Source: a virus (taxonomy: Duplodnaviria > Caudoviricetes). Taken from it: DNA of 59,757 nucleotides. The translations under genes and the position numbers were made by a program. Where the stretch lies: positions 1-59,757 of the IMG/VR virus record IMGVR_UViG_3300033143_004977. One strand, written 5' to 3'. The number at the start of each line of letters is the position of its first letter. Within the stretch, counting starts at the first letter, position 1. This document shows positions 1 to 59,757 of the stretch, in pieces. The notes under the pieces are model-generated. The model did no database searches. It saw nothing but the letters and a program-made list of their open reading frames with translations, and had not been told where the DNA came from.

Positions 1-2
1 TT

Positions 3-221
3 TATGATGATGGTGTATTTTATAGTCACCAATCAGATAAAAATGAAAATCCGACAGATATTCCTCAGTATCTATTTGAATTAAGAGATTTTGTCCAAGA
101 GTGTGAAAGAAAAAGAATAAAACAAAACATCGGTCAACTAAGACAATACTTGAATGAAAGAACAAGTGATAAACCAATTACAAATAAAGAGCTTGAAACA
201 TTTTTAATTTCTAACAAATAA
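3..221 (+). CDS. Partial hypothetical protein (5' end outside window)
   Basis: Open frame from the window edge to TAA at 219-221. Confidence 0.5.
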   Translation, partial: YDDGVFYSHQSDKNENPTDIPQYLFELRDFVQECERKRIKQNIGQLRQYLNERTSDKPITNKELETFLISNK

Positions 222-223
222 CT

Positions 224-346
224 ATGACCCAGCACAACCTAGAAATTTTTGTCTCAATAGTAATCATCGCCTCGCTGATAGTGTGGAATGTGTTTCTATT
301 CTACACTTTGGCGAAAGTGATTGATATTTTAATTAGTGTATTATAA
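224..346 (+). CDS. Small membrane protein, 40 aa
   Basis: MTQHNLEIFVSIVIIASLIVWNVFLFYTLAKVIDILISVL; hydrophobic stretch. Confidence 0.45.
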   Translation: MTQHNLEIFVSIVIIASLIVWNVFLFYTLAKVIDILISVL

Positions 347-371
347 AAAAAGAAGTATAATGATACTTCTT
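345..371 (-). terminator. Intrinsic terminator downstream of terL
   Basis: AAGAAGTA/TACTTCTT hairpin with an A-run on its left (U-tract on the minus strand), between convergent genes. Confidence 0.5.
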
Positions 372-407
372 CAAAAATATTTATTTGTAATTCGTATTAT
401 ACGATAA

Positions 408-1886
408 TCACCAACCCGATGGTATTTGAATATTAGTATTAAAAATAGATGTTCCACCTGTCCGAATCTGTCTTCGTAAAATACCTAACGACCCGTCATC
501 ATATGTAAGAATATCTCGACTTCCTAAAAATGCTAACCCACACGACCAGAAGCTGTCTCCATGACCTTGCGTAGAACTGATTGCTTGTAAATCATTTGTT
601 AATGCACATATCTGGCCAATCAATCTATCATCATTTATAATTTCTAATTGTTCTCTTTCAACTAAACGATCGAAACACGTAGCCATTGTTTGTCGTGATT
701 TAGAAGTAAATACAACAGGTATCATTTCGGGGGGTAAAAGACCTTGCTCATCAAATGATTCGAATTCTGCTCGAGTACTATCATAATGCAATGTTTGTAT
801 TTTAAAATTGAGAATAGCTAATTTAAGATATTCTAATTGAGTTGGTATTGCTGGATCAAATTCAGCACCATTTGAATAAGACCATCCATCCATCCATTTC
901 TGGTGCAACATAATCAATTTTCCATTTGTCTCTTCAAAGATTACTAAATGTGAAGGATGTGTTTTCTTGCCAATATCGAATCCTGCTATAACGTGATTTT
1001 CAGTTTTTCGTGGAATATTTACGTCTAAAGACGTTAAATTAGGATTAACAATTTTTTCAATAAGTCTGTCTTTATCAAAGAAACCCTTACTCGAATAAAC
1101 GGGAGTGCATAAATATTCTCTTTTAAAAATACGATCTGTTCTTTCAATTCTCTTTTTTTCTAGTTCTTCTAAATCCATCCATTCAGGCCATAATGCTTTG
1201 CCTTCGTTTGTTATAGCAGGTTGAATTTTAACTTTAAATCTGTTAGTAATATTTTTATCAAAAAAGAAATCTGAATTTGTCTGTGGGGTGCCTGCAACAT
1301 GAAGTATGCCACCATCTGCATGAGGCATATCTAAAATATTTGATTTGAAAATCTCATTAATTTTATAAATAGAAGAAGGATTCAATTCATTGTCAGGATC
1401 CTGAAAAGGGTCATCTACAAATACACAATCGCAATGAATCCCTCGTTTAAATTGTATAAGTCCATGCGGTTTTAATGTGACATAATGTTTTCGATTCCAT
1501 GTATATCTCAATACTGATTCAGCTGTTGGTTTAGAATCAATAATATCTGCAAAAAATGGATTTGCTGAAATAGTTGATTTTATTTTATTAACATGATAAC
1601 TTGCCAGATCGGCATTAAATGAAAAATAATGTGCTTCAATATCAGATGTCGAACCTGTAAACATTAATTTCCACATAAAATACGCGTAGAAAGCGTATGA
1701 TTTAAAATGATTTCTTGCACTAACACGAATAGTTCTGTCATTCCCGCTTAAAAATTTTGTTGTTTCATCGATGTATTTTCCACCTGTAAAATCTTTACTG
1801 CTCTTTGAAAATACATTATTGACAAAATAACAAAAATCGTTTGCAGAATTTTGCAATATTTTAATTTGATTTAAATCAAAACTCAT
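408..1886 (-). CDS. terL: Terminase large subunit
   Basis: ATPase motifs SARNHFKS, VFVDD and AGTP; RNase H-like nuclease motifs AGFDIG and HGDSFWS. Confidence 0.9.
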   Translation of the reverse strand: MSFDLNQIKILQNSANDFCYFVNNVFSKSSKDFTGGKYIDETTKFLSGNDRTIRVSARNHFKSYAFYAYFMWKLMFTGSTSDIEAHYFSFNADLASYHVNKIKSTISANPFFADIIDSKPTAESVLRYTWNRKHYVTLKPHGLIQFKRGIHCDCVFVDDPFQDPDNELNPSSIYKINEIFKSNILDMPHADGGILHVAGTPQTNSDFFFDKNITNRFKVKIQPAITNEGKALWPEWMDLEELEKKRIERTDRIFKREYLCTPVYSSKGFFDKDRLIEKIVNPNLTSLDVNIPRKTENHVIAGFDIGKKTHPSHLVIFEETNGKLIMLHQKWMDGWSYSNGAEFDPAIPTQLEYLKLAILNFKIQTLHYDSTRAEFESFDEQGLLPPEMIPVVFTSKSRQTMATCFDRLVEREQLEIINDDRLIGQICALTNDLQAISSTQGHGDSFWSCGLAFLGSRDILTYDDGSLGILRRQIRTGGTSIFNTNIQIPSGW

Positions 1887-2356
1887 TATTCTTTTTTAGA
1901 AGAATTTTCTTGAAGCAATGCTAACACTTGTCCTGCACTCAAATTATTTTTATCGTTTTCATCATTCGCGTAAATATTTTCTAATTCGTAAATCAATTTC
2001 TCATCATCTCTAATTTCTCGTGTCAATGCAATGATGAAACTATTGTCTCGATATCTTTTTTTCTTAACTTCAGCATTGTATAACACGCGATTATATTTTA
2101 ATCTAACAGAAATAGCATCAATTGCACCTTTGACTAATGATGTAGATGGGAATTGTAATTTATTATCAATCACCCATTTGACTGCTTTTTCAATTTCTTT
2201 TTTTGAACATTTATGATATGTTGAAATTTCAGTCCAATCCCATCGAAGAACGAAATATTTATGATAAATATCTAAATATGTTTCTTGTATAGAAGTCAAT
2301 AATATTTTTTCAACTTTTGCTCCTTTTTGTTTTTTCTTATAAACACCTGATGGCAT
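1886..2356 (-). CDS. Probable terminase small subunit
   Basis: 156 aa helical protein directly upstream of terL, overlapping its start. Confidence 0.6.
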   Translation of the reverse strand: MPSGVYKKKQKGAKVEKILLTSIQETYLDIYHKYFVLRWDWTEISTYHKCSKKEIEKAVKWVIDNKLQFPSTSLVKGAIDAISVRLKYNRVLYNAEVKKKRYRDNSFIIALTREIRDDEKLIYELENIYANDENDKNNLSAGQVLALLQENSSKKE

Positions 2357-2383
2357 ATATTTATTATTAATGATTATAGTACT

Positions 2384-2412
2384 ATTATACTATCAAAACA
2401 CGTCTATGTATA
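2384..2412 (-). promoter_or_regulatory. Sigma70-like promoter for the terminase genes
   Basis: TATACA-17 nt-TATAAT on the minus strand. Confidence 0.5.
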
Positions 2413-3032
2413 TAAAAACGAACCTAAATCAATTACTTATCACTTTTCAATATAATCCAATAATAGTAAGTGTTGTCACAAAATTCGAAGGACGATCGTT
2501 TGACAACAAGACAAAAACATGGTTTGTCCCAAATATTCATGTTATTAAAGTAGTTGATACATTAACACCTCTTGGATTTAAAGCAGACTCTGAAGTGTTA
2601 GAAATATATAATAAACGAATAGAAAAAAACAAAAACATAGAACTCTCTTTAGAAAAAACACCAAACAAAAAAATTCAAGAATTAGATCTTCCTTTGTTTG
2701 ATTTTCAAAAGAAGGGAGTGAGTTTTTTAAATGAAATAGGATCTGGTATACTTGGAGATGAACCTGGACTCGGGAAGACGTTACAGTCTTTAGCTGTTAC
2801 TTTATTAAACAAAAGCCAGAAAAATCTAATAGTCTGTCCTGCATCACTTAAGTTGCAGTGGGAAGAAGAAATTTTCAAATGGGTAAAAGATACAAAAGTA
2901 TACGTTGTGTCGGGCACTAAAAAACAAAGAGATATCATATATAACAAAGCTCTCAAAGAAAAAAAAGTATTTTATTTAATTATCAATTACGAACTCGTCC
3001 TTAGAGATGTTGAAATACTGAAACGATTTTAA
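2406..3032 (+). CDS. SNF2-family helicase, N-terminal half (HARP-like domain plus motifs Q, I, Ia)
   Basis: LFDFQKKGV, GILGDEPGLGKT, LIVCPASL, IINYE; stops just before Walker B. Confidence 0.85.
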   Translation: MYIKTNLNQLLITFQYNPIIVSVVTKFEGRSFDNKTKTWFVPNIHVIKVVDTLTPLGFKADSEVLEIYNKRIEKNKNIELSLEKTPNKKIQELDLPLFDFQKKGVSFLNEIGSGILGDEPGLGKTLQSLAVTLLNKSQKNLIVCPASLKLQWEEEIFKWVKDTKVYVVSGTKKQRDIIYNKALKEKKVFYLIINYELVLRDVEILKRF

Positions 3033-3035
3033 ACC

Positions 3036-3064
3036 TTTACAAACATAGAAAAGTATGGTATAAT
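3036..3064 (+). promoter_or_regulatory. Phage consensus promoter
   Basis: TTTACA-17 nt-TATAAT with extended -10 TG. Confidence 0.8.
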
Positions 3065-3071
3065 ATAAATA

Positions 3072-3233
3072 ATGAATAAAGAACAAAAAACAATTAAATT
3101 AAAAATTCACGCACAGGAAGATAGACTAAACATCATTGCTGCGCTAGCAAATAATGGATATAAAGTTTGGGTCGAAGAAGAAAAAGATAATATTTATAAC
3201 GTAACGTATTTTGTAATTTTTGAATATGAATAA
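3072..3233 (+). CDS. Small hypothetical protein, 53 aa
   Basis: ATG 7 nt after the -10 box; MNKEQKTIKLKIHAQEDRLNIIAALANNGYKVWV. Confidence 0.55.
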   Translation: MNKEQKTIKLKIHAQEDRLNIIAALANNGYKVWVEEEKDNIYNVTYFVIFEYE

Positions 3234-3399
3234 AAAAGAATTAACAATCGTAAAACAAGCATATAAAATTTTACATAAAGAAATCGATCAAAAAAGTTTT
3301 AGATGTAAAGAATACGGAATTGGTTGTTGTCAATGTGCATTTACCAGATTTATGGAAGAATTTAAAAGTATTATTGATTTATATTTAGATGATAAATAA
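3226..3399 (+). CDS. Small Cys-rich hypothetical protein, 57 aa
   Basis: Overlaps the previous stop; CKEYGIGCCQC. Confidence 0.5.
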   Translation: MNKKELTIVKQAYKILHKEIDQKSFRCKEYGIGCCQCAFTRFMEEFKSIIDLYLDDK

Positions 3400-3679
3400 A
3401 AACATGAATAAAAAAATAGAAATTTTAGCAAATGATATACTCGAGAATTCGGGAGTATATCGAAAATATTCTGATATGGATTTAGCAAATGCAATGCTCG
3501 TTTTTGTAGAAGTGTTCATGTCAAAAATATATGATGCTCATAAAAAAGAAATGTCTCAAAAACAACTTGAAGAATTGGCTAAGCAAGCAGGCGAAAAATT
3601 ACGAGAGATAGTTTTATTTTATACAGACGTTGATTTACACAAAGCAGTAAAGAACGAAGCCACTAACATACAAAAATGA
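3389..3679 (+). CDS. Hypothetical protein
   Basis: ORF track; operon-like packing. Confidence 0.6.
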   Translation: MINKNMNKKIEILANDILENSGVYRKYSDMDLANAMLVFVEVFMSKIYDAHKKEMSQKQLEELAKQAGEKLREIVLFYTDVDLHKAVKNEATNIQK

Positions 3680-3724
3680 TAATATTGAACTCAATTAGTT
3701 GTTAATCAATCTTAATAAATAACT

Positions 3725-3928
3725 ATGGAAGAAAAATCAATGAATAAACTTGTAGTAGAGTTTAAACATAAAAAAAGAAAATATGAAATTGATAAACTTT
3801 TAGATTCAAACGATGATAATTTTGGAAAATATGATATTTTTGATGTTACGAATAAAGAAGATTATGTTGGTTATATCAGCGCAAATTCAAACAAAACTGA
3901 AGATTTTTTAATCAAAGAAGCAAAGTGA
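3725..3928 (+). CDS. Hypothetical protein
   Basis: ORF track. Confidence 0.55.
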   Translation: MEEKSMNKLVVEFKHKKRKYEIDKLLDSNDDNFGKYDIFDVTNKEDYVGYISANSNKTEDFLIKEAK

Positions 3929-3964
3929 GAAATTGATAACATTGATTTATCTTAATAAATAAAC

Positions 3965-4195
3965 ATGAAACAATACAATCTAGGAAAAATATCAGATGAA
4001 AAAATTAAAGAAGCAGAAAAGTTAATTCGTCAAAATGGTGGTGTTATATATACTGATAATACATTTATAGTTCAAAAAATAAAAGGAAAATACGGAAGAA
4101 GCACTGATAATGATCTACTTATTAATATTACAGATAAACCATTTTTTCTTGGCTGGGGAACAATTGAAAGTCAATTAGCAAAATTTTTTAGTTAA
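3965..4195 (+). CDS. Hypothetical protein
   Basis: ORF track. Confidence 0.6.
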   Translation: MKQYNLGKISDEKIKEAEKLIRQNGGVIYTDNTFIVQKIKGKYGRSTDNDLLINITDKPFFLGWGTIESQLAKFFS

Positions 4196-4200
4196 ATACT

Positions 4201-4917
4201 ATGTACGATCAAATTCAAGAAGATATTGACAAATATCTAAAAGAAATTAAAAATCATAAGACTGAAAAAATAACATACAAGAAAAAGAAATATCTTGTAG
4301 AATTTGGTTTCGTTGGTCCAATAATAACAAAATGGGGAAAATTTCAACTTCATCCACTGAAAGTAAAGAACGGTAAGTGGGGTAGGCATTATTTTCTTAT
4401 TTATCCAGATTTAAAAACACTTCTAAAACAGAAAGAAATTCAAGTAAGAATAGAAAGTGGTTGTTATTCAGGAATGACATTAGGTGATAATACATGCGAT
4501 TGTCTTGGCCAATTACATAAAGGTCAAAAGTTATGTATTGAAAATGGATCTGGAATTATAATCAACATTCCAAAGCAAGATGGTAGGGGATATAACGAAG
4601 ATTTAAAGATGGCTAATCAGAAGATAATGGATGATTATGATCTAGACACTATCTTAACAGCTATCATGTTCTATGGAGATATTAGCAAGATAGATAAAAG
4701 AACGTATGTCGAAAGTATAATTTTATTAAAGGCACTGGGATTTAACAAGCATAAGATTTCTCTGTTAACGAATAATCCGTTAAAAATTGAAGCATTTAGA
4801 AATTCTGAATTTGAACTTGATAATCATAAATCGATCAAATCTAAAAATCATAATCAAGTTAAGAAACATCTAGACGCAAAGAAGAAATTCTGTAATCATA
4901 ATTTTAATATAAAATGA
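4201..4917 (+). CDS. GTP cyclohydrolase II (RibA)-like protein, divergent
   Basis: VRIESGC..TCDC Zn ligands, QDGRG, DKRTY, LLTNNPLK. Confidence 0.85.
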   Translation: MYDQIQEDIDKYLKEIKNHKTEKITYKKKKYLVEFGFVGPIITKWGKFQLHPLKVKNGKWGRHYFLIYPDLKTLLKQKEIQVRIESGCYSGMTLGDNTCDCLGQLHKGQKLCIENGSGIIINIPKQDGRGYNEDLKMANQKIMDDYDLDTILTAIMFYGDISKIDKRTYVESIILLKALGFNKHKISLLTNNPLKIEAFRNSEFELDNHKSIKSKNHNQVKKHLDAKKKFCNHNFNIK

Positions 4918-5222
4918 AAATAATAAAAGATAAATATTTACAAAAGAGAGGAGGGTCTGCTAAAATACTTAATATTTATTGTCAGAAATGTTTTAATAAA
5001 CTTTTTACATATCAAAAAGACGGTGTTGGACAATTGAAAAGATGTTATATTAATAGAATAACAGACAATATTAAGTTAATAGATAATGCATTATATTGTC
5101 CAAAATGTAAAGAAAGAATAGGATTTGGTATTATTCATACAGATAAAAGACAAACAATTAAACTAATACGAGGTACAATTATAAAAAAGAAATATGAATA
5201 CAGTAATAATCGTCGAAGGTAA
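4914..5222 (+). CDS. Zn-ribbon protein
   Basis: CQKC ... YQKDG ... CPKC. Confidence 0.6.
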   Translation: MKIIKDKYLQKRGGSAKILNIYCQKCFNKLFTYQKDGVGQLKRCYINRITDNIKLIDNALYCPKCKERIGFGIIHTDKRQTIKLIRGTIIKKKYEYSNNRRR

Positions 5223-5817
5223 AGCATGCTCGGGCAAGGAAACTATTGCTAAAAAATTTGCTAACGAAACAGGATATACTTACATAAATGCTGGTTTAAT
5301 TTTTAGAGGAACAATATATGCTGCTACTATTTCAAAGAGTGCTAGTTTGAATCAAGTACAATATATCTGGAAGAATGGAACATCATTCTTTTTACTTAAT
5401 GAAAAAGATATAACAAAAGAACTTTCTGCCTTATTTATTGGAGAATCAACAGCAGAAGTAGCAAGCACTAAAAAAGGTTTCTTGATGTTAACTAAGAATG
5501 TTAAGTTAATCTCAGAGAATTATGATAACATAATAGTAGATGGTATTGGTATGAGATCTATTTTTCCAGAAACTCAACATCGATTCTACTTACATGCTCC
5601 CATAGAAATTAGAGCAAAAAGAAGATTGAAAGATTTATTAAAACAAAATATTAAAACGACATATGAATTAGTCTATAAAGATCTCAAATATAGAGATAAG
5701 TGTGACACGGAAAGAAAATTCTGTCCTTTAGAAATATTAACAAGTCCAAACGTAATTGATACTTCAAAAACAACAATACAAGAATCTGTAAATATTATTA
5801 AACAAATAACAATATGA
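5194..5817 (+). CDS. Cytidylate kinase-like nucleotide kinase
   Basis: P-loop GKACSGKE, YINAGLIFR, YLHAPIEIRAKRR, RDKCD, IDTS. Confidence 0.8.
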   Translation: MNTVIIVEGKACSGKETIAKKFANETGYTYINAGLIFRGTIYAATISKSASLNQVQYIWKNGTSFFLLNEKDITKELSALFIGESTAEVASTKKGFLMLTKNVKLISENYDNIIVDGIGMRSIFPETQHRFYLHAPIEIRAKRRLKDLLKQNIKTTYELVYKDLKYRDKCDTERKFCPLEILTSPNVIDTSKTTIQESVNIIKQITI

Positions 5818-6506
5818 AAATAATTTACGAAATATTATATGGTAGTGATGCATATGGCACTACGATGAATGACAGTGATAATGATATTCGAGGAATAATG
5901 TTACCAACGATTGATGAATGTTTATCAATGAGAGAATTGCATGATGTCAGAAATATGGACGAGAACGAAGATAGAGTAATGTATTCTATTCAAAAATTTT
6001 TTAGATTAGCGATAAAATCAAATCCTTCTGTTTTCGAATGGTTATTCGTGCCAAATGAATGCATAAAAATAATGGAAGAGTCTGGTAAAATAATTAGACA
6101 TAATAGACTAATGTTTTTAAGCAAAGAAATATATCCAAGATTTAAAGGATTCGCAGAATCAGAATTTCATAAACTTACAAAACTTACTGGAAAAACAGGA
6201 GAAAAAAGAAAAAAACAAATATTAAAATATGGATATTCTTTTAAAAATGCAATGAACTGCATTAGAATATTAGAGCAAGGCGTAGAACTATTGAAAACGG
6301 GACATATTACAATGCCTAGATCAAATGCTGAAGAATTAAAAAATATAAAGAAAGGCGAATTTAGTTATAAAATGATTGTCGGTAGATTTCAAAGATTATT
6401 AGATGAATTAGACGATGCTAAAAAATATTCAAAACTGCCAGATAAACCAAGATTCAAAGACGCTGATAATTTAATGATTAATATTATAAAAGATTTTAAT
6501 AATTAA
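5814..6506 (+). CDS. Pol-beta superfamily nucleotidyltransferase (phage RlaP-like)
   Basis: YGSDAYG...DSDNDIRG motif; KSNPSVFEWLF; C-terminal LPDKP. Confidence 0.8.
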   Translation: MKIIYEILYGSDAYGTTMNDSDNDIRGIMLPTIDECLSMRELHDVRNMDENEDRVMYSIQKFFRLAIKSNPSVFEWLFVPNECIKIMEESGKIIRHNRLMFLSKEIYPRFKGFAESEFHKLTKLTGKTGEKRKKQILKYGYSFKNAMNCIRILEQGVELLKTGHITMPRSNAEELKNIKKGEFSYKMIVGRFQRLLDELDDAKKYSKLPDKPRFKDADNLMINIIKDFNN

Positions 6507-6670
6507 AAATCATGCTTAATTTTTTGAAAAGAAAAAAATACAAGAAGAAAAAGAAAATATTAAGAGTTTTCTCTGGAAAGAATTTGACAAAGAGATATTG
6601 AGATACTCTACTGGAAAATTTCCAGAGTTTTATAAAGAAAAAATTCTAAAAAATAGTTTTAAAAAATAAC

Positions 6671-6774
6671 AAAAGAGGTGCTTCGGTCTGGTACAGCGTT
6701 GCTTTTTTACGTTTCATAGGTATCCGAAGCTAAGTGATCTGAAGGTACCAATAGATCGATCAGCCTCTTTTTTT
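6671..6774 (+). ncRNA. Structured RNA or terminator-like element at the cassette 3' end
   Basis: Stems AAAAGAGG/CCTCTTTT, GCTTCGG/CCGAAGC, GATCT/AGATC; cross pairing TGGTAC/GTACCA; U-run. Confidence 0.55.
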
Positions 6775-6785
6775 AGATAAAAAGT

Positions 6786-7814
6786 ATGTTTGATACGATA
6801 ATTTGTGATGAGGCGACTCGCGTGAGTAACCCAAAAGCAAAACAATCTAAGCTAATCAAAACTATATCTAGCAAACATAAATATTGTTTAACGGGTACAC
6901 CGTTAAGTAATTCTATTCAAGACATTTGGAATTTACTTGATTTTTGTCAACCTGGTTTGCTTGGTAATTATTGGAAATTCACAGAAACCTACTGCGTCAA
7001 AGATCATTTTGGTGGGATCGTTGGATATAAAAATTTAAATAAATTGAAAGAAACACTTACGCATTATATGATTCGCAGATTGAAATCAGAAGTACTGACT
7101 GAACTTCCTGATAAAACGTATGAAAATATATATATTGAATTTACGTCTGCTGAAAGAAAGATATATAATTCTATACGTAAAGAAATAACAGAAGATTTAA
7201 AAAATCATAACATTGATAGTAAATATTTAAATAACGTTCTGGTTAAAATGATTCGACTAAAACAAACTACTTCAAGTTTAGAGTTGATTAGTGATATAAC
7301 AACATCGTCAAAGATAGTTGTCTTAAAAGAATTATTAACAGATATTCTTCACGAAAATAAAAAAGCAATTATTTTTACACAGTTTGCACGTATGGCAAAA
7401 ATATTACAACGTGAATTAGCTCAATATAAACCGTTGTTGTTGATTGGTGAAACATCTACAGAACAACGACAACACAATGTGCATGCTTTTACAAATAATG
7501 ATAGTCATCAATTAATAATTATAACCAGTGCAGGCGAGTTTGGAATAAATTTACAACGCGCTTCTCTTATTATCCACTACGATTTACCATGGAGTATCGC
7601 GAAAATAGAACAACGTGAAGGAAGATGTCATCGGATAGGGCAACATGAAAATGTCACAATTTTTAATTTATTAATGTCAAAAACAATAGATGAGTATGTG
7701 TTAAAAGTTTTACATAAAAAACAACAAATATCACGAGATCTATTAGGAGATAAAGAAAAAATCAAAAAAGTTAAAATTTCAAGACGCGATGTTAAACAAA
7801 TGCTAGGCATGTAA
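6786..7814 (+). CDS. SNF2-family helicase, C-terminal half (motif II onward plus HELICc)
   Basis: IICDEA, LTGTPLSN, MIRRLK, IIFTQF, GEFGINLQ, QREGRCHRIGQ. Confidence 0.9.
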   Translation: MFDTIICDEATRVSNPKAKQSKLIKTISSKHKYCLTGTPLSNSIQDIWNLLDFCQPGLLGNYWKFTETYCVKDHFGGIVGYKNLNKLKETLTHYMIRRLKSEVLTELPDKTYENIYIEFTSAERKIYNSIRKEITEDLKNHNIDSKYLNNVLVKMIRLKQTTSSLELISDITTSSKIVVLKELLTDILHENKKAIIFTQFARMAKILQRELAQYKPLLLIGETSTEQRQHNVHAFTNNDSHQLIIITSAGEFGINLQRASLIIHYDLPWSIAKIEQREGRCHRIGQHENVTIFNLLMSKTIDEYVLKVLHKKQQISRDLLGDKEKIKKVKISRRDVKQMLGM

Positions 7815-7816
7815 CA

Positions 7817-7845
7817 TTTACATAGTTAATAAAATATGTTATTAT
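7817..7845 (+). promoter_or_regulatory. Phage promoter (variant)
   Basis: TTTACA-17 nt-TATTAT. Confidence 0.5.
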
Positions 7846-7881
7846 ATATTTATAACATAAATATATGAAAAGTTATTTAAC

Positions 7882-8427
7882 ATGGACGAATACGAAAAAG
7901 TTAAACGTTTGTTAGATTGTATTTATTACGATTATTGCAATGAACGATACGCTGAAGCAATTCTTCAACTTGAAGAAGTGTGCAAAATTTTTATTCATAA
8001 ATATAATAAGAAAGGGGAAAACGCGACAATGACAAAAATAATTAGTTCAAAAATGAAAGAGAGCGCAATTGGTTATTATATAATTGCTAACGATCTATTG
8101 AACAATCCTATCCAATTGTATATTACTTCAATTGAACAAAAAGAAAGTATGTATAATGATGGTAAAGGAAAATTAAAGAATTTTATTTATTTTAAAGACA
8201 TAAATGGAAACGAAAAGTTAGCAACTGTCGGATTACAATCACCATTATTTAAAGAATTAACTAAGATAGATCCTGACCAGGGTGATTTGCTTGAAATTTG
8301 GACAGAAAGAGTAGAAAATAGTGATTTTTTAGATTGGAAAGTCAAAATCATTACGAAAGTTGAAGAAATTGATAGTGACACACCACAACAAAAAACAGGA
8401 TTGACTATTGATAATATTCCATTTTAG
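7882..8427 (+). CDS. Hypothetical protein; possibly SSB-like from the internal ATG at 8029
   Basis: Beta-rich C-terminal part ending DNIPF, like an SSB tail. Confidence 0.45.
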   Translation: MDEYEKVKRLLDCIYYDYCNERYAEAILQLEEVCKIFIHKYNKKGENATMTKIISSKMKESAIGYYIIANDLLNNPIQLYITSIEQKESMYNDGKGKLKNFIYFKDINGNEKLATVGLQSPLFKELTKIDPDQGDLLEIWTERVENSDFLDWKVKIITKVEEIDSDTPQQKTGLTIDNIPF

Positions 8428-8438
8428 ATGGTTAAACA

Positions 8439-8467
8439 TTTACAAAGTTAAAAAAGTATAGTACAAT
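8439..8467 (+). promoter_or_regulatory. Phage promoter (variant)
   Basis: TTTACA-17 nt-TACAAT, 6 nt before the ATG. Confidence 0.6.
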
Positions 8468-8473
8468 ATAACT

Positions 8474-8668
8474 ATGGTCGATAAACGAAAAAATAAAAAA
8501 ACGAAGGAAGAAATTGAAAAATTAAATGAATGGCGAAAAGATAAAGAAAAAGTAGCTCTAGCCAACAAAAGAATGGCAAAATCAAAAGTGTTGTATCATC
8601 TTAAAAATCTTGAAAAACGAAATAAACTACCACCTAAATCTAAACCGCATATAATAATTATAGAATAG
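8474..8668 (+). CDS. Small basic hypothetical protein
   Basis: ORF directly after the promoter. Confidence 0.5.
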   Translation: MVDKRKNKKTKEEIEKLNEWRKDKEKVALANKRMAKSKVLYHLKNLEKRNKLPPKSKPHIIIIE

Positions 8669-8793
8669 TAATAAATTAATTCATTCATAATAATCAAGTG
8701 AATATTCTAAAAATTTATTTTGCCAGGGCAGTTGTCGCATTAGCGAAATGTTGAAGCAGGAATTACAATTTATTTTTTAATTTTGTAAATCAA

Positions 8794-9012
8794 ATGGAAA
8801 AAGAACTTATGTCTGCCAGAGATGTCTGGTTGAGTAAAAAAATTCATTGGATCACAACTTACAAAATTGTGCTAAAATACATCAGTGAAGACTATGCTGA
8901 CATATTGAAGCCGATTATAAAAGGTCATAAATCAGGAAAACGTTATTTTGTGAAACGAGAAAATCTTGATAAGTTTATTGCAATGTTTGAAGCAAATGAA
9001 CTTGATAAATAG
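8794..9012 (+). CDS. Excisionase/MerR-like small DNA-binding protein
   Basis: LMSARDV ... GKRYFVKRENLDKFI pattern. Confidence 0.5.
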   Translation: MEKELMSARDVWLSKKIHWITTYKIVLKYISEDYADILKPIIKGHKSGKRYFVKRENLDKFIAMFEANELDK

Positions 9013-9152
9013 CCAGGAGAGGCCCAAAAATTCTCAAGAGGTGGTTTATATCAACTTTGCAGTTTAAAGCCCTCTCCTTTTACGAAAAGATGGTAGAAAC
9101 CACCTTTTGAGTTGATTTTGTTTGATAGAATTGTCGATAATTTTGTGAAATG

Positions 9153-9181
9153 TGTACAAAGTTAAAAATATGTGTTAATAT
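9153..9181 (+). promoter_or_regulatory. Phage promoter (variant) upstream of the rep leader
   Basis: TGTACA-17 nt-TAATAT; spacer similar to the other copies. Confidence 0.45.
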
Positions 9182-9331
9182 ATAAACATGCAAGAAAATA
9201 AAGTATCACGATTAAAAACTTGTATACTTAATCCTGGTGGAACTAATGGTTTTACCAGAAGTGAGGTCGTGATACACCTTATTTTCCCACCAGGATTAAA
9301 TATATAAGTTTTTTAATTATTAATTGATATT

Positions 9332-10288
9332 ATGAGATATACTATTGTTATCAATCAATTTGCAATAGAACATCATAAATTGGGATTAACTATTGAAGAA
9401 GTTGTTATTCTTGATTATTTATATTGGTTATGTAAAAGTGATAATATTAAATTAATTCGATTAAATGTTGATGATTTAGTATATACGTGGTTTGATTATA
9501 ATTATTTTTTAAAACAAAATCCATTAATACATTGGAAATCAAAAGGATGTCTCACTACAAGATTATATAAATTAGAAAAAGAAGGTTTTATTAAAACAAA
9601 AATATCAGGTGATTATAGTAATCGGAAATATGTTACAACTTTGTCAAAAATAGAATTAATATACGGCAACGAACATAATAAAAAAGTGAATGAAAAAATA
9701 ATAGAAAACGAAAAATGTGAATGGTGTAATAATACAATACTGCCATTAGTAAATCATCATTTTCCTATATCATCTGCTCGACATGGTACAAAAACAGTTA
9801 AAATTTGTACAGCGTGTCATACAATATATCATAATACTGATACAACATTAACTGCAGAACAACGAAAACAATATACTGTTTCTAAAGTTAAACAGATGTT
9901 GTTTCCACCTATTCATCTAGATGAATCTATTATAATAGATAATAATAATAACAATAAGAATAATAATACTATTAATATATCTAAGACTTTACCACATAAT
10001 TCCATCTATAAATTATATCTGGAAAAAATAAATTCAAAAGCTAGACTAACTCCAGGTTCTATAAAGAAAATACAAACCAGACTTAAAGAATATTCTCCAG
10101 AAGATTTAAAAAAAGCTATTGTGAATTTTTCCAGAGATACGTGGTGGATGAAGAATAACGCGCATCGCGGAGTTGCCTGGTTTTTTCACACAGAAGACAG
10201 AATTGATCAATTTTTAAATCTTAAAGAATGTTCAAAAAAAACGAAATATTCTGAATACGACGAAGGGACTATTACTCTTAACGATTAA
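9332..10288 (+). CDS. Replication initiator (wHTH N-terminus, internal HNH-like Zn module, conserved C-terminal domain)
   Basis: Directly upstream of a DnaC-like gene; CEWC..HHFP..CTACH; Asn-rich linker; RLKEYSPEDLKKAI..W..WFF. Confidence 0.65.
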   Translation: MRYTIVINQFAIEHHKLGLTIEEVVILDYLYWLCKSDNIKLIRLNVDDLVYTWFDYNYFLKQNPLIHWKSKGCLTTRLYKLEKEGFIKTKISGDYSNRKYVTTLSKIELIYGNEHNKKVNEKIIENEKCEWCNNTILPLVNHHFPISSARHGTKTVKICTACHTIYHNTDTTLTAEQRKQYTVSKVKQMLFPPIHLDESIIIDNNNNNKNNNTINISKTLPHNSIYKLYLEKINSKARLTPGSIKKIQTRLKEYSPEDLKKAIVNFSRDTWWMKNNAHRGVAWFFHTEDRIDQFLNLKECSKKTKYSEYDEGTITLND

Positions 10289-10292
10289 ATAT

Positions 10293-10895
10293 ATGAAAAA
10301 TGAATTTGATCCTGATATTAGAAAACTGATTGAAGAAAGAATACCTGCTAGATTCGCTCATGCAAAAATATCTGAAATTAATAAACAGATCTATGATTAT
10401 TTGCTTCAAAAAAGATTTACTAAACCACATTGCAAAGGGTTGTTCTTATATGGCAAAGTTGGAGCAGGAAAAACATACACTGTTTGTGCATTAGCAAAAC
10501 AGTTGTTAGCAAATGATTATGATGTTCGTATTTTCAATTTACCCGGATTATTAAATATCATTCGAAGCAGTTTTAAAAAAGAAAATACATATGATGAGCA
10601 ACACGAACAAACGACAACTGCTTTTGTCCATGATATGAAAGATATTGAAAAACTAATCAATTTAGAAATTTTAATCATTGATGACATTGGTAAAGAAAAA
10701 CCATCTGCATGGGTTGCAGAAATTCTTTATTATTTGATTAATACTCGTTATGAGAAAATGCTAACTACTATTTTTACAAGCAATTTAAAGTTATCTGAAC
10801 TTGCTGAAAAAATAGAAGACTCTAGTCTAGTATCAAGAATAAAAGAATCGTGTGAAATATATCATATTAACACTAACGATAAAAGAATACAATGA
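10293..10895 (+). CDS. DnaC/IstB-like AAA+ helicase loader
   Basis: IPARF, GKVGAGKT, LIIDDIGKE, TIFTSN, SRIKE. Confidence 0.9.
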   Translation: MKNEFDPDIRKLIEERIPARFAHAKISEINKQIYDYLLQKRFTKPHCKGLFLYGKVGAGKTYTVCALAKQLLANDYDVRIFNLPGLLNIIRSSFKKENTYDEQHEQTTTAFVHDMKDIEKLINLEILIIDDIGKEKPSAWVAEILYYLINTRYEKMLTTIFTSNLKLSELAEKIEDSSLVSRIKESCEIYHINTNDKRIQ

Positions 10896-11266
10896 TATAC
10901 AAACTTAAACAACTAAAATGGTCATTACAACGTCTTATCCGTGGATATGGTGATGATGACCTATGGGGATTTAGTTACTTCGTAACAATGAAATTGAGAA
11001 AACCCTTTAAAGCATTTGTTAGATACCAGAAAAAACACGGTATGGGATGTCCACCTGAATTGTTTGATAGAAAGAATGAGAACGAATGTCATAAATGGAT
11101 TACTATTCTAGAAAAAATAGAACTCGCGTTTGATCTGGATTATGAAGATTGCATAGGTTCTGATAAGTATTTCAAAAAATCTATAGATCAACGTTTAAAA
11201 GATTCAAAAAAAATAAAAGAAGGATTCGAATTGTTTGGAAAGTACTATATGTCTTTTTGGGATTGA
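10892..11266 (+). CDS. Phage hypothetical protein
   Basis: ORF track; ends GFELFGKYYMSFWD. Confidence 0.65.
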   Translation: MIYKLKQLKWSLQRLIRGYGDDDLWGFSYFVTMKLRKPFKAFVRYQKKHGMGCPPELFDRKNENECHKWITILEKIELAFDLDYEDCIGSDKYFKKSIDQRLKDSKKIKEGFELFGKYYMSFWD

Positions 11267-11284
11267 TATATTTAAATACAAAAA

Positions 11285-13003
11285 ATGCCAACAAATGATG
11301 TCAAATATTATTTAGATCGCCAGGGCTGGGAATATCACACTACTGGAGATCAATATTGTGTAAAAATATGTCCATTGTGTGGAGATAATCGGTATAAATT
11401 TTATATCAATTCAAAAAATGGACTTAATGATTGTAAAATATGTGGATGGACGGGAAACTTATACCAGTTGCAAGCGAAGCTTGGTGGTCTTAATGATATT
11501 ACTTCAGTAACTGAAATGATTTCAAAAAAATTCAAACCATTGAATAATGCTCTCGTTGAAAAATGTATTGAAGATTTAAAAAATGATCCTAATGCATTAA
11601 ACTATTTAAAAGAAAGGGGATTTACAGATGAAATTATCACTCATTTTAAATTAGGAGTTGAAAATACTTGGATAACAATTCCTCATTATCAAGATGAAAA
11701 ATTATGGAATATCAAAAAAAGAAATTATATTGAGAAAGAATTTATTAGAATAGCTGGACAACCAACTATTCTTTTTAATATCGATAACATCAGAACAGAT
11801 AAACCAACGATAGTACTTGTTGAAAGTGAAACAGATACTATTGCTGCATATCAATTAGGCATAAAAAATGTTATTGGATTAACAGCAGGCGCAGAAACGT
11901 TTGCTCCAAAATGGATTCCGTTTTTCAGACAATTCAAAAAAGTGTTTGTCTGTCTGAATTCTGACATGGTTGGTCAAAAAGGAGCTTATCGTTTAGCAGA
12001 AAAAATCGGATTTGATAAATGCAGGAATGTTATTCTGCCAACAAATGATGTTAATGATTATTTGCAAGAATATACTTCTGATGATTTTTTAAACGAACTT
12101 AGCAAAGCTAAACAATTTAGTTTAAAAAGCATAACATCAATGTCTGATTATATTGATGAAATCGATATGTGGCTTGATGACGATGGAATGTTAAATGGAT
12201 TGACATTACCGTTTCCCCAGTTAAATACATTTCTTTCAGGATTGAAAAAAGAAGATCTTATTATTATTTCAGGTCCAACAGGTATTGGTAAAACAACATT
12301 TAATTTGAATATTCTATATGATCTTCTCAAAAACGATCATAGATGTCTTGGTTTTTTTCTGGAAGGGAAGTTAATGTATTATATTATGAGAATGATGTCA
12401 ATGCATACACGACTGGAATTAGATAATATGCGAAAAGATGAAGACAAATGGATGAACGTCAAAGAAGAGTTTGCAGAAATGCCTATGTTTTTTTATTCAG
12501 GTAGTCAGTCAGATTTGAATTTTCATAAGTTACGAGATTTAATGTCTGTTGCTGTTAAGTTATATGACATAGAATACGTGATGATTGATAATCTCCAGAG
12601 ATTGATTAAAAGTTCGGGTGACGTCGTTAATGAAACAAGTGCAGCTGTTGCAGAATTAAAAAGTTTAGCAACCGATTTAAAAATACCTATTGTTTTAATT
12701 AGCCACGTTCGAAAAACTGAAAGAGGCGTCAAAAGAGTGACAATGAATGATGTTAAATCAAGTTCAACTATTTCTCAAGATAGTGATATTTTTCTAATGT
12801 TATGGGATAATAAAAAACCTAGTGATGAAGAAAGTGATATTATTTTAACAATTGAAAAAAACAGAATGGGTGAAGGAGGAAAAGATATTGAAATGATTTT
12901 TGAAAAAAAGATTGCAATATTTCGAGAAAAAATAGAAGAAGTCGACAAGAAGAAAAAATCTAAAGTAGTTAGTAAAAAATTAAAAGTAATACTCGAAGAT
13001 TAG
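11285..13003 (+). CDS. Primase-helicase (Zn finger, TOPRIM, SF4 helicase; T7 gp4/Twinkle-like)
   Basis: CPLC..CKIC, VESETD, GPTGIGKT, MIDNLQ, LISH, EKNRMG. Confidence 0.9.
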   Translation: MPTNDVKYYLDRQGWEYHTTGDQYCVKICPLCGDNRYKFYINSKNGLNDCKICGWTGNLYQLQAKLGGLNDITSVTEMISKKFKPLNNALVEKCIEDLKNDPNALNYLKERGFTDEIITHFKLGVENTWITIPHYQDEKLWNIKKRNYIEKEFIRIAGQPTILFNIDNIRTDKPTIVLVESETDTIAAYQLGIKNVIGLTAGAETFAPKWIPFFRQFKKVFVCLNSDMVGQKGAYRLAEKIGFDKCRNVILPTNDVNDYLQEYTSDDFLNELSKAKQFSLKSITSMSDYIDEIDMWLDDDGMLNGLTLPFPQLNTFLSGLKKEDLIIISGPTGIGKTTFNLNILYDLLKNDHRCLGFFLEGKLMYYIMRMMSMHTRLELDNMRKDEDKWMNVKEEFAEMPMFFYSGSQSDLNFHKLRDLMSVAVKLYDIEYVMIDNLQRLIKSSGDVVNETSAAVAELKSLATDLKIPIVLISHVRKTERGVKRVTMNDVKSSSTISQDSDIFLMLWDNKKPSDEESDIILTIEKNRMGEGGKDIEMIFEKKIAIFREKIEEVDKKKKSKVVSKKLKVILED

Positions 13004-13010
13004 TTGCCTA

Positions 13011-13039
13011 TTTACAAATATTTAAAAGTATGGTATAAT
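13011..13039 (+). promoter_or_regulatory. Phage consensus promoter
   Basis: TTTACA-17 nt-TATAAT with TG. Confidence 0.8.
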
Positions 13040-13061
13040 ATAGATACAGTTAATAAACTAT

Positions 13062-14119
13062 ATGAAAAGAACAATTAAATTTACGTTAAAATCAACGAAT
13101 ACGAATAAACTTAAGAAACTTGCGGGATTGAGAAAAGAATATGTTAATGCAGTAAATTTTTATATTAAACGACTTGTTATACAAAAAAAGTATATCTTGT
13201 CAGATCAAGAAGTTAAACAATTCGAATCAAAATTGTCTTATGGTTTTAAACAATGTGCTTATAGACAAGCAGAAAAAATCTGGAAAACTTGGAGAAGAAC
13301 TTATAAAAAGAATTCTAATATACCAAAATTTAAAGGAAGTATAATTTTAGATCAGAGATTCGTAACATTTGACAAAAGTAAAAATAGTTTTGATTATTGG
13401 ATAAAAATATCCACTTTAGAAAAAGGCAAACGTGTTAGCATTCCTTTAAATAGTTATGAATATGCTAATGAATATTTTAAGAGTTGGAAATTAGTTAATG
13501 GATGTAGATTGAAAAAGATTAACAATAATTGGACATTGTATTTAACTTTTGAAAAAGAAACACCTGTTTTAAAGAAAGACGGAAAGAAATTGGGATTGAT
13601 ATTGGAATAAAAAAATTAATGACTACTTCTAATAGAAGATATTATGGCAAAAAAATTGAAAATTTATTGGATAAAATTCAAAGAAAACAACAAAGTTCGA
13701 AAACATTTGATAGAGCATTGAAAGAACGAAATGAATATATCAATCGAGTCGTTAAAGAATTACCATACAATCGATTAAAAACAATTGTTATTGAAGACAT
13801 AAAAGATCTTTTTAGAATTTCTAAAAAGAAAAGAAAATTACGAAAAATACAAAGATCAAAATATCAACGATGGGTTTATGCTTATCTATTTGAAAGAATA
13901 AAACAACTGACAGAAGCAACTGGCGTCCATGTTGTGTCAGTCAATCCAGCTTACACTTCACAAAAGTGTAGTGAGTGTGAGTTTATCCACAAGTTAAATA
14001 GGAAAGGTGAGAACTTCTTTTGTAGGAATTGTGGCTACAAATCAGATGCTGATTTTAATGCATCTAAGAATATTCTTCAATCTTATTTAACGCAGGAGCT
14101 TATTCTTCCCTGCAAGTAA
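13062..14119 (+). pseudogene. tnpB: TnpB/Cas12f-like RNA-guided nuclease split by a -1 frameshift near 13570-13590
   Basis: RuvC-I GIDIG in the -1 frame, IVIED, PAYTSQKCSEC, FFCRNCG, DADFNAS; no tnpA. Confidence 0.85.
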
Positions 14120-14236
14120 AAAAAATTACTTTTTTGTAATTTAAAGATTGTCAACACAATGGAAAGCATATTAAAATAGGAAAACTCGTACCTTAATTAT
14201 TATGCTTTTCAATTTTTATCACAATTAACATTATAT

Positions 14237-14917
14237 ATGACAAAAAACAAATTATTAATTGATGCTACATTTCTTGATAAATCTGGTAAAAAAAGAAATG
14301 TCAAAGATATTATCACTGAAGAAGAATGTTGGTTTTTACGAAGAGAAAACAAATTTATTTTAAAGCACAATGCAATTAAAAAAATAGCAGTTATTGCAGG
14401 CATAAGTAAAAACTATGATGTTGTCGAATCACCGAATATTGTTCCAACATACCAGAATGAATTAGAGCATATTGTTAGAGTTACTATACATTGCTTAGCA
14501 AAAAAAGGTAAAGGATGTGTTCATTCAAATGAAAACACATTAACAGTAACAGGTGAAGCAAATAGAATAAGTGTACCAAATAGAGGACGTGAATATTTAC
14601 GAAAAATGTCAGAAAAAAGAGCATTCGATATTGCTGTACTTGAACATTTAGATTTATACTCTGCTATTTTTTCAGAAGAAGAAGCCGAGAAATTCACGGA
14701 AAAAAAAGAACCTGCAATAATGCCAGGTACGAAAGCATTTGAAGATATTGTAACCGAGATAAACTTAATTCTTAATGCAAAGGATATAATTGCATTACGA
14801 AAAGTAGCCAAAACAATAAAAGAAAATGTAAAGAAAGAAAAATATTCTGAAGTACAAATAATATATTTACGAGAGTTATATCAGAAGGCGTATGGCCAGA
14901 AGAAAACTAATTTTTAA
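14237..14917 (+). CDS. Putative single-strand annealing/recombination protein
   Basis: TGEAN..YLRKMSEKRAFD motif; upstream of an exonuclease and SSB. Confidence 0.45.
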   Translation: MTKNKLLIDATFLDKSGKKRNVKDIITEEECWFLRRENKFILKHNAIKKIAVIAGISKNYDVVESPNIVPTYQNELEHIVRVTIHCLAKKGKGCVHSNENTLTVTGEANRISVPNRGREYLRKMSEKRAFDIAVLEHLDLYSAIFSEEEAEKFTEKKEPAIMPGTKAFEDIVTEINLILNAKDIIALRKVAKTIKENVKKEKYSEVQIIYLRELYQKAYGQKKTNF

Positions 14918-14920
14918 TAT

Positions 14921-15700
14921 ATGCAAAAACAATTATTAGAAAAATTCAGTCCGAGTATGATTCTTGACTATATGTCATGTCCTCGTTCGTTCTATTATAA
15001 TTATATAGCTCGTATTAAACTCCCGCAAAAACAAATTCATTTATTATTCGGCACATCAGTTCATGCTGCTGTTGAAAATATTTACGATAAAATAGATCCG
15101 TATGGTATTTTTGAAATGACATTCGATATTAATCGATTAGAAGAAAGTGAAAAACATATGCATGCAGAATATGTTGAATTAGGAAAAGAAATGATTAAAA
15201 ATTACGCTGCAGAACATGATACATTAAATAACTTATACAACTTAAATAATGGTAAATCTGAATTATACATAAAACGAAAGTTAACGAATCCTCTCACAGG
15301 TAAAGAAACACCAATACCAATGTCTGGCAGAATAGATCGAATGACAAATGATGGTATTATTGTAGAATATAAAACATCAAAAAACGCATGGAATCCAAAA
15401 GAAACAAAATTCAAAATTCAGACTCTTATGTATAATCTCTGGTATTATTCAGAATATCACGAAATGCCTAAGGAAACACTATATATTATTCTTTTAAAAA
15501 AATACAAAACAGATCGAAAAAACGATAAAGTTATTCAAGTATTATCAAATCATTCTACAATAAATGACATTGCAAGCATGTTTGATGAGATAGAATTAAC
15601 GTTAGAAAAAATAAATCGTAGAGAATTCCCCTTGCCCGATGGCTTTCATCCGCAATGGTGCTCCTGTAGAAAAATGAAAGAAGCTTTAAATTTTCAATAA
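14921..15700 (+). CDS. PD-(D/E)XK Cas4/RecB-like exonuclease
   Basis: SPS..CPRSF, FGTSVH, GRID, VEYKT, Q...Y, WCSC. Confidence 0.85.
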   Translation: MQKQLLEKFSPSMILDYMSCPRSFYYNYIARIKLPQKQIHLLFGTSVHAAVENIYDKIDPYGIFEMTFDINRLEESEKHMHAEYVELGKEMIKNYAAEHDTLNNLYNLNNGKSELYIKRKLTNPLTGKETPIPMSGRIDRMTNDGIIVEYKTSKNAWNPKETKFKIQTLMYNLWYYSEYHEMPKETLYIILLKKYKTDRKNDKVIQVLSNHSTINDIASMFDEIELTLEKINRREFPLPDGFHPQWCSCRKMKEALNFQ

Positions 15701-15736
15701 AGGTCGACATTAATTAATCAACTAATAACAACCAAC

Positions 15737-15928
15737 ATGACTAAAAAGAAAACTACTTCTAAAAAAAGTACTCAAGTGGTATCTTCTGTTAAAGATCTAT
15801 TCAATGGTAATCATGTGACAGCTTGGCAAGATGATGACACAGTATATCTCAGCATCCATTGGACAACTGTAGCATTTCCTAAAGAAGATTGGAAAGAAAT
15901 CAAAAAAGAATTAAAGAAAGTCAAATAA
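15737..15928 (+). CDS. Hypothetical protein
   Basis: ORF track. Confidence 0.55.
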   Translation: MTKKKTTSKKSTQVVSSVKDLFNGNHVTAWQDDDTVYLSIHWTTVAFPKEDWKEIKKELKKVK

Positions 15929-15977
15929 TTCAAAAAGATCGACAATTAATAATTAAAAAAAAGAAAGGAACAAACAT

Positions 15978-16523
15978 ATGTCAGAACGAATTAAAATTGT
16001 AAAAATTGCAGTCAAACAAAATCCTAGTAAATACAAACCAGGTGAAACATATGCAGTAGTAACAGTAATGGATGATAAGAATAGAAAACTATCAGCAATG
16101 GGTAGATGGGCAGAAAATTGGAAAGTTGGTGACGTCATTGAAGCAAACGTAGAAGAAAGAAAATGGACAGATCGAGACGGATTTGAACAAACAGGATTAT
16201 CATTAAAGAATCCAACACCATCGACATTTGGTAATAAAGGATTTACTAAAAACACTCTAATCGATGCATATCATATTGCTGCAGAATTAGCATCTGTAAT
16301 TTATGCTAGTAAGAAAAAAATCACAATGAAAGACATTGATGAATTAGCAACGTACATCAAAAGTAAATTAGATACAGGTACATCAACACCTGCCCCAACA
16401 CCTGCCCCAACACCTGCAGTACCAACAGTCGATGTTAATACTCCTGCACCTGCCCCAACACCTGTTGCATCAGAAGATGATGGTATAGAAATTGAAGACG
16501 CTGATGATGACAAACCATTCTAA
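15978..16523 (+). CDS. ssb: Single-stranded DNA-binding protein
   Basis: OB-like N-terminus, Pro/Ala/Thr linker, acidic tail EDADDDKPF. Confidence 0.7.
   Translation: MSERIKIVKIAVKQNPSKYKPGETYAVVTVMDDKNRKLSAMGRWAENWKVGDVIEANVEERKWTDRDGFEQTGLSLKNPTPSTFGNKGFTKNTLIDAYHIAAELASVIYASKKKITMKDIDELATYIKSKLDTGTSTPAPTPAPTPAVPTVDVNTPAPAPTPVASEDDGIEIEDADDDKPF
16385..16465 (+). repeat. 12-bp coding repeats (ACACCTGCCCCA; TPAP)
   Basis: Repeats visible in the SSB linker. Confidence 0.8.
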
Positions 16524-16540
16524 TCATTAACATTCATAAC

Positions 16541-16747
16541 ATGGATAAATTAAAAACGTGGTGCGAATCTATTCGATCGTCAGTAGATTCTATTACTGAA
16601 AAGATCAAAGAAGTTGAAGAAAAACACAAGATTAGTCACAAATCATATCAAACGATTCGTGTTGCTTCTAAAGAAATACGAGATGTTTCGCAAATGATTA
16701 GAAAAGAAATCTTAAAGAAATTCAAAGAGCAAAAAGAAAAGAAATAA
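16541..16747 (+). CDS. Small basic helical protein, possibly histone-H1-like (Hc1 family)
   Basis: TIRVASKEIRDVSQMIRKEI resembles the family pattern. Confidence 0.35.
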   Translation: MDKLKTWCESIRSSVDSITEKIKEVEEKHKISHKSYQTIRVASKEIRDVSQMIRKEILKKFKEQKEKK

Positions 16748-16755
16748 TAATGACA

Positions 16756-16792
16756 GCCCTCCTTAAGAGAAGTATAAACTCTTAGGGAGGGC
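16756..16792. terminator. GC-rich hairpin (terminator or processing site)
   Basis: GCCCTCCTTAAGAG/CTCTTAGGGAGGGC stem; no clear U-tract. Confidence 0.45.
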
Positions 16793-16810
16793 CACTAACA
16801 GATAAATATC

Positions 16811-17224
16811 ATGAATATATTATGTGCACAATTTTCTCAACATCGAGGACCCGACGCCACAAGCCAACACAAAATTAGTTTTACTGTTGATGAATCTCAA
16901 CAAAAAGCAATGTATGATTTTGTTAGTCATGCTAAAAAAGGCACCGAAGTAATGTTATTGATATATGTAACAGAACACGATAATGACGCAATAAATGAAT
17001 TAGTGACAGAATCTGATATTGATACAAAAAAAAGATTATCACGCCAGATGCATGCGATTATTAACACTATAGCTGCAAATAAAAACATGACACCAAGTGA
17101 AATAAAAACGATTCTTAAAGAACATTTGATTATGAAACAACTAATGAAAGAATCTTCAAAAGAATTAGATATTAAAGGTATTGCATATGCTATATATTAT
17201 TTGCAAAATAATTTTAATGCATGA
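16811..17224 (+). CDS. Hypothetical protein
   Basis: ORF track. Confidence 0.6.
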   Translation: MNILCAQFSQHRGPDATSQHKISFTVDESQQKAMYDFVSHAKKGTEVMLLIYVTEHDNDAINELVTESDIDTKKRLSRQMHAIINTIAANKNMTPSEIKTILKEHLIMKQLMKESSKELDIKGIAYAIYYLQNNFNA

Positions 17225-17562
17225 GTTTTATTACAGGTGATACAATACATTTAACTATTGCCGAACCTTTTTATAAAGCAAGAAATTTTGTAAATTGGGA
17301 TATTGAAAAATATGGTGATAGTGAAATAGGCACTTCTATTGATATTGATTTGATTACTAATATTAAAAAAATAATATTAACGATTAATTCTGATAATACA
17401 ATATTGCAAACAACTAAAGAAAAAATAAAAGAATACGTGTATGACACTCCAAACTCGTTAACTACTAAATTCAATAAAGAAGTAATAATAGTACCATTAT
17501 CAATTTTCAAAAAAGTCGATAATACAATTGAAATTGATATTAATGAAATAAATATAAAATGA
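17221..17562 (+). CDS. Hypothetical protein
   Basis: ORF track; ATGA overlaps. Confidence 0.6.
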   Translation: MSFITGDTIHLTIAEPFYKARNFVNWDIEKYGDSEIGTSIDIDLITNIKKIILTINSDNTILQTTKEKIKEYVYDTPNSLTTKFNKEVIIVPLSIFKKVDNTIEIDINEINIK

Positions 17563-18449
17563 AAAAAACAGAAATTATTTTAGGAGGAGGCATAGCTGGA
17601 TTATTGTGGCATTATTTTAATCCCAAAAGTGTTATTATTACAGACAGAATAGGGGGACAGTTTTTAACAAAATTTCAACTTGGGCCAAAATATATACATA
17701 TCGATAAATATACTACAAGATTTTTCAAAGAAATTGATCTTAAACCAAATATTAAAAAAATAAAAATAGGTTTCTTTTATGATGGTAAATTGCATTCTAA
17801 AAATACTGAAAAAAATCGTAAAAAATATTTTGAAAAGACAAGAGGAAACATAAAAGAAATATATTATTCTGCAATGTCTGCAGATAAAACAGAATTTGAT
17901 TCTTATGATATATCTATAAACAAAATCATTGAAAAAATAAAAATAGAAGATAGAGTACTTCTGGAAAAAGTAAATAATATAAATCTTGAAAATAAAAAAA
18001 TAATAACTAATTCTACTGAAATAACATTCGATAAATTAGTTTCTACTATACCTTTGAATACTTTTTTATATTTGGCAGACAGATCTAATATCACTAATCA
18101 ATTTAAATCTTATCCAACTACATTTGTTTTAAGTTCCAATTATAAAAATTGCCCTTTCAATGATTTCAAAGATTTTGATTATGTATATTTTTCAGAAGAA
18201 AAATATCCATTTCATCGTATAACGAAAACTGAAAAGGGTTTAGTATTTGAATTTAAAGGAGATGTCATATATCCTATTATCAATGAAAAAGATAGAATAA
18301 TAATGAAAGTCGGGCAATTAATTCAAAATGATCTAAATATTAATTTTGAAAATGTTAATTTTTTTGGAAGATATGGTTGCTGGAAACATAAAATTAAAAT
18401 AAATGATTTATTAAAAGAACTTTATGAAAACACTAAAAAAAATATTTAA
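17559..18449 (+). CDS. FAD-dependent oxidoreductase, UDP-galactopyranose mutase-like
   Basis: IILGGGIAGL, IGG, GPKYIH, LVSTIPL, FFGRYGCWK. Confidence 0.7.
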   Translation: MKKTEIILGGGIAGLLWHYFNPKSVIITDRIGGQFLTKFQLGPKYIHIDKYTTRFFKEIDLKPNIKKIKIGFFYDGKLHSKNTEKNRKKYFEKTRGNIKEIYYSAMSADKTEFDSYDISINKIIEKIKIEDRVLLEKVNNINLENKKIITNSTEITFDKLVSTIPLNTFLYLADRSNITNQFKSYPTTFVLSSNYKNCPFNDFKDFDYVYFSEEKYPFHRITKTEKGLVFEFKGDVIYPIINEKDRIIMKVGQLIQNDLNINFENVNFFGRYGCWKHKIKINDLLKELYENTKKNI

Positions 18450-19395
18450 AGAACAAAAAGAATTTCAAAGATTCTTTTACGATCCAGACAATATAAATGA
18501 AAAAGACAAAATAAAATTTACAAAAGAATATATTTTGTCAATACATAGAGAATTAAGTGAAGTGCTTGATACTATATCCTGGAAAATACATAGAAAAGAA
18601 GATAAAATAATTTCTGAGACTAATACGAAAGAAGAAATAATAGATTGTTTTAAATTTTTATTGAATTTATGCATTATTTGGAAAATAGATGAAGAAGAAT
18701 TTGCAAAAGAATTTTTCAGAAAATCCGCTGTAGTTAGACAACGATATAATCAAGAAATATTGAACTCTATTAAAAAGGATGATTTAATATGTGCAATAGA
18801 TTTAGATGACACTCTTTCAAATTCTTCAGAATATTTTACAAAAATTTATAATGAAAAATACAATACTATTTTTAAAAATAGAAAAGAAATAAAAGAAAAA
18901 GTACCAATATTAGAATATGAAAAATTTAAACACTATTTTAGAGAATCTGGTGAAAAAATAAATATACCAATCAAAGAGAATGCAAAAGAATTATGTGTCT
19001 TTCTTAAAAAACTTGGATATAAAATAATAATTATTTCATCCAGACCATATAAAACATATTCAAGAATTTATTCTGATACATTAGAATGGCTTAATAATAA
19101 TAATGTTCAATATGATTCATTGTATTTTGAAGAAAATAAACATCTTAAAATATTAAAGTTTTTACCTAATATGTCATTTATTATTGAAGATGATTTAAAA
19201 TATGCAATACAAATATCAGAACAAAAATATAAAGTATATTTACTGTCTTCTCTCAAAACAAACATGGAAAACATAGACACAAAATATATACATAAAATAA
19301 ACAGTTTAAATGAAATGATTAATATTTTAAAAAATGAAGAATCTTCAGGAAAAATTAAAAGAAAAACTGAACAGTTGCAACAGTTGCCCATTTGA
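18424..19395 (+). CDS. Dimeric dUTPase/MazG-like domain fused to a HAD 5'-nucleotidase-like domain
   Basis: ELSEVLD..WKIH..EEIIDCFKF; IDLDDTL, ISSR, IIEDD. Confidence 0.8.
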   Translation: MKTLKKIFKEQKEFQRFFYDPDNINEKDKIKFTKEYILSIHRELSEVLDTISWKIHRKEDKIISETNTKEEIIDCFKFLLNLCIIWKIDEEEFAKEFFRKSAVVRQRYNQEILNSIKKDDLICAIDLDDTLSNSSEYFTKIYNEKYNTIFKNRKEIKEKVPILEYEKFKHYFRESGEKINIPIKENAKELCVFLKKLGYKIIIISSRPYKTYSRIYSDTLEWLNNNNVQYDSLYFEENKHLKILKFLPNMSFIIEDDLKYAIQISEQKYKVYLLSSLKTNMENIDTKYIHKINSLNEMINILKNEESSGKIKRKTEQLQQLPI

Positions 19396-19885
19396 AGATT
19401 ATGAAATAAACTGGGAAGATGAAAAAACAGGAACTGGTAAATTATGTGCATATATTTATCCAGAAAGCGATTGTTCAGTAATGGTAATTGGGCAAAATCC
19501 TTCTCATAGAAGATATAGGGGAACTCATGCAATGAATGGTAAACAAGGTGATATATTTAGAGAAATATTTGGTAAAAGTCGTTTGGTTTTTACGAATCTT
19601 ATACAAATTTCAACGCCAGATAATAAAGTAGATCATTTAACAAACCAACAAATTGAGCATTGTATAAAACATTTACTTTATGAAATCAAAGAAATAAAAC
19701 CAAAATTGATAATAGTATGCAGTTATTTTGCAAAAAGAAAACTCAACGAGCTTAATTATAGATTAGATATAACTGGTTCTATAGTTAAATTCATTAAACA
19801 CCCTGATTATTATTTATCATATCAAAAAGGAAACATTAACGAATATTATAAAGAAATAATAAATATTAAAAAAGAATGTCTATGA
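19334..19885 (+). CDS. Uracil-DNA glycosylase superfamily protein (family 4/5-like)
   Basis: CNSC, VMVIGQNPS, FTNL, IKPKLII, KHPDY. Confidence 0.75.
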   Translation: MKNLQEKLKEKLNSCNSCPFEDYEINWEDEKTGTGKLCAYIYPESDCSVMVIGQNPSHRRYRGTHAMNGKQGDIFREIFGKSRLVFTNLIQISTPDNKVDHLTNQQIEHCIKHLLYEIKEIKPKLIIVCSYFAKRKLNELNYRLDITGSIVKFIKHPDYYLSYQKGNINEYYKEIINIKKECL

Positions 19886-20331
19886 AAAGAAATTTTTATC
19901 TTATTTTTGAAGGAATAGATAGAGTTGGAAAAACGACTACTAGAAAATTAGTCGAAAAAGAAAGAAATGTAAAAGACACTGGTATTGATAGATTTATTGG
20001 TTCGAGCATAGTATATGGTAAGATATACAAAAGATACTCTAAAAAAGAATTTGAAAAACTGTACAATGATGAATATCTTTTTTCGACGACATTTGATACT
20101 ATTTTAATTTTTCTTTATTCTTCTGTAGACATAACTATTAAACGAATTGAAGAAAGCGGACATGAAAAAATAGATAAAAAACTTCTTACTGAAACATTAA
20201 AAGAATTTAATAATTATTATGAAAAATCTAGTTTTAAAAATAAAATTAAAATCGACACTGGTAAATATTCACAAAAAGAAGTAGTTGAGAAAATTTTAAA
20301 TTATTTAAAAAAAATAGAAAAAAATATATGA
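19876..20331 (+). CDS. Thymidylate/dNMP kinase-like protein
   Basis: IFEGIDRVGKTT, DRF..S..VYG, IDT. Confidence 0.8.
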   Translation: MSMKRNFYLIFEGIDRVGKTTTRKLVEKERNVKDTGIDRFIGSSIVYGKIYKRYSKKEFEKLYNDEYLFSTTFDTILIFLYSSVDITIKRIEESGHEKIDKKLLTETLKEFNNYYEKSSFKNKIKIDTGKYSQKEVVEKILNYLKKIEKNI

Positions 20332-21170
20332 AAATACTTATAACAGGTTCTAAAGGTGCAATAGGCTCATATTTGACACCTTATTTGAAAAAGAAATATG
20401 AAGTCATAGAAATTATTTCGGACATATCTAATTATTCTGATTTGAAAAGCAAAATAGAAAAACACAAAGAAGCTGATTGGATTATTAATTTAGCAGCTTT
20501 AGTAAATACTATAACATGTGATATTGCTGGCAGATATGCGTTTGATGTAAACGTCAAAGGAGCATATAATGTTGCGATAATATCTAAAGAATTTAAAATA
20601 AAACATTGTTTTTTTTCGACTACTGCTATTTATAAACCGAATATTTTAATTAAAGAAGAATCAGAAAAAAATCCACAGACTCTATATGGTTTTACAAAAT
20701 ATCTTGGTGAAAAAACAGTCGAATTTGTTTATAAAGACCAAAAAGAAAATCTATTGATTATAAGACCTTGTTTTATTTTCGGTGGTAAAAACGATCATTC
20801 AATTGGTTCCTTGATTGTTAAGTCTGCAATTAAACAAATACCTTTAGTTATTTTATTAGATCCAGAAAACAAAAAAGATTATATGCATATCACTAATTTT
20901 TCTGAAGCGATTTATAAATTAATAGAAAAAGACGCTAGTGGAGATTATAATATCAGTTATGGCAAACCAATTAAATTTAAAGAATTAGTCGATAAAGTCA
21001 AAAAAATGAATTTAAATCCAATAATATATTATAGACCAGAAGAAGACTATATGAAAAATCACATAGTTGATAATTCTAAATTGAAAAATATAATAAATTG
21101 GAACCCAACTATTACTTTAGATGATGGATTAAAAGAAGTTTTTAAAAATATAACAAAAAAACATGAATGA
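20328..21170 (+). CDS. NAD-dependent nucleotide-sugar epimerase/dehydratase (extended SDR)
   Basis: ITGSKGAIG, INLAA, STTAIY, YGFTK, YNI. Confidence 0.9.
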   Translation: MKILITGSKGAIGSYLTPYLKKKYEVIEIISDISNYSDLKSKIEKHKEADWIINLAALVNTITCDIAGRYAFDVNVKGAYNVAIISKEFKIKHCFFSTTAIYKPNILIKEESEKNPQTLYGFTKYLGEKTVEFVYKDQKENLLIIRPCFIFGGKNDHSIGSLIVKSAIKQIPLVILLDPENKKDYMHITNFSEAIYKLIEKDASGDYNISYGKPIKFKELVDKVKKMNLNPIIYYRPEEDYMKNHIVDNSKLKNIINWNPTITLDDGLKEVFKNITKKHE

Positions 21171-22203
21171 TGATGAAAAAAATGAATTTCGAAAATTATT
21201 ACACACTCTTCCTGAACAAGTACCAAAATTAGACATGAATGAAATTAATTCTTTTATAGAAAATGAAGAAAAATGGAAAAAAAATGAGTTTGGTATAAAA
21301 ATAGGGCCTTTTCAATTTTATGAAGGAGTCAAAGGATTGACAGTCGAAATGATTGATTTTCCAAAAAATCCATATATGCTTCTTTATGAATTCGCTGTCG
21401 CGACTTGGGGAAATGAAGAATATCCAAGTATGTGGAGTAAAACGAAACCAGAACATCGATTCGTTGTAGTTAAAAATGTTTTAGAAGGGAAAGCACTTCC
21501 TCTTGGTAAAGAAGCATTACAATTTAGTTTTATTATTAGAAAAGCAAGTCGTGCTTCATTTGACCAACATGCAAGACAGAGAATAGGTGCTACATTTGCA
21601 AGCCAGGGTGTTAGAGATAATTCAAGACTTCTTGCAGGATTTAGAGTACCAAACGAAATTTGGAAAAATGAAGAAAAATTAAAAAAAGTAATAAAAATGA
21701 ATTTGTTGCTTAAAAAAATATATTATGAATTAATCAGTTCTGAAAAAAATAATAATTCGTTTCAAGCAGCAAGATGTATGATGACAATGAATTGGACACA
21801 TAATTATAAATACACTGTAAATTATATGGCATTAGGAAGTTATATGGCCCAACGTTTAGTAGCATCTGAACAAGAAGACACTGTAGCAACAGCGATAGGC
21901 ATATGGAATCAAATAAATAAAAAATTTCCTCTTCTTGCTAATTTTTTAAGGCCAAAATGTGATTGGGCTGGTAAATGCAAATGTCATCAAGGAGACGGTG
22001 GTGAATTATTCGGAGCATTATTTAAAGGTTGTGGTAGATTTCCAGAAACAGAAGGAAAATATGCTACTTTTAATTGGGCATGTACAGATTATAATACATT
22101 AGAAAAACAATCAATGATTCATTTACCAAATCCAGATGAATGGAAAACATATAATACTTTAAAAGATTTAACAGAAGAAGATCAAAAATTATTTGAAGAA
22201 TAA
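21163..22203 (+). CDS. Divergent flavin-dependent thymidylate synthase (ThyX)-like protein
   Basis: FSFII..ASRASFDQHARQR..FASQGVRD; QAARCMM; QRL; LRPKC. Confidence 0.7.
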   Translation: MNDDEKNEFRKLLHTLPEQVPKLDMNEINSFIENEEKWKKNEFGIKIGPFQFYEGVKGLTVEMIDFPKNPYMLLYEFAVATWGNEEYPSMWSKTKPEHRFVVVKNVLEGKALPLGKEALQFSFIIRKASRASFDQHARQRIGATFASQGVRDNSRLLAGFRVPNEIWKNEEKLKKVIKMNLLLKKIYYELISSEKNNNSFQAARCMMTMNWTHNYKYTVNYMALGSYMAQRLVASEQEDTVATAIGIWNQINKKFPLLANFLRPKCDWAGKCKCHQGDGGELFGALFKGCGRFPETEGKYATFNWACTDYNTLEKQSMIHLPNPDEWKTYNTLKDLTEEDQKLFEE

Positions 22204-24793
22204 TATGACAATAAAAAATATTAAACCAGTATGTGGTTGGGATGATCAAAAAAAGATATATTTGGTTCATCATAAAAACAATAAGAAAAAAATTTGTATA
22301 ATAGATAATTTTGAATGGTATTTTGTAATTAAAAAAGAAGATTTTGAAAAAGAAAAAATAAAAAATATTCTGTTAAAATCAGAATGTTTTTTGAGAAAAG
22401 TAAAAATTAAAAATAATTTTGCTAAAATACATTGTATGAAAAATGTACCATATTTACTTGGCAAATTATTCAAAGAATTAAAAAAAGAATCAGTAAAATT
22501 ATATGAAACAGACATATCTTTAATAAAAAGATATATGATTGATAATAAAATAGAAATAGAAGAAAATTTATCTATTCTTTTTTTTGATATAGAGACAGAT
22601 GATACAGACGATGGCATAACAATAGGAAAGAATAGAATTCTTTCATGGGCAGCATGTGATACAAATAAAAATATTTTTTATGATACTAGCAAAGATGAAA
22701 AAAAATTGATATTAAGTTTATTAAAAAAAATATCAGAATATGATATAATAGTTGGCTGGAATTCAAAGAATTTCGATATGCCTTATATAAAAAAAAGAGT
22801 AGAATACCATAATATATGTGGCAAAAAAAATAAAAAAATAGTTCCATTAGAAGAAACTAATTTCTGGAAAAAAATAATGCATGTAGATATGATGCAGAGA
22901 TTAATTAAACTTTTTGGGCCAATGATGACTATTATCAATTTGCCAGGATTTAGTTTAAATGATGTTTCTTTTACTTTTTTAAATGAAAAAAAAGTAGAAC
23001 ATGAAGAAAAAATAATAGAAATGTATAATAATAATCCAGAGAAACTTAAAAAATATAATATACAAGATGTTGTTCTTTTATATAAATTGAATGAAAAATT
23101 AAGAACATTGCCTCTAATGATTAAAGAATGCAGTTGGACAGGAACATTCATAGATAGATTTTTTATTGGTGAACTTTTAGATAATTATATTTTAAGAGAA
23201 GCTAATGAAAAAAAACTTCATTTGTTTTCACGACCTGATTTCGAACAACAAGAAAAAACAAAAAAATTAAGAGTAAGAGGAGGTTATGTTATGGAACCTG
23301 TTACTGGAATGTATGATTATATTAGAGTAATGGATTATAAAAGCCTTTACCCGTCTATAATAGTTAGTTGGAACATTGGACAAGAATCATTAATTGAAAA
23401 TGAAATATCTGTTAAAGCAAAAGAAAATTTTGATAAATGGCTTGGAGATAGAAAAATCGAAGAAGTAAATTATAAAGAATGGCATGATTTTCTTAAAAAA
23501 GAAAATCTAAAGTATAACCAGAAAAATGAATATTATCAAACTGCTAATAATCAGTATTTTAAAAAAGAACCAATAAGCGTAGTAAGTGATCTTGTCAACA
23601 ATCTTCTTAATGAAAGAAAGTCTTATAAAAAACAACAACTTGAATCGAAGTACAATTCATTAGAATATAAAAATGCACAAGCTTCACAAGAAACAGTGAA
23701 AGAGATGGCAAATAGCATTTATGGAATTTGCGCTGATAAAAAATCAAGATATTTTGATCCTAGAATTGCAGAAGCTATAACATTAACAGGACAGTTCATG
23801 AATAGAACAGCGGTTGATATTATTGAAAAGATGAAATATAAAGTAATATATTGTGACACGGATTCTGTTTTCACCAGAATAAAGAATGATACTGAAATGA
23901 AAAAAGTAACAGAAAAAGTAAATAAAAATCTTTCAGTATTTCTAATGAAAAAATATAATTTTAAAAAATATATCATTAATTTAGAATACGAAAAGAAATT
24001 CAAAAAATTTATTATGATTGACAAGAAAAGATATTCTGGTTATTTGACTGAAGCTGATGGAAAACCAGTAGATTCTATTTTGTCTAAAGGAATTGAAAAT
24101 GTCAGAAAGAATACAATTATTTTTACTAAAAATAAAATGAATGAACTATTAAATCTTATTTTAAAGAAGAATAAAAAATCAAAATATTTAAAAGAATGGA
24201 TTCTCAGTTTAAAAAAGTATGTTTTAAATAATAAAATAAAACCAGAAAATTTGTCTATAACAATGAAACTTTCTAAACCCACTACTAGTTATAAATCAAA
24301 ACCACCTCATGTAAGATTGGCTGAAAAACTTATAAAAGAAAAGAAAATATTAGAAACACAAGAAGGAAAACATAATTGGGGGCAAAAAATAGAATATATT
24401 ATTACAGATAGCAAAAATAAAATGGAATCTGTATTAACAAGCGAATACAATGGTAAATGGGATCGAAATTATTATTGGGACGTTCAAATATATGCTCCAT
24501 TAATGAGAATTTTAAAAGCATGTTTTCCAAAACAAGATTGGGAAAAGTATAGTATAACTTTATATGAAAGAAAATTATTAAAAAAAGAAAAAGAAGAAGC
24601 AAAAATAAAAAGAGAAAAAGAGAGAGAAATCAAAAGAAAAATAAGAGAAAAAAATAAAAAAGAAAGAGAAAAAAATAAAAAAAGAAAAGAATTAGAAAGA
24701 ACTAAAAAATTAAAATTAAAAGAAAAAATCAAAAAACAAAAAGAAAAATTAAAAGAAAAAAAAGAAGCGAAACAGAAAAGTGAAATTTATTAA
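22193..24793 (+). CDS. polB: Family B DNA polymerase
   Basis: Exonuclease FDIETD, NSKNFD, YNIQD; polymerase DYKSLYPS, KEMANSIYG, YCDTDS, KKRY. Confidence 0.95.
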   Translation: MKNNMTIKNIKPVCGWDDQKKIYLVHHKNNKKKICIIDNFEWYFVIKKEDFEKEKIKNILLKSECFLRKVKIKNNFAKIHCMKNVPYLLGKLFKELKKESVKLYETDISLIKRYMIDNKIEIEENLSILFFDIETDDTDDGITIGKNRILSWAACDTNKNIFYDTSKDEKKLILSLLKKISEYDIIVGWNSKNFDMPYIKKRVEYHNICGKKNKKIVPLEETNFWKKIMHVDMMQRLIKLFGPMMTIINLPGFSLNDVSFTFLNEKKVEHEEKIIEMYNNNPEKLKKYNIQDVVLLYKLNEKLRTLPLMIKECSWTGTFIDRFFIGELLDNYILREANEKKLHLFSRPDFEQQEKTKKLRVRGGYVMEPVTGMYDYIRVMDYKSLYPSIIVSWNIGQESLIENEISVKAKENFDKWLGDRKIEEVNYKEWHDFLKKENLKYNQKNEYYQTANNQYFKKEPISVVSDLVNNLLNERKSYKKQQLESKYNSLEYKNAQASQETVKEMANSIYGICADKKSRYFDPRIAEAITLTGQFMNRTAVDIIEKMKYKVIYCDTDSVFTRIKNDTEMKKVTEKVNKNLSVFLMKKYNFKKYIINLEYEKKFKKFIMIDKKRYSGYLTEADGKPVDSILSKGIENVRKNTIIFTKNKMNELLNLILKKNKKSKYLKEWILSLKKYVLNNKIKPENLSITMKLSKPTTSYKSKPPHVRLAEKLIKEKKILETQEGKHNWGQKIEYIITDSKNKMESVLTSEYNGKWDRNYYWDVQIYAPLMRILKACFPKQDWEKYSITLYERKLLKKEKEEAKIKREKEREIKRKIREKNKKEREKNKKRKELERTKKLKLKEKIKKQKEKLKEKKEAKQKSEIY

Positions 24794-25664
24794 TTATAAA
24801 AATATGCCAAAAATCAATCTTAGTAAAATAATCCCCGATCCAGATCAACCTAGAAAAGTATTTTCTAAAACAGAATTGTTTGAATTGCAAAATTCAATAC
24901 AAGCACAAGGTATTCTTTCACCAATCATCGTCGAAAGTAATTATCAAAAAGATAAGTATTTATTAATAGATGGTGAAAGACGCTATCGATGTGCAAAAAA
25001 ATTAGAATTAGAAACGGTACCTGTAGAAATTATTGAAGGACCATTAACATATAAAGAACGAACAGAAAAAAGATTTCATGTGCAAGAACAACATAGTAAC
25101 TGGTCAGAATTAGATAAAGCAAGGGCAATATATGATTATAAGAAAACATCAAAGAAAACTCTTGCTGAAATAGCTGAAACTCTTAACCTTCAGGTGCCCA
25201 AGGTGCATGGTTATCTAAGTGTTACTGAGTTTACGGAAGCTGGCAAGAAACTTATTAATGAACATAATATTGACTTTACGTATCTTATATTCCTAATTCG
25301 CGCTGTTAAACATTATTTAGTAATATCTGACCTAAAGCAAGAGTACATAGAGGAAAAGCTTATTCTTAAAATAGTATCAGGCACTTTCGCGAAAGTTAGT
25401 GATATTCAATCATTCTCCAAAGCAATGAGTTGTAATAATTATGAAAAATTAAAAATAAATTTTCTAGAAAGATTAGATTTTTCCTTCGAAGATTTTATCA
25501 ATCGAACAAATGTTAATAAAAAAGAGGAAACACAAGTATTTGATAGAATTCTTATAAAATTAGATTTAGAAATTTCTAAAAATATAGAAAAAAAGAATTT
25601 TCTAACAAAGAATCATCTAGAAATGCTAGAAAAGATTAGAAATTCTATAAATAGAATATTATGA
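24780..25664 (+). CDS. ParB/Srx-domain protein
   Basis: PDPDQPRK, GILSPIIV, LIDGERRYR, followed by an HTH. Confidence 0.85.
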   Translation: MKFINYKNMPKINLSKIIPDPDQPRKVFSKTELFELQNSIQAQGILSPIIVESNYQKDKYLLIDGERRYRCAKKLELETVPVEIIEGPLTYKERTEKRFHVQEQHSNWSELDKARAIYDYKKTSKKTLAEIAETLNLQVPKVHGYLSVTEFTEAGKKLINEHNIDFTYLIFLIRAVKHYLVISDLKQEYIEEKLILKIVSGTFAKVSDIQSFSKAMSCNNYEKLKINFLERLDFSFEDFINRTNVNKKEETQVFDRILIKLDLEISKNIEKKNFLTKNHLEMLEKIRNSINRIL

Positions 25665-26431
25665 AACACGTTGTTCTTTCACCTCACTTTGATGATGCTG
25701 TTATCTCATTGGGTGGTTATTTAGATATTCTTGGAAAAAAAGCAACAGTCATTACGTTTTTTACTAGTAGTCCAATAAAACCAATAGTTATAAAATGGGA
25801 TAACAAATGTGGTTTTATAAATAGTAAAGATACTGTAAAACAGAGAAAAATAGAAAATCTAAAAGCTTTAAAAATATTAAATAACAATATAATCGATTAT
25901 GAATATATTCAACATTCATATAGAAAAAAAAGAATGTCTAAAATAGAAGAAAAAGAATTGATTAACGAAATCGAAAAAGATATTAATAAAATATTAAATA
26001 CCAACAAAGAAATATCATTATATAGTCCAGCATATCTTGGTTCTAGAACACATAAAGATCATAAAATATTGCATCATGCTTTTATAAAAACAAATAAGAA
26101 TAATAAAAATCAAAAACATAAATTTTATATTTATGAAGATTATCTATATTGTGATAATTTTAGAATCAGACATGAAATTATGAAAAATTCGACTTTGTTA
26201 CGGTATTTTTCATCTTTGTACTCTTCATTAACAATTATTGAAAAAACAATAAAATTGAAAAATATTAATCTTGAAAATAAGCTTGAAGCAATATTAAAAT
26301 ATAAATCACAAGTATTTGGATTTGATAATTATTCTGATTCACCAATGTTTTCATTGACTAAAGTCATAGATTATAATAGAAAAAGATACAAAGACATTAA
26401 TTCATGTGAAATAATATATCAAATAATATGA
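25661..26431 (+). CDS. PIG-L family de-N-acetylase
   Basis: SPHFDDA, HKDH, YED, YKSQ. Confidence 0.85.
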   Translation: MKHVVLSPHFDDAVISLGGYLDILGKKATVITFFTSSPIKPIVIKWDNKCGFINSKDTVKQRKIENLKALKILNNNIIDYEYIQHSYRKKRMSKIEEKELINEIEKDINKILNTNKEISLYSPAYLGSRTHKDHKILHHAFIKTNKNNKNQKHKFYIYEDYLYCDNFRIRHEIMKNSTLLRYFSSLYSSLTIIEKTIKLKNINLENKLEAILKYKSQVFGFDNYSDSPMFSLTKVIDYNRKRYKDINSCEIIYQII

Positions 26432-27264
26432 AAATATGCATAGCAAGTAAAAATCGTGCAGAAACAATGACTACACAACTTTTTTTTAATCCAAAAGATA
26501 TATTAATTTTTGTTGAACCTCAAGAAATTAAAAAATATCAGATTTTTAATTCTGGTTATAAATTAGTAAACATAAAAAAGAATAATAAAGGTATAGCATA
26601 TGCAAGAAATTTTATATTAAATTATATGTCTGATAAATGTATATTAATGGCAGACGATGACTATCAATGGTTTGGTAAAAGAAATAAAGAAGGTAGATAT
26701 GATACATTAAAAAATTGCCAAGAAATGGTCAATAATATAGAAAAAAATTTAAAAAATTGTGAAATATGTGGAATTTCAGATAATTCTTTTAGTTATTTTG
26801 TAAATAAAAATAACAATAATAAAAGAATATATTTTAATGATTCCGTAGTAAGAGGTATATATGGTATTAATATACAATGGCTAAAAAAGAAAAATATAAA
26901 GTATGATGAAAAATTAAAATGTGAAACTGAAGACATAGATATTAATATAATGATTATTATCAATAAAGGTAAAACATGTATTGATTATAAATATAGTCGC
27001 AAAGATTCATATAGATATGCAGGAGGATTGACAAAAGAAAGAGGAGGTATATTAACTTTAGATATATTACAAAGAAATATTATAAATAATTTAGCTAAAA
27101 AATATGGTACTGAATTTTTTTCAACTTCACATGATCAATATGGTAATTTAAAAACAAGAACTCTTAAATTTAAATTGATTATTAAGAGATCAGATATTGT
27201 TAAAAAATATGTTGATAAATATAATAAAGAAAATGAACAACGACTTCAGTCAAAAAACTCGTGA
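26428..27264 (+). CDS. GT-A fold glycosyltransferase (phage DNA-glycosylating TAGT/GREB1-like type)
   Basis: IASKNRA, FVEPQE..Y, GIAYARN, MADDD, TEDID, GGL. Confidence 0.75.
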   Translation: MKICIASKNRAETMTTQLFFNPKDILIFVEPQEIKKYQIFNSGYKLVNIKKNNKGIAYARNFILNYMSDKCILMADDDYQWFGKRNKEGRYDTLKNCQEMVNNIEKNLKNCEICGISDNSFSYFVNKNNNNKRIYFNDSVVRGIYGINIQWLKKKNIKYDEKLKCETEDIDINIMIIINKGKTCIDYKYSRKDSYRYAGGLTKERGGILTLDILQRNIINNLAKKYGTEFFSTSHDQYGNLKTRTLKFKLIIKRSDIVKKYVDKYNKENEQRLQSKNS

Positions 27265-27385
27265 TCTTTTCTTCTGGAATACGACTTGCTGGTTTTGCAG
27301 AAAAAATCACGCTGATTGTCTTCATCATATTTTAGGCAGAACTTCAAATTCTCCTCTAAATGCAGCGCCTATGTACAATTTTTAA
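27233..27385 (+). pseudogene. Truncated 5' copy of the gene at 28135
   Basis: About 46 codons homologous to 28135 onward, including 33 identical nt; cut off at a promoter. Confidence 0.75.
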
Positions 27386-27400
27386 AATATATATTATATT
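27372..27400 (+). promoter_or_regulatory. Phage promoter (variant) at the start of an HNH insert
   Basis: GCCTA-TGTACA-17 nt-TATATT. Confidence 0.5.
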
Positions 27401-27407
27401 ATAAATA

Positions 27408-28145
27408 ATGAATAAGTATTGCATAATATGTTCTAAAAAACATAACAATAAAAAATTCTGTTCTGTTCAATGTTATTATCAATATTTGAATTTGCTTAAA
27501 ACAAAGAAAAAAAGAAGTAAAACATTTATTGATTTACATAAAATAAAACAATTTGGATTTCAACAAAAAAATAAGTATAGATTTCAGAAAAATAGAATTC
27601 CATGGAACAAAGGATTGACAAAAGAAACTGATGAAAGAGTTAGAAAAAGTGCTGAAAAGTTAAGTAAAACTAATACTGGTCATAAAGCATCATTAAAAAC
27701 AAGAAAAAAGATGAGTAAACAACGTAAAGGAAAGCCTACTTGGCTTTCTAATTTATCAACTAAAGAATATCAATATATGATAAATACACATTATGGCGGA
27801 AAACCACCCGCTCGAAAATATGATGGTAAAACAGATGCTTTATCAATCAAACGAAGATTTTTTGAGAAAATAGAAAAAAAAGGATATCTTGGTTTTGATG
27901 AATATCCTTGTGAATGTTGTGGCAGAACAAGTGGTACTATTTTTGACTTACATCATATTATTTTTCGATCAGAAAGACCATATCATAAAAAATTACATCA
28001 TATAGATAATATTTTGTATGTATGTAGATACTGTCATGATAAATTTCATAGAGATCCATTTTTCAGAAATGACATTGTGCGAAAAAGAAAATTAGATAAA
28101 ATATTCAATTTGAAAATAGTTGAAAAAACATCATATGAAAAATAA
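27408..28145 (+). CDS. HNH homing endonuclease with NUMOD3-like repeats
   Basis: PWNKG, RKKMS, CECC..DLHHI..N..CRYCH. Confidence 0.85.
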   Translation: MNKYCIICSKKHNNKKFCSVQCYYQYLNLLKTKKKRSKTFIDLHKIKQFGFQQKNKYRFQKNRIPWNKGLTKETDERVRKSAEKLSKTNTGHKASLKTRKKMSKQRKGKPTWLSNLSTKEYQYMINTHYGGKPPARKYDGKTDALSIKRRFFEKIEKKGYLGFDEYPCECCGRTSGTIFDLHHIIFRSERPYHKKLHHIDNILYVCRYCHDKFHRDPFFRNDIVRKRKLDKIFNLKIVEKTSYEK

Positions 28146-28440
28146 TTTTACAGAAAAAACAAAAGATTTGTTTTTTTGGAATACGCAATGCTGGTTTTGC
28201 AGAAAAAATCACGCTGATTGTTTGCATTATATTTTAAAAGATATATCAACTTCTCCTTTAAATATTGCACCATTAAATAATGATGAGTGTTGCATCAAGA
28301 ATGGAAAACTTGCTTCTGTAAAAGTGCAAGGTCAATTATTACGAAAAACATTAAAATATTTATTGAAGAATAATTATGAACTTACACACGAAGATAAATT
28401 ATTTATGTTGCAAAATAAACGTATTTATAAATATCATTGA
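28135..28440 (+). CDS. HNH-like Zn-binding protein with apparently degenerate active site
   Basis: CWFC..HADCLHYIL..PLN..ECC. Confidence 0.6.
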   Translation: MKNNFTEKTKDLFFWNTQCWFCRKNHADCLHYILKDISTSPLNIAPLNNDECCIKNGKLASVKVQGQLLRKTLKYLLKNNYELTHEDKLFMLQNKRIYKYH

Positions 28441-28448
28441 TTTGCCTA

Positions 28449-28477
28449 TTTACAAATAGTTAAAAGTATGGTATAAT
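28449..28477 (+). promoter_or_regulatory. Phage consensus promoter
   Basis: TTTACA-17 nt-TATAAT with TG. Confidence 0.8.
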
Positions 28478-28512
28478 ATGGATATGGTTAAATAATAATT
28501 AATAATAAAAAT

Positions 28513-28752
28513 ATGACATTTATTGAAAGAATGACACGAATCAAAAACATCTTAAAAACACCTTATCATTTCTTTACAGTCACATCAGACAAAGAAGTGT
28601 TATTACGATTAGAAGATAGTAAAGAATGTAAATATTCTTTTAAGGGATATATAATGATTGAAGCAATCAAAGAAGCAGAAGCATACATCAAACAAGAAAT
28701 CAACGCTGGTAGTTTAAAAGAAATAAACGACAATAATGAAAAGAAAAATTAA
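28513..28752 (+). CDS. Hypothetical protein
   Basis: First ORF after the promoter. Confidence 0.6.
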   Translation: MTFIERMTRIKNILKTPYHFFTVTSDKEVLLRLEDSKECKYSFKGYIMIEAIKEAEAYIKQEINAGSLKEINDNNEKKN

Positions 28753-29164
28753 ATTTAGAGCGTGGGCTATTGGTAATAAGAAAATGTTATATGACATATG
28801 TGTTATGTTTTGTCCAACAGAATTAAGAGAATACAGAATATACACAAGTAGTGATTGGTATAAAGGCAAAGAATATGGAGAATTTTTAGGAAATGATAAA
28901 CATTTTGAAATACAACAATACACTGGACTAAAAGACAAAAACGGAAAAGAGATATACGAAGGAGATGTTGTTAAAGGATACATACCAGATTCAGAATCAG
29001 ATTTGTATTTTGAAGCAAATGTAATAAAATTTGATGAAAGCAGTTATTCTATTCATAATAATATAGGGTACATTGGAGATTTACATCATTGTTCAATAAA
29101 TAATAGTATTGAAATCATAGGCAACATCTATGAAAATCCTAATGTATTAAAACGATGCAAATAA
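28736..29164 (+). CDS. YopX family protein
   Basis: IKFRAW, QYTGLKDKNGKEIYEGDVV, EIIGNIYENP. Confidence 0.95.
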   Translation: MKRKIKFRAWAIGNKKMLYDICVMFCPTELREYRIYTSSDWYKGKEYGEFLGNDKHFEIQQYTGLKDKNGKEIYEGDVVKGYIPDSESDLYFEANVIKFDESSYSIHNNIGYIGDLHHCSINNSIEIIGNIYENPNVLKRCK

Positions 29165-29340
29165 ATAATGAAAAAGAAATACGAGAATCTGGTGCAGTAT
29201 TTTGGGTAAGAACACCCGTTGCATTAATAATGAAAAATACAATAACACCAGAAGAATATTATAATGTGGAAAGCATAGAGTATGGTAATTCTTCGATAGG
29301 TAAAATAATTGAAGAAATCAAATACAAATAAATTAGAAAC

Positions 29341-29583
29341 ATGACAAAGATAAACAAAATTATATGCGATATTTGCCAGAAAGAAATTGATGTTAGTTTA
29401 GGAATGGGAATGTTTGAAAGAATTGAAATTAATCGAGAAAAGAATTTCTTAGCAAAATTACCTGGCAAATTTAATGAAAAAGATATCCGCAAGGAATCTC
29501 TTGATATGTGCAACAATTGTTCTGAATTACTTGCAGAATATGTGAAAAAGTTGAAAACAGAAGTATCAATTAAAAAGAACTAA
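29341..29583 (+). CDS. Zn-finger hypothetical protein
   Basis: CDIC ... DMCNNC. Confidence 0.65.
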   Translation: MTKINKIICDICQKEIDVSLGMGMFERIEINREKNFLAKLPGKFNEKDIRKESLDMCNNCSELLAEYVKKLKTEVSIKKN

Positions 29584-29604
29584 GATTCTCTTAGGTCTTT
29601 AACT

Positions 29605-29750
29605 AGCTCTGAAGATTTGTTGTTTAAGAGCTTACCATTATTGGCGTTCATTCCAAAAATAATGGGACATTAGAATTAAGCCGCTAGCAGGTAATATTCG
29701 ACGAATGATGGGGCGGGATTAAGAATGGGACAACAAACATTTCCCGCCCT
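29605..29750 (+). ncRNA. Structured leader RNA upstream of the Acb2/Tad1-like gene
   Basis: Three hairpins plus 8-bp loop-loop complement TTTGTTGT/ACAACAAA. Confidence 0.5.
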
Positions 29751-29774
29751 AATAATAGAAAGGAGGTGAGACAA

Positions 29775-29948
29775 ATGACAAACGAACAAATGCGTGAGAT
29801 TATACAGCGTGTCGAAGTCATTATTGACAATATGTCAGCAGATCCAAAAACTGACAACGTTGCATACAATCGTTGTGTTGAAAAAGCATTAACAAAACTC
29901 GAAGAGTCACATATGTGGATGGGAAAGACTCTTAACACATTAGAGTAA
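29775..29948 (+). CDS. Acb2/Tad1-like helical hairpin protein (putative cyclic-nucleotide sponge)
   Basis: RCVEKALTKLEESHMW motif; strong SD AAGGAGGTG. Confidence 0.65.
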   Translation: MTNEQMREIIQRVEVIIDNMSADPKTDNVAYNRCVEKALTKLEESHMWMGKTLNTLE

Positions 29949-29971
29949 GATTTATTCATTAACATAATAAC

Positions 29972-30244
29972 ATGAACTTACATGAATTAGCTGAAATTAA
30001 CTATGACGTGTACACGAATGCAGATAGAGAAATATTAAAATGGATTCTTAAAAACGAAAAGAACATTATAACAGCATTCAAAAAAAAGTTTCCTCGATCA
30101 CCATATGACTATAGAATACAAGTGAAAGTTGGTAATTGTACTAAATTACTTTTGAATGATGGAACATCAAAAAGTATGGGTAATATGGCATACTTAACAA
30201 CATTACAACTCAGAAGAATGGGTTGTCCTAAATCTACTAATTAA
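29972..30244 (+). CDS. Hypothetical protein
   Basis: ORF track. Confidence 0.55.
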   Translation: MNLHELAEINYDVYTNADREILKWILKNEKNIITAFKKKFPRSPYDYRIQVKVGNCTKLLLNDGTSKSMGNMAYLTTLQLRRMGCPKSTN

Positions 30245-30254
30245 TTATAAAAAC

Positions 30255-30482
30255 ATGAAAAAAGTAAAGAGAATTTCTGTGGTCATAGCCAAATTTGGAA
30301 GTGATCCTGAACATATCGAAGTATCAACAGATTTAACTATTGAAGAAGTTCTAAGAGAATCAGGCACTAGTAGAATAGCTGAAAAAATTTTTGTGAATGG
30401 TGAACGTGCAACATTAAAAGATATTATCGAAGACGGTGATAATATTTTGCTTGTTTCACCTAAGGAAGCTGGTAGAAATTAA
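30255..30482 (+). CDS. Ubiquitin-like (beta-grasp) protein
   Basis: 75 aa; TIEEVL, IFVNG, IIEDGDNILLV; C-terminus EAG-RN. Confidence 0.8.
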   Translation: MKKVKRISVVIAKFGSDPEHIEVSTDLTIEEVLRESGTSRIAEKIFVNGERATLKDIIEDGDNILLVSPKEAGRN

Positions 30483-30493
30483 ATAACAAAACG

Positions 30494-31303
30494 ATGTCAA
30501 AAATATCTTCATTTAAACAATGGTATGAAAAATATTTACAAGAATGTGATGACTGTTATGAAAAATCATTAAAGAACGAATATGTTGATATTGAAAAATT
30601 AACAGAAAAATTAGACATTCTTATGCAAGCACGATTGACAGGATCAGACATGAATCAACGTAGTGCACTTGATGATAAGATCAAATATGTCAACGATGCA
30701 TTAAAAACACGATATAAAAGAATAGACGCTGTCGGAAAGATTAAAAAAGAAATGAAAGAAAATCTGAAAATGAATTCAAGCAAAGCAGTGTATAAAAGAA
30801 TTCTAGCACATCCATTCATTGACGAAGTAATCGTTGAAGATAACTCTCTTAGCATTGTTACTAAAAGATTGTATGCTAATAAGATATACATCGGATATTA
30901 TCAGATAATGATTACATCAGATGACTCTCATTACAATGCATCAAATACACGAATTAAAAATCTTGAATACTGTGTGCATGATTGTCATGATCATTGGCAC
31001 GTGTCTAACAAACATCCTTGTTTAGCATCATGGAAACCTATTCTACAACGCCATCTTGATACATATCAACTATTTTTATTTTTCGATACGTTTATTCATT
31101 ATTTAACTTTATCAGATTCAACTCATGCTAATATTCATTTTGATAAATGGATTGAAGATTTTAAAGACAAAGGAGTTAAAAGAAAACTTATGACAAATAA
31201 ACATCAAGAAAAATTTATTCCTGTTAATGATCAGAGTTGGTATTCAGGTACAACAGGTACAATTACTAATACTATAATATGGGGAGAAACATGGATATCA
31301 TAA
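30494..31303 (+). CDS. Prokaryotic E2-like protein with N-terminal coiled coil
   Basis: HWHVSNKHPCLASW resembles the E2 HPH/N...C motif; lies between Ubl and JAB. Confidence 0.6.
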   Translation: MSKISSFKQWYEKYLQECDDCYEKSLKNEYVDIEKLTEKLDILMQARLTGSDMNQRSALDDKIKYVNDALKTRYKRIDAVGKIKKEMKENLKMNSSKAVYKRILAHPFIDEVIVEDNSLSIVTKRLYANKIYIGYYQIMITSDDSHYNASNTRIKNLEYCVHDCHDHWHVSNKHPCLASWKPILQRHLDTYQLFLFFDTFIHYLTLSDSTHANIHFDKWIEDFKDKGVKRKLMTNKHQEKFIPVNDQSWYSGTTGTITNTIIWGETWIS

Positions 31304-31842
31304 AAATAACAGAAAATGCATATTTGAAGATGAGATATTTCACAGAACATTGTGATAAAGAAATTTCTGGATTAGGAAAAGTTAAATATATTAATAATGA
31401 ACTTGTAATATATGATGCAGAGATCTTTACACAAAATGTATCTTCGATTCATAGCACTTTAGATGTAGATACATTAGCAATATTTTTGAATGAAAAGATA
31501 ACACAGAAAGAAAATACTAAAGATTATAAAGTATGGTTTCATTCACATGCTAATATGAAAGCATATTTTAGTCAAACTGATATAGATACTATTGATCAAT
31601 CTACTGAGTTTGATTATTTAATATCTATCGTAATGAATAAATACGAAGAAAATGAAGCAAGACTTGATATTTTCAGACCAGCTAGATTAACAATACCATT
31701 GAAATTACAAATATTACTAGAAGATAATAAAAAAATTGAAAAACAATGTATAAAAGAAATAAAAGAAAAAGTAAAAATATCAACTTTCAAAGACAAATTG
31801 ACATTTTTGACCCCAAAACATTTAAAAAAGAAGTCACGATAA
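31279..31842 (+). CDS. JAB/JAMM (MPN+) metallopeptidase
   Basis: EISG ... WFHSHANMKAYFSQTD (E..HxH.x7.SxxD). Confidence 0.9.
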   Translation: MGRNMDIIKITENAYLKMRYFTEHCDKEISGLGKVKYINNELVIYDAEIFTQNVSSIHSTLDVDTLAIFLNEKITQKENTKDYKVWFHSHANMKAYFSQTDIDTIDQSTEFDYLISIVMNKYEENEARLDIFRPARLTIPLKLQILLEDNKKIEKQCIKEIKEKVKISTFKDKLTFLTPKHLKKKSR

Positions 31843-31861
31843 TACGATAATATTTATATGT

Positions 31862-33093
31862 ATGATATCAACAATAATAAATGGAAAGAAAAAATGGAAA
31901 CATACATTAGAAACAAAAGAAAAACAAAAATGCGCAACATTAGAACAATTTAAAGATGGTATGCCTCAAAAAACAAAAGATAAAATTAAAAAAAAGTTAA
32001 CGGGTCGTAAACAATCTAAAGAACATATCGAAAAAAACAGAATTCGTCAGATTGGTCAAACAGTACCACCATCACGAAGAAAAAAAATTAGCAAAGGCGT
32101 TCTTAAAACATTAGAAGAAAGACCCGAAATTAGTAAAATCATTTCTGATAAAGCAAAACAACGTTCTTTTGAAAAATATTTAAATATTAATAGTTTTGCT
32201 AGTAAAAGAAAAAAAATAATTAGTATATTACACGGTTCACAAGAAATGAAAAATTGGAAAAAGAAAGTGTTAGCAAGAGATTCGTATAAATGTGTATCAT
32301 GTAATTCTAAACGAAATCTCAATGTCGATCATATTAAAAAGTTCATTAATATACTTGATGAAAATATAGAAAAAATAATCGATTTGAACTTTGAAGAAAT
32401 ATTAAAAATTAATGCATTTTGGGACATTAATAATGGTCGTGTACTTTGCGAAGAATGTCATAGATATACTTTTACTTATGGTAATAGAAAAACAAAAAAG
32501 AAAATTAATTACATGAGACAAATGGATATTTTCAATCCTATTTTATTTAATGAAGATGTCAGTATCGTAGGATTGGGTTCAATTGGTTCAAATACTGCAC
32601 TTTGCTTAGCACGTCTCGGAATAAAAAATATACATATAGTCGATCATGATATTGTATCAGCACATAATTTACCTAATCAATGTTATAATAAAAATGATAT
32701 AAACCGATCTAAAACATTTTGTTTAGCAGAAACATTAAAAGTTGGTCTTCATTCAAATATCATTTATAATCAAAAATGTCCTCAAACTAAATTCGACGGT
32801 TCTAAAAACATGAACGAATATTTGATTATTGCAGTTGATTCAATGAATGAAAGAAAGAAAATTGCTAAGCAACTTAAAAAAGCAATTATCAAACCAAAAA
32901 AAGTGATACAATTGAAGAATGGCAAAAAACATTTTCAGACAATCCCGACAAAGATCCATGTACTGCACGTTATATTTCATATATGTCAATGATAATGGGA
33001 GCATTAATTGCTAATCAGTTCAAACGGATCATGAAAAACGAACCATACAAAAAAGAATTATTATTTAATATTGATACATTGCAAATATTATGA
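31862..33093 (+). pseudogene. HNH endonuclease fused to ThiF/E1 enzyme; E1 C-terminus in the -1 frame after about 32900
   Basis: RDSYKCVSC..VDHI..LCEECH; YMRQ, VGLGSIGS, DHDIV..NLPNQ, AVDS; the -1 frame gives DPCTARYISY..LQIL. Confidence 0.8.
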
Positions 33094-33281
33094 ATGAACA
33101 ATTAGAAAGAACAAATGACATTTTAGAAATACGAGTAAGTGTTAGGCGTAATAATGAAATAGAAATAGGAGGAGAAATTAAAAATGCTCAAGAAACAGAA
33201 ACGACTATTCTCGCAAGAACACCTGAAATAGCTGGTAAACAAGTCGAACAAATAGCAAGACAGTTTTTAGAATTGAAATAA
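33090..33281 (+). CDS. Hypothetical protein
   Basis: ATGA overlap with the -1-frame E1 stop. Confidence 0.6.
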   Translation: MNEQLERTNDILEIRVSVRRNNEIEIGGEIKNAQETETTILARTPEIAGKQVEQIARQFLELK

Positions 33282-33293
33282 TGAAAATCGAAT

Positions 33294-33356
33294 ATGTCAA
33301 AACAAAACGAAGACAACAATATTGACGAAGCTATTGAAGAAATTATTAAGAAATAA
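33294..33356 (+). pseudogene. Orphan 5' stub of recA (20 codons)
   Basis: MSKQNEDNNIDEAIEEIIKK* versus RecA NINDAIEEIIRKY. Confidence 0.75.
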
Positions 33357-33373
33357 TAATATTAATTAATAAA

Positions 33374-33884
33374 ATGAAAAAAGGCAGTATCCATACATCA
33401 GAAGCAATTATTAAAATGAGTAAAGCAAAACCGGGAAAAAATCATCCTATGTATGGTAAAAAACAATCAAAAGAAACAATAGAAAAAAGAAGATTAAAAA
33501 CAGCAGGTCAAAAAAGATCAAAAAAAACAAAAATTACGTATGAGTGAAAATCATGCTGATTTTTCTGATAAAAATAATCCATTTTATGGGAAAGGGTATA
33601 CACGATTAGGCGATAAACATCCATTATTCATTCATGGAAAAATTAAAAAAAGAAATAGTTGGTTTGTATGGTCTGATAAAGAAGGAAAAAGAATAAAATG
33701 TTCTAGATATGTAGCAGAACAATATCTTGGAAGAAAATTAGTAAAAGGAGAAGTGATACATCATATAAACAAAGACCCGTTAGATGATAGACCAGAAAAT
33801 TTATATGTATTTCTAAATCAATCTGAACATATGCATCATCATATGATGAAAAATCCTCCAATCTTAATATCAAATCTTACATAA
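33374..33884 (+). pseudogene. NUMOD3-HNH endonuclease, frameshifted near 33530
   Basis: NHPMYGKKQSKET, then in another frame EVIHHINKDPLDDRPENL. Confidence 0.75.
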
Positions 33885-33893
33885 ATATATATT

Positions 33894-35735
33894 ATGACGA
33901 ATAAAAAAAATGTCGAATCTAATATCAATGACGCAATTGAAGAAATAATACGAAAATATGGAAAAGAATCAATAACAACGGGTAAGACTTCTAAAAATAT
34001 TGATATTGAAACGATACCAACTGGCTCTATTGGACTCGACAAAGCATTAGGTATTGGAGGAATTCCTAGAGGAAGAATAATAGAAATTTTTGGAGATGAG
34101 TCATGTGTAGATCAAAATACTTTTGTACAATATTCGACAAGACATAAAAATGGTAAAAAAATTAGTAATCATGGTGGATCAATTAAAAAATTATATGAAA
34201 ACTTTCATAAGATAAAAACATCAGATGGTCGTAGAATGCGACATTCTAAAACGAATAAAAATATTGATTTTTATGTTACTTCAATTAATACTGAAGACAG
34301 AGTTATTTTAAATAGAATCATAGATGTTGTAAAATGTGGTAAAAAAGAATGTTTTACAGTAATAACAAAATCTGGTAAAACAATTCAATGTACATTAGAC
34401 CATAAATTTTATATAGGTAATAATAAGTTTGTTAAATTAGAAAAATTAAAGAAAAATGATGTAATATATGTTCATAATAAAAAACATTATGCTGGTCATA
34501 AAAAATATAATCGAGACACAGATGAAAGAAAAGAATTTTTAGTAAAATATCATCCTTCTAAACATATTAAAAAAGTTGGAAAATTTATATATTATAAAGT
34601 CGGTACTTCTCGAATAGTTTATGAAGCTTACTTAAATAAACTTTCGTTTGAAAAATATGTCTATATATTAAATAATGAAAACGAAGAAACCATTGACAAA
34701 TTTAAAACTCTTTCTTCTGCTGATACTATTCACCATATTAATCATATTCCAACAGATAATAGACTTGAAAATTTAAAACATATGACTGTTTCGGAGCATA
34801 TGTCATATCATGCATTTTGTAATAATAACAATCATCTTCGATTTATAACATCTAAAGATACTATAAAAAGTATAAAAAAAGCAGGTTTATTTGAAACGTA
34901 CGATATTAAATGTTTATCACCATTTAATAATTATATTGCAAATAATATAGTCGTACATAATTCAGGAAAAACAACTTTATCATTACATATTATCGCAGAA
35001 GCACAGAAACAAGGATTAGTCTGTGCTTTTATTGACGCAGAACAAGCATTATCATTGCCTTATGCAGAACAACTTGGAGTAAATATTGATAAATTATTAG
35101 TATCAGTACCAAATAGTGGAGAAGAAGGATTAGATATAACTGAAACATTAGTTAAATCAAAGAAAATTGGTTTAATTATCATTGATTCTGTTGCAGCATT
35201 AACACCCCAGGCTGAAATAGATGGTGATATGGGTGCACGCCATATTGGACTTCAAGCGAGACTTATGTCTCAAGGGCTAAGAAAACTTACAGCAATTGCT
35301 TCTAAAACAAACACTACTATTATTTTTATTAATCAAACTCGCATAATGATTGGGATGGTATATGGTGATCCAACAACTACAACAGGTGGTGTTGCTTTGA
35401 AATTTTACACAACGATCCGAATTCAAGTTAGAAGATCTGCTAAATTAAAAGAAGGAGATGATATAATAGGAAACAGAATAAAGATCAAAATAGCAAAAAA
35501 TAAAATATCTGCTCCATTCAAAACACTGGAATATGATATTATATTTGGAGAAGGTATTTCAAAAGTATCAGAAGTTATCAATCTTGGCTTAGATTACAAA
35601 ATAATAACAAAAAAAGGCAATTCATTATATTTTAATGAAGAAAAACTAGGTGGTAGTTTACAAAAAACTAAAGAATATTTAAAAACTAATCCAAAAACAG
35701 TTAATAAAATTATTACTTTGATTCAAGCAAAATAA
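33894..35735 (+). CDS. recA: RecA recombinase containing an intein
   Basis: IPTGSIGLD, GGIPRGRIIEIFG, FIDAE, IIDSVAAL, QARLMSQGLRK, GGVALKFY. Confidence 0.95.
   Translation: MTNKKNVESNINDAIEEIIRKYGKESITTGKTSKNIDIETIPTGSIGLDKALGIGGIPRGRIIEIFGDESCVDQNTFVQYSTRHKNGKKISNHGGSIKKLYENFHKIKTSDGRRMRHSKTNKNIDFYVTSINTEDRVILNRIIDVVKCGKKECFTVITKSGKTIQCTLDHKFYIGNNKFVKLEKLKKNDVIYVHNKKHYAGHKKYNRDTDERKEFLVKYHPSKHIKKVGKFIYYKVGTSRIVYEAYLNKLSFEKYVYILNNENEETIDKFKTLSSADTIHHINHIPTDNRLENLKHMTVSEHMSYHAFCNNNNHLRFITSKDTIKSIKKAGLFETYDIKCLSPFNNYIANNIVVHNSGKTTLSLHIIAEAQKQGLVCAFIDAEQALSLPYAEQLGVNIDKLLVSVPNSGEEGLDITETLVKSKKIGLIIIDSVAALTPQAEIDGDMGARHIGLQARLMSQGLRKLTAIASKTNTTIIFINQTRIMIGMVYGDPTTTTGGVALKFYTTIRIQVRRSAKLKEGDDIIGNRIKIKIAKNKISAPFKTLEYDIIFGEGISKVSEVINLGLDYKIITKKGNSLYFNEEKLGGSLQKTKEYLKTNPKTVNKIITLIQAK
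34104..34961 (+). mobile_element. Intein (286 aa) with HNH domain, inserted in the RecA Walker A motif
   Basis: GDES|CVDQ ... CTLDHKF ... HHINH..DNRLENL ... VVHN|SGKTT. Confidence 0.95.
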
Positions 35736-35772
35736 TGTCAGGAACAGTTTGTATTTTGTATAACTCTTCAAA

Positions 35773-36207
35773 ATGAGAAACAAAAAAGACAAACTTAAAA
35801 TAATATCAAATTATGATTATGATGTTGACCCACTGTTAAAAAAAGATTTAATTAAATATTATAAAGAAGGATATTCATTGATAGAACTAAGCAGAGGATT
35901 TCATATTGATTTTTCTCTTATATTGTTTATTCTAAAAAAATCGAAAATAAGAAAAACACAACTATATGAAATATATGAATATCAGGCAGAACGAAAAGAA
36001 CTTTCACATATAGTGTACATACCCGTTAAAGAAAGTATATATTTAGAAAAATTTTTTCCAACGACTGATGAAAATATTACAAATAGTTATTTTTCTTTCT
36101 GGATGAGCAAACATAAAAAAAATGAAAGAAAAAAAGAAAAATGTTTGCATAACGTAAAACATATACAATGTGCAATTTGTGGAAAGATATTAGCTGATGT
36201 AAAATAA
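35773..36207 (+). CDS. HTH-containing hypothetical protein
   Basis: YKEGYSLIELSRGFHI; C-terminal CAIC. Confidence 0.6.
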   Translation: MRNKKDKLKIISNYDYDVDPLLKKDLIKYYKEGYSLIELSRGFHIDFSLILFILKKSKIRKTQLYEIYEYQAERKELSHIVYIPVKESIYLEKFFPTTDENITNSYFSFWMSKHKKNERKKEKCLHNVKHIQCAICGKILADVK

Positions 36208-36304
36208 CATTATACAATGCATTCTATTTTTATTATAATAATAATTGAAAAAGAAAAAGAATATTGTGATATTGTTAAAAATAGACTTACATAATTGAAT
36301 TATT

Positions 36305-36807
36305 ATGCCAATAGGTATCTACAATAGAAAAATAAAAGAAAGACACTCTTATATTTGTATTGTGTGTGGTCAAGTAAAATATGCTATACCAAGTATTGCA
36401 AAATATAGAAAATATTGTTCGCATAAGTGTTATTGGTCTGTGTCAAAATCAACAAAAACAAAAAACAAAACAAGTAATTCAATGTTAGGACAACATGTAG
36501 GTAAAGATAATCCTATGTATGGTAAATACGGAAAAGACAGTGCAAGATTCATAGATAGAATAATACAACGTCAAGACGGACGTTGGCTTACATGGTCAGA
36601 AAAAAAGGAAAAAGAGTATATAATTCAAGATATATTGCAGAAAAATATCTAAATCGTGAATTAACAAAAAAAGAAGTAGTACATCATATAAACGAAGATT
36701 ATACTGATGACAGACCAGAGAATCTTTATGTTTTTCCGTCGAATGGTGAACACACTAGTTATCATCGTTTAGAAAATAAATATCATTTAATTTCTAATTT
36801 GATATAG
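36305..36807 (+). pseudogene. HNH endonuclease split by a -1 shift near 36600
   Basis: CIVC..YCSHKC, NPMYGK; second frame EVVHHINEDYTDDRPENL. Confidence 0.75.
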
Positions 36808-36851
36808 TACATTATTTATTATTCTATACATATTAATTATGATAGTATTAC

Positions 36852-37190
36852 ATGAAAAAATATATTATCCCAACTCTTCCACCAACTGATAATCATTTGT
36901 ATGGCCAGCACGGTCACATTCGGTTTCTTACAAAAGAGGGAAAAGATTGGAAAGAATATGCAGGACTATTAGTTAAATTAAAGTATAAAGCAAAACCAAA
37001 AGAAGGAGATGTAAAATTTGGAGAAATTCATGTATATCTACGAAGAACTCGTGATATCCAAGGGACTTTAAAATTATTTTTCGACTCATTCGAAGGAATC
37101 TTATATTTGAATGATCGACAGATTGTAAAATTTGGGCCCGTGTTTAAACATATCGACAAAACAAATCCTCGGATTGAGTTTTTTTTCTAA
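36852..37190 (+). CDS. rusA: RusA-like Holliday junction resolvase
   Basis: PPTDN.LY, RDI..LKLFFDS, LNDRQI, NPRIE. Confidence 0.8.
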   Translation: MKKYIIPTLPPTDNHLYGQHGHIRFLTKEGKDWKEYAGLLVKLKYKAKPKEGDVKFGEIHVYLRRTRDIQGTLKLFFDSFEGILYLNDRQIVKFGPVFKHIDKTNPRIEFFF

Positions 37191-37247
37191 CGTTATTGTT
37201 ATTATAAAGGTCGGACAATAATCTTACATTCACAATAAAATACAATT

Positions 37248-37538
37248 ATGATTGAAATTTTAGCAGTTGCAGTAGTCTTTGGTGTCACTGAGATCTTTAA
37301 GAAAATCGTAGCAAAACTTGAGAAAAAATCTAAAACGAAATTAACGAAAGAAGAAATTGGAAATATGGTATTGATATTTGGATTTATCATGTCATTAGCA
37401 TATTCGTTCATTTTCATTAAAGGATACATTACACCAGAAATGATAACTGAAGCTACTCAAATATTCGCATGTGCTATTGCAACATATGAAGTACTGTACA
37501 AACGAATATTGATTAAAGTTATTGAAAAATTGAATTAG
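37248..37538 (+). CDS. Small membrane protein, holin-like
   Basis: Two or three hydrophobic segments. Confidence 0.45.
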   Translation: MIEILAVAVVFGVTEIFKKIVAKLEKKSKTKLTKEEIGNMVLIFGFIMSLAYSFIFIKGYITPEMITEATQIFACAIATYEVLYKRILIKVIEKLN

Positions 37539-37547
37539 TAAATTATT

Positions 37548-37576
37548 AAAAATCACTTTTACATTGGTGATTTTTA
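37548..37576 (+). terminator. Intrinsic terminator
   Basis: AAAATCAC/GTGATTTT stem followed by a T-run. Confidence 0.5.
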
Positions 37577-37584
37577 TTTACCTA

Positions 37585-37613
37585 TTTACAAATAGTTAAA
37601 AGTATGGTATAAT
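37585..37613 (+). promoter_or_regulatory. Phage consensus promoter
   Basis: TTTACA-17 nt-TATAAT with TG. Confidence 0.8.
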
Positions 37614-37628
37614 ATAGATACAGTTAAA

Positions 37629-37812
37629 TAAGTTTCTGGATTGGGGGTTGATGTTAATAATCCCTACTCAGGATAAACATATGGTGCAGCATCTAAAGTG
37701 TGAATCCAGTGGACACCAAGAAAAATACTAAAAGCAGAGTTGCAGTGTCTTAGAGGTATCGTTGGAGATAGCTACCAACAGCTGAGTCCTCTACCCCCAA
37801 TTTAGAAACTTA
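37629..37812 (+). ncRNA. Unassigned structured ncRNA, about 185 nt
   Basis: 19-bp closing stem, several internal hairpins, ACTCAG/CTGAGT pseudoknot; directly after a promoter. Confidence 0.65.
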
Positions 37813-37943
37813 AAAAATATGCATGGCACATATCTTGTGTATTATGATAGAGAATTTGCACGATTTGAAAATGTAGAATTATGTAATGCATTATGGGAAA
37901 CAGTCAAACATAAATTATCAAATAAGAGTAAAAAATTATAAAA

Positions 37944-38015
37944 CAGAGTGTGGCGAAACAGTATCGTGCGTGGTTTGGATCCACGAGATTGTAGGTTCGA
38001 ATCCTATCACTCTGA
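37944..38015 (+). tRNA. tRNA-Pro(UGG)
   Basis: CAGAGTG/CACTCTG acceptor, CGTGG-TTTGGAT-CCACG anticodon arm, GTAGG-TTCGAAT-CCTAT T arm; CCA not encoded. Confidence 0.85.
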
Positions 38016-38024
38016 CATAATAAT

Positions 38025-39215
38025 ATGAAAGTAATAAAAAAAGAAAATTATAAAGTCCCAGTATTTAGTTGGTGTCCAGAAATTGAGGATAGTGCAATGA
38101 AACAGATTGACAATATGGCGCAGCTTCCTTTTTTACATAAAAGGATTTGTATAATGCCTGATGCTCACCTTGGTTTCGGTTGCGTAATCGGTTCTGTAAT
38201 TGCTACTAAAAATGTAATAATTCCTGCTGCAGTGAGTAGCGATATCGGTTGTGGGCTCGTAGCAGTCAAAACTTCGCTAACAGACATAGATACAGAAACG
38301 CTTAAAAAAATAATGGGAGAAATTAGAAAAGTTATTCCTGTTGGATTTAGTAAACAACCCGAAAAACAAGACCGAAAATTATTACCTGAAACATTTGGTG
38401 AAAGAATAATTCAACAAGAATTAAATAATGCAAGAAAATCTCTTGGGTCACTTGGCGGAGGGAATCATTTTATTTCTATAGAAAAAGGTTCAGACAGACA
38501 TATCTGGATAATGATACATTCTGGTAGCAGAAATTTAGGCAAACAGGTTGCAGACTACTACAATAAATTAGCAATCAAATTAAATGAGAAATGGCATAGT
38601 AAAGTTCCGAAAGAATGGGAATTAGCATTTTTACCTGTTGATAGCGAAGAAGGACAGGCATATATCAGAGAAATGAATTATTGTGTAGAATTTGCTTTTG
38701 CTAATAGAAAATTGATGATGGATAAAATTAAAAAAATTTTTGTAAAAGAAACTGATTGCATATTTTGTTTTAAAAGTGATAATGTTATATTTGATGATAA
38801 CAATATGTTAAATATTGCTCATAATTATGCTTCACAAGAAAATCATTTTGGAAAGAATGTGTGGGTTCATAGAAAAGGAGCAACACAAGCGAAAAAAGGA
38901 CAAATAGGAATAATTCCTGGCTCGCAAGGCACAAGTTCATATATTGTAGAAGGACTTGGCAATCCAGAAAGTTTTGAAAGTTGTAGTCACGGCGCTGGTA
39001 GAGTAATGGGAAGAAAACAAGCAAAGAAAGAGTTGAATCTGGAAAAAGAAATCAAAATATTAAACGACCAGAATATAATTCACGGTATCCGAAATCAAGA
39101 TGATTTGGACGAGAGTGTAAGTTGTTACAAGAATATTGAATATATAATTTCACAACAGACAGATTTAATTAAACCAATTGTTAAACTTACACCATTGGCT
39201 GTCATCAAAGGATGA
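38025..39215 (+). CDS. rtcB: RtcB RNA ligase
   Basis: MPDAH, DIGCG, GSLGGGNHF, HSGSR, HRKGA, PGSQG, SHGAGR. Confidence 0.95.
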   Translation: MKVIKKENYKVPVFSWCPEIEDSAMKQIDNMAQLPFLHKRICIMPDAHLGFGCVIGSVIATKNVIIPAAVSSDIGCGLVAVKTSLTDIDTETLKKIMGEIRKVIPVGFSKQPEKQDRKLLPETFGERIIQQELNNARKSLGSLGGGNHFISIEKGSDRHIWIMIHSGSRNLGKQVADYYNKLAIKLNEKWHSKVPKEWELAFLPVDSEEGQAYIREMNYCVEFAFANRKLMMDKIKKIFVKETDCIFCFKSDNVIFDDNNMLNIAHNYASQENHFGKNVWVHRKGATQAKKGQIGIIPGSQGTSSYIVEGLGNPESFESCSHGAGRVMGRKQAKKELNLEKEIKILNDQNIIHGIRNQDDLDESVSCYKNIEYIISQQTDLIKPIVKLTPLAVIKG

Positions 39216-39312
39216 TTTTAGAACCTTCTCTGAAGTTCTAGGAGCCACGGAGAGGGCTTTATACAGTAAAACCATAGTAAACCACCTTCATTATTTTTTA
39301 ATCAATAAAAGT

Positions 39313-39714
39313 ATGGCACGAGAAGCAAAATTCAATTTCATGCCTGTTCACACAGTTGATCTAGGCAATCATAGTAAAGCAGCTGTTAATATCAATAAAC
39401 GAGGTATTCTTACGTTCAATAGAGTGTATGTTAAAGAGAATGGATTGAAAGGGAAGTATATTAAGTTCTATACTGATATTACTAAAAAGACATTAGGTTG
39501 GCAAATTATAAGCACATTCGACGAATTGTCTGATATAAAAAAGAAAAAGGAATATCGCAAAATAACAACAACTAAAATTGGAAGTGCAATTATCTCACTT
39601 GTACCGATCTTAAAAAAGATAAACCCAAATGGTGTTAATTACACAAAGTTACAGGTCGACACGTATATAGATACATTGTTTGGAAAAATTTATTATGTAA
39701 AACTAAACAAATGA
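39313..39714 (+). CDS. Hypothetical protein (start reassigned to ATG 39313)
   Basis: MAREAKFNF...; avoids the overlap with rtcB. Confidence 0.55.
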   Translation: MAREAKFNFMPVHTVDLGNHSKAAVNINKRGILTFNRVYVKENGLKGKYIKFYTDITKKTLGWQIISTFDELSDIKKKKEYRKITTTKIGSAIISLVPILKKINPNGVNYTKLQVDTYIDTLFGKIYYVKLNK

Positions 39715-40151
39715 AATTATCAAAAGAAATTAAAAGTCTTAGAGGAGAAAGTTTTCGACAAGCTGTATTTATCCAGGAAGAAATAAATAAATTACCAAAA
39801 GGAAAAGACGGCAAACCAGATCTTTCAGGCATTAGCAATGAAAATGTTGAGAATGTAATATTGAATTGTCTTGCACTCTATCAAGAAGTAACATCTGCAA
39901 AAGAAGGATTCTATGTAAACACTATTGCAAATCTAATCTTAACTAAGGAAAAAGACGAAATTGAATTACAAAGTAAGTTTAGAAAATTCTTAATAGAAGT
40001 TCTTGAAAGTTCAATTATGAGAACAGAAACAGTCACAGATGGTGACAAAGAAGTAAAAAAACAAAAAGGAATTTATTCTGGCTGGATTATCTCACAAGTC
40101 CTGTCAGAATTAGGAGTAACAGTAAATGAAGAAGGTGAAATAGTTTACTAA
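39711..40151 (+). CDS. Hypothetical protein
   Basis: ORF track. Confidence 0.6.
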   Translation: MKLSKEIKSLRGESFRQAVFIQEEINKLPKGKDGKPDLSGISNENVENVILNCLALYQEVTSAKEGFYVNTIANLILTKEKDEIELQSKFRKFLIEVLESSIMRTETVTDGDKEVKKQKGIYSGWIISQVLSELGVTVNEEGEIVY

Positions 40152-40199
40152 ATATTAAATTTAGTATATAATTAAAATATTATTATTAACATAACAATC

Positions 40200-40451
40200 A
40201 TGGAAAATGAAGAACAATTTTTAGAAATGATAATTAAAGGAATAGTAACAGAACCCGACAAAGTCGAAATTGTAAGAAAAAAAGATGAAATGGGAGTGTT
40301 ATACACTGTTACTGCTGCTGAATCAGATTTAGCAAAAATAATTGGCAAACAAGGAAACATTGCACAAGCTATTAGACTTCTTCTTAAAGTGGTGGGATAT
40401 AAATATTCTGTCCGCGCTTCAATGAAGATTAATGTACCACATAACAAATAA
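40200..40451 (+). CDS. khpA: KH-domain RNA-binding protein (KhpA/UPF0109 family)
   Basis: IVTEPDKVEI, DLAKIIGKQGNIAQAIRLL. Confidence 0.85.
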   Translation: MENEEQFLEMIIKGIVTEPDKVEIVRKKDEMGVLYTVTAAESDLAKIIGKQGNIAQAIRLLLKVVGYKYSVRASMKINVPHNK

Positions 40452-40455
40452 TAAT

Positions 40456-40665
40456 ATGTCAGGAGAAATAATTGGATATTGTCTTAAATGTAAAACAAAA
40501 CGAAGAATCACAAAACCATTTATTTATCATTTTAAAACGACACAATGCACAAATAAAAGTCGTGAAGGAATGAGAGCAATAAAAGGTTTCTGTGAAATAT
40601 GCGGAACAAAAATGTTTAAGATACTTCCTAAAAGTGAAAAACGACTCTTAATTGAAGATTTTTAA
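40456..40665 (+). CDS. DUF5679-like Zn-ribbon protein
   Basis: YCLKCK ... KGFCEICGTKMFKI. Confidence 0.75.
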   Translation: MSGEIIGYCLKCKTKRRITKPFIYHFKTTQCTNKSREGMRAIKGFCEICGTKMFKILPKSEKRLLIEDF

Positions 40666-40667
40666 TC

Positions 40668-41357
40668 ATGAAAAGCATACTAATTGGCTATGGTGAAATT
40701 GGAAAAGCATTAGAAAATGTTTTGCCTGGTCCTATGACAATAATAGATAAAAATGGAATCGTGAGAGGACTTGCTAAAGATTTAAATAATGTTGATATAA
40801 TGCATATCTGTTTTCCGTATTCTGACGAATTTGAAGAAGATGTTAAGAAGTATCAAGATAAATACAAACCAAAATATACTGTTATTCATAGCACTGTAAA
40901 AATAGGAACTAGTAGAAAATTAAATGCAGTTCATTCACCAATTGAAGGAGAACATCCTTATTTAGAAAAAGCTATAAAAACATCAACAAAATTTTTAGCA
41001 GGAAAAGACGCAAGTGAAATAGCTATTTATTTCAAAAAAGCTAATTTGAAAGTGTATTTGTTTGATAATCCAGAAACAACAGAATTAATGAAAATACTTT
41101 CTACTACAAAATTTGGTGTTGATGTAGAATATGCAAAAGAAGTAAAAAGACAGTGTAATAAATATAATGTTCCATTTGAAGCATGGACTATTTATACAGA
41201 TATGTACAATAAAATGTATCAAGAATTAAATCATTCAGAATATATAAGACCACAAATAGTACCTATAATGAAAAAAATTGGAGGACATTGTGTTTTAGAA
41301 AATTGTGAATTGTTTAAAAATGTATTCACTGACTTAATAAAAAAGCTGAATAAATAA
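40668..41357 (+). CDS. Short UDP-glucose/GDP-mannose dehydrogenase-like protein
   Basis: IGYGEIG, HSTV, TELMK, IGGHCV. Confidence 0.75.
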   Translation: MKSILIGYGEIGKALENVLPGPMTIIDKNGIVRGLAKDLNNVDIMHICFPYSDEFEEDVKKYQDKYKPKYTVIHSTVKIGTSRKLNAVHSPIEGEHPYLEKAIKTSTKFLAGKDASEIAIYFKKANLKVYLFDNPETTELMKILSTTKFGVDVEYAKEVKRQCNKYNVPFEAWTIYTDMYNKMYQELNHSEYIRPQIVPIMKKIGGHCVLENCELFKNVFTDLIKKLNK

Positions 41358-41359
41358 TT

Positions 41360-41800
41360 ATGTTAAAGTATTCACAAGGAAAACATCCAAATTCTCGCAA
41401 TGGTTTTCAAAAAGGTTATCATTCGTTGTCTGAATTCGAAAAAGGAACTATACCTTGGAACAAAGGATTGACAAAAGAAACTGATGAAAGAGTTAAAAAA
41501 AGTGCTGAAAAATTAAAAGATCGTACATTATCACAGTCTCATGTAGAAAAGATAAAACATGTTATGATAGGAAAAATTGATGAAGAAAGTAGAAATTGGA
41601 AAGGAGATAATGCTAAAAAATTAGCAATGCATGGATGGGTAGTACGAAAAAAAGGAAAAGCATCTGAACATACGTGTGTAGATTGCGGAAAACAAGCACT
41701 GGATTGGTCAAATAAAGATCACTCATATAAAAGAATTTTAGAAGATTACTCTCCAAGATGTAAAAAATGTCATATGAAATATGATAAAAAATATAATTGA
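41360..41800 (+). CDS. NUMOD3/HNH-like endonuclease
   Basis: PWNKG, HGWV..CVDC..WSN..CKKCH. Confidence 0.75.
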   Translation: MLKYSQGKHPNSRNGFQKGYHSLSEFEKGTIPWNKGLTKETDERVKKSAEKLKDRTLSQSHVEKIKHVMIGKIDEESRNWKGDNAKKLAMHGWVVRKKGKASEHTCVDCGKQALDWSNKDHSYKRILEDYSPRCKKCHMKYDKKYN

Positions 41801-41868
41801 AAATGCAAAAGTCAAATTTGTAAATTTTCTATTATACTACAAATTTACTAAATTTTTAAAAAAACAAA

Positions 41869-42090
41869 ATGAAGAAAAGAAAACTTAATATACATAGTTT
41901 TTTTGATAGTCTTGGTAAAACAGCAGATGAATTAAAAAAACCTAAAATACAATATAAAAAACCGACTGCTGAATATGATGCAATGATGCTGGCAAAACAG
42001 AAAGAAAGACAAAAAGAAATAACAATATCAAAAGATGATTTTACACCGTACAGCGAGGTCGATCCCGATATTGAAAAAGAGATCAATTAA
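41869..42090 (+). CDS. Hypothetical protein
   Basis: ORF track. Confidence 0.5.
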   Translation: MKKRKLNIHSFFDSLGKTADELKKPKIQYKKPTAEYDAMMLAKQKERQKEITISKDDFTPYSEVDPDIEKEIN

Positions 42091-42095
42091 AAAAC

Positions 42096-42530
42096 ATGAA
42101 TACTAATATAAATAATGTTATACAAATAATAGATTCTTTCATAAAAAAAGAAAAGAAAGAGTTAGATTCAATAGATTTTGTAATTGGTATAAGCCGGGGA
42201 GGTTTAATTCCAGCTGCATGGTTATCAACGAAAATAATTAAACCATTAGTAGCAGCGTACATTGACAAACAAGACAATGTTTATTTCGATAGAAAAGAAT
42301 GGATAATAAATAAAAACGTTCTAATAGTAGATGATATATGCAGATCAGGCAAAACTCTTTGTAAAATCTCAAAATTAATAGAAAAAAGCAATCCAAAAAG
42401 TATAAAAATTTTTACTATTTATGATATACCATCAATAAGAAAAGACGAATATAAGAAATATTTAATTAATAAATTAAAACCTGGGGAAAAATTAAATGAA
42501 GATATTATTTTGCCCTGGGATTTTGACTGA
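42096..42530 (+). CDS. Type I phosphoribosyltransferase (Gpt-like)
   Basis: GISRGGLIPA, VLIVDDICRSGKT, LPW. Confidence 0.85.
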   Translation: MNTNINNVIQIIDSFIKKEKKELDSIDFVIGISRGGLIPAAWLSTKIIKPLVAAYIDKQDNVYFDRKEWIINKNVLIVDDICRSGKTLCKISKLIEKSNPKSIKIFTIYDIPSIRKDEYKKYLINKLKPGEKLNEDIILPWDFD

Positions 42531-43042
42531 TGAAGACTATAAAATCAAAAATACGAATAGTTAAAAATTTTCCTGTACCAGGAGTGTCTTATAAAGACAT
42601 TACACCTGTAATCGAAGATGCTAAAACATATAAAAAAGTCATAGAAAAATTCGTTGATATATATTCTGATAAAAAAATAGATAAGATAGCTGGCATAGAA
42701 TCAAGAGGATTTTTATTTGCATCATCATTAGCATATGCAATGAATACTGGTTTAATAATGATACGAAAATCTGGAAAATTACCGTATAAAAAAATAACAG
42801 TATATCACTCTCTTGAATATGGTACTAGTGCATTAGAGATACACACAGATTCTGTAAAAGTCGGAGAAAATATTTTAATAATAGATGATGTTCTCGCAAC
42901 AGGAGGGACAATGGAAGCAGCAATTAAATTAGTAAACATTCTCAAAGGCAATATAATAAGTTTGGGATTTTTATTAGAAGTTCCCCTAGGTGGACGAAAA
43001 AAATTAAATAATTATAGAATTGATTCTCTAATTAAGTACTAG
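42530..43042 (+). CDS. apt: Adenine phosphoribosyltransferase
   Basis: FPVPGVSYKDIT, GIESRGF, RKSGKLP, LEYG, IDDVLATGGT. Confidence 0.95.
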   Translation: MKTIKSKIRIVKNFPVPGVSYKDITPVIEDAKTYKKVIEKFVDIYSDKKIDKIAGIESRGFLFASSLAYAMNTGLIMIRKSGKLPYKKITVYHSLEYGTSALEIHTDSVKVGENILIIDDVLATGGTMEAAIKLVNILKGNIISLGFLLEVPLGGRKKLNNYRIDSLIKY

Positions 43043-43045
43043 GAA

Positions 43046-43082
43046 TAAAAAAATAACTATAAATGAATATAGCTATTTTTTA
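43046..43082. terminator. Probable bidirectional terminator at the strand switch
   Basis: A-run, imperfect stem and T-run between convergent blocks. Confidence 0.5.
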
Positions 43083-43087
43083 TTTGC

Positions 43088-43261
43088 TTACACTTCCTCT
43101 TCTGCACTCCAATTAATTGACATATGACAATTCTTATTTTCCATATCAAAATTTCCACTAATCGTAAATGTTCTTTTTTCGTTTTTAAGTTTTTTAACCT
43201 TTGTTATAAACTCATCAAACTCTTCTAATTTAGTGAAATTGATTGATTTGTGCACTAACAT
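43088..43261 (-). CDS. Small hypothetical protein, 57 aa
   Basis: MLVHKSINF...; SD AAGGAG. Confidence 0.5.
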   Translation of the reverse strand: MLVHKSINFTKLEEFDEFITKVKKLKNEKRTFTISGNFDMENKNCHMSINWSAEEEV

Positions 43262-43415
43262 ATTGACTCCTTTCTAGACAGATAATTGTAGCAATTAAAA
43301 AATAAAAACTAAATACGTAAAATGGAAAGCCCTCGTCGTGTCCTGTAGTTTTATTAGTAATATAACCAAACAGAAAAAAGAAAATAGCTATTGATAACGG
43401 TAGTATAAATATCAT
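43230..43415 (-). CDS. Small membrane protein
   Basis: Two hydrophobic segments. Confidence 0.5.
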   Translation of the reverse strand: MIFILPLSIAIFFFLFGYITNKTTGHDEGFPFYVFSFYFLIATIICLERSQYVSAQINQFH

Positions 43416-43705
43416 TTTACATCGTTTAATGCTTTCTTAGCACTAAATTCTTTTCTTTGTTCGTATTCAGATAATTTTCCCGGGTTCCATTGCGAGACTG
43501 GACGAAGAAAACCCACGACACGAGAATACACTTCTGCTTTTTGGTAATCGCGTAATATTGGATCTTTAGCATAACAGTCTAAACATTTAACAAACATTTC
43601 TTTTTCTGTGTCATAAAATTTAGCACCTGTTACTTTTTGATTTTTTTCATCTATTTTTATATCTTTAATTTCCTTGCCACAATCGTGGCAAAATATTTGT
43701 TCCAT
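43412..43705 (-). CDS. Stand-alone NrdD C-terminal (Zn plus glycyl-radical loop) protein
   Basis: CHDC..CLDC, EVYSRVVGFLRPVSQWNPGK..E...R. Confidence 0.8.
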   Translation of the reverse strand: MEQIFCHDCGKEIKDIKIDEKNQKVTGAKFYDTEKEMFVKCLDCYAKDPILRDYQKAEVYSRVVGFLRPVSQWNPGKLSEYEQRKEFSAKKALNDVK

Positions 43706-43850
43706 AATAAAAAATTAACACACTAATAAGAATTGCAATCTCAACATAAATGACAGAAATCAAAAACTGTTTAGATTTATATCCAGCAGATATTGCAGAT
43801 GCACCCAAAATCATACCTAACACGAACGTAACGAATAATTCGTCTGTCAT
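43665..43850 (-). CDS. Small two-TM membrane protein (holin candidate)
   Basis: Directly downstream of the amidase. Confidence 0.45.
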   Translation of the reverse strand: MTDELFVTFVLGMILGASAISAGYKSKQFLISVIYVEIAILISVLIFYYGTNILPRLWQGN

Positions 43851-44488
43851 AGATTTAGAATATTTTTCCAACTTTTCTCGAACATACCTCGATAAATCAG
43901 ATACTTACTCATATCGTTTACTTTTTTCGGAGAACCAGACAAACCTCTATTTACTAACAACTTCAACTCTTTTTCATCTGAAATTGAGATAGCTATTTTA
44001 AGAACTTCATCTCTAAGGTATTGGTTCTTTTTTTTATCGATTACGTAAATCATATTATTTGTAATTAAATTTTTAGCCCAATTATCGTGTATTAACTTGC
44101 CAGGACAAGATTTATAAAAGGCAAAATCACGATGATATTTTATAATTGCATCAGGATATTTTTTCTTTAAAGATAATAATAATTTTGTTAATGCTTCTGT
44201 TTGTCGTTGAGTAGGTAATTCAATATCAAAATTACCATCAAGCTCTATATGAATTGCTTTACCACTATTCATACCTTGTTGATAACATGCTGCTGTAATT
44301 TCACCATCTCTTCTTGCTTGCCTAACTTTTCCGTATTTTGAAATTTCATAATTATAGCCAAGATAATATCCAAGTGAACTTTTAAAATTCCATTTTTTCC
44401 GATGGTAATTGTTATTAGCAACCCATTGATCGAAGTTTCTAGAATATGAGACAGCTGAGTGATGCATTATAAGATATTTAATAGTCAT
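43847..44488 (-). CDS. N-acetylmuramoyl-L-alanine amidase (endolysin)
   Basis: IMHHSA, GYNYEI, HIELDGNF, YHRD..KSCPG; start reassigned to ATG 44488. Confidence 0.85.
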   Translation of the reverse strand: MTIKYLIMHHSAVSYSRNFDQWVANNNYHRKKWNFKSSLGYYLGYNYEISKYGKVRQARRDGEITAACYQQGMNSGKAIHIELDGNFDIELPTQRQTEALTKLLLSLKKKYPDAIIKYHRDFAFYKSCPGKLIHDNWAKNLITNNMIYVIDKKKNQYLRDEVLKIAISISDEKELKLLVNRGLSGSPKKVNDMSKYLIYRGMFEKSWKNILNL

Positions 44489-44492
44489 GTTA

Positions 44493-44600
44493 TTATTTTT
44501 TTCCTTTTCCACTAGATCGGGTGGAAGAACAACCACCTCTACCTCTATTTGCTCTTGACCCTTTTCCAGAACCATCTCTTTTAGGAGTTCCTTTTGCCAT
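44493..44600 (-). CDS. Small Gly/Arg/Lys-rich basic peptide
   Basis: MAKGTPKRDGSGKGSRANRGRGGC...; SD AAGGA. Confidence 0.6.
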   Translation of the reverse strand: MAKGTPKRDGSGKGSRANRGRGGCSSTRSSGKGKK

Positions 44601-44649
44601 AATTTTATCCTTTCTAGTTTTAATGTATAAGAAAACTTTTTTTGAAAAA

Positions 44650-44778
44650 TTAGGGTGGTATATTGCATCCACCCGTTTTCCAGCGATATCGAATTCGGAT
44701 TTGCTCTTTGAGCGTCTTGTCACGTTGGAGATGACCATAGAAGCGATTTAGTGCTTCATAGTATGGAGGGATTGTCAT
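44650..44778 (-). CDS. Micro-ORF, 42 aa
   Basis: SD GGAGG; ATGA overlap; MTIPPYYEALNRF. Confidence 0.5.
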   Translation of the reverse strand: MTIPPYYEALNRFYGHLQRDKTLKEQIRIRYRWKTGGCNIPP

Positions 44779-45050
44779 CTCATTACCTCCAAGAGCATTC
44801 TCTCTATGTCAGTTGGCATAAAGTTCTTTGCGATATATCTTACCGCTTGTTCAGGGATCATATCACCAACTAAATGATGATAACGGCGATGGGCTTCCGA
44901 GTCAACCATTTTGATTTCTCGGTTGTGTCTGACATCTCGTGAAGGATAACAATGGTGCTTGTTCTTCCCAATTTCTTTCATCGGGTTTTCTTTGTGTCTG
45001 TGCTTTCGTTTCCTGCGCTTCTTAGTACGACTCCATATTCTTTTGGACAT
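44775..45050 (-). CDS. Small basic HNH-like protein
   Basis: KHHCYPSR ... HRRYH; SD GAGGT. Confidence 0.55.
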   Translation of the reverse strand: MSKRIWSRTKKRRKRKHRHKENPMKEIGKNKHHCYPSRDVRHNREIKMVDSEAHRRYHHLVGDMIPEQAVRYIAKNFMPTDIERMLLEVMR

Positions 45051-45056
45051 GTTACC

Positions 45057-45185
45057 TCACAAATTCTTACTGCTTATCAATGCTGTACCGAATCCTTCGG
45101 AGAAGTATTTCTTTTTTACTTCTTCCTTGAAAGGGTCTAATACTGGAATTTTCCAGAAATCAATTCGATAGATCGGGGGTTCCAT
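45057..45185 (-). CDS. Micro-ORF, 42 aa
   Basis: SD GAGGTG; MEPPIYRIDFWK. Confidence 0.5.
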   Translation of the reverse strand: MEPPIYRIDFWKIPVLDPFKEEVKKKYFSEGFGTALISSKNL

Positions 45186-45309
45186 TGTATAACACCTCGT
45201 TTATATGTTCCTTGGTTGCTTTCTCGTAGTGTTCCGTGAGTGCTGTTTGTCTTGTTCTCATTTCGTGAGAGAACCTTTTTCTAATTGTTCCATTTTCTAG
45301 AACTAACAT
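45160..45309 (-). CDS. Micro-ORF, 49 aa
   Basis: SD GAGGTG; MLVLENGTIRKRF. Confidence 0.5.
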   Translation of the reverse strand: MLVLENGTIRKRFSHEMRTRQTALTEHYEKATKEHINEVLYNGTPDLSN

Positions 45310-45438
45310 TGTTTTCACCTCTTAAGTGCTTGTATACTGTTTGTTCGTATTGCTATAATAGCGTCTTCTGTGCTCATCTGATTGGTCACTTCTTTGCCAG
45401 TGTTCGTATCTACAAACACTCAGTATCCATCTTGTGTC

Positions 45439-45567
45439 TCAATGTTTAATGACATTGTCTATCTTCTTATAGTTCTGTAAGAACTGTAACAGACCATTAT
45501 CTGTCAGCTTTTGTTCTTCACCGTTGTAATAGACGATCCATTTTCCTTTGCGATGTGTTAACCGCAT
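45439..45567 (-). CDS. Micro-ORF, 42 aa
   Basis: SD AGGAGG; MRLTHRKGKWIVYYNG. Confidence 0.55.
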   Translation of the reverse strand: MRLTHRKGKWIVYYNGEEQKLTDNGLLQFLQNYKKIDNVIKH

Positions 45568-45595
45568 TGTATTCTCCTCCTGAATGTTATCAGGG

Positions 45596-45669
45596 TAAGT
45601 GAGGTCAGATTCGAACTGACGACCTCGAGCTTATGAAACTCGTGAGCTTCCTGACTGCTCTACTCACTT
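45596..45669 (-). tRNA. tRNA with CAT anticodon (Met; Ile2 not excluded)
   Basis: AAGTGAG/CTCACTT acceptor, GAGC/GCTC D stem, TT-CAT-AA loop, GTCAG-TTCGAAT-CTGAC T arm. Confidence 0.88.
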
Positions 45670-45670
45670 A

Positions 45671-45699
45671 TTTACATATTTTTAAATATGTATTATAAT
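45671..45699 (+). promoter_or_regulatory. Phage promoter driving the inverted HNH gene
   Basis: TTTACA-17 nt-TATAAT. Confidence 0.7.
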
Positions 45700-45789
45700 A
45701 TAAATAGTTGAGACAGCAACTATTTTTTATACGACCCTTGAGGAGCTGTCTCTCCAATGGGGTCTTTTATATTATTAAAAATTAAATAT

Positions 45790-46302
45790 ATGTCTAAAGT
45801 ATTTATAATCTGTCAACAATGCGGTGCAATTCGTTATGTTAAACCAAGTATACTACATTCTGCAAAATATTGCAGTAGACAATGTAAAGACGATGCTGGT
45901 CAATCTAAAACAACTAGAAATAAAATTAGTAAATCATTAACAGGTTATAAACAAACAGAAGAACATAAATTGAAAAACACTAGTAAAAATTTTAAAATGA
46001 ATGAAAACAAATATAAAATAACAGGTCCAAATAATTATAGATGGAAAGGAGAAAAATATCAAACCGCAGAAGGACGATGGTTAATATGTATAAAAGAAGG
46101 TCAACCGAGAATGAAATATTCAAGATATATCGCAGAAAAATATTTAAAAAGAAAATTGTCAAAGGAAGAAGTTGTTCATCATATAAATGGTGATAAAAGT
46201 GATGATAGACCTGAAAATCTTTATGTTTTTCCAGGACAGTCTGCACATATTACACAACATAATTTAAAAAATTCACCGATTCTAATATCAAATATTATTT
46301 AA
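45790..46302 (+). CDS. HNH homing endonuclease (intact)
   Basis: CQQC..YCSRQC, EVVHHINGDKSDDRPENL. Confidence 0.85.
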   Translation: MSKVFIICQQCGAIRYVKPSILHSAKYCSRQCKDDAGQSKTTRNKISKSLTGYKQTEEHKLKNTSKNFKMNENKYKITGPNNYRWKGEKYQTAEGRWLICIKEGQPRMKYSRYIAEKYLKRKLSKEEVVHHINGDKSDDRPENLYVFPGQSAHITQHNLKNSPILISNII

Positions 46303-46329
46303 ATAAATATATTGTTTTGACTATTTATT

Positions 46330-46425
46330 AAAAAATTGAAGCGGAGAGGCAAGCGGAGGGACTTGCTCTCCTAAAAGGAGGTTGGGGAAATTCCCCACTT
46401 CAATTTTCTAACTAATGATCCTAAT
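46330..46425 (-). ncRNA. Putative small RNA with C-rich (anti-SD-like) loops
   Basis: Promoter just upstream; 16-bp closing stem whose G-U pairs favour the minus strand; U-tract. Confidence 0.45.
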
Positions 46426-46431
46426 ACTTAT

Positions 46432-46460
46432 ATTATACCATATTTTTCTATATTTGTACA
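46432..46460 (-). promoter_or_regulatory. Phage consensus promoter
   Basis: TGTACA-17 nt-TATAAT with TG on the minus strand. Confidence 0.75.
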
Positions 46461-46463
46461 CAG

Positions 46464-49442
46464 TTATTTTTCTTCTAATTTTTTCAAATTGCTTGTCAAC
46501 ATATGTATTTGTTCTCTTAAATCATCAATACATTCGACTATTTTTTTACTAGCACAAAGATTAAAACTTATCAGACCACCAAAATCAGTAAATCCTTTAT
46601 CATAAATTTCTTTTGGTAAACCCGAAGCATCAAGTCTATATCCACTTTTTTTCGTGTCATCTTTAATTGTTTTTAAATTTCTTATAATCTGAAGATCATT
46701 GTATTTATCCCAACCTGTTTGCCAAGTCGTATTCTTTGTAAAATATGCATCTGAGTAAACTCTTGCCCAATATGAACCAGCTGTTCCGCAAAAATAAGTA
46801 TTTAACGTCAAAGGATAAATATGGCCCTCAAAACCTGCTTCACTTGATACATACAATTCATTACTAACATATACACGTTCTTTTGCATAAAGTCTTCCAG
46901 ATATATTTACAAAAGAAGCAGAAATATATAAATCTTCATTAGCTGTACCAGAACCATAAATTCTCGCTTTTTGTGTTCCACTTGTATCATAAAAATACAA
47001 TCCATCTTTATTTAATCGTGTTCTTATATACCCACCACCAATAACATCAATTCTTGGTCCGCCCGATGAAGTCATTTGGACATAATCAGTACCATCTATT
47101 GCTTTAATATGTGAAGTTGCAGTTCCTTTTAATTCGATATCGCCCGATGTACTTTTTATATAACCAGATGTTATGACCCAACCATCTGATGTTCCGCCAA
47201 TATATCCACTTGTAGCAGCAATTTGACCTCTAAAATATGCACTGCCTGCATTACTGATATAAAATGTAGTCACGCTAGATGCCCTGCCGTAAATACCATT
47301 ACTATCAATTCGTACACCATCTGCGGGCAATGTAACCTCACTCAAATGCGAATCTAAGAAACCTTTTACTATTTGATAAGATGCATTTAATCCATTATAT
47401 CCTCTATTCGCACCTGTTGCAACTGTTGACGCAGCAGTACCATTTACGTATGAAGTATCGTCAGCAGTATTTACACTAGTCTGATCTGCATTTGGATCAG
47501 TGCATTTTGCATCAGTGTGACTAACTGTAATTGTTCCTGTTATATGTGCATCTTGAATAACTGCATTATCAATTTGAGCAGAATTTGCAATAAGAACTTC
47601 TGTAGTAATAAGATTTGCGGCGACAATAGAGTGTTGAGCAATCTGCGTTTCACCGTCAATTATAAGATCTGTATTAGTAGCAGGTGCTAATATCGCATCA
47701 GATGCTGTATTTGTATTAGCAGCTGCATTTGTGAAGACAATTCTAGTATCAGCCATTGCTGTTTCTTCAGATGTAGTAGCAGAGAGTGCAAGTTTTGAGA
47801 TAGTGTATGTTTGTGAAGTCTGATCTGCTACTGTCCATCTGTCTTCTAGAGTTAGAATTGAAGCAGTGTTTGATTTAATAATTTTTTTCTGTCCTCCGAT
47901 TTCTACTACGTACCCTTTGTATTGGTCATTTGACCAACCTGGACTACCATCATCAGTTAAAGTATCTCCACCTTGTTTTGAAGTGCCTGTTCTAGTTACC
48001 ACTGCTGCAGTCGTTGGTAATAATTCTTCATCAAGATAAATATAATATGTAGAACCTGGTGCCATCAATCCTGTGTTTCCTATGTCAACTATTCTTTTAG
48101 CAGAACTTCCTGATTCACCCGCTGGGATATAAATTGTGCCAGCTGTCCAATCAATTTGTCGATAAGCGTCTGCACCCGTTGTAGCAGAGAAGGTTATAGT
48201 AGTAGTCCACGCTCTATTTGCAGGAGCGAGTTGAGCAGCAGTAAGAGCTTGTGTAATACGACCGTACCATCTCATTTCCTGATCTAATCGAATTCTCTCT
48301 TCATCAACCATATCTTCAAATCTTTCTTGTGCATTTGATACTTCTATTGTTGCAGTATCTACTTCATAATCAACAGAATGAATGAATAATACAGTATCAG
48401 AACCAACTTTAAAAGGATTATTCTTAGCATTTAATATTTGACAAGTTTGCCCTGGCACGATTGAAGCAAGATCATATTCACCGTTTAATGATATTTTAAT
48501 TTGGACTTTTGGATCTTTGTTGTCATATATACGTGAAGAAGCAAGCAAACTAGCAGCAGCAGCATTTGTAATCTTGCTATCTGTGATGTAGCTAGATATT
48601 ATGTCATAGTCATTCTGACTACTGACATCTTCAGAAGTTAGACGAACGAAGTCTGGATCAACAGTACCCTTCTCATTCCAGAAGAGCGTGCGGTTAATAA
48701 CACCCTCGATTGTTTTATAACCTTCGATTTCAGTAATATGTTTTCCAATGATAAAAGTATGATCGGCAGTCGTAGAAATATTCTTCACCCATAATTTCCC
48801 GTCAGTTGAGATTCGCCAATAGAAGAAGTATCCACCCGATTTATTACGAGGAAGAAATTTAGAAATCTCACGCATTGCATCAAGGTGTCGCATGTTGAAA
48901 AATCGATAATCGAAGCTAATTGCACCTCCTGTATTATCTGGTGTAGCATCAACATTTGAATAGTCATTCGAAATCATCGAATTGCTTTCAACACTTCGGT
49001 AGTGATCAATCACCGCTTCAAACATTTCGTCTGCGCGTTTTGATGTAAGCTCAACTGCGATGTCAACAGATGTAGATGAAGTTCCTAATCTAAAGAAGTC
49101 ATTTTTAAGTTTCGACACAGCTGATAGGCATGTTACTTCAACTCTTTCTTCTTTGCCTCGAAGATACGGTTTATAACTAGTAATATAGCCATACCCAATG
49201 AGTTTATCTCCTAAAGGATTATGCTCATTCTGTAAATATACCTTGACTCTATTATTAAATTTTATCTCAACATCTTCTGAAAAGTCATCGATCTTTCTAT
49301 TCAAAATTATTGTAAATTCTCCATCTCCCCCGTTACATTGACGATGAATAGAAAAATCAGACACAACATCAGTCAAAACTGAAATGAATGTATCGTCTTC
49401 TGAGTATACTTTATACACAAGTTGTTGTTGAAAATTAGCCAT
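46464..49442 (-). CDS. Tail tip/hub protein with fibre-like C-terminus
   Basis: 992 aa downstream of the distal tail gene; Gly/Ser/Thr-rich; chaperone-like coiled-coil end. Confidence 0.7.
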   Translation of the reverse strand: MANFQQQLVYKVYSEDDTFISVLTDVVSDFSIHRQCNGGDGEFTIILNRKIDDFSEDVEIKFNNRVKVYLQNEHNPLGDKLIGYGYITSYKPYLRGKEERVEVTCLSAVSKLKNDFFRLGTSSTSVDIAVELTSKRADEMFEAVIDHYRSVESNSMISNDYSNVDATPDNTGGAISFDYRFFNMRHLDAMREISKFLPRNKSGGYFFYWRISTDGKLWVKNISTTADHTFIIGKHITEIEGYKTIEGVINRTLFWNEKGTVDPDFVRLTSEDVSSQNDYDIISSYITDSKITNAAAASLLASSRIYDNKDPKVQIKISLNGEYDLASIVPGQTCQILNAKNNPFKVGSDTVLFIHSVDYEVDTATIEVSNAQERFEDMVDEERIRLDQEMRWYGRITQALTAAQLAPANRAWTTTITFSATTGADAYRQIDWTAGTIYIPAGESGSSAKRIVDIGNTGLMAPGSTYYIYLDEELLPTTAAVVTRTGTSKQGGDTLTDDGSPGWSNDQYKGYVVEIGGQKKIIKSNTASILTLEDRWTVADQTSQTYTISKLALSATTSEETAMADTRIVFTNAAANTNTASDAILAPATNTDLIIDGETQIAQHSIVAANLITTEVLIANSAQIDNAVIQDAHITGTITVSHTDAKCTDPNADQTSVNTADDTSYVNGTAASTVATGANRGYNGLNASYQIVKGFLDSHLSEVTLPADGVRIDSNGIYGRASSVTTFYISNAGSAYFRGQIAATSGYIGGTSDGWVITSGYIKSTSGDIELKGTATSHIKAIDGTDYVQMTSSGGPRIDVIGGGYIRTRLNKDGLYFYDTSGTQKARIYGSGTANEDLYISASFVNISGRLYAKERVYVSNELYVSSEAGFEGHIYPLTLNTYFCGTAGSYWARVYSDAYFTKNTTWQTGWDKYNDLQIIRNLKTIKDDTKKSGYRLDASGLPKEIYDKGFTDFGGLISFNLCASKKIVECIDDLREQIHMLTSNLKKLEEK

Positions 49443-49488
49443 TTATAAATAAATTAAATAGAAGTAAGTGAAGACAAACGATGTTTAA

Positions 49489-49944
49489 TTATTTTTTCGT
49501 CTTAACGATTTTAACAAGTTCAAATGCAACAATATCATTTACTATTCTTTTCCAAGTTTCTTCACAGTAAGTGCCGTCTGCTAAATCTCTACTTCTGACC
49601 CAATCTTCGCCAGCTCTTGGTTTTCTTACTTGTGCTACACATCCAAGATAACCATCATCTATCGGAGCATTACTTTCACCGACTGTTTCTCCATTTATAT
49701 CAGTTTCAATTATATGCTCATTCGTGATTCTTGGTAATCTTGCAGTAATTCTATACTGATAATTCTTAGTAAAGAATCTGATGATTACTCTATTTTCTTT
49801 ATAGTCAGCGATAACGAAATCATCTATTTCATTACACCGACTGATTGTCTTGACCCAATTATATAGCTCGGGAAATTCGCTTGCTAATTTGTATAGCGGT
49901 TTAGTATTTTCCATAAATATTCTTTCTATACCGCTTGTCTTCAC
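49489..49944 (-). CDS. Phage hypothetical protein inserted in the tail module
   Basis: GYLGC..RKPRAGEDW.R..DLADG motif. Confidence 0.6.
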   Translation of the reverse strand: MKTSGIERIFMENTKPLYKLASEFPELYNWVKTISRCNEIDDFVIADYKENRVIIRFFTKNYQYRITARLPRITNEHIIETDINGETVGESNAPIDDGYLGCVAQVRKPRAGEDWVRSRDLADGTYCEETWKRIVNDIVAFELVKIVKTKK

Positions 49945-50052
49945 ATATTTTTATTCAATTTTTAGTATTTTAAAATGTTGAGGGTGGTGTACTATAGCTT
50001 TCGGGTTTAAAACCCTAAGAGAAAGTGATTTTCTATTAAAAACACCTTTCTA

Positions 50053-50844
50053 TTACAAATAAGTCGCATAATATGTGATCGTTTGTGTTATATTGTACGT
50101 GCCCCCGCATGTAATCGTTAAAGTATATCCATTCGACGTCGAGTTGAAATTTGGAAATATTCCAGTGAAGTCGATACTTGTTTCTGCACCACCGTCATAT
50201 GATCTCTTAACAGTCATGTTCTCGCAATCTATAATTAAGTAATCGCCTGACGCATCTAATGCAAGAGAAGGAATCGTGATTGATTCTGATAGAGCAGTGT
50301 TTTCAAATTTTATTTCGGTAATTGCTGCTGATGGGAGAGTTGTTAATAACCACTTAATAACAGGCCGAGGACCAACAGAACCAACTGGATCGAAAGTATC
50401 ATTAACAGGACTACTTGTAATACCCGATTTCGTCACAGTAGTAGTAGTCGTTGATTTCATGAACGGTTCAGCGATGAACACTATTTCGTATGGAAGTTGA
50501 GTTATGTGATAGTGCTCTTCAGGAATATTTATAGATTTCACAGTAGCAACAAATCTCATTGTTGTTCCACCATCATTTATATCTAAATTAGACTCATCAA
50601 CATGAAGAGCAGCTTTCATTAAATCCAAACTTATTTTCAAATTTGCTTCAGTATCTCGTGTTAGTATGCCTGTCACTGTTATTTCTTTACTTTCGTAATA
50701 TGTATTGACAAGATCAAAACCATCTCTTCGAGATTTTGGAATGAGATCTATAATCTTTTCGGGAGTGTTGCGATAGATAATATCTTTCGTCCGAAAAGAT
50801 GAGTCTTGAAGAGAAAATGAATTAAATGTGATTGATTTTGACAT
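50053..50844 (-). CDS. Distal tail protein (Dit)
   Basis: ITFNSFSL, RRDG, F.AEPF; follows the tape measure gene. Confidence 0.75.
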   Translation of the reverse strand: MSKSITFNSFSLQDSSFRTKDIIYRNTPEKIIDLIPKSRRDGFDLVNTYYESKEITVTGILTRDTEANLKISLDLMKAALHVDESNLDINDGGTTMRFVATVKSINIPEEHYHITQLPYEIVFIAEPFMKSTTTTTVTKSGITSSPVNDTFDPVGSVGPRPVIKWLLTTLPSAAITEIKFENTALSESITIPSLALDASGDYLIIDCENMTVKRSYDGGAETSIDFTGIFPNFNSTSNGYTLTITCGGTYNITQTITYYATYL

Positions 50845-50854
50845 AAAATGTTAA

Positions 50855-53590
50855 TTATGCGAACCGCTTTAAGTAGGTTCTTCTACTCAAAACAGATTCC
50901 ACTTGATTTGCTATTCTTGTAATATCATTATCATTTCTTACAGACGGATTGTAAATATTGACTGAAATTGGAGATTCTCCTGCTGGGATGACAGTTTCTC
51001 CGCCATGTGCAAGGATCGGGACAGCTTGATTTGGAGAACCTGGCACAACACCACCCATCGCAAACTGCGGCATAAAAGGAAATTGTCCTAATAAATTTGA
51101 AAGTCCTGATATGCCTGCACTAATAAAGTTACCAGGATCGAATAAATTACTTACTTCATTGACAGATTCATTTACTTGTTGAGCATCTCTGTTTATTAAT
51201 TGTAAACGTCGTCTGTACTCTTCTTGTGTTATTTTGCCAGTATCGCGTAATCGTTTTAAATGTTTTATATGTTCTGCTTGTGTATCTGCTAAACTTTCAA
51301 TTGAATCGTCAAGAATATCTAATTCACTTTTCAACTGATTAATCTGATTCATTATTAATGTAAATCCCGCCAATACAACTGTTATAGTAAATAACAATGG
51401 TATCGATGCTAATGCTGCGTGTAAAGTACCAACTGCTATACTAACTTTTCCTAATGAAGCAACAGCTGTTGCTTCTAATCCTAAGAACCATAAACCAATT
51501 CGCACAGCCATTACACTTTTAAGTGCTGCTTTAACTAACATAATTGCAGTTATTATTCCCATTATAGACGTACCAACTAATCCAAGACTTTCAATAAATT
51601 TTGTATTATCACCAATTGCATTAGTAATAAATTCCTGAAATTTAGTTTTAAACGTTTTTACTTTTTTTGTATTATCGTCAATCGTATCACCGATATCACC
51701 AAGAGAATTTCCAATGTCACTATTTAATCCAATTTGTTTTTCTGCATTACCTTTTATTTCAGACATTTGCTCTTGTAATTGTGTCATTCTTTCAGTATAT
51801 TGTCTTTTTTGTTCATTGATATAATCAAGCAAAGGCAACATTCTCCATTTTGCTATATCTGCAGCATGATTTTTTTCTAATTCTTCTTCATCTTCTAATT
51901 CTTTTTTTAATGTTGCAAGTCGTTCACTATATTTATTTTCAGTATCTTTTAGATCTTCGTCTCTTCGTTCTTCGTTTCGTTTTTGAGAAAGAGCATAATC
52001 TTCATTTTCTCTAGCTAATTCTCTTTTAAGATTTCTTATCTTAGTTTGATCTGCCCACAATCCTTTTGAAATTTCTTCATCAATTTCTCTTTGAATATCT
52101 TCTACTTTTCGACGATGTGACAATGCTTCATCTTCTTGAGTATCTTTAAAATTATCATTTATTTTGTTAAGTGCACGTGTGTATTCTCTTTCTAAATCAT
52201 TGATTTGTTTTTTTAGATCTTTGACTGTCTTATCATGCTTTCTAACCCATTTTGCCATTCCTTCTTCAAAATTACGAGTAGTTAGTGCCATCTGATCACC
52301 TATTTTTTTAAGCTGCTTTGCTACTTTTGGATCTGTTATTTCTTCATTTAATTTTTCAACTGGTTTCATTAATTCAGCAATTCTTTTTTGCAAATTTTTA
52401 ATTGATGCAGTCCATTTGTCCCATTGACCCGTTGCTTTCGCAACAAGATAAATAGTTGTTCCAATTGCTGCTGCCAATGCAATAAACTTAAGACTCGTCC
52501 ACAATGCTGAAACCGATAACAATTTTAATGCATCTACTGTAAATTGTGCACCTTTTGCAATCATTGGAAATAATGCTCCAGCTGTAGCAAGACCTGTAAT
52601 GAGCAGAGTAACAGCTAAACTACCACTTATCAAGACCATTGTTAATGCAGGCATTGTATACGCAGCTTCTCTTATTTTATCAGATAATTTTGTAAATGCT
52701 TCTGCAAGCGGTCCTATTACAGGTATCAATGTTGTTCCCAACGCAGCTCTAGTTTGAAAAAGATTTGAAGATAATGCTGAAAGTGCACCGCCAAATGTGC
52801 CTGCTGCTAATTCAGCACCACCCGCAAATTTCTTAGTTTCCTGTAATAAATAATTGATAATTGCAAATTGTTTATCTGCAGTTGTCATTTGCGCAGTAGT
52901 TTTATCAATTGTTTTACCATACGCTTTCCATACTTGATCTGCTCTAAAGTTTATACCAATTGCATCTACTTGTCTTTCTTGCAAAATTCTTACACCTAAT
53001 GATGATTTTTCCAATGCTTTGCCAAAAGTATCTGTTAGAATCTCTTTTGACAATACTGCAGTATCAAGCATACCTTGCATTAATTCTTCTGCTTTATCAA
53101 TATTCAATCCCGTTGCAAGCAAATTTTTTAATGTGTTCGACGCTTCAGTAACAGATAATAAACCTGTTCGAGCAAATTTTAATGCAACATCATTTGCTTT
53201 ATCAAAACTTTGACCTGAAATTATTGCATATGCACCTAATCCAACTGCTGCTGCTTCTGCTTCTACCGCTGCATCAACAAAACTTTTAGTTAATAATGTC
53301 ATCGCTCCCGCTGCCATGCCAGCAACTAAACTCAAATATCTAAATCGATTACCTAATGCATCAAGCGTGTTTGTGTAATCTTCAAGACTTTTTGCTTGCG
53401 TGACTGAAGAAGACTTGACACTCGAGCCTAATTTTGTCACCGACGCAGTAGATTGTTTATAACTTTTAGATTGTGCTGCTGATGACGTTCGTACTTTATT
53501 GCCTAAACTAGTTACAGATTTTTCTACATTTTTAATCTTTTGTGTAGCAGCATCAGTAGCATTTAGAGTTATTAATATCGATTTCGACAT
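50855..53590 (-). CDS. Tape measure protein
   Basis: 911 aa Ala-rich/coiled-coil; C-terminal FAMGGVVPG..AHGGETVIP. Confidence 0.9.
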   Translation of the reverse strand: MSKSILITLNATDAATQKIKNVEKSVTSLGNKVRTSSAAQSKSYKQSTASVTKLGSSVKSSSVTQAKSLEDYTNTLDALGNRFRYLSLVAGMAAGAMTLLTKSFVDAAVEAEAAAVGLGAYAIISGQSFDKANDVALKFARTGLLSVTEASNTLKNLLATGLNIDKAEELMQGMLDTAVLSKEILTDTFGKALEKSSLGVRILQERQVDAIGINFRADQVWKAYGKTIDKTTAQMTTADKQFAIINYLLQETKKFAGGAELAAGTFGGALSALSSNLFQTRAALGTTLIPVIGPLAEAFTKLSDKIREAAYTMPALTMVLISGSLAVTLLITGLATAGALFPMIAKGAQFTVDALKLLSVSALWTSLKFIALAAAIGTTIYLVAKATGQWDKWTASIKNLQKRIAELMKPVEKLNEEITDPKVAKQLKKIGDQMALTTRNFEEGMAKWVRKHDKTVKDLKKQINDLEREYTRALNKINDNFKDTQEDEALSHRRKVEDIQREIDEEISKGLWADQTKIRNLKRELARENEDYALSQKRNEERRDEDLKDTENKYSERLATLKKELEDEEELEKNHAADIAKWRMLPLLDYINEQKRQYTERMTQLQEQMSEIKGNAEKQIGLNSDIGNSLGDIGDTIDDNTKKVKTFKTKFQEFITNAIGDNTKFIESLGLVGTSIMGIITAIMLVKAALKSVMAVRIGLWFLGLEATAVASLGKVSIAVGTLHAALASIPLLFTITVVLAGFTLIMNQINQLKSELDILDDSIESLADTQAEHIKHLKRLRDTGKITQEEYRRRLQLINRDAQQVNESVNEVSNLFDPGNFISAGISGLSNLLGQFPFMPQFAMGGVVPGSPNQAVPILAHGGETVIPAGESPISVNIYNPSVRNDNDITRIANQVESVLSRRTYLKRFA

Positions 53591-54155
53591 TATCGTTTAT
53601 TTATACGTTTAGTTTGTTTTTTATGTTCTTTCTCTACAAATTGTGCTTCGATATTCATAATGTTCTGGAACAAATCAAATTCATACATTGGCAAATTATC
53701 AATCTCAGAATATGAAATACCCATATTTTGCCAAAAAGACTGGATAGTTTTATATCTAGCCAGCTCTTTTGAATGCATTTTTCCAGAACTAAAAGAAAGA
53801 ACTACTTTTTTTAGTTCTTCTTTTTTTTTATATTTACTTTTTCGAAAGTTTCATTAACAGTATCCATCAAAATCGAAAAATCTTTAGCTGGAAGCAATCC
53901 CAATGTTTTTATTGATATTTCTAATGGTTTGTCATTCTCATCAAGAAATGTCCAAGATTTTATCATTTTTTTCAAAACTCCTATCCCTTTGTCATAATCT
54001 TTTTCAATATCAGTAAGTTCATTGATTTGATATGTTAATAAACCTTCATATAAGATAACTTCGTCTTCTGGAAAAGAAGGAAGTTTTACTGTAATAATCC
54101 CTCTCGGGTCTTTTAATTGTGTCATGTTATTTTCTGTTATAGAAAAGCAAAACAC
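53590..54155 (-). CDS. Tail assembly chaperone pair (G/GT type) joined by a programmed -1 frameshift
   Basis: A-AAA-AAG near 53820-53826 before the stop; -1 frame open into MHSKEL; downstream hairpin AAGAACTA/TAGTTCTT. Confidence 0.8.
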
Positions 54156-54186
54156 CGATTCGACATTTTACCTGTCTGTTGATAAA

Positions 54187-55185
54187 TTAATAGCTTTCGT
54201 GTTCGTTTGTTACGATCACTTCGATCATTTTTGTTTCGGTTGGATCGTAATTTGCAGTGAACGATGGATTCTCTGTAATAAATCCTGCTACTGCTGTGTC
54301 TACACCTCGATCAGTTAGAGTAAAGTTTGGAATGCTTATTTTCAATTCTTCTGTTTCTGCACTACCAATAGAATCGCCACTGAATGTGATAATCATTGCT
54401 CTGACTGCGTTCGCGCCATCTTTCAATGTTTCGTAGTGAATTCTTTCTGTCGTGTCTTCGTAGAACAAAGTGTAATCACCTTCGATTTCTAACTGTGCTA
54501 TGGAGATCTGTGTAGGTGAATTATCACCCGATAAGTACTGTGCTTCTGCATTGTTGTTAATTCGCAAGTTCAATCCTTTTAGTGGAGTTGCTTCTGCACT
54601 TCCTGCTGCTGACAATGCAGCAGTTCCATTTGCACCACTTCCAAATTTTATCTCATAGTCCTTGAAAGCAAGTATTCTTTCTTCTGTGATTGCCTGTGTG
54701 CCTGTTGAGCTAGATGGAAATTTTGACAGAATGTTGGCAGAAATAGTAGCTATTCCATCAGATACAGATAATTCTAGAGTATTGACTGTAGCGTACGCGT
54801 ATTTTCTTGTATCCACGCCATCAAAATATGTGATAGTCAAAGTTTTAGGAGGATTGCCTGATTTAGCAGTAATCGTATGTTCGTATACAGCTGATTCGCC
54901 TGAAGCAGTTCCACTACTAATAGCACCTAATGCTGGATAGAGTAAATATGGAATATTTTCAACGTCTACATAAATTTCTACATCTCCTTCGCCACGTCTT
55001 GCGCCTGCTATTGCGTTCCAATTCTTAGCACGAACTCCTTTTACTGCTTCATCTTGCAAAATGTCTTGCACACCTTTGATAGTACATGACACATGAGGAA
55101 GTGTCTTTTGCATATTCACCTCTGTACCAGGCGTTGTTTCTATCGCACAACCAAAATACGGACTGTGTCCCGCTTTTATTGACAT
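54187..55185 (-). CDS. Major tail tube protein
   Basis: ETTPGT, YEHTIT, LRINNN; upstream of the chaperones. Confidence 0.8.
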   Translation of the reverse strand: MSIKAGHSPYFGCAIETTPGTEVNMQKTLPHVSCTIKGVQDILQDEAVKGVRAKNWNAIAGARRGEGDVEIYVDVENIPYLLYPALGAISSGTASGESAVYEHTITAKSGNPPKTLTITYFDGVDTRKYAYATVNTLELSVSDGIATISANILSKFPSSSTGTQAITEERILAFKDYEIKFGSGANGTAALSAAGSAEATPLKGLNLRINNNAEAQYLSGDNSPTQISIAQLEIEGDYTLFYEDTTERIHYETLKDGANAVRAMIITFSGDSIGSAETEELKISIPNFTLTDRGVDTAVAGFITENPSFTANYDPTETKMIEVIVTNEHESY

Positions 55186-55200
55186 AAGTTTAGTTCCTTT

Positions 55201-55443
55201 CTATGCGTTAATTTCTTTATTTTCGACCGATTCATTTTGAATAAATAAAGATTTTCTATCTAATTTTTTATTTTCTCTTTTCTTTCTTTCTGGAACAAAA
55301 ATTTCTTTCTTTTCTTTCACTTCTTCAATAGCAGGATTCATCAGAATTTCACTAATGTCTGTCTCCTTTTCTTCTTTTGGTCCAATCGAAAAACTAAGAG
55401 TTGAAAAAGTTATTCTTTTATTAGATTTGTTTTTTACTTTCAT
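55201..55443 (-). CDS. Hypothetical protein
   Basis: ORF track. Confidence 0.55.
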   Translation of the reverse strand: MKVKNKSNKRITFSTLSFSIGPKEEKETDISEILMNPAIEEVKEKKEIFVPERKKRENKKLDRKSLFIQNESVENKEINA

Positions 55444-55603
55444 GTTTGTTATTTAATTGATTTAAGTTGATATTTAAATACGTAAACGCGTTGCATGCAT
55501 AGCACTTAATTTCTATTTTCAAAATATTGCCTTCTAATTTATATTTCAATTGTAGTTGTTTACAACGGTCATTTGAACAACGCAGTTCATTATAATTACT
55601 CAT
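55421..55603 (-). CDS. Com-like Zn-finger protein
   Basis: ELRC....CKQL ... IEIKCYAC. Confidence 0.65.
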   Translation of the reverse strand: MSNYNELRCSNDRCKQLQLKYKLEGNILKIEIKCYACNAFTYLNINLNQLNNKHESKKQI

Positions 55604-55604
55604 G

Positions 55605-56072
55605 TTATCTATTTACAATATATTGAATTTCGATGTGAGCTGAAGTTTCGAGTGTAATTAATTCGTCTGTCCTTTTTCGAGTAGTATAATCAACAGATGA
55701 AATGTTAGCAATGCTTCTATTAGAGGCAAGAGTTAAATTATCTCGAAGAACACCAACAACAGAATTAGGATCGATATCACCAGAGCTTAATTCTCCCTCC
55801 ATTGTTTTCATTAAAAATTCAGTACCGACCATTTTATCAGGTGTCGCATTAAAATATTGTCTCGCGTCAATCACAATAGAGATATCAATTGAATGTGAAT
55901 GCATGTCTCTAGCACTATCTGCAACAGTTACCTCGGTCGACATTGGGTTGATTACTATACAAGGTAAACAAGAATCGGGAATATATACAGGATCACCAAT
56001 ATATATTGATTTAATAATCCCTTTTACTTTTTCTTCTAATTTCGTTTTTAATAATTCTATACTTTTTTTCAT
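55605..56072 (-). CDS. Tail terminator/completion protein
   Basis: Position and size; LPCIVI motif. Confidence 0.6.
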   Translation of the reverse strand: MKKSIELLKTKLEEKVKGIIKSIYIGDPVYIPDSCLPCIVINPMSTEVTVADSARDMHSHSIDISIVIDARQYFNATPDKMVGTEFLMKTMEGELSSGDIDPNSVVGVLRDNLTLASNRSIANISSVDYTTRKRTDELITLETSAHIEIQYIVNR

Positions 56073-56569
56073 CCTGCTTTTTTAGATTTAATTAATCTGT
56101 TTATCCAATTAGTAAACACTCTTTCGACCATTTTTACTCTAGTAGCATCTACTGCCGCAAGAACTCTTTTTGGTACTTTAACACTTCTTCCGCGATATGT
56201 CACTGTTCCGCCTTTTTGATGAAGCATAGAGTATTCTTGAGTGTTAAATATTCTAACAGTTTGTTTATTAGGCATATCAGTATCAAATCCTGATCGCATT
56301 GCACCTGTTCTGACAAGTGGTTTATGAATTGCTATTGCTTTGCCTTCTTTAAATAATTTTTTCTTTTCACGTATAGTCGCGGGTGCTAAGGGTTTCCAAC
56401 CTTTCCCAAATGTTCTACCTTGTGTTTTGAAATTAGTCGAAATTTCTTGCAAATATCTTTTAGAAGAACGTTCTAATGGTTCTACAGGTGTTTGAAATTT
56501 TTTGCTAAGATAATTTAATGTGTTTATACAATCCCGATCTCCTTTTATTGTAATTTTAATATTTGACAT
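56069..56569 (-). CDS. Virion morphogenesis (tail completion, Mu gpG-like) protein
   Basis: WKPLAPAT, LVRTGAMR, HQKGG, VPKR. Confidence 0.8.
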   Translation of the reverse strand: MSNIKITIKGDRDCINTLNYLSKKFQTPVEPLERSSKRYLQEISTNFKTQGRTFGKGWKPLAPATIREKKKLFKEGKAIAIHKPLVRTGAMRSGFDTDMPNKQTVRIFNTQEYSMLHQKGGTVTYRGRSVKVPKRVLAAVDATRVKMVERVFTNWINRLIKSKKAG

Positions 56570-56571
56570 AT

Positions 56572-56796
56572 TTATACAATCTCAACTTCTTTTTCACATG
56601 GTTCACCAATATCATGATTGCAAATATGATATGATGCGTTAACTGTTACTTCTTCGTTTTCTTTTTTTTCATTTATTTTTTCAGAGTATGATTTTAATTC
56701 TAATATTCGTGCTTTAATTGCAGGTAGTCTTTTTTTTAATGCTTCAGGAATTGGTTGTTTTATTGCTAGATCTAATTTAAATCTAATGTATGGCAT
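56572..56796 (-). CDS. Hypothetical protein
   Basis: ORF track. Confidence 0.55.
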   Translation of the reverse strand: MPYIRFKLDLAIKQPIPEALKKRLPAIKARILELKSYSEKINEKKENEEVTVNASYHICNHDIGEPCEKEVEIV

Positions 56797-56799
56797 GTT

Positions 56800-57075
56800 T
56801 TATGTTAACGAATATTTAATTTCTTCTGGTGTTTTAGCCCAATTAGAATATTTAATTTTAATATGGTCTATATAATTTTGACCGTGCCAAATAACATCTT
56901 TTCTTCTGCTCCAATTTAACATTTTTTTGTCTTTTCCACCTCGGCCCCAGTCATTCATCGTTTCATCAAATACCAATTCATTCCCATCACCAAAACCATA
57001 ATCAAATTCTATCTCATATTTTTTTCTGAACAATTTTGCGATAAATAATATTATTTTAAATTTTGTTGTATTCAT
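56800..57075 (-). CDS. Hypothetical protein
   Basis: ORF track. Confidence 0.5.
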   Translation of the reverse strand: MNTTKFKIILFIAKLFRKKYEIEFDYGFGDGNELVFDETMNDWGRGGKDKKMLNWSRRKDVIWHGQNYIDHIKIKYSNWAKTPEEIKYSLT

Positions 57076-57080
57076 ATTTT

Positions 57081-58049
57081 TTATTTAGCAGTGCTACCTT
57101 GCCCTGATGATGGATCAGCCATTTTGAAAAGTTCGTCCTCAGTCGTAAATAAAGATCCTTTATTCGTTTTAGTACTATCATACACATTACTACATGATGC
57201 TAGATTTGTAGTCTGTCTTGAAAGTTCTGCATTGCTGGCAGATAATAATAAAATTTCTCCATCTGTTATTTTCTTAAGAAGTTCTTCAGCTCTTTCTATC
57301 TTTCGTTGTCCTGTTTTAGACACATCAGTATCGTCTGTAAGCCCATACTCCTTGCTTAACAAAAATCCAGCGGACAATAGAGTAACAATGTGTTGGAATA
57401 TTCTAGGAGTTGATGCTAATGGCACTTGGTAAACGATAGCAATGGTGCTTTCTGCAATTGATTCTGCTTCTGTCCGATATCGATCTATTACATCAGATCC
57501 AATATATGAATTATCTTTAAATCCTGCTTCGTCTTTTATTTTATAAATAGAAGTATAATGATTACTATCAGATGCTTTTGATGCAATTGAATCAGCTATT
57601 GCAGATTCTAAACTTGAAGTAGAATTATAGTAAGTTACTTTATAAAATGAAGTAGATGTTCCCGTCGAATCTTCAAATTCAGTTCCTTCTGGTTTATCTA
57701 CTTCAATATCAACTGGTGATCCTTCTGATATTAATTCTGTATAAGTTCCATCTTCTGTAGTGCTTCTATAAAATTTTCGTTGATTGAATCTTAATAACTG
57801 AATTGGATCATTTTTCTCGTGTAAAAATGAAGTTGCTACAGAGATAGTAATAGTCGTTGCAGTAGTAGATGATATTTTACGCACTTCTGCTGTTTCAGAA
57901 CCAATCGTCCCAAGAATAATATAATCGTCTATTGAAAAACCTTGTGAATTTTTAACAGTTAATTCAGTTTGTCCAGCTGCTTTTTCTGAGTCAAATGAAG
58001 TCTGTTCACCTAATACATTATTTTCAAGACTGGCTACTAATATATTCAT
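57081..58049 (-). CDS. Head-tail adaptor-like protein with N-terminal beta domain
   Basis: C-terminal YTS..AES..YQVPL..AEELLKKI..G pattern (Mu gp36-like). Confidence 0.55.
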   Translation of the reverse strand: MNILVASLENNVLGEQTSFDSEKAAGQTELTVKNSQGFSIDDYIILGTIGSETAEVRKISSTTATTITISVATSFLHEKNDPIQLLRFNQRKFYRSTTEDGTYTELISEGSPVDIEVDKPEGTEFEDSTGTSTSFYKVTYYNSTSSLESAIADSIASKASDSNHYTSIYKIKDEAGFKDNSYIGSDVIDRYRTEAESIAESTIAIVYQVPLASTPRIFQHIVTLLSAGFLLSKEYGLTDDTDVSKTGQRKIERAEELLKKITDGEILLLSASNAELSRQTTNLASCSNVYDSTKTNKGSLFTTEDELFKMADPSSGQGSTAK

Positions 58050-58052
58050 ATG

Positions 58053-59747
58053 TCATATATTAAATAAATATGTTTTGTTTTTAGACGTTGTTAAATATGT
58101 TTTGTTTTTAGACGTTGTTAAATATGTTCGTCTCCCGAGATGTTCTGCTTGTTGAACATTAATACTGTCAGACAGAGCAATTGCATCTGTTTTAGAAAAA
58201 CCATACTTTTTAACAAGAGTTTCAACAATACCTATATTATCTATTATATCAATTTTCACTGACCTTGTTAAATTTTCAGCTATATCAAACTCATCAGAAA
58301 TAATATTAATTTTGTCTTTTTTGTCTTCTTCTGTAATTACAAGAATATCAGATTTAGTTAATTCAACTGACCGAATAATCGATTCCTGAAGAGTAAATAA
58401 ATCTAAAATGTTTTTCGTCAAATCAAACGATGAAATATCTTCAGTCAAGTCAAAATTTTCTGTGAAATCTCTTCGACTTTCAACTATTCTTGTCATTACT
58501 TCAACTAAATCAATACTTTCTATTTGTTTAATATCAATTTCTTTAATAAGACTTTCTGAAATAGTCAAAGTATCTGACTGTCGTAATCCTGTTATTTTTT
58601 TGAACGTGTCAATTATGTTTAAAGAATCGTCTAATTTTAATTCTGATGCTTTCATTAAGACATCTGTAAAAGAAAAAGAATCTACTTTAATAAGAACATT
58701 TTCTTTTTCCAAACCGTCTGTTATGTCAACACTATCCGTAAAATCTCTTGAATAACTTATAACTAATGAATAAGTTTCAACAAGCGAAAGTATCTCTGTT
58801 TTAGTAAGAATGTTTTCTTTTAGTAACGTTTCTACTAACACAAACGCCTCTATCATATCTTTTCGGGTTTCAGTCGTTCGTGCAAAAATATCAGCTAACG
58901 ATAATGCTTCTGTTAAAGAAATATCAGATGTTCTATTTAGTTGTTCTGCTAATAAAAATGAAGTAGCAATTCTTTTCTCTGATGATAATTTAGTAGACTC
59001 AGATATACTAAGTGATTCTTGTTTTGATAAACTTGCAGATTGTTTAATAAATTCTGCAAAAGTTAAAGAAGCTATTTTGTATGTTCCAATTTCTTTAACA
59101 TGATTTAATATTCTTGGTGCTCCTTCTTGTGTCCATATTGCTCCGTATCTTACACCATTATTTCCTTCTCCAGAACTATCAGCAACTGCATCACCTGAAC
59201 CTTCATTCATAAGCCATTCTCCAACTAGACCAGCTCTGCTTATTGCTATACCTTGATAAGATTGTCTCACCTCCTCCGCGCTCAAAGCCCTGTTATAGAT
59301 GCGGACTTCGTCGATAGAGCCGTTGAAACCGTTACTGCTCTGTGAAATTAATAAATCTGCCGGTGTTATTCCGATAGTAGAAACCGAAAATGTTTTAGTT
59401 CCTACATTCTTACCATTTATATAACCAATTACATCGCTATTATCAAATGTAATTGCTATATGATTAAACTCATCTTCTATCATTAATTTGTTGGTGTCAG
59501 AAGAAGACCAAAAAGAATCCGTGTTCTCATTATTATATATCTGGAATTTTATTCGCCCACCAGTATAAACATCAAAGAAATATCCGTTTCTACTTGGCAC
59601 TGTAGAATATTTTCTAACAATATCTTCAAATTGATATGCTCCTTTCACCCACGCCTCAATTGTAATCGCATCAGTAATATCCAAACTCCCATCACTCCCG
59701 CAATCAACATAATCATTCACCCCGTCAAACTGCAAACTACCTTCCAT
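58053..59747 (-). CDS. LamG/concanavalin-like domain virion protein with repetitive stalk (start may lie outside the window)
   Basis: FDGVNDYV, ITIEAWV, FNGSIDEVRIYNRALS; periodic acidic/hydrophobic repeats. Confidence 0.8.
   Translation of the reverse strand: MEGSLQFDGVNDYVDCGSDGSLDITDAITIEAWVKGAYQFEDIVRKYSTVPSRNGYFFDVYTGGRIKFQIYNNENTDSFWSSSDTNKLMIEDEFNHIAITFDNSDVIGYINGKNVGTKTFSVSTIGITPADLLISQSSNGFNGSIDEVRIYNRALSAEEVRQSYQGIAISRAGLVGEWLMNEGSGDAVADSSGEGNNGVRYGAIWTQEGAPRILNHVKEIGTYKIASLTFAEFIKQSASLSKQESLSISESTKLSSEKRIATSFLLAEQLNRTSDISLTEALSLADIFARTTETRKDMIEAFVLVETLLKENILTKTEILSLVETYSLVISYSRDFTDSVDITDGLEKENVLIKVDSFSFTDVLMKASELKLDDSLNIIDTFKKITGLRQSDTLTISESLIKEIDIKQIESIDLVEVMTRIVESRRDFTENFDLTEDISSFDLTKNILDLFTLQESIIRSVELTKSDILVITEEDKKDKINIISDEFDIAENLTRSVKIDIIDNIGIVETLVKKYGFSKTDAIALSDSINVQQAEHLGRRTYLTTSKNKTYLTTSKNKTYLFNI
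58065..58128. repeat. 27-bp tandem repeat, about 2.4 copies (TYLTTSKNK)
   Basis: TAAATATGTTTTGTTTTTAGACGTTGT repeated. Confidence 0.85.
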
Positions 59748-59757
59748 TCTATTGATC

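Follow-up and report, generated by a model that had tools for sequence, protein, structure and literature searches.

How can a helicase gene be cut within its catalytic domain, and what becomes of the two halves? In a virus of the Caudoviricetes (IMG/VR record IMGVR_UViG_3300033143_004977; the whole stretch analysed, of 59,757 nucleotides, is referred to here as the window), the halves of an SNF2 helicase gene form two ORFs, with 3.75 kb of DNA and nine ORFs of the same strand between them. We conclude that the locus is a variant of the known genes-in-pieces arrangement. Probably, the two polypeptides reassemble, and the split allele arose once, most likely through a homing endonuclease gene (HEG), was spread by recombination, and received its cargo later.

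Results

The two pieces and their junction

The N-terminal piece (N-piece; 2406..3032, + strand) codes for 208 residues, ends with ..RDVEILKRF and is closed by TAA (3030-3032). Because all homologues begin with MYI or MQI, its true start is placed at the ATG at 2406 rather than at 2370, where the ORF also allows one. A HARP-like N-terminus is followed by motif I (GLGKT) and the opening strands of RecA lobe 1, and the piece corresponds to positions 2-123 of the 290 of SNF2-rel_dom (Pfam, 8.7e-18). The C-piece (6786..7814, + strand; 342 aa) has its own ATG, starts with MFDTIICDEA, and continues from the strand TIIC through motif II (DEAT) and motif III to RecA lobe 2 with QREGRCHRIGQ; it corresponds to positions 128-286 of the same domain (1.3e-31), followed by Helicase_C (5.4e-24). 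Both RecA lobes of an SNF2 ATPase core are present, distributed over two ORFs, and the break falls inside RecA lobe 1, one beta-strand ahead of motif II (DEAx). Removal of the insert restores the reading frame exactly; moreover, in the Bacillus phages KLEB27-3 and Edson both pieces match a single unbroken gene, the matches abutting with 0 codons missing or extra (tblastn). The clean split with next to no loss of codons that had been predicted from the window alone is thus borne out by the ORF ends, by the complementary Pfam halves and by the alignment to uninterrupted genes. The last 47 residues of the N-piece (2889..3029, + strand; KVYVV..IY.KALKEKKVFYLIINYEL..LKRF) include a 5-residue insertion, and this junction tract is, as judged from the alignments, the signature of the split allele.

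The same break in relatives

The break lies at the identical residue in 18 C-pieces (that of the window, 15 others and those of two further loci, L008 and L087) and in 16 N-pieces (the window, 13 others and the same two loci). Among the best 120 C-piece homologues, 16 are split, 99 whole and 5 ambiguous; the split ones (337-350 aa) start with M(F/W)(D/N)..DE at a common alignment column, and the whole ones are 535-569 aa long. Fourteen N-pieces (208-220 aa) all terminate in ..xF, as do those of L008 and L087, while one sequence in the same alignment, P0135, terminates elsewhere. N- and C-pieces were found on contigs matching in size (58346, 28781 and 6453). The split forms have their own stop and their own ATG at the junction in every case, a methionine standing there in 18/18 split against 0/99 whole forms, and the columns of the 5-residue insertion are filled in the split forms and in only 3 of the 99 whole ones. 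The helicase homologue closest to that of the window is 76% identical; 7 C-pieces and 9 N-pieces of the clade to which the window belongs (57-76% identity) come from split genes, and all motifs are intact in split relatives down to 41-46% identity.

Trees (FastTree or IQ-TREE 'quick') differ between parts of the gene. When the 42 columns of the tract are used, the 16 split N-pieces all group together (on a starred branch, 96) and the split state needs a single change; the upstream N part requires 7 changes and the C part 12, of which starred branches make at least 8-9 unavoidable. A single split clade is rejected for the C part (delta lnL 972, p-AU 2.3e-6, the AU test having been run after the first tree had been inspected). 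Pairwise comparisons show where identity changes along the gene. In four split N-pieces, identity to a whole relative is 75-87% upstream and only 38-48% within the tract, and P0132 and P0133 share 66% upstream against 96% in the tract (Fisher p 1e-5). When the DNA of L087 is compared with that of L084, a whole form, identity on the N side drops from 100% to 44% nearing the junction; on the C side it is 70-75% over the first 120 nt and 96-100% further on. As DNA, the tracts of three split alleles are not especially alike (49-58% identity). Because the tract forms one clade and the rest of the gene is polyphyletic, the data point to recombination having spread one split allele, in the manner of homing with co-conversion. 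The characters that give the tract a single origin are those of the protein, and selection for fragment assembly could in principle produce them convergently.

Endonucleases in the gap

The gap of L008 measures 436 nt and is nearly all one HNH ORF (PF01844, above cut-off) with NUMOD3, which overlaps the ATG of the C-piece by 44 nt. That of L087 (1432 nt) holds a Vsr/DUF559 endonuclease ORF beginning at the N-piece stop, plus one further ORF. In the gap of the window, no nuclease domain was found in the nine ORFs at E<=0.01 (Pfam, PHROGs, NCBIfam), and no HEG remnant was detected (tblastn, best E 0.06). That an HEG made the first split is inferred for the window's lineage from relatives of the L008 and L087 type, which are only 41-60% identical. 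As a separate observation, HNH is found in the window genome in at least three free-standing genes and within a RecA intein.

Content of the window's gap

A promoter-like site (3036..3064, + strand; TTTACA-17-TATAAT with TG), the best in the region at 11/12, opens the insert. The pattern TTTACA-N16-18-TAHAAT has 10 matches in the window against 0.88 expected, and the copies at 3036, 13011, 28449 and 37585 have AAAAGTATGGTATAAT in common. The phage promoter claimed at this place is therefore real as a member of a repeated motif family, which appears to be the phage's own promoter family. Since the ATG at 3072 sits 8 nt past the -10 box, the mRNA would be near-leaderless.

The cargo lies entirely on the + strand and begins with five small ORFs from the ORF list (3072-3233, 3220-3399, 3389-3679, 3725-3928 and 3965-4195), for which Pfam and NCBIfam yield weak sub-threshold matches but no family at E<=0.01; the first matches phrog_3253, a family of unknown function. 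They are followed by a GTP cyclohydrolase II-like protein (4201..4917; 238 aa; PF00925, 2.1e-16), which matches RibA models below the NCBIfam cut-offs and in whose translation a C-x10-C-x-C motif is visible, presumably a zinc site. Then come a Cys-rich ORF (4914..5222; 102 aa) with two CxxC pairs and only weak matches, a (d)CMP kinase-like protein (5194..5817; 207 aa; PF02224, 7.8e-32; 112.7 bits to TIGR00017, under the cut-off of 135.55) and an RlaP-family nucleotidyltransferase (5814..6506; 230 aa; PF10127, 2.9e-27; phrog_388, 2.7e-51). The G+C content of the insert is 26.8%, against 29.2% in the remainder of the window. A search for the cargo genes in the related loci found none except the first ORF, which matches L246. 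The nearest homologues of the RlaP protein, 89% and 86% identical, are located on other contigs, and because 89% exceeds the 76% of the nearest helicase, the cargo does look like later-acquired genes. Of the recent moron insertion suggested by the original prediction, the late arrival of the cargo after the split seems to stand, but the split itself is old and shared, and was not made by the cargo.

Between the cargo and the C-piece lies a non-coding spacer (6507..6785, + strand) with a small hairpin (6611-6625), a possible frameshifted small ORF (6513-6669) and a branched structure (~6667-6775) with T7 (6768-6774) behind its closing helix, the ATG coming 11 nt on. The structured RNA proposed to precede the ATG is retained in so far as this T-tailed fold is better than that of shuffled sequences, but only moderately so (z -2.5, 5/200 as good), and it matches no Rfam family; the spacer has no similar sequence in the rest of the window or in the loci. 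No promoter-like site was seen ahead of the C-piece ATG. Transcription of the C-piece probably occurs by read-through, from the gap promoter and from upstream, passing the T-tailed element, which possibly attenuates transcription.

Selection and complex modelling

When the first 120 nt of the C part are set aside, 13 synonymous changes but 0 non-synonymous ones (dN = 0) separate the split L087 from the whole L084, which shows purifying selection in this pair. A complex model of the two chains rebuilds RecA lobe 1, with an ipSAE of 0.80 against 0.00 for the best control; this mark is attained by 116/157 solved complexes and by 2/215 mismatched pairs. At least 97% of the contacts agree between runs, the partner pLDDT is at least 77, and strand 139-143 of the N-piece pairs with residues 3-7 of the C-piece. 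A pass was expected because the pieces resemble single-chain SNF2 structures, and it may stem from the model having memorised these. The functional two-piece helicase envisaged in the original prediction is supported by the break being kept in 18 C- and 16 N-pieces, by the dN of zero and by the model passing its controls. The two ORFs would be translated separately, into polypeptides of 208 aa and 342 aa that reassemble as one working helicase.

Discussion

Several other explanations of the locus have been weighed against the genes-in-pieces reading. If the insert were a self-splicing (group I or group II) or intron-like element with cargo, splicing of the RNA would rebuild the frame; the exact restoration of the frame and the structured RNA at the 3' end of the insert agree with this, and an SNF2/DarB-like helicase gene is among the phage genes known as intron hosts, according to the legend of Figure 3 in PMC12350094. 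However, Rfam intron families give no match between 2000 and 8500 with the limit set at E<=1, none at either end with E<=10 and none window-wide at gathering level. Neither end of the insert nor any part within it thus resembles such a family: Intron_gpI, with its P3-P9 core, gives no match even at E<=10 at the insert ends, and group II introns are likewise without an Rfam match, Pfam detecting no RVT domain among the nine ORFs. Neither a recombinase nor a target duplication was found at the insert, as the original prediction had likewise reported along with the lack of an intron core. Moreover, the nine ORFs stand behind their own promoter, the immediate stop and ATG of all split forms would be needless in a spliced transcript, and the homologous gap of L008 is filled almost wholly by an HNH ORF that runs into the C-piece. 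The details that had suggested an intron carry little: the 8-nt complementarity between CAAACATA and TATGTTTG is present, yet 180/2000 shuffles of the 40-45-nt ends have one as long or longer, which is chance level, and an exon ending in U with an insert ending in G is weightless in DNA of ~27-30% G+C. We therefore regard splicing of the RNA as extremely improbable. Joining of the polypeptides by a split intein, as in the 'fractured genes' described in PMC2677866, is refuted by the sequence, and we give it practically no credence: the pieces total 550 aa with no extra residues, whole relatives having 550-556 aa, and no intein or Hint domain is found in either piece (Pfam). Distant SNF2 relatives (L013 and L040) do show that arrangement, an N-intein, a DUF559/Vsr-like ORF and a C-intein, a few residues downstream of the window's break.

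It is very unlikely, too, that the nine-gene cassette itself split an intact helicase in the window's lineage, the likeness to other loci reflecting an insertion hot spot. The absence of an HEG from the gap, the promoter directly after the N-piece stop and the nearer relatives of the cargo elsewhere would all suit such an event. Against it, the junction (xF-stop, ATG-TTT) is residue-identical in all 18 C-pieces and 16 N-pieces, the window's tract with its insertion clusters with all other split forms, and the RlaP homologues lie on contigs of other sizes than those of the clade's split pieces. Since relatives within the window's clade are already split, the split is older than the cassette, unless all members of the clade carry the cassette. 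A disruption inside the catalytic domain might also leave a dead helicase, both pieces being decaying remnants. We consider this very unlikely, as both pieces are stop-free, the motifs are kept across distant split relatives, the L087/L084 pair has no non-synonymous change in the C part and the same three proteins are recorded on 6-7 contigs.

Genes-in-pieces formed through free-standing HEGs include, according to a review (PMC2988022), the nrdA gene of Aeh1 split by mobE, the T4 topoisomerase genes 39/60 with mobA and gene 43 of Aeromonas phage 25 with a seg-like gene. As in the cases outlined there, the interruption falls in a critical region of a gene that relatives have uninterrupted, the two ORFs having their own stop and start and no codon being lost; in relatives of the window an HEG, of the HNH or another type, occupies the gap, the flanks are co-converted, and the HEG of L087 starts in overlap with the stop ahead of it, which is what is described for nrdA/mobE. 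The locus of the window differs from those cases in that the interrupted gene encodes an SNF2 helicase and is broken within RecA lobe 1, the gap lacks an HEG and contains instead a promoter and nine cargo genes in 3.75 kb, and the split allele occurs in many diverged backbones with a junction tract of single origin. Activity of the two-piece NrdA of Aeh1 has been shown, according to the same review, whereas for the helicase of the window it is a prediction. The fractured genes of Dassa et al. (2009; PMC2677866) mostly depend on split inteins. They are likewise DNA-metabolism genes of phages or metagenomes, with a Vsr-like or other HEG between the halves as in L087, and an intein-less SbcD-like case with a Vsr-like endonuclease has extra residues adjoining its fracture, comparable to the 5-residue insertion; however, the pieces in the window lack inteins, and a true SNF2 fractured form is seen only in the distant L013 and L040. 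The term 'SNF2' has 0 occurrences in the main text of PMC2677866. Self-removing elements in SNF2 genes also represent selfish elements that target conserved helicase motifs, but they are excised from RNA or protein; in the window nothing is lost and two polypeptides must assemble.

In the history that we propose, the split allele would have had a single origin, most likely through insertion of a free-standing HEG, and would have moved among diverged phage SNF2 genes by recombination, co-converting the junction flanks, which comprise ~47 codons ahead of the junction, the stop, the initial ATG-TTT and as much as ~110 nt on the downstream side. The split would then have become fixed in the window's lineage, with no recognisable HEG left, and the gap would have turned into a neutral landing place, now occupied by a phage-type promoter and, behind it, nine cargo genes, probably including nucleotide-metabolism functions. 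More speculatively, and in our opinion doubtfully, the nine-gene cassette may itself have spread by trans-homing, with no recombinase or transposase, the gap serving as a cargo bay at a homing site: double-strand-break repair with co-conversion of the flanks would copy the content of the gap into the unsplit helicase genes of co-infecting phages, the endonuclease coming in trans from a different phage or locus. If true, this would be a new kind of hitch-hiking gene cassette.

For the genes-in-pieces reading itself, the locus presents a natural and widely replicated P-loop helicase, cut in the first RecA lobe and apparently still under selection, which may help in the study and design of split ATPases. 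The spread of a split allele can be traced in the sequences with unusual clarity, one junction tract being present in many gene backbones, and the locus reveals the fate of a split scar after the loss of its endonuclease: the gap cannot close without a donor allele and is therefore a site at which phage genes may be added at no further cost. It also carries a warning for annotation, in that 'truncated' SNF2 ORFs in these uncultivated phages would be the halves of one enzyme.

A SNF2 helicase in two pieces

The window carries one SNF2 helicase as two ORFs: an N-piece on the + strand, running from ATG 2406 to a TAA at 3030-3032 and ending ..RDVEILKRF, and a C-piece, running from ATG 6786 to 7814 and beginning MFDTIICDEA. 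An in-frame ATG upstream of the N-piece, at 2370, is a start used by no homologue. In Pfam, the N-piece covers positions 2-123 of the 290-position SNF2-related domain, and the C-piece covers positions 128-286 of the same domain and then Helicase_C. By tblastn, both pieces match a single uninterrupted gene in deposited phages, with the matches adjoining codon for codon in KLEB27-3 and Edson, two Bacillus phages. The 3753 bases between the pieces hold nine same-strand ORFs and a 279-nt non-coding tail. Thus, the ORF ends, the placement of the Pfam halves, the adjoining tblastn matches and the nine-ORF insert all bear out the original observation that the helicase is split by a multi-gene insert. 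The record (59.8 kb) is estimated to be about half complete, and is that of a tailed phage with a B-family DNA polymerase, a primase-helicase, RecA, RtcB and several DNA-modification-type genes. A megablast of 2000-8500 against a phage collection gave no match and a single-protein scan of viral contigs found no relative; a scan of genome contigs returned one close locus, L162, in which the gene is whole.

The same break in related loci

Among the best 120 homologues of the C-piece, 16, the window's included, are 337-350 aa long and start with Met at the identical alignment column, in the pattern M-F-D-T-I-I-x-D-E-A (W replaces F in one). Whole proteins of at least 535 aa account for 99 more, and the other five are fragments that were left unclassified. 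The search with the N-piece gave 14 proteins of 208-220 aa (45-100% identity, the window's own included), all ending ..x-F at one alignment column. For three N/C pairs the longest contigs are equal in length (58346, 28781 and 6453), which places both pieces of each pair on the same contigs. The column of the C-piece Met holds Met in none of the 99 whole proteins (E in 28, D in 22, K in 22 and others in 27), and at the next position W prevails in the whole proteins (96 of 99) and F in the split forms (17 of 18). Moreover, the window lies in split-only clades of seven C-pieces (support 98) and nine N-pieces (support 100), both at 57-76% identity, so that the split has long been inherited in its lineage.

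Scans of IMG/VR with the C- and N-piece alignments yielded 80 and 41 loci, among which only L008 is split here; gap contents were compared in this locus, on a viral contig, and in L087, a split locus on a metagenome contig. In L008, 436 nt separate the end of the N-piece (..ILVDF-TGA) from the start of the C-piece. An ORF of 154 aa fills this gap; it has an HNH domain (PF01844, above cut-off), matches several PHROG HNH families (best 7e-13), gives a weak NUMOD3 match, and overlaps the C-piece by 44 nt in a different frame. In L087, the gap is 1432 nt; its first ORF, of 206 aa and with a Vsr (PF03852) and a DUF559 domain, begins at the stop codon of the N-piece, and its second (213 aa) has no assigned function.

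Distant SNF2 relatives (about 36% identity) at L013:8056-10969 and L040:63-2985, and also in L014 and L029, show the true 'fractured gene' form. Their fracture comes after DEIHK, a few residues further downstream than the break in the window, and the order is an N-piece ending in an N-intein fragment (CFDY..), a DUF559/Vsr-like ORF, and a C-piece opening with a C-intein fragment (..VHN, then C). The SNF2 motif II region is thus the target of at least two kinds of element. The short contig L082 (1-240) has an apparently whole-type junction (..EINKIEWDYIVADEA) and an upstream frame unlike the usual N part (..IIFIPNAT..), and could represent either an arrangement of a third kind or a recombinant.

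One junction tract in many backbones

With the junction columns excluded, the C-part tree requires 12 changes of the split state among 122 rows, at least eight of them forced by well-supported branches (FastTree); a 49-row tree (IQ-TREE, quick search) again requires 12, at least nine of them forced. The best tree uniting the 18 split forms is worse by 972 log-likelihood units (p-AU 2.3e-6, in a test run after the first tree had been seen). The N part upstream of its last 47 residues requires seven changes. Conversely, on a tree of just these last residues of the N-piece (42 columns once those with indels are removed), a single branch (support 96) sets off all 16 split N-pieces. This tract, next to the junction, also has a 5-residue insertion common to the split forms and present, in partial form, in three of the 99 whole proteins.

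Four of the split N-pieces can be paired with a close relative that is whole, and in each pair identity falls on entering the tract: from 75% upstream to 48% (P0132 and whole P0018), from 81% to 45% (P0133 and whole P0029), from 87% to 40% (P0134 and whole P0040), and from 87% to 38% (L087 and whole P0020). Between split forms the gradient is reversed, identity between P0132 and P0133 rising from 66% upstream to 96% in the tract (p 1e-5), and that in the four pairs of P0126 or P0127 with P0128 or P0129 rising from 66-68% to 91-96%. Compared as DNA, L087 (split) and L084 (whole) agree on the N side at 96-100% over the first 135 nt compared, at 71-80% over the next 135 nt and at 44-53% over the last 150 nt before the junction; on the C side they agree at 70-75% over the first 120 nt (dS 1.30) and at 96-100% from there on (dS 0.118). 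The simplest reading of these sequences is that the split allele arose once, and that the junction with a few hundred bases of flank would later have been recombined into different helicase backbones. Such copying resembles homing: as described in the T4 review (PMC2988022), co-conversion of flanks accompanies endonuclease-driven homing. Convergence, under selection for assembly of the fragments, could in principle account for the protein characters of the tract. The tract DNA of the three split alleles compared is mutually just 49-58% identical, which argues against recent transfer among those three. Two whole forms, P0114 and P0116, have a 4-residue insertion where the split forms have five, and ..DF at the junction; such proteins may descend from a split allele by re-fusion or resemble its ancestor.

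Probable two-piece function versus splicing, bypass or decay

An intron-like element was among the readings originally offered, with an 8-nt complementarity between the insert ends as one sign of it. That complementarity is at chance level, since 180 of 2000 shuffles did as well or better, and it was all that a search of the insert ends for inverted terminal repeats or a target duplication returned. Covariance searches at four Rfam settings agree with the failure of the sequence-only reading to find a catalytic core: no intron family was found at E<=1 over 2000-8500, at E<=10 with each insert end searched separately, or at gathering level across the whole window. The strongest evidence comes from the relatives, in which the stop and start at the junction are conserved; a spliced gene would need neither. 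The gap of L008 has no space for an intron core. On these grounds the intron reading was rejected. Joining by an intein was rejected as well, as neither piece has a Hint or intein domain and the piece lengths already sum to 550 aa, against 550-556 aa in whole relatives; ribosomal bypass was rejected solely on the 3.75-kb distance.

A dead gene is likewise not what the pieces look like. Every helicase motif is kept in both across relatives down to 41-46% identity and, past the first 120 nt of the C part, split L087 and whole L084 differ by 13 synonymous and no non-synonymous changes, which favours function in two pieces; decay was rejected on these two results. A predicted complex of the N- and C-pieces, built with two alignments, reached an ipSAE of 0.80, where the best of three controls scored 0.00 (in the benchmark, the ipSAE mark is reached by 116 of 157 solved complexes and two of 215 mismatched pairs), with at least 97% contact agreement between runs and partner pLDDT of at least 77. 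In the model, the sheet of RecA lobe 1 is rebuilt by pairing of strand NLIVC (N-piece, 139-143) with DTIIC (C-piece, 3-7). The heterodimer originally proposed for modelling thus passes its controls, but two halves of a single-chain fold can score well because the model has already learnt that fold, and the prediction is one of likeness to the single-chain fold and not of binding.

The cassette and its genome

Cargo in the window's gap comprises five small ORFs without assigned function, a GTP cyclohydrolase II-like protein, a Cys-rich ORF, a (d)CMP kinase-like protein and an RlaP nucleotidyltransferase (5814-6506). None of the gap ORFs has a nuclease domain by Pfam, PHROGs or NCBIfam at E<=0.01, and no remnant of a homing endonuclease gene was found in the spacer or the small ORFs with the endonucleases of L008 and L087 as queries. 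Against the related loci, ORF1, the first small cargo ORF, matches L246 and the others have no homologue. The closest homologues of RlaP (89% and 86% identical) are on contigs that match none of the helicase clade's contigs in length, and the closest helicase piece is 76% identical, against 89% for the closest RlaP. From these sequences we infer that the cargo probably came after the split and differs between relatives. Foreign origin by base composition was rejected, because the difference in G+C (26.8% for the insert versus 29.2% for the rest of the window) is not distinctive. PADLOC recognised no defence system in the cargo; the kinase is weakly VakA-like.

A putative promoter, TTTACA-17-TATAAT preceded by TG, lies 4 nt past the N-piece stop and is the best of the region; the first cargo ATG is 8 nt downstream of its -10 box. 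The motif family has 10 members in the window, against 0.88 expected, and the copies at 13011, 28449 and 37585 have a common 16-nt core, AAAAGTATGGTATAAT. The predicted phage promoter at the start of the insert is therefore upheld as a putative site and, belonging to the phage's own motif family, it ties the cassette into the phage's transcription programme. Near-identical promoter-like sites at 3036, 8439, 13011, 28449 and 37585 (TTTACAAA..AAAAGTATGGTATAAT) each head a gene block, often with an ATG just 8-25 nt on, a spacing that suggests short-leader or leaderless mRNAs. Since Shine-Dalgarno sequences are generally absent from this phage's genes, the C-piece is not unusual in having a bare ATG.

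In the 279-nt tail are a small hairpin and, at about 6667-6775, a branched structure with a run of seven T (6768-6774) behind its closing helix; the run stops 11 nt short of the ATG. The structured RNA predicted about 10 nt before the ATG stands as a fold better than that of shuffles (z -2.5), but it has no match in Rfam, and the search for homologues gave none from which covariation support could be drawn. As a guess, it might be a partial terminator or a processing site tuning the level of the C-piece. At 6513-6669, a one-base shift in an A-run would fuse two overlapping frames (MLNFLKRKK.. and ..IQEEKENIKSFLWKEFDKEILRYSTGKFPEFYKEKILKNSFKK, the latter running to a stop) into an ORF of about 52 aa; a tenth small gene, a pseudogene and a slippery site are the candidates for this stretch.

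Elsewhere in the window, RecA (33894-35735, 613 aa) is interrupted by an intein (Intein_splicing 125-356) that itself encloses an HNH_3 endonuclease, a free-standing HNH_3 ORF (33540-33884) lies directly upstream of RecA, and two further free-standing HNH endonuclease ORFs lie at 27408-28145 and 45757-46302; nucleases of the homing type, which could act in trans, are plentiful in this genome. A 166-aa ORF at 13619-14119 has a Cas12f1-like/TnpB TNB domain (PF07282, 1.5e-18), is far below full TnpB size and is perhaps a fragment or else a minimal relative. Nucleotide and DNA-modification-type genes cluster at 18424-27264 and 42096-43042 (dUTPase_2, UDG-like, thymidylate kinase-like, epimerase, Thy1-like, TET-associated glycosyltransferase, PIG-L and two phosphoribosyltransferases), which suggests modified DNA; the cargo kinase and cyclohydrolase may feed the same chemistry. 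RlaP owes its name to RNA-repair gene neighbourhoods, and with the RtcB RNA ligase encoded outside the cargo (38025-39215) it may act as a pair in RNA repair, countering for instance defences that cut tRNA.

Relation to known genes in pieces

In the literature, free-standing HNH or Vsr-like endonuclease genes between the halves of a phage gene are termed 'genes-in-pieces' (PMC2988022), the same layout with split inteins is termed 'fractured genes' (PMC2677866), and inteins and a group II intron are known in SNF2-type genes. On those descriptions, the arrangement in the window is of the same kind as nrdA/mobE of Aeh1, 39/60/mobA of T4, gene 43 of phage 25 and the intein-less SbcD case of Dassa et al. 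(PMC2677866). In the literature searched, with subscription journals outside its coverage, we found no description of a SNF2 helicase split by a homing endonuclease gene. We consider it likely that the window encodes a two-piece, endonuclease-derived helicase. Unlike the known systems, the host gene is here a SNF2 helicase broken inside a RecA lobe, the window's gap is without an endonuclease and has expanded to nine promoter-led cargo genes and, as the sequence record has it, one junction tract is found in many backbones.

Follow-up and report, generated by a model that had tools for sequence, protein, structure and literature searches.

Two gene modules flank a family B DNA polymerase gene in a Caudoviricetes virus and may direct DNA-precursor synthesis and DNA modification

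The ten-gene block at positions 17559-27264 of the window, which is the whole 59,757-nt stretch of viral DNA analyzed here (a record about 51% complete), consists of two modules flanking a polymerase gene and is not a single pathway. Module A (17559-22203, + strand) encodes a flavoprotein with a UDP-galactopyranose mutase (UGM)-like fold, a dUTPase_2-HAD fusion, a UDG-like protein, a thymidylate-kinase (Tmk)-like kinase, an SDR protein and a ThyX-like enzyme. Module B (24780-27264, + strand) is a pair of ParB and TAGT-family glycosyltransferase genes with a PIG-L gene between them. The gene for a family B DNA polymerase with a 3´-5´ exonuclease domain (PolB; 22193..24793, + strand; DNA_pol_B 1.4e-56) stands between the modules. 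The block is best explained as a DNA-precursor module and a DNA-modification module that are inherited independently and have been juxtaposed on either side of PolB. The initial annotation had assigned all ten genes to one route towards a glycosylated base. Its gene order is borne out by ten successive + strand ORFs with overlaps of 4 to 62 nt between neighbors, and nine of its ten gene identities are confirmed by significant matches in Pfam, PHROG or NCBIfam, the first gene being the exception. The single pathway, however, is contradicted by a survey of gene neighborhoods, which separates Module A from the ParB-glycosyltransferase cassette.

The tight gene packing extends upstream to at least position 16811, so that the block belongs to a longer operon-like run. 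At this upstream end, two short ORFs of 137 and 113 aa (16811..17562, + strand) overlap into the block and have no Pfam, PHROG or NCBIfam match. The 137-aa protein matches the two closest relatives, L002 (2e-42) and L003 (9e-37), in which it also lies upstream of the module. No terminator-like site was found on the + strand in 13000-31000.

The first gene of the block (17559..18449, + strand) encodes a short FAD-type flavoprotein of 296 aa, which matches nothing in Pfam (including GLF) or PHROG and nothing meaningful in NCBIfam. In the PDB, UGMs are the best match to its AlphaFold model (pLDDT 90.5; E 4.9e-13, TMq 0.68), closely followed by amine oxidases and protoporphyrinogen oxidase, and the structure rows of the protein in the Atlas are amine-oxidase, PPOX or GLF clusters. 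Because the oxidases match nearly as well, the earlier description as a pyranose-mutase-like flavoprotein holds at the level of fold only. The family alignment contains an N-terminal GxGxxG motif and invariant Tyr/Arg residues. The second gene (18424..19395, + strand; dUTPase_2 1.6e-7) fuses a dNTP pyrophosphatase of the all-alpha dUTPase_2/MazG type (residues about 4-171) to an HAD domain resembling NT5C and PNK phosphatase (residues about 110-272), in which the DxDxT motif is present. It is followed by a UDG-superfamily protein (19334..19885, + strand; Pfam UDG 3.8e-11) that is weakly family-4-like, with GQNPS as motif A and HPD as motif B, and that scores far under the NCBIfam type-4 UDG cut-off. 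The Tmk-like dNMP kinase (151 aa; 19876..20331, + strand; Thymidylate_kin 8.4e-8; phrog_761 8e-18) shows a P-loop and a DRF motif. The extended-SDR protein (20328..21170, + strand; NAD epimerase/dehydratase 1.5e-23), an optional member of Module A, resembles NDP-sugar epimerases, dehydratases and reductases; its TGxxGxxG and YxxxK motifs are intact, and its relatives in the PDB are UDP-Glc 4-epimerase, dTDP-Glc dehydratase and RmlD.

The key enzyme of Module A is a divergent ThyX-fold flavoenzyme of 346 aa (21163..22203, + strand; Thy1 1.2e-10). It scores 27 bits against TIGR02170, compared with a cut-off of 87.9 bits for the NCBIfam ThyX equivalog, has RQR instead of RHR in the homolog alignment, and bears an added Cys-rich C-terminal extension of ~90 aa. 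None of its 113 homologs has a characterized name, and a profile search reaches ThyX in the PDB only at ~1e-5. Its model (pLDDT 88.3) nevertheless adopts the ThyX fold (TMt 0.62–0.76, identity 14–20%). Aligned by HMMER with the ThyX proteins of T. maritima and M. tuberculosis, the family conserves the residues at the positions of Gln75, Arg78, Arg80, Ser88, Arg90, Arg147 and Arg174. We take these to include the dUMP- and FAD-binding arginines, with Arg174 presumably activating the uracil, and the enzyme could therefore still make dTMP. Four acidic residues (D134, E236, D239 and D267) are also invariant. In 4 of 30 related records, including two of the four rated 100% complete, the ThyX-like gene is accompanied by a canonical ThyX (E 1e-29 to 1e-48); in G023 and G033, both rated 100% complete, it is the sole thymidylate-synthase-type gene. 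The coexistence with canonical ThyX makes it probable, as the initial annotation had it, that the ThyX-like enzyme is something other than a plain thymidylate synthase, and argues against complete thymine exclusion in the relatives concerned. The conserved residues make dUMP the probable substrate. Within Module A of L003, whose ThyX-like protein is the most similar (73% identity), a dCTP deaminase is encoded, which fits dUMP supply, as do the dCMP deaminases of 13 loci.

Module A is a conserved unit, a widespread but undescribed flavin-enzyme set located by polymerase genes. The ThyX-like gene is carried by 30 other viral loci, near-duplicates among which include L016/L017, L021/L022 and L006/L013/L029. 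Within 10 kb of it, phmmer detects homologs of the dUTPase-HAD fusion at 28 of the 30 loci, of the flavoprotein at 22, of the SDR at 16 and of the UDG-like protein at 11; by clustering, a Tmk-like kinase occurs in 25, often in two copies, and a dCMP deaminase in 13. Clustering also reveals a second Rossmann flavoprotein-like family in six loci, most of which lack a phmmer-detected flavoprotein. The fusion usually adjoins the flavoprotein and/or the ThyX-like gene, giving the recurrent orders flavoprotein-dUTPase/HAD and dUTPase/HAD-ThyX-like, and the module lies by PolB in seven loci and by a PolA/UDG-like cluster in 23 of 30. Further partners vary: SAM methyltransferases lie within the module of L002, L018 and L030 and a cluster-19 homolog in L025, L008 has an aldo-keto reductase and a radical-SAM/SPASM protein and no SDR, and L014 contains an IscA-like protein.

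Phage T4 carries td, cd, gp42, gp56 and gp1, and the coexistence of canonical ThyX and dCMP deaminase in relatives of our phage parallels this set. Module A might by analogy replace cytosine, with the pyrophosphatase acting as a dCTPase, the ThyX-like enzyme hydroxymethylating or methylating dCMP, and the glycosyltransferase decorating 5hmC. The invariant acidic residues of the ThyX-like family would suit such a change, and characterized TAGTs act on glucosyl-5hmC according to the part of PMC13216743 consulted. We consider this scheme quite improbable, as the residue aligned with Arg174 is invariant, the kinases are Tmk-like, and the L003 dCTP deaminase points to dUMP. A separate cytidylate kinase encoded outside the block but in the same window (5194..5817, + strand; Cytidylate_kin 7.8e-32) further argues for canonical handling of cytosine nucleotides.

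Module B begins with the ParB-like protein (24780..25664, + strand; ParB_N 7.6e-20; TIGR00180 1.3e-22), which has an N-terminal CTPase-type domain with a GERRxR box conserved in the alignment and whose homologs match HTH_ParB. It ends with a GT-A glycosyltransferase (26428..27264, + strand; TAGT PF20691 5e-13; phrog_842 1.3e-19) that carries a DDD (DxD) motif and scores 49.9 bits against PF20691 (cut-off 27.5), whereas its GT2 match is merely at the cut-off. PF20691 is found in all 16 of its homologs, and 28 of the 30 Atlas clusters nearest to it are TAGT, all of them viral. By profile and embedding similarity, it is a genuine TAGT-family member, as initially annotated. Of 25 loci, 23 have ParB directly upstream of the glycosyltransferase, at a spacing of -29 to +32 nt; removal of four duplicate records leaves 19 of 21, and the other two have <100 bp of upstream DNA. 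A distant pair (glycosyltransferase identity 26%) occurs in a phage of another type, which has Terminase_3 and a capsid of the HK97 type, and both ParB_N and TAGT are missing from G001, G002, G003 and G004. The two genes are translationally coupled and are gained and lost together, even in an unrelated phage type, and they form a separate mobile cassette. Complex prediction lends weak support to an interaction of ParB with the glycosyltransferase: the complex scores 0.45 against 0.06 for the best of three controls. Among solved complexes, 58 of 80 reach this mark, compared with 2 of 110 mismatched pairs, but only 7 of those 80, together with both passing mismatches, reach it with a score of 0.60 or under. 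Contact agreement among the runs is at least 57%, and the pLDDT of the partners is at least 79.

Only in this phage is a PIG-L/LmbE-family de-N-acetylase gene (25661..26431, + strand; PIG-L 1.4e-8, 35.8 bits versus a cut-off of 28.2) inserted exactly between ParB and the glycosyltransferase, with a 4-nt overlap on each side; it is absent from all other ParB-glycosyltransferase loci. The protein contains HxDD and HxDH motifs, and its best non-self relative among 693 matches is 38% identical. Among solved structures, the closest is that of the pseudoaglycone deacetylase Dbv21, a weak match (E 0.0027); Dbv21 and Orf2*, the nearest solved relatives, deacetylate GlcNAc already attached to a large aglycone. 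The placement of the gene fits the earlier proposal that a transferred N-acetyl sugar may be de-N-acetylated. A tblastn search of 50,697 isolate-phage records (E <= 1e-3) found no match for PIG-L or for the glycosyltransferase.

The genomic setting of the cassette elsewhere raises the question of its target. In relatives, the ParB-glycosyltransferase pair usually lies beside the portal gene and heads the late operon, and in seven viral loci it immediately precedes a Mu-like portal gene and shares the strand of the head genes. Two relatives, G001 and G006, contain 18–20 kb glycan-biosynthesis islands adjoining the capsid gene, with GT1, GT2 and GT-D enzymes, a sugar aminotransferase, epimerases, and acetyl-, methyl- and sulfotransferases. 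Given these portal- and capsid-side positions, the glycosyltransferase could belong to virion glycosylation, modifying with PIG-L a virion protein or other glycan instead of DNA, with ParB as a packaging-related neighbor. Consistent with such a role, the closest relatives of PIG-L carry hydrophobic extensions at the N-terminus, as is typical of membrane-anchored cellular enzymes, and 'GREB1-related' clusters are among the Atlas neighbors of the glycosyltransferase; GREB1 is reported to glycosylate protein. The ParB-glycosyltransferase records examined, all of them incomplete (11–84%), also contain no ThyX-like, ThyA or Tet_JBP gene and no recognized hydroxymethylase. We nevertheless regard a virion target as unlikely, because PF20691 is matched well over its cut-off, ParB and the glycosyltransferase are inherited jointly and may interact, and the cassette here follows PolB directly as part of the replication operon, well away from the structural genes of the window. 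Characterized TAGT-family members act on DNA, as described in the available portions of PMC13216743 and PMC13390438.

The association between the two modules is weak. None of ParB, PIG-L or TAGT lies within 10 kb of the ThyX-like gene in the 30 other loci, and the one record among the 30 that holds a TAGT has a distant family member, about 17 kb from the ThyX-like gene and without an adjacent ParB. A GalE-type SDR and a UGM are the classic pair for UDP-galactofuranose, and the initial annotation had the flavoprotein and SDR produce an epimerized, possibly furanose, NDP-N-acetyl sugar that the glycosyltransferase would transfer to a ThyX-derived base before deacetylation by PIG-L. This complete chain would account for the single overlapping run of genes and for UGMs being the best fold match of the flavoprotein. 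Epimerase-dependent DNA glycosyltransferases exist, according to the excerpted text of bioRxiv 10.1101/2023.12.21.572611. We find the chain highly improbable, since the flavoprotein and SDR accompany the ThyX-like gene in loci that lack a TAGT within 10 kb, and 24 other ParB-glycosyltransferase loci contain no homolog of either (phmmer). Relatives rated 100% complete that carry the flavoprotein and SDR (G005, G018, G023 and G033) have no TAGT, GT1 or GT2 match, which indicates that neither the 'mutase' nor the 'epimerase' supplies the glycosyltransferase and leaves the proposed donor without support. The flavoprotein, moreover, covers only part of a UGM (TMt 0.40–0.45).

Another account of Module A is ordinary thymidylate supply with uracil exclusion in a phage with normal thymine: the dUTPase would yield dUMP, a divergent but genuine ThyX dTMP and Tmk dTDP, while UDG would remove uracil. 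All four activities are classic dTTP-pathway functions, the ThyX-aligned substrate- and cofactor-binding arginines are conserved, and G023 and G033 have no thymidylate-synthase-type gene other than the ThyX-like one. The ParB-PIG-L-glycosyltransferase cassette would then act alone or with an enzyme from the missing half of the record, for example a divergent thymine dioxygenase producing 5hmU after replication. The portion of PMC13229309 available to us reports that phage ParB homologs activate DNA thymine dioxygenases, whose commonest neighbors are glycosyltransferases (31%), ParBs (27%) and terminases (19%), and that many ParB-dependent enzymes lack a Pfam TET/JBP annotation. As the record is about half complete, the remainder of the genome may encode a dioxygenase or hydroxymethylase. 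Consistent with the initial annotation, the record has no TET/JBP match even at E <= 10, and no full-length ThyA occurs among the 101 window ORFs run against Pfam (10, 49 and 16 of 42); Tet_JBP is likewise unmatched in five ParB-glycosyltransferase records. The absence of Tet_JBP matches, the additional canonical ThyX of some relatives and the low ThyX score, RQR motif and Cys-rich domain of the enzyme make ordinary thymidylate supply rather unlikely. It also leaves unexplained the near-obligate flavoprotein, the HAD fusion and the variable SDR, aldo-keto reductase, radical-SAM and methyltransferase partners.

We favor, with a probability of roughly 0.4, a pre-replicative pathway to C5-modified dUMP combined with ParB-assisted glycosylation of DNA. 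The analysis establishes what the genes are, how their products fold, which motifs are conserved and how often the genes occur together and side by side; the chemical steps, the modified base, DNA as the target of the glycosyltransferase and the use of the Module A product as its acceptor are inferences. Module A would funnel dUTP, plus dCTP or dCMP through the deaminases of relatives, to dUMP, to which the ThyX-fold flavoenzyme would add a one-carbon unit at C5. The second flavoprotein, with a variable reductase, methyltransferase or radical-SAM partner, may convert the product to a non-thymine 5-substituted dUMP, which the Tmk-like kinase would phosphorylate while the fused pyrophosphatase and phosphatase deplete its canonical competitor, allowing the phage polymerase to incorporate the analogue. 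After replication, the ParB-type clamp or activator and the TAGT glycosyltransferase would place an N-acetylhexosamine on a DNA base, possibly the one made by Module A, and PIG-L would strip the acetyl group to leave a cationic amino sugar. Phage glycosyltransferases that add Hex, HexNAc and heptose to 5hmC are described in the part of bioRxiv 10.1101/2023.12.21.572611 consulted. If the modules act together, the phage DNA may bear an amino-sugar-decorated base. The precursor half of this scheme has a counterpart in hydroxymethyluracil phages such as SPO1, whose set of pyrophosphatase, nucleotidase, kinase, deaminase and C5 synthase is mirrored by that of Module A and its relatives.

The ten overlapping + strand genes at 17559-27264 lie at the coordinates assigned to them by the initial annotation, with overlaps of 4-62 nt between neighbours, and nine of the ten gene labels are borne out by significant family matches. 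The annotation had read these genes as a single pathway to a glycosylated base. This claim fails, as the cluster consists of two modules. Module A (17559-22203), which comprises a mutase-like flavoprotein, a dUTPase_2-HAD fusion, a UDG-like protein, a Tmk-like kinase, an SDR and a ThyX-like enzyme, recurs in relatives that have no glycosyltransferase (GT), and the ParB-GT pair of Module B (24780-27264) is a separate cassette; PolB (22193-24793) lies between the two. The observation was right and its interpretation partly right. The block belongs to a larger + strand block of replication, nucleotide-metabolism and RNA-repair genes (2370-43042), which contains a split SNF2 helicase, GTP cyclohydrolase II, cytidylate kinase, DnaB-primase, a PD-(D/E)XK nuclease, PolB, a RecA with an intein, RusA, RtcB and two phosphoribosyltransferases. 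The - strand genes on its two sides are the large terminase (408-1886) and, from 43847 to the window end, an amidase, tail genes, a Mu gp36-like gene and a Laminin_G protein. The run of overlapping genes begins upstream of the ten, at 16811 or earlier. A simple scan of 13000-31000 revealed no terminator on the + strand, and promoter-like sites occur at chance level (136 versus 128 +/- 14, simple scan). The 9.7-kb block has zero megablast matches among isolate phages, and no sequencing run, RNA included, is listed for it.

An alignment-based scan for the ThyX-like gene gave 30 further viral loci, including the near-duplicates L016/L017, L021/L022 and L006/L013/L029. When the window proteins were searched by phmmer within 10 kb of the ThyX-like gene, the dUTPase-HAD fusion was present at 28 of the 30 loci, the flavoprotein at 22, the Tmk-like kinase at 18, the SDR at 16, the UDG-like protein at 11 and PolB at 7; ParB, PIG-L and the TAGT-like GT were found at none of them. 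Clustering of the neighbours placed a Tmk-like cluster at 25 loci (often twice), a mixed PolA/UDG-like cluster at 23 and a dCMP deaminase at 13. A second Rossmann flavoprotein-like family occurs at six loci, most of which have no phmmer match to the first. Other genes vary: dCTP deaminase (L003), SAM methyltransferases (L002, L018 and L030), a cluster-19 homolog (L025), and an aldo-keto reductase together with a radical-SAM/SPASM enzyme (L008). The TAGT search covered all 30 ThyX-like records. None of five in the first batch scored above the cut-off, and one of 28 in the second (G032) had a distant TAGT ~17 kb from the ThyX-like gene and no adjoining ParB. In isolate phages, tblastn found no match to the flavoprotein, and the HAD half of the dUTPase_2-HAD fusion alone matches actinophage 'phosphatase / pyrophosphohydrolase' genes.

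The flavoprotein had been labeled as pyranose-mutase-like, which stands for the fold: an Atlas model and an AlphaFold model (pLDDT 90.5) belong to the FAD Rossmann class of UDP-galactopyranose mutases (UGMs), amine oxidases and protoporphyrinogen oxidases. The best PDB matches are UGMs (E 4.9e-13; Foldseek TMq 0.62-0.69 and TMt 0.40-0.45), followed by MAO, PPOX and renalase, and GxGxxG is seen in the flavoprotein alignment. The label has no family match behind it. The protein matches no Pfam family, it shows neither the GLF profile (PF03275) nor the full three-domain architecture, and it has 296 aa versus 465-510 aa for the eukaryotic UGM chains that match best. A partnership with a galactofuranosyltransferase was not found either, as the complete flavoprotein-bearing relatives have no TAGT, GT1 or GT2 match. 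These are the 100%-complete records G005, G018, G023 and G033, which all carry the flavoprotein (the second flavoprotein-like family in G023), G023 and G033 together with the SDR. A sugar-donor role for the two proteins, as proposed initially, is therefore unsupported, and the UGM-like and SDR pair was rejected as the donor supply of the GT. Because complete relatives carry these genes without any of the three GT families, genome context assigns 'mutase' and 'epimerase' to the nucleotide module instead, which is the main correction to the first reading.

The ThyX-like protein scores above the Pfam cut-off for Thy1 (1.2e-10; 41.9 versus 24.8 bits) and below the equivalog level (TIGR02170; 27 versus 87.9 bits). 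Its model (pLDDT 88.3) has the ThyX fold: Foldseek retrieved the PDB entries of ThyX with E values of 1.8e-8 to 2.6e-7 and TMt of 0.62-0.76, at an identity to solved ThyX structures of 14-20%, and a profile built from 26 members found these structures only at E ~1e-5. The family consensus, SRaaFDQhARqR...SQGVRD, departs from the ThyX signature, RHRxxS..., at two positions: the His of RHR is replaced by Gln, and the Tyr after the Arg of the second motif is replaced by Asp. The Gln, Arg and Ser positions that the HMMER alignment pairs with the nucleotide- and flavin-binding sites of ThyX are conserved in the family; in ThyX, these residues presumably bind dUMP and FAD. The C-terminal stretch (residues ~266-346; window 21958-22203), which is modeled with low confidence, contains four nearly invariant Cys residues (C266, C272, C290 and C307), and one relative carries an IscA-type Fe-S assembly gene between the dUTPase-HAD and ThyX-like genes (L014:9459-9854). 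The four Cys residues and this neighbour hint at a candidate Fe-S or zinc site that canonical ThyX does not have. A large protein collection holds 113 relatives, from 100% down to ~36% identity, all derived from metagenomes or MAGs and named, where a name is given, only 'FAD-dependent thymidylate synthase' or 'hypothetical'; tblastn found no match in 50,697 isolate-phage records.

A canonical-scoring ThyX (Thy1 E 3.7e-29 to 3.6e-48) accompanies the ThyX-like gene in 4 of the 30 records (G005, G013, G018 and G037), in three of them as a frame of ~240 aa, and two of the four records are rated complete. The other two complete records (G023 and G033) have the ThyX-like gene only and no ThyA. Because two thymidylate synthases of the same fold would be redundant in a 72-kb genome, a ThyX-like product distinct from dTMP is more likely. 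The deaminases, the dUTPase domain, the Tmk-like kinases and the separate cytidylate kinase of the window point to dUMP as the probable substrate. A dNTP pyrophosphatase, a 5'-nucleotidase-type phosphatase, a dedicated kinase, a deaminase and a C5 synthase form the enzyme set of hydroxymethyluracil phages. From this SPO1-type set, the window has domains for the C5 synthase, the dUTP/dTTPase, the nucleotidase and the kinase, and the deaminase is present in relatives only. As the enzyme set and the substrate hints match the logic of these phages, we favour a scheme in which Module A would yield a 5-substituted dUMP before replication. One option is that the exocyclic-methylene step of ThyX is diverted or reversed, such that water or another nucleophile would be captured instead of hydride. 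The Cys-rich extension may contribute an Fe-S site, and the second flavoprotein and the alternating SDR or AKR could act on the nucleotide intermediate.

In five related records, though not in the window, short ThyA-like ORFs (frames of ~160-250 aa) adjoin the ThyX-like gene. They lie at G001:C1:20094-20384, in G016, G018, G004 and G021, and at L002:8620-9147. These fragments match only the central ThyA profile (positions ~105-227 of 266), two of them have an in-frame stop, and they could represent either remnants or a small protein that binds dUMP.

In Module B, the GT (26428-27264) scores above the gathering cut-off of the TAGT family (PF20691; 49.9 versus 27.5 bits) and matches phrog_842, 'beta-glucosyl-HMC-alpha-glucosyltransferase', at 1.3e-19. 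Its DxD motif (D76-D77-D78) is conserved in the GT alignment, PF20691 is found in each of its 16 protein-collection homologs, and 28 of its 30 nearest Atlas clusters are TAGTs, all viral. Searched as a profile against the PDB, the GT alignment found nothing meaningful. With the GT or PIG-L, tblastn against isolate phages and single-protein scans of viral contigs found nothing, and GT loci (9 viral and 16 metagenomic, with four duplicates) were reached only through the GT alignment. At 23 of these 25 loci (19 of 21 unique ones), a ParB-family gene ends -29 to +32 nt from the GT start; the two remaining loci have <100 bp of upstream DNA each. In seven viral loci, the genes directly after ParB-GT encode a Mu-like portal, a prohead protease and a capsid protein of the Mu gpT type, and a distant ParB-GT pair from another sort of phage (GT 26% identical) precedes Terminase_3, a portal of HK97 type and a capsid. 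The related record G006, which shares 22 proteins with the window and belongs to its lineage, opens its late operon with ParB-GT and has its replication module in the missing 30%; in the window, the pair is relocated to the replication operon behind PolB. ParB_N and TAGT are both absent from the related records G001, G002, G003 and G004, so the two genes come and go together, and the view that ParB is a mere core packaging gene of the lineage was rejected on the same records. At another ParB-GT locus (L055:7496-8771, +), a HAD (Hydrolase_3) fragment and a GH57-like gene lie ahead of the pair, which has no PIG-L inside; different sugar-handling genes therefore seem to join the same cassette.

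The ParB family (24780-25664 in the window) keeps a GERRxR box, and its homologs match HTH_ParB. Prediction of a ParB and GT complex from both alignments scored 0.45, against 0.06 for the best of three controls, which supports the pair weakly: 58 of 80 solved complexes reach the mark for such predictions, as do 2 of 110 mismatched pairs, but only 7 of the 80 reach it with a score of 0.60 or less, and so do both passing mismatches. Agreement between runs is at least 57% of contacts, and the pLDDT of the partners is at least 79. On the basis of adjacency, joint gain and loss and the predicted complex, ParB and the GT are likely a functional pair, in which ParB would bring the GT to DNA or activate it there. 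The same coupling and complex prediction weakly suggest that the GT transfers its sugar to DNA. That the ThyX-like product provides the GT acceptor is possible. This link is suggested by their co-location in the window, perhaps by one more contig and by the distant case in G032. The longest contig is 41,392 bp both for a ThyX-like homolog of 75% identity (P0003) and for a GT homolog of 44% identity (P0124).

PIG-L (25661-26431) fills the gap between ParB and the GT exactly, with a 4-nt overlap on each side, and it is absent from every other ParB-GT locus found. It matches PF02585 (35.8 bits versus a cut-off of 28.2) and has the HxDD/HxDH motifs as SPHFDDA and HKDHK, common to its homologs; their His and Asp residues are presumably the zinc ligands. 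Among 693 hits, the best relative other than the protein itself shares 38% identity. A total of five of six inspected relatives (all but P0148) have a hydrophobic N-terminal extension that the window protein does not have. The nearest solved structures, which match weakly, are the glycopeptide pseudoaglycone deacetylases Dbv21 (E 0.0027) and Orf2* (E 0.11), which deacetylate GlcNAc after its attachment to a large aglycone. By analogy, the cassette might first form a HexNAc-base and then, after deacetylation, a hexosamine-base.

The GT and the deacetylase could instead belong to virion glycosylation rather than to DNA. Relatives of the window do carry such genes: G001 has ~18 kb of glycan genes near the head genes (five GT2, a GT1-like gene, UDP-GlcNAc 2-epimerase, SDR, LicD and many methyltransferases), G006 has ~20 kb (DegT aminotransferase, a GDP-mannose-dehydratase-like SDR, GNATs, an APS-kinase-sulfotransferase, GT1 genes and a GT-D-like gene), and ParB-GT heads the late operon in this lineage. 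Against this, membership of the GT in the TAGT family, its coupling to ParB in unrelated phages and the position of the pair behind PolB in the window point to DNA, and we consider a virion role unlikely. The glycan islands extend from capsid to tail/fibre genes (G001:C1 ~72-88 kb, L069:12151 to L070:8409; G006:C1 ~39-59 kb, L081 and L082:630-3068). Both span 18-20 kb with very different gene sets, which looks like a hypervariable virion-glycosylation locus. The window is a ~51% complete record with ~27% G+C. Head genes (portal, protease and capsid) are absent from its 59,757 bp and must sit in the unsequenced half, between the terminase (408-1886) and the tail genes that run to 59757; this half may also contain a glycan island of this type.

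Several further features were observed in the window. The SNF2 helicase is apparently split into 2370-3032 (+; profile positions 2-123) and 6786-7814 (+; positions 128-286 plus Helicase_C) by an insert of ~3.7 kb (3033-6785), which contains GTP cyclohydrolase II, cytidylate kinase, an RlaP-type nucleotidyltransferase and small ORFs; G001 carries an intact single SNF2 gene of 552 aa. RecA (33894-35735, +; 613 aa) contains an intein with an HNH_3 domain. A ThiF-like protein (31862-32992, +; 376 aa), which follows a JAB-domain gene (31279-31842), has an HNH-endonuclease-like insert at residues ~76-214, and the ThiF/JAB pair is kept in G006. Two ORFs at 13062-13610 and 13619-14119 (+) match halves of a TnpB/Cas12f-type protein (phrog 'transposase' 2.6e-4; Cas12f1-like_TNB 1.5e-18) and are possibly a decayed or split IS200/605-type element within the replication block. 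A 97-aa ORF (43412-43705, -) with homologs in G006 and the related record G008 matches only the C-terminal end of NrdD (profile 511-562, E 2.6e-9), the region with the glycyl-radical site; the ORF could encode a separate glycyl-radical protein that serves as a 'spare part'. The window also encodes tRNA-Pro(TGG) (37944-38016, +), tRNA-Met(CAT) (45593-45670, -), an RtcB ligase, a KhpA-like KH protein and two tandem type-I phosphoribosyltransferases (listed sites 38025-39215, + and 42096-43042, +). Relatives add Ro60/TROVE, Fic, Thg1 and RNA ligases, and together these genes form an RNA-repair and anti-defence-like set.

In the most far-reaching reading, a new flavin-dependent route to a 5-substituted deoxyuridylate would consist of the ThyX-like enzyme and the UGM-like flavoprotein, and its product would partly or fully replace thymine in a widespread group of uncultured phages. 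In the window alone, a ParB-guided TAGT would add an N-acetylhexosamine that PIG-L would deacetylate, giving a so far undescribed cationic amino-sugar base. We put the chance that this complete scheme is right at a little under one in five. The module of the ThyX-like enzyme, the flavoprotein and the dUTPase-HAD fusion is the more general finding of the two and is undescribed as far as we searched. Our literature search found no paper on the ThyX-like family, and ThyX-type enzymes in phage hypermodification received general mentions only.

Compared with ThyX (PF02511; PDB code: 1O26, 3GWC) and the polyoxin UMP/dUMP methylase PolB (PDB code: 4P5B), the ThyX-like enzyme has the same fold and conserved aligned Gln, Arg and Ser residues. 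In contrast, it is only 14-20% identical to them, it has RQR in place of RHR and Asp in place of the Tyr of SQRY, and it bears an N-terminal extension. A Cys-rich C-terminal extension of ~90 aa and the sub-cut-off equivalog score also separate it from ThyX, which some phages carry alongside it. With SPO1, SP8 and phi-e type phages and 5hmdU hypermodification, as described in PMC8989533, Module A shares the logic of a dUMP C5 synthase, a dUTP/dTTP pyrophosphatase, a nucleotidase and a dNMP kinase, and also a phage polymerase, a dCMP deaminase (here in relatives) and variable tailoring by methyltransferase, radical SAM or flavoprotein genes. However, its synthase has the flavin-dependent ThyX fold in contrast to the ThyA fold of those pathways (in the accessible part of PMC8989533), and it has a near-obligatory UGM-like flavoprotein and a fused pyrophosphatase-phosphatase. 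Pfam searches of the window ORFs gave no 5-HMUDK kinase or aGPT-Pplase family. The known entry points for pyrimidine modification, according to the portions of PMC8989533, PMC13229309 and bioRxiv 10.1101/2023.12.21.572611 available to us, are either pre-replicative, with a ThyA-fold synthase, or post-replicative, with a TET/JBP dioxygenase; a ThyX-fold enzyme with a non-dTMP product would add a third.

PIG-L shares its Pfam family and the HxDD/HxDH motifs with MshB, BshB and the teicoplanin-type deacetylases Orf2*/Dbv21, and differs from them in being embedded in a phage ParB-GT cassette and in having a best relative of 38% identity. The main text of the phage DNA-GT preprint (bioRxiv 10.1101/2023.12.21.572611) does not contain the word 'deacetylase'; similar clusters with ParB-GT or a deacetylase might be listed in its tables or in the datasets of PMC13229309. 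A deacetylase in a ParB-TAGT cassette predicts an amino-sugar DNA base, which would bear on restriction and CRISPR evasion, DNA packaging and enzyme tools for DNA labeling.

The excerpts of PMC13216743 and PMC13390438 describe TAGT as the T2/T6 enzyme that puts a second glucose on glucosyl-5hmC, and 'solitary' TAGT homologs of unknown function were counted in 288 of 753 phage genomes in the part of PMC13216743 that we consulted; the window GT would be one of this kind. The window GT shares the Pfam and PHROG families, GT-A fold, DxD motif and all-viral neighbourhood of the T2/T6 beta-glucosyl-HMC-alpha-glucosyltransferase and the TET-associated TAGTs. Unlike these enzymes, it has no nearby alpha-GT, beta-GT, C5-methyltransferase or TET/JBP, and is paired with ParB and PIG-L. 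In the available text of bioRxiv 10.1101/2023.12.21.572611, phage GTs near methyltransferase or TET genes add hexose, N-acetylhexosamine or heptose to 5hmC, often requiring an epimerase partner, and ParB-like genes are among their neighbours. The portion of PMC13229309 at hand reports that a subclass of the phage 5-methylpyrimidine/thymine dioxygenases (5mYOX) requires a ParB homolog to act on double-stranded DNA, that GTs, ParBs and terminases are the commonest dioxygenase neighbours, and that many contigs have no Pfam TET/JBP hit.

The initial annotation had noted that no TET/JBP dioxygenase is visible, and indeed PF12851 has no match in the window at E <= 10 and none in five ParB-GT records, all of them fragments; divergent 5mYOX members, or one in the missing genome half, may have escaped this search. 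No dioxygenase is among the Pfam matches of the fragment record G006, and no ThyA was found in the window or the ParB-GT records, which are all incomplete. The window does carry the ThyX-like gene as a candidate source of a modified pyrimidine for the GT.

The ParB-dependent 5mYOX systems, as far as the accessible sections of PMC13229309 describe them, share with the window a ParB that adjoins a DNA-modifying enzyme, frequently close to terminase or portal genes, and GT neighbours, with the difference that no 5mYOX is detectable here and ParB pairs directly with the GT. By analogy, the ParB-GT-portal arrangement fits the neighbour landscape of these dioxygenases, none of which was found. The ParB-PIG-L-TAGT cassette appears to be a new form of the recently described ParB-associated DNA hypermodification systems. 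The ParB-TAGT pairing would extend activation by ParB from dioxygenases to glycosyltransferases and offers a candidate function for the 'solitary' TAGTs.

What the first reader, a model, noticed from the sequence alone, without database searches (positions are those of the whole stretch)
30255..33093. Phage-encoded ubiquitin-like conjugation operon: Ubl - E2 - JAB - E1
Seen: four tightly packed genes encode a beta-grasp protein ending EAG-RN, a protein with an E2-like HWHV-x5-CL motif behind a coiled coil, a JAMM peptidase (HSH-x7-S-xx-D) and a ThiF/E1 enzyme with a DPCTAR cysteine. Known: E1-E2-JAB-Ubl sets form bacterial conjugation systems, some of them antiphage, and JAB enzymes trim Ubl tails to expose a Gly. 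No thiamine or molybdopterin genes are present, so a sulfur-carrier role is unlikely. Inference: the phage carries its own protein-tagging system, with JAB removing RN to expose AG. It sits just after an Acb2-like gene, so it may modify host defence proteins or reverse host Ubl tagging of virions.
Basis: partly seen in the sequence, partly recalled or inferred. Interest (0 to 1): 0.85.

Follow-up and report, generated by a model that had tools for sequence, protein, structure and literature searches.

The report
Phage ubiquitin-like tagging operon, E1 broken
A bacteriophage carries four adjacent genes that look like a complete miniature ubiquitin-style protein-tagging machine, built around an unnamed type of E2 enzyme that also occurs in many bacteria; in this copy the first enzyme of the chain is broken.

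Summary
At 30255-33093 (+) lie a 75-aa beta-grasp protein ending AG-RN, a 269-aa protein with a helical hairpin and a UBC-like core (H167-W-H-V-x5-C176), a JAMM/JAB peptidase, and a ThiF-type E1. The window is a partial phage genome.

The E2 belongs to no Pfam, NCBIfam, PHROG or PADLOC family. HMMER still finds 253 clusters. An AlphaFold model (pLDDT 89.5) matches mainly eukaryotic E2s, though weakly. The Cys is invariant in 93 sequences.

Gene order Ubl-E2-JAB-E1 holds in all 11 related metagenomic loci. The same E2-(JAB)-E1 core with a GG-ended Ubl occurs in 66 bacterial genome loci. Both 20-kb bacterial contexts examined look like mobile elements.

The E1 reading frame begins with an in-frame HNH homing endonuclease. 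The E1 defect is a 46-nt deletion private to this contig, and five sibling contigs carry an intact 425-aa form. The minimal E1 and classical-type E2 motif set the system apart from Bil, Bub and CBASS.

"Acb2-like neighbour" is unsupported, and target and role are unknown.

Verdict: a real Ubl-conjugation-type module, a new variant of a known kind, probably inactive in this copy.

The parts
28513..28752 (+). 79-aa protein (..KTPYHFF..) of unknown function. A conserved upstream neighbour of the module.
   Evidence: Homologous 85-95 aa ORFs (..RTPYHFF..) sit in the same position in L001, L003, L004, L005, L006 and L008. No family hit.
29341..29583 (+). 80-aa CxxC...CxxC zinc-ribbon-like protein. 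A conserved upstream neighbour and a possible accessory part.
   Evidence: MKINKI[IV]CD[IV]C... ORFs of 88-123 aa lie one or two genes upstream of the Ubl in L001, L003-L006 and L008. A C-terminal piece is present in L012. No family hit. Function is inferred from the Cys pattern only.
29972..30244 (+). That label is not supported.
   Evidence: No Acb2 hit in Pfam, PADLOC, PHROGs or NCBIfam. The Atlas gives only weak HTH leads (score 0.86; TM <= 0.56). A homologue is present in L001 only.
30255..30482 (+). Ubiquitin-like beta-grasp protein, 75 aa. It ends Ala72-Gly73 followed by Arg-Asn.
   Evidence: Pfam ThiS E 0.009, below cutoff. The ESM Atlas model has TM 0.78-0.84 to MoaD/ThiS/Ub-Mut7C/RnfH clusters. 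The A72-G73 pair is invariant and the tail variable in 5 orthologues.
30494..31303 (+). E2-like conjugating enzyme, 269 aa. It has a helical hairpin (3-93), a UBC-like core (96-239) and a disordered Thr/Trp-rich tail. Active-site motif is H167-W-H169-V-x5-C176.
31279..31842 (+). JAMM/JAB metallopeptidase, 187 aa (Glu28, H88-S-H-x7-S-x2-D101).
   Evidence: Pfam Prok-JAB E 4.6e-6, 26.9 bits against a cutoff of 25. Matches the Rpn11-like protein of PDB 6fjv at E 2.6e-4. The motif is conserved in 7 orthologues.
31862..32512 (+). HNH homing-endonuclease domain with basic N-terminal repeats, fused in frame to the E1.
   Evidence: PHROG HNH endonuclease families, best 5.5e-11. DHIKKF...CEECH. The same fusion is in P0156 and P0007. 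It is absent from the six full or nearly full E1s of L001, L004, L005, L007, L010 and L011 (223-226 aa where complete).
32513..32902 (+). E1 (ThiF-type adenylation domain), N-terminal part in frame 0. It holds RQ, GLGSIGS, DHD, NLxxQ and AVDS.
   Evidence: Pfam ThiF 9.3e-16. PADLOC E1-E2 (Cap2) models, best 1.5e-13. Alignment A8.
32896..32904 (+). Junction of a 46-nt deletion, at an A7 run, which shifts the E1 frame by -1.
   Evidence: 46-column gap against the L001 E1 gene. The intact sibling protein P0156 reads ..IIKPKK-IIDGRMGGPQLEVYTC-DTIEEW... The intact form is on 5 contigs and the truncated form on 1.
32902..33093 (+). E1 C-terminal part in the -1 frame, with the invariant crossover-loop Cys (DPC, codon 32959-32961).
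   Evidence: Stop-to-stop frame 32878-33093. My E1 HMM hits it at 4.3e-29. The Cys is invariant in 9 E1s, including one at 29% identity.

Best explanation
This is a phage-borne copy of a four-gene ubiquitin-like protein-conjugation module. The module family has an E2 that carries no name in any library searched.

Inferred mechanism:
1. The JAB peptidase removes Arg-Asn from the 75-aa Ubl and exposes Gly73.
2. A minimal E1 of about 205 aa, with a single ThiF-type adenylation domain and no rhodanese, UFD or separate Cys domain, adenylates Gly73. By analogy with ThiF, MoeB and UBA5 it probably works as a homodimer. It then takes the Ubl as a thioester on the invariant crossover-loop Cys (DPC).
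3. The Ubl passes to Cys176 of the E2. The E2 active site is of the classical type, with His-x-His/Asn seven to nine residues before the Cys.
4. The E2 attaches the Ubl to target proteins. The JAB may also take it off again.

Shown by computation: the folds and families of the four proteins, the catalytic residues, and the conserved gene order in phages and bacteria.

Inferred: every chemical step, the target and the biological role. The role is probably in phage-host or phage-phage conflict or in host takeover.

In this contig the cascade is probably dead. A 46-nt deletion removes about 16 core residues (IIDGRMGGPQLEVYTC) of the E1 and shifts its frame. Near-identical sibling contigs carry an intact 425-aa HNH-E1 fusion.
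For: Ubl:
- The Atlas model of the 75-aa protein superposes on MoaD/ThiS/RnfH beta-grasp clusters at TM 0.78-0.84.
- Ala-Gly is invariant, followed by 0-2 variable residues, in 5 orthologues.
- Bacterial homologues end GG plus 0-6 residues.

E2:
- A profile of 5 sequences finds 253 clusters at E <= 1e-3 and 71 at <= 1e-10.
- In my 93-sequence alignment C176 and G134 are invariant, and H167, N156 and T123 are >= 90% conserved.
- Distant members read HPH[IV]-x4/5-PC[LF], close to the eukaryotic HPN...C.
- The AF2 model has pLDDT 89.5 and pTM 0.81, with a helix, a four-strand meander, the His/Cys loop and then helices.
- 41 of the 46 Foldseek PDB rows listed are E2 entries. The best are UbcH7 at E 0.01 (prob 0.97) and UbcH8 at 0.017 (prob 0.98).

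JAB:
- Pfam Prok-JAB is above its cutoff. There is a match to an archaeal Rpn11-like protein. The E...HxHx7Sx2D motif is complete.

E1:
- Pfam ThiF. PDB profile hits to Uba1 at 1.9e-11, then MccB, ThiF, UBA5, Cap2 and BubCD.
- RQ, GxGxxG, DxD, N, K, the Mg-binding Asp, Arg and one Cys are invariant.

Context in the close viral clade (11 distinct loci):
- The Ubl lies upstream of the E2 in 7 of 7 loci with room.
- The JAB lies downstream in 8 of 8.
- The E1 follows the JAB in 7 of 7.

Context in three distant viral loci:
- One has Ubl-E2-JAB-E1.
- One has (Ubl?)-E2-JAB before the locus ends.
- One has E1-E2 without a JAB.

Context in bacterial genomes:
- 66 of 68 pattern matches are E2-family genes.
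- 63 of the 63 with more than 400 nt downstream have a JAB and/or an E1 beside them. Of these, 21 are E2-JAB-E1, 22 are E2-E1, 18 are E2-JAB and 2 have the E1 on the other strand.
- 37 of the 68 loci have a Ubl-HMM hit.

The gene order equals that of Bil operons (passages of 10.1101/2023.09.26.559546).

Lesion.
Against: - No sequence profile links the E2 to UQ_con or to any Prok-E2 family, even at E <= 10 in 9 members or at E <= 0.01 in 93 members. A PDB sequence-profile search found only coiled coils.
- The Ubl has only sub-threshold sequence hits.
- Ubl + E1 + JAB sets without conjugation exist as sulfur carriers (rows 4a-4e of Table 1 in PMC1779556).
- The canonical Arg of the E1 NLxRQ motif is Ser/Asn here.
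- No experiment, no expression data and no target.
- In this contig the E1 is broken, so the system cannot be shown to work here.
Confidence: 0.75

Rival explanations
1. It is a sulfur-carrier system. The beta-grasp protein is a ThiS/MoaD-type carrier that the JAB trims and the E1 adenylates and thiocarboxylates. It would feed a thio-modification of a nucleotide, tRNA or metabolite, and the 'E2' would be an accessory protein with another role.
For: - The Ubl's only sequence hits are ThiS, RnfH and MoaD. Bacterial homologues hit 'sulfur carrier protein ThiS' models at 3e-9, below cutoff.
- The E1's best NCBIfam hit is the ThiS adenylyltransferase PRK08644, at 2.4e-18 (below cutoff).
- JAB + ThiS/MoaD + E1 operons for siderophore or cysteine synthesis are on record (rows 4a-4d of Table 1 in PMC1779556).
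Against: - The E1 has no rhodanese domain, which those sulfur operons typically have (rows 4a-4c). No cysteine desulfurase, sulfurtransferase or acceptor enzyme was seen among the module's neighbours.
- An E2-fold protein with an invariant Cys, preceded by a His, is linked to the E1 or JAB in 63 of 63 bacterial loci with room and in all viral loci.
- The same paper notes that E1s of the E2-containing operons never carry a rhodanese.
Confidence: 0.1
2. It is simply a member of the known Bil (bacterial ISG15-like, BilABCD) antiphage family. The phage carries it as a defence cargo to tag the tail proteins of competing phages.
For: - It has the same four functions in the same order, Ubl-E2-JAB-E1. 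Bil Ubls also have a conserved Gly followed by up to nine residues that BilC removes (passages of 10.1101/2023.09.26.559546).
- In the 2 of 2 bacterial 20-kb contexts examined, the relatives sit on mobile elements. One lies beside a WYL-type regulator, a kind of regulator reported with defence systems (passages of PMC11601596).
Against: - Bil E1s are multidomain (inactive plus active adenylation domains and a mobile Cys domain; passages of PMC11601596). This E1 is one ThiF domain of about 205 aa.
- In BilB, the conserved His that accompanies the catalytic Cys (C138) lies after it (H151). Row 6d, which I take from recall to be Type I Bil, is described as lacking the classical His. Here the His precedes the Cys.
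- No solved bacterial E2 appears among the Foldseek rows listed, which are eukaryotic E2s.
- PADLOC models match only the E1.
Confidence: 0.1
3. The E1 of this phage is in fact functional. Either the 46-nt gap is an assembly artefact, or a -1 ribosomal or transcriptional slip on the A7 run (A_AAA_AAA, 32896-32902) joins the two frames.
For: - The frames differ by exactly -1, and the junction is a perfect slippery heptamer.
- Only 1 contig carries the truncated form against 5 with the intact one.
- No reads could be obtained to check it.
Against: - Even if the frames were joined, about 16 residues (IIDGRMGGPQLEVYTC) would be missing. Ten of them are invariant in 9 E1s: I349, D350, R352, G355, L358, E359, Y361 and T362, plus two unnumbered. 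From my knowledge of the ThiF/MoeB fold they form two core strands.
- A 46-nt loss is not a typical homopolymer error.
Confidence: 0.15

Closest known systems
Type I / Type II Bil (BilABCD, 'bacterial ISG15-like') antiphage systems
   Same: It has four separate proteins in the order Ubl-E2-JAB-E1. The Ubl has a conserved Gly and a short removable tail. The bacterial relatives are carried on mobile elements.
   Different: The E1 here is one ThiF domain of about 205 aa, not a multidomain IAD-AAD-CYS enzyme. The E2 belongs to another, unnamed family, with His before the Cys and an N-terminal helical hairpin. The Ubl is a single 75-aa beta-grasp. The system is found in lytic-looking phage genomes.
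Type II CBASS Cap2/Cap3 (operon types 6a/6b)
   Same: The E1 part matches 33 PADLOC 'E1-E2' models (best 1.5e-13), the NCBIfam 6A-MBL cap2_3 model (1.6e-13, below cutoff) and Cap2 chains in the PDB (4e-6). A JAB partner is present. The E2 domains of types 6a/6b keep the classical His and Cys.
   Different: E1 and E2 are separate proteins. A free beta-grasp Ubl is the substrate, not a CD-NTase. No cyclase or effector is in the window.
Bub systems (operon type 6E, DUF6527)
   Same: It is a Ubl, E1, E2 and JAB set. The E1 is single-domain and matches BubCD at 4e-5.
   Different: There are no Ubl-E2 or JAB-E1 fusions and no DUF6527/BubE. The E2 keeps a catalytic Cys, where Bub has a Ser (passages of PMC11601596).
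PRTRC (ParB-related, ThiF-related cassette) of plasmids and conjugative elements
   Same: There are weak hits of the JAB to PRTRC_A (E 0.0054) and of the E1 to PRTRC_ThiF (8e-7 to 2e-15). A ParB-like gene lies 5 kb upstream in the window. The bacterial relatives are on mobile elements.
   Different: All scores are far below the curated cutoffs (16 against 101.8 bits; 29-57 against 144.75 bits). No other PRTRC protein was matched. What PRTRC does is, to my knowledge, unknown (recalled).
Eukaryotic and archaeal canonical E2s (UQ_con) and Rpn11-type JAMM
   Same: The best structural matches of the E2 are UbcH7, UbcH8, Rad6 and Cdc34. The H-x-[HN]...C motif and a following W-x-P resemble HPN...C...W.P (the comparison with the eukaryotic motif is from my knowledge). 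The JAB's only PDB sequence hit is the Caldiarchaeum Rpn11-like protein.
   Different: There is no sequence-profile hit to UQ_con. The His-Cys spacing is one residue shorter. There is an extra helical hairpin, no RING E3, and a minimal E1.
ThiS/ThiF and MoaD/MoeB sulfur-carrier pairs, with JAB-trimmed variants
   Same: The carrier is a beta-grasp with a C-terminal Gly. The E1 is a ThiF-family adenylating enzyme. JAB trimming of a C-terminal tail is known in such systems (rows 4a-4d).
   Different: An E2-fold partner is always present. There is no rhodanese, and no sulfur-metabolism or cofactor genes nearby.

Membership tests
Ubl-conjugation operon in the broad sense (E1 + E2 + Ubl + JAB) | A beta-grasp modifier with a C-terminal Gly | tested here: met
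   Atlas structure TM 0.78-0.84 to ThiS/MoaD/RnfH clusters. Ala-Gly is invariant in 5 of 5 orthologues. Bacterial homologues end GG.
Ubl-conjugation operon in the broad sense (E1 + E2 + Ubl + JAB) | A UBC-fold E2 with a catalytic Cys | tested here: met
Ubl-conjugation operon in the broad sense (E1 + E2 + Ubl + JAB) | A ThiF-type adenylating E1 with nucleotide-binding residues and a Cys | tested here: met
   This holds for the lineage: ThiF covers 228-421 of the intact sibling P0156, and the key residues are invariant. In this window the gene is cut by a 46-nt deletion.
Ubl-conjugation operon in the broad sense (E1 + E2 + Ubl + JAB) | Thioester relay and isopeptide conjugates | not testable with these tools
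   This needs biochemistry.
Bil (BilABCD), Type I or II | Gene order Ubl-E2-JAB-E1 | tested here: met
   compared.
Bil (BilABCD), Type I or II | [quoted passage not shown] | tested here: not met
   The E1s are 223-226 aa with one ThiF domain. The definition is from passages of PMC11601596.
Bil (BilABCD), Type I or II | A BilB-type E2, in which the conserved His lies after the catalytic Cys | tested here: not met
   Here the near-invariant His precedes the Cys. No His after the Cys is conserved across the 93 sequences.
Type II CBASS Cap2/Cap3 | A fused E2-E1 protein acting on a CD-NTase | tested here: not met
   The genes are separate and no CD-NTase is in the window. Only the E1 part matches the PADLOC Cap2 models.
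Bub (6E) | A DUF6527 protease (BubE), Ubl-E2 or E2-E1 fusions, and a Ser in the E2 active site | tested here: not met
   No such fusion, and no Pfam hit beyond ThiF and Prok-JAB. The Cys is invariant.
PRTRC system | Scores above the NCBIfam cutoffs for PRTRC_A-F, PRTRC_ThiF and PRTRC_parB | tested here: not met
   PRTRC_A scores 16.3 bits against a cutoff of 101.8. PRTRC_ThiF scores 25.7-56.8 against 144.75. PRTRC_parB scores 44.4 against 278.6.
Pfam UQ_con / Prok-E2_A-E | A sequence-profile match | tested here: not met
   0 of 93 members at E <= 0.01. 0 of 9 members at E <= 10.
Acb2 (cyclic-nucleotide sponge), for the neighbour at 29972-30244 | Sequence or fold similarity to Acb2 / T4 Vs.4 | tested here: inconclusive
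   No hit in four HMM libraries. The Atlas model is poor (pLDDT 0.54) and its nearest clusters are HTH proteins. I made no model of my own.

The most novel reading that the evidence does not exclude
The window holds one member of a large, so far unnamed class of ubiquitin-like conjugation systems. The class is shared by lytic phages and bacterial mobile elements. It is defined by a free GG/AG-ended beta-grasp, a coiled-coil-bearing E2 whose active site (H-x-H/N...C) is closer to eukaryotic E2s than those of Bil, Bub or CEHH, a JAMM peptidase, and the smallest known conjugating E1.

Phages would use it during infection to tag host or rival-phage proteins. That would make ubiquitin-like tagging a weapon on the viral side of prokaryotic conflicts, not only a host defence. 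The E1-JAB pairs annotated as 'thiamine biosynthesis protein' in crAss-like and Flavobacterium phages could be far-diverged versions of the same machine.
Probability: 0.4. Interest if true: 0.85.

Novelty: new variant of a known kind. Interest (0 to 1): 0.68.

Why it matters
Ubiquitin-like conjugation in bacteria (CBASS Cap2, Bil, Bub) has so far been described as host immunity against phages. Here the full enzyme set sits in a phage replication-gene region, conserved across a clade of about 130-kb phages. Its relatives ride on conjugative or integrative elements of many bacterial phyla.

If it is active, three things follow. Phages would possess their own protein-tagging system, which poses a directly testable question of what they tag. 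There would be a compact experimental model, with a 75-aa Ubl, a roughly 205-aa E1 and an E2 with a near-canonical active site. And there would be a new data point on where the classical E2 active site came from.

It also shows that 'ThiF / thiamine biosynthesis' labels in phage genomes may hide such systems.

Tried and rejected
- **GenBank phages (INPHARED).** blastn of the whole module and tblastn with the E2, JAB and Ubl gave no match. Only the E1 finds distant relatives, at <= 30% identity in 85 records.
- **IMG/VR with the single E2.** No match. A 14-sequence alignment found one locus.
- **First genome-contig scan with that alignment.** No match.
- **Alignments too diverse for the search for related loci**. 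I replaced them with a degenerate DNA pattern.
- **First AF2 model from 5 sequences.** The core was unreliable, with pLDDT below 50 from residue 144 on. I superseded it with the 93-sequence model.
- **PDB sequence-profile search with the E2 family.** Only coiled-coil matches.
- **VIA-align wide and second-look searches.** Both are dominated by the helical hairpin.
- **BFVD.** No clear match. A few giant-virus E2s appear at E 0.03-0.13.
- **Complex prediction of E1 (214-425 of P0156) + Ubl (1-73) + E2 (1-240).** 'No answer': scores 0.03 and 0.01 against a mark of 0.32, and the controls were not run. This is not evidence either way.
- **Sequencing runs.** None was listed for 30200-33300, and no RNA holder was listed. 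The deletion could therefore not be checked in reads, and read laying was not used.
- **Exact 37-nt search for sibling genomes in IMG/VR.** None found.
- **Promoter and terminator scan.** 38 promoter-like sites against 40 expected, and 0 terminators. Uninformative.
- **hhalign of the E2 family against the FpV4/crAss 'gp52' pair.** Probability 0.7%. Only the H-x-H...C stretch aligns, so homology is not supported.
- **Literature.** Six searches and passages of eight papers found no description of a phage-encoded Ubl-E2-JAB-E1 set or of this E2 family. Later surveys of prokaryotic E1 and E2 families (2009-2011, recalled) were not seen and may cover it. No supplementary tables were opened.


Full report
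**What the window is.**
The 59,757-base window is a whole IMG/VR virus record, linear, with CheckV completeness 51%. PHROG scans of 71 ORFs give a large terminase, tail and head-tail connector genes on the minus strand from about 43 kb. On the plus strand they give a long block of replication and recombination genes: primase-helicase, family-B-type DNA polymerase, ParB-like protein, RecA with an HNH intein, RusA and RtcB. Many HNH homing endonucleases are scattered through it. G+C is 23-35%. The finding lies inside the replication block.

**Checking the observation.**
The four reading frames, their ends and the four motifs are exactly as described.
- The Ubl is 30255-30482 (75 aa, ending KEAG-RN).
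- The E2-like gene is 30494-31303 (269 aa; H167-W-H-V, five residues, then C176-L).
- The JAB is 31279-31842 (187 aa; Glu28 and H88-S-H-x7-S-x2-D101).
- The ThiF part begins at Met218 (32513) of a 376-aa ORF (31862-32992) and continues in the -1 frame at 32878-33093, which holds DPCTAR.

The genes are packed tightly: an 11-nt gap, a 25-nt overlap and a 19-nt gap. No terminator-like site lies between 28400 and 34000.

**The Ubl.**
By sequence it reaches only sub-threshold hits: Pfam ThiS at E 0.009, NCBIfam RnfH at 0.006, and nothing significant in a PDB profile search. The ESM Atlas holds a model of this exact protein (pTM 0.62). That model superposes at TM 0.78-0.84 on eight cluster rows. Six of them are named MoaD/ThiS, Ub-Mut7C or RnfH, which are all beta-grasp families. 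In five orthologues Ala72-Gly73 is invariant and is followed by RN, F, K, I or nothing. That is the pattern expected of a modifier whose tail is trimmed to a terminal Gly.

**The E2.**
It has no hit in Pfam, PHROGs, PADLOC or NCBIfam. A word-based search of 5.8 billion proteins found five relatives. A profile of five sequences, run by HMMER over 1.84 billion cluster representatives, found 253 at E <= 1e-3, 71 at <= 1e-10 and 14 at <= 1e-30.

I aligned 93 sequences: the window's protein, four, and 88 of the 150 listed. These were mostly 165-330 aa long, and fragments and long fusions were left out. In that alignment G134 and C176 are invariant, and T123, N156 and H167 are at least 90% conserved. 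Distant members read HPH[IV]-x4/5-PC[LF]G. From my own knowledge this is close to the eukaryotic HPN...C motif.

None of the 93 hits any Pfam E2 family at E <= 0.01. Nor do nine members at E <= 10.

With five sequences AlphaFold left the core unresolved. With 93 it gave pLDDT 89.5 and pTM 0.81. The model shows:
- a two-helix hairpin (3-93);
- a helix, a four-strand meander, the His/Cys loop and then helices (96-239);
- a disordered Thr/Trp-rich tail.

I read this as moderate structural support. It becomes convincing together with the motif, the invariant Cys and the gene context.

**The JAB and the E1.**
The JAB passes Pfam's Prok-JAB cutoff (26.9 bits against 25). It matches the Rpn11-like JAMM protein of PDB 6fjv at E 2.6e-4.

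The E1 part matches Pfam ThiF (9.3e-16) and 33 PADLOC Cap2 'E1-E2' models (best 1.5e-13). A profile of intact relatives hits Uba1 (1.9e-11), MccB, ThiF, UBA5, Cap2 (4e-6) and BubCD (4e-5) in the PDB. It is therefore a generic member of the E1 superfamily.

Intact relatives are only 223-226 aa, with a single ThiF domain and no rhodanese. Nine E1s share these invariant residues: R-Q, GxGxxG, DxD, Asn, Lys, the Mg-binding Asp, Arg, and one Cys in a D[PS]C loop. One of the nine is only 29% identical.

**The lesion and the HNH fusion.**
Aligned to a relative's gene, the window lacks 46 nt right after an A7 run. An exact-sequence look-up shows two forms:
- The window's truncated 376-aa product is on one contig.
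- A 425-aa product is on five contigs (longest 62,314 bases). It is identical up to ...IIKPKK and then continues IIDGRMGGPQLEVYTC-DTIEEW....

The same look-up puts the identical Ubl on seven contigs and the identical E2 on six. So the lineage has an intact E1, and this contig carries a private deletion of about 16 residues plus a frameshift. Ten of those residues are invariant in the nine E1s.

The junction happens to be a perfect -1 slippery heptamer. Even a slipped product would still lack those residues. No sequencing run could be listed to check the reads.

In both the window lineage and a relative with 53% identity (P0007), residues 1-215 are an HNH homing endonuclease fused in frame to the E1. 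The six full or nearly full related E1s (L001, L004, L005, L007, L010, L011) have no such domain.

**Synteny in viruses.**
One IMG/VR locus and eleven metagenome loci were found. One of the eleven duplicates the IMG/VR locus, leaving 11 distinct. In those 11:
- the Ubl precedes the E2 in 7 of 7 loci with upstream room;
- the JAB follows the E2 in 8 of 8;
- the E1 follows the JAB in 7 of 7.

Two small genes, an RTPYHFF protein and a CxxC...CxxC protein, usually precede the Ubl. A Cpn10/GroES gene often follows the E1.

A degenerate DNA pattern for the distant HPH...PCLGN motif found three further viral contigs:
- One has Ubl-E2-JAB-E1, with my local HMM E-values 6.6e-9, 1.4e-23, 1.2e-32 and 6.6e-29.
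- One has E2-JAB behind a small ORF.
- One has E1-E2 without a JAB.

**Synteny in bacteria.**
The same pattern hit 68 places in one-genome-per-species bacterial assemblies. By record title these are mostly metagenome-assembled genomes of Methylomirabilota/NC10, Chloroflexota, Ignavibacteriota, Bacteroidota, Patescibacteria and others.
- 66 of the 68 encode an E2-family protein, all at E <= 1e-22.
- Of these 66, 21 have E2-JAB-E1 in order, 22 have E2-E1, 18 have E2-JAB, and 2 have E2-JAB with the E1 on the other strand.
- Three have neither, and all three have at most 394 nt of sequence left downstream.
- 37 of the 68 loci have a Ubl hit, nearly all ending GG plus 0-6 residues. The Ubl lies either before the E2 or after the E1.

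The phage E1 and JAB are 29-37% identical to the bacterial ones. The E2 is 20-27% identical.

I examined two 20-kb contexts.
- In a 4.5-Mb Bacteroidetes chromosome the set is ThiS-like (Pfam 4e-7), E2, JAB, ThiF. It lies among a serine recombinase, a DNA methylase, a TraG/TrwB-type coupling protein, DUF932 and SymE.
- In an Ignavibacteriaceae contig it lies beside a tyrosine integrase, a WYL-WCX regulator, a transposase and a Mu Gam-like gene.

**Comparison with known systems.**
The gene order equals that of Bil operons, whose Ubls also carry a trimmed tail (passages of 10.1101/2023.09.26.559546). But Bil E1s are multidomain (passages of PMC11601596). In BilB the conserved His that accompanies the catalytic Cys lies after it. 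Row 6d of the 2006 table, which I take from recall to be Type I Bil, is described as lacking the classical His. Both features fail here.

CBASS Cap2 is an E2-E1 fusion acting on a CD-NTase. Bub has fusions, a Ser-type E2 and DUF6527. PRTRC models give only far-sub-threshold hits.

None of the five operon types 6a-6e in Table 1 of PMC1779556 matches the combination found here: a free single Ubl, a free E2 with the classical His and Cys, a free JAB and a free minimal E1 (passages). Six literature searches found no phage-encoded set of this kind. Later surveys that I only recall were not seen.

**Mechanism and rivals.**
The best reading is a JAB-primed cascade from E1 to E2 to target, as set out under Best explanation. 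Every chemical step is inferred.

The main rival is a sulfur-carrier system. It is weakened by the constant E2 partner, the missing rhodanese and the absence of sulfur or cofactor genes.

The biological role is open. The position among early and replication genes, and the mobile-element homes of the relatives, suggest conflict or host takeover. Nothing here tests that.

The 'Acb2-like' label of the upstream gene has no support.

A complex prediction gave no verdict.

**Verdict.**
The finding is real and the core interpretation is right. The module is a new variant of a known kind, defined by an unnamed E2 family and a minimal E1, and it is shared by phages and bacterial mobile elements. In this contig the E1 is broken.

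Noticed in passing
L014 (Flavobacterium phage FpV4, NC_041872.1) 613-4624; L015 (bajarodcaudo virus 1, PQ006092.1) 526-4657: The intact E1 finds 85 GenBank phage records at <= 30% identity: crAss-like, Flavobacterium psychrophilum, Listeria and Xanthomonas phages. In the two I opened, the gene just upstream of the 'thiamine biosynthesis protein' matches my JAB HMM (4e-5 and 7e-5) and has HxHx7SxxD. Two genes upstream lies a protein whose first ~80 residues look beta-grasp-like by eye and end ..KSGG / ..KSGA before a long tail. The gene between them has YMHSH...C[IT]GS but is not linked to the E2 family (hhalign probability 0.7%). This may be a far-diverged version of the same module.
   Followed up: partly
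window 33894-35735: The RecA/UvsX-like gene is interrupted by an intein carrying an HNH_3 endonuclease (Pfam RecA 1.6e-106, Intein_splicing 7e-10, HNH_3 4e-5).
   Followed up: no
window 31862-32512; also 27408-28145, 33374-33884, 41360-41800, 45757-46302: The window is unusually rich in HNH homing-endonuclease genes. One is fused in frame to the E1, and that fusion is kept in a relative at 53% identity. In L011 the E1 C-terminus is replaced and a NUMOD-like ORF follows it, which suggests repeated endonuclease traffic at this gene.
   Followed up: partly
L001 5746-6069: One relative has an extra ORF between the E2 and the JAB, 107 aa from its GTG start, encoding a four-Cys zinc-ribbon protein (CPHC...CDEC; Pfam Zn_ribbon_3 at 0.0018). 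It is absent from the window. It could be an adaptor or E3-like part.
   Followed up: no
window 31220-31300 (E2 residues ~243-269): The E2 ends in a disordered Thr/Ser-rich tail with conserved Trp residues. W267 is nearly invariant in the close subfamily. It may be a docking motif.
   Followed up: no
L001 7508-7780; L005 5749-6039; L007 2413-2679: A phage-encoded Cpn10/GroES co-chaperonin (Pfam 2.4e-20) lies directly or one gene after the E1 in several relatives, but not at that place in the window.
   Followed up: no
window 2370-3032 and 6786-7814: Two ORFs match consecutive parts of the same PHROG DNA helicase profile (phrog_62, positions 682-800 and 809-1144). They are separated by about 3.7 kb of other genes, so this looks like a split helicase gene.
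   Followed up: no
window 13062-14119: Two adjacent ORFs match transposase PHROGs (phrog_506 and phrog_12300). This is possibly a split or frameshifted transposase inside the replication block.
   Followed up: no
window 37944-39215; L001 1554-2768 and 9154-10614: An RtcB RNA ligase lies next to a tRNA-Pro gene. The relative L001 also has RtcB, plus a 486-aa ORF that looks like a Ro60/TROVE-vWA protein by eye (not scanned). This suggests an RNA-repair module.
   Followed up: no
L019-L086 (bacterial genome contigs): In many Methylomirabilota loci the operon lacks a JAB and runs E2-E1-Ubl, and the Ubl ends exactly at GG. Where the Ubl carries a tail, a JAB tends to be present. This fits a priming role for the JAB, but I did not tabulate it.
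   Followed up: partly
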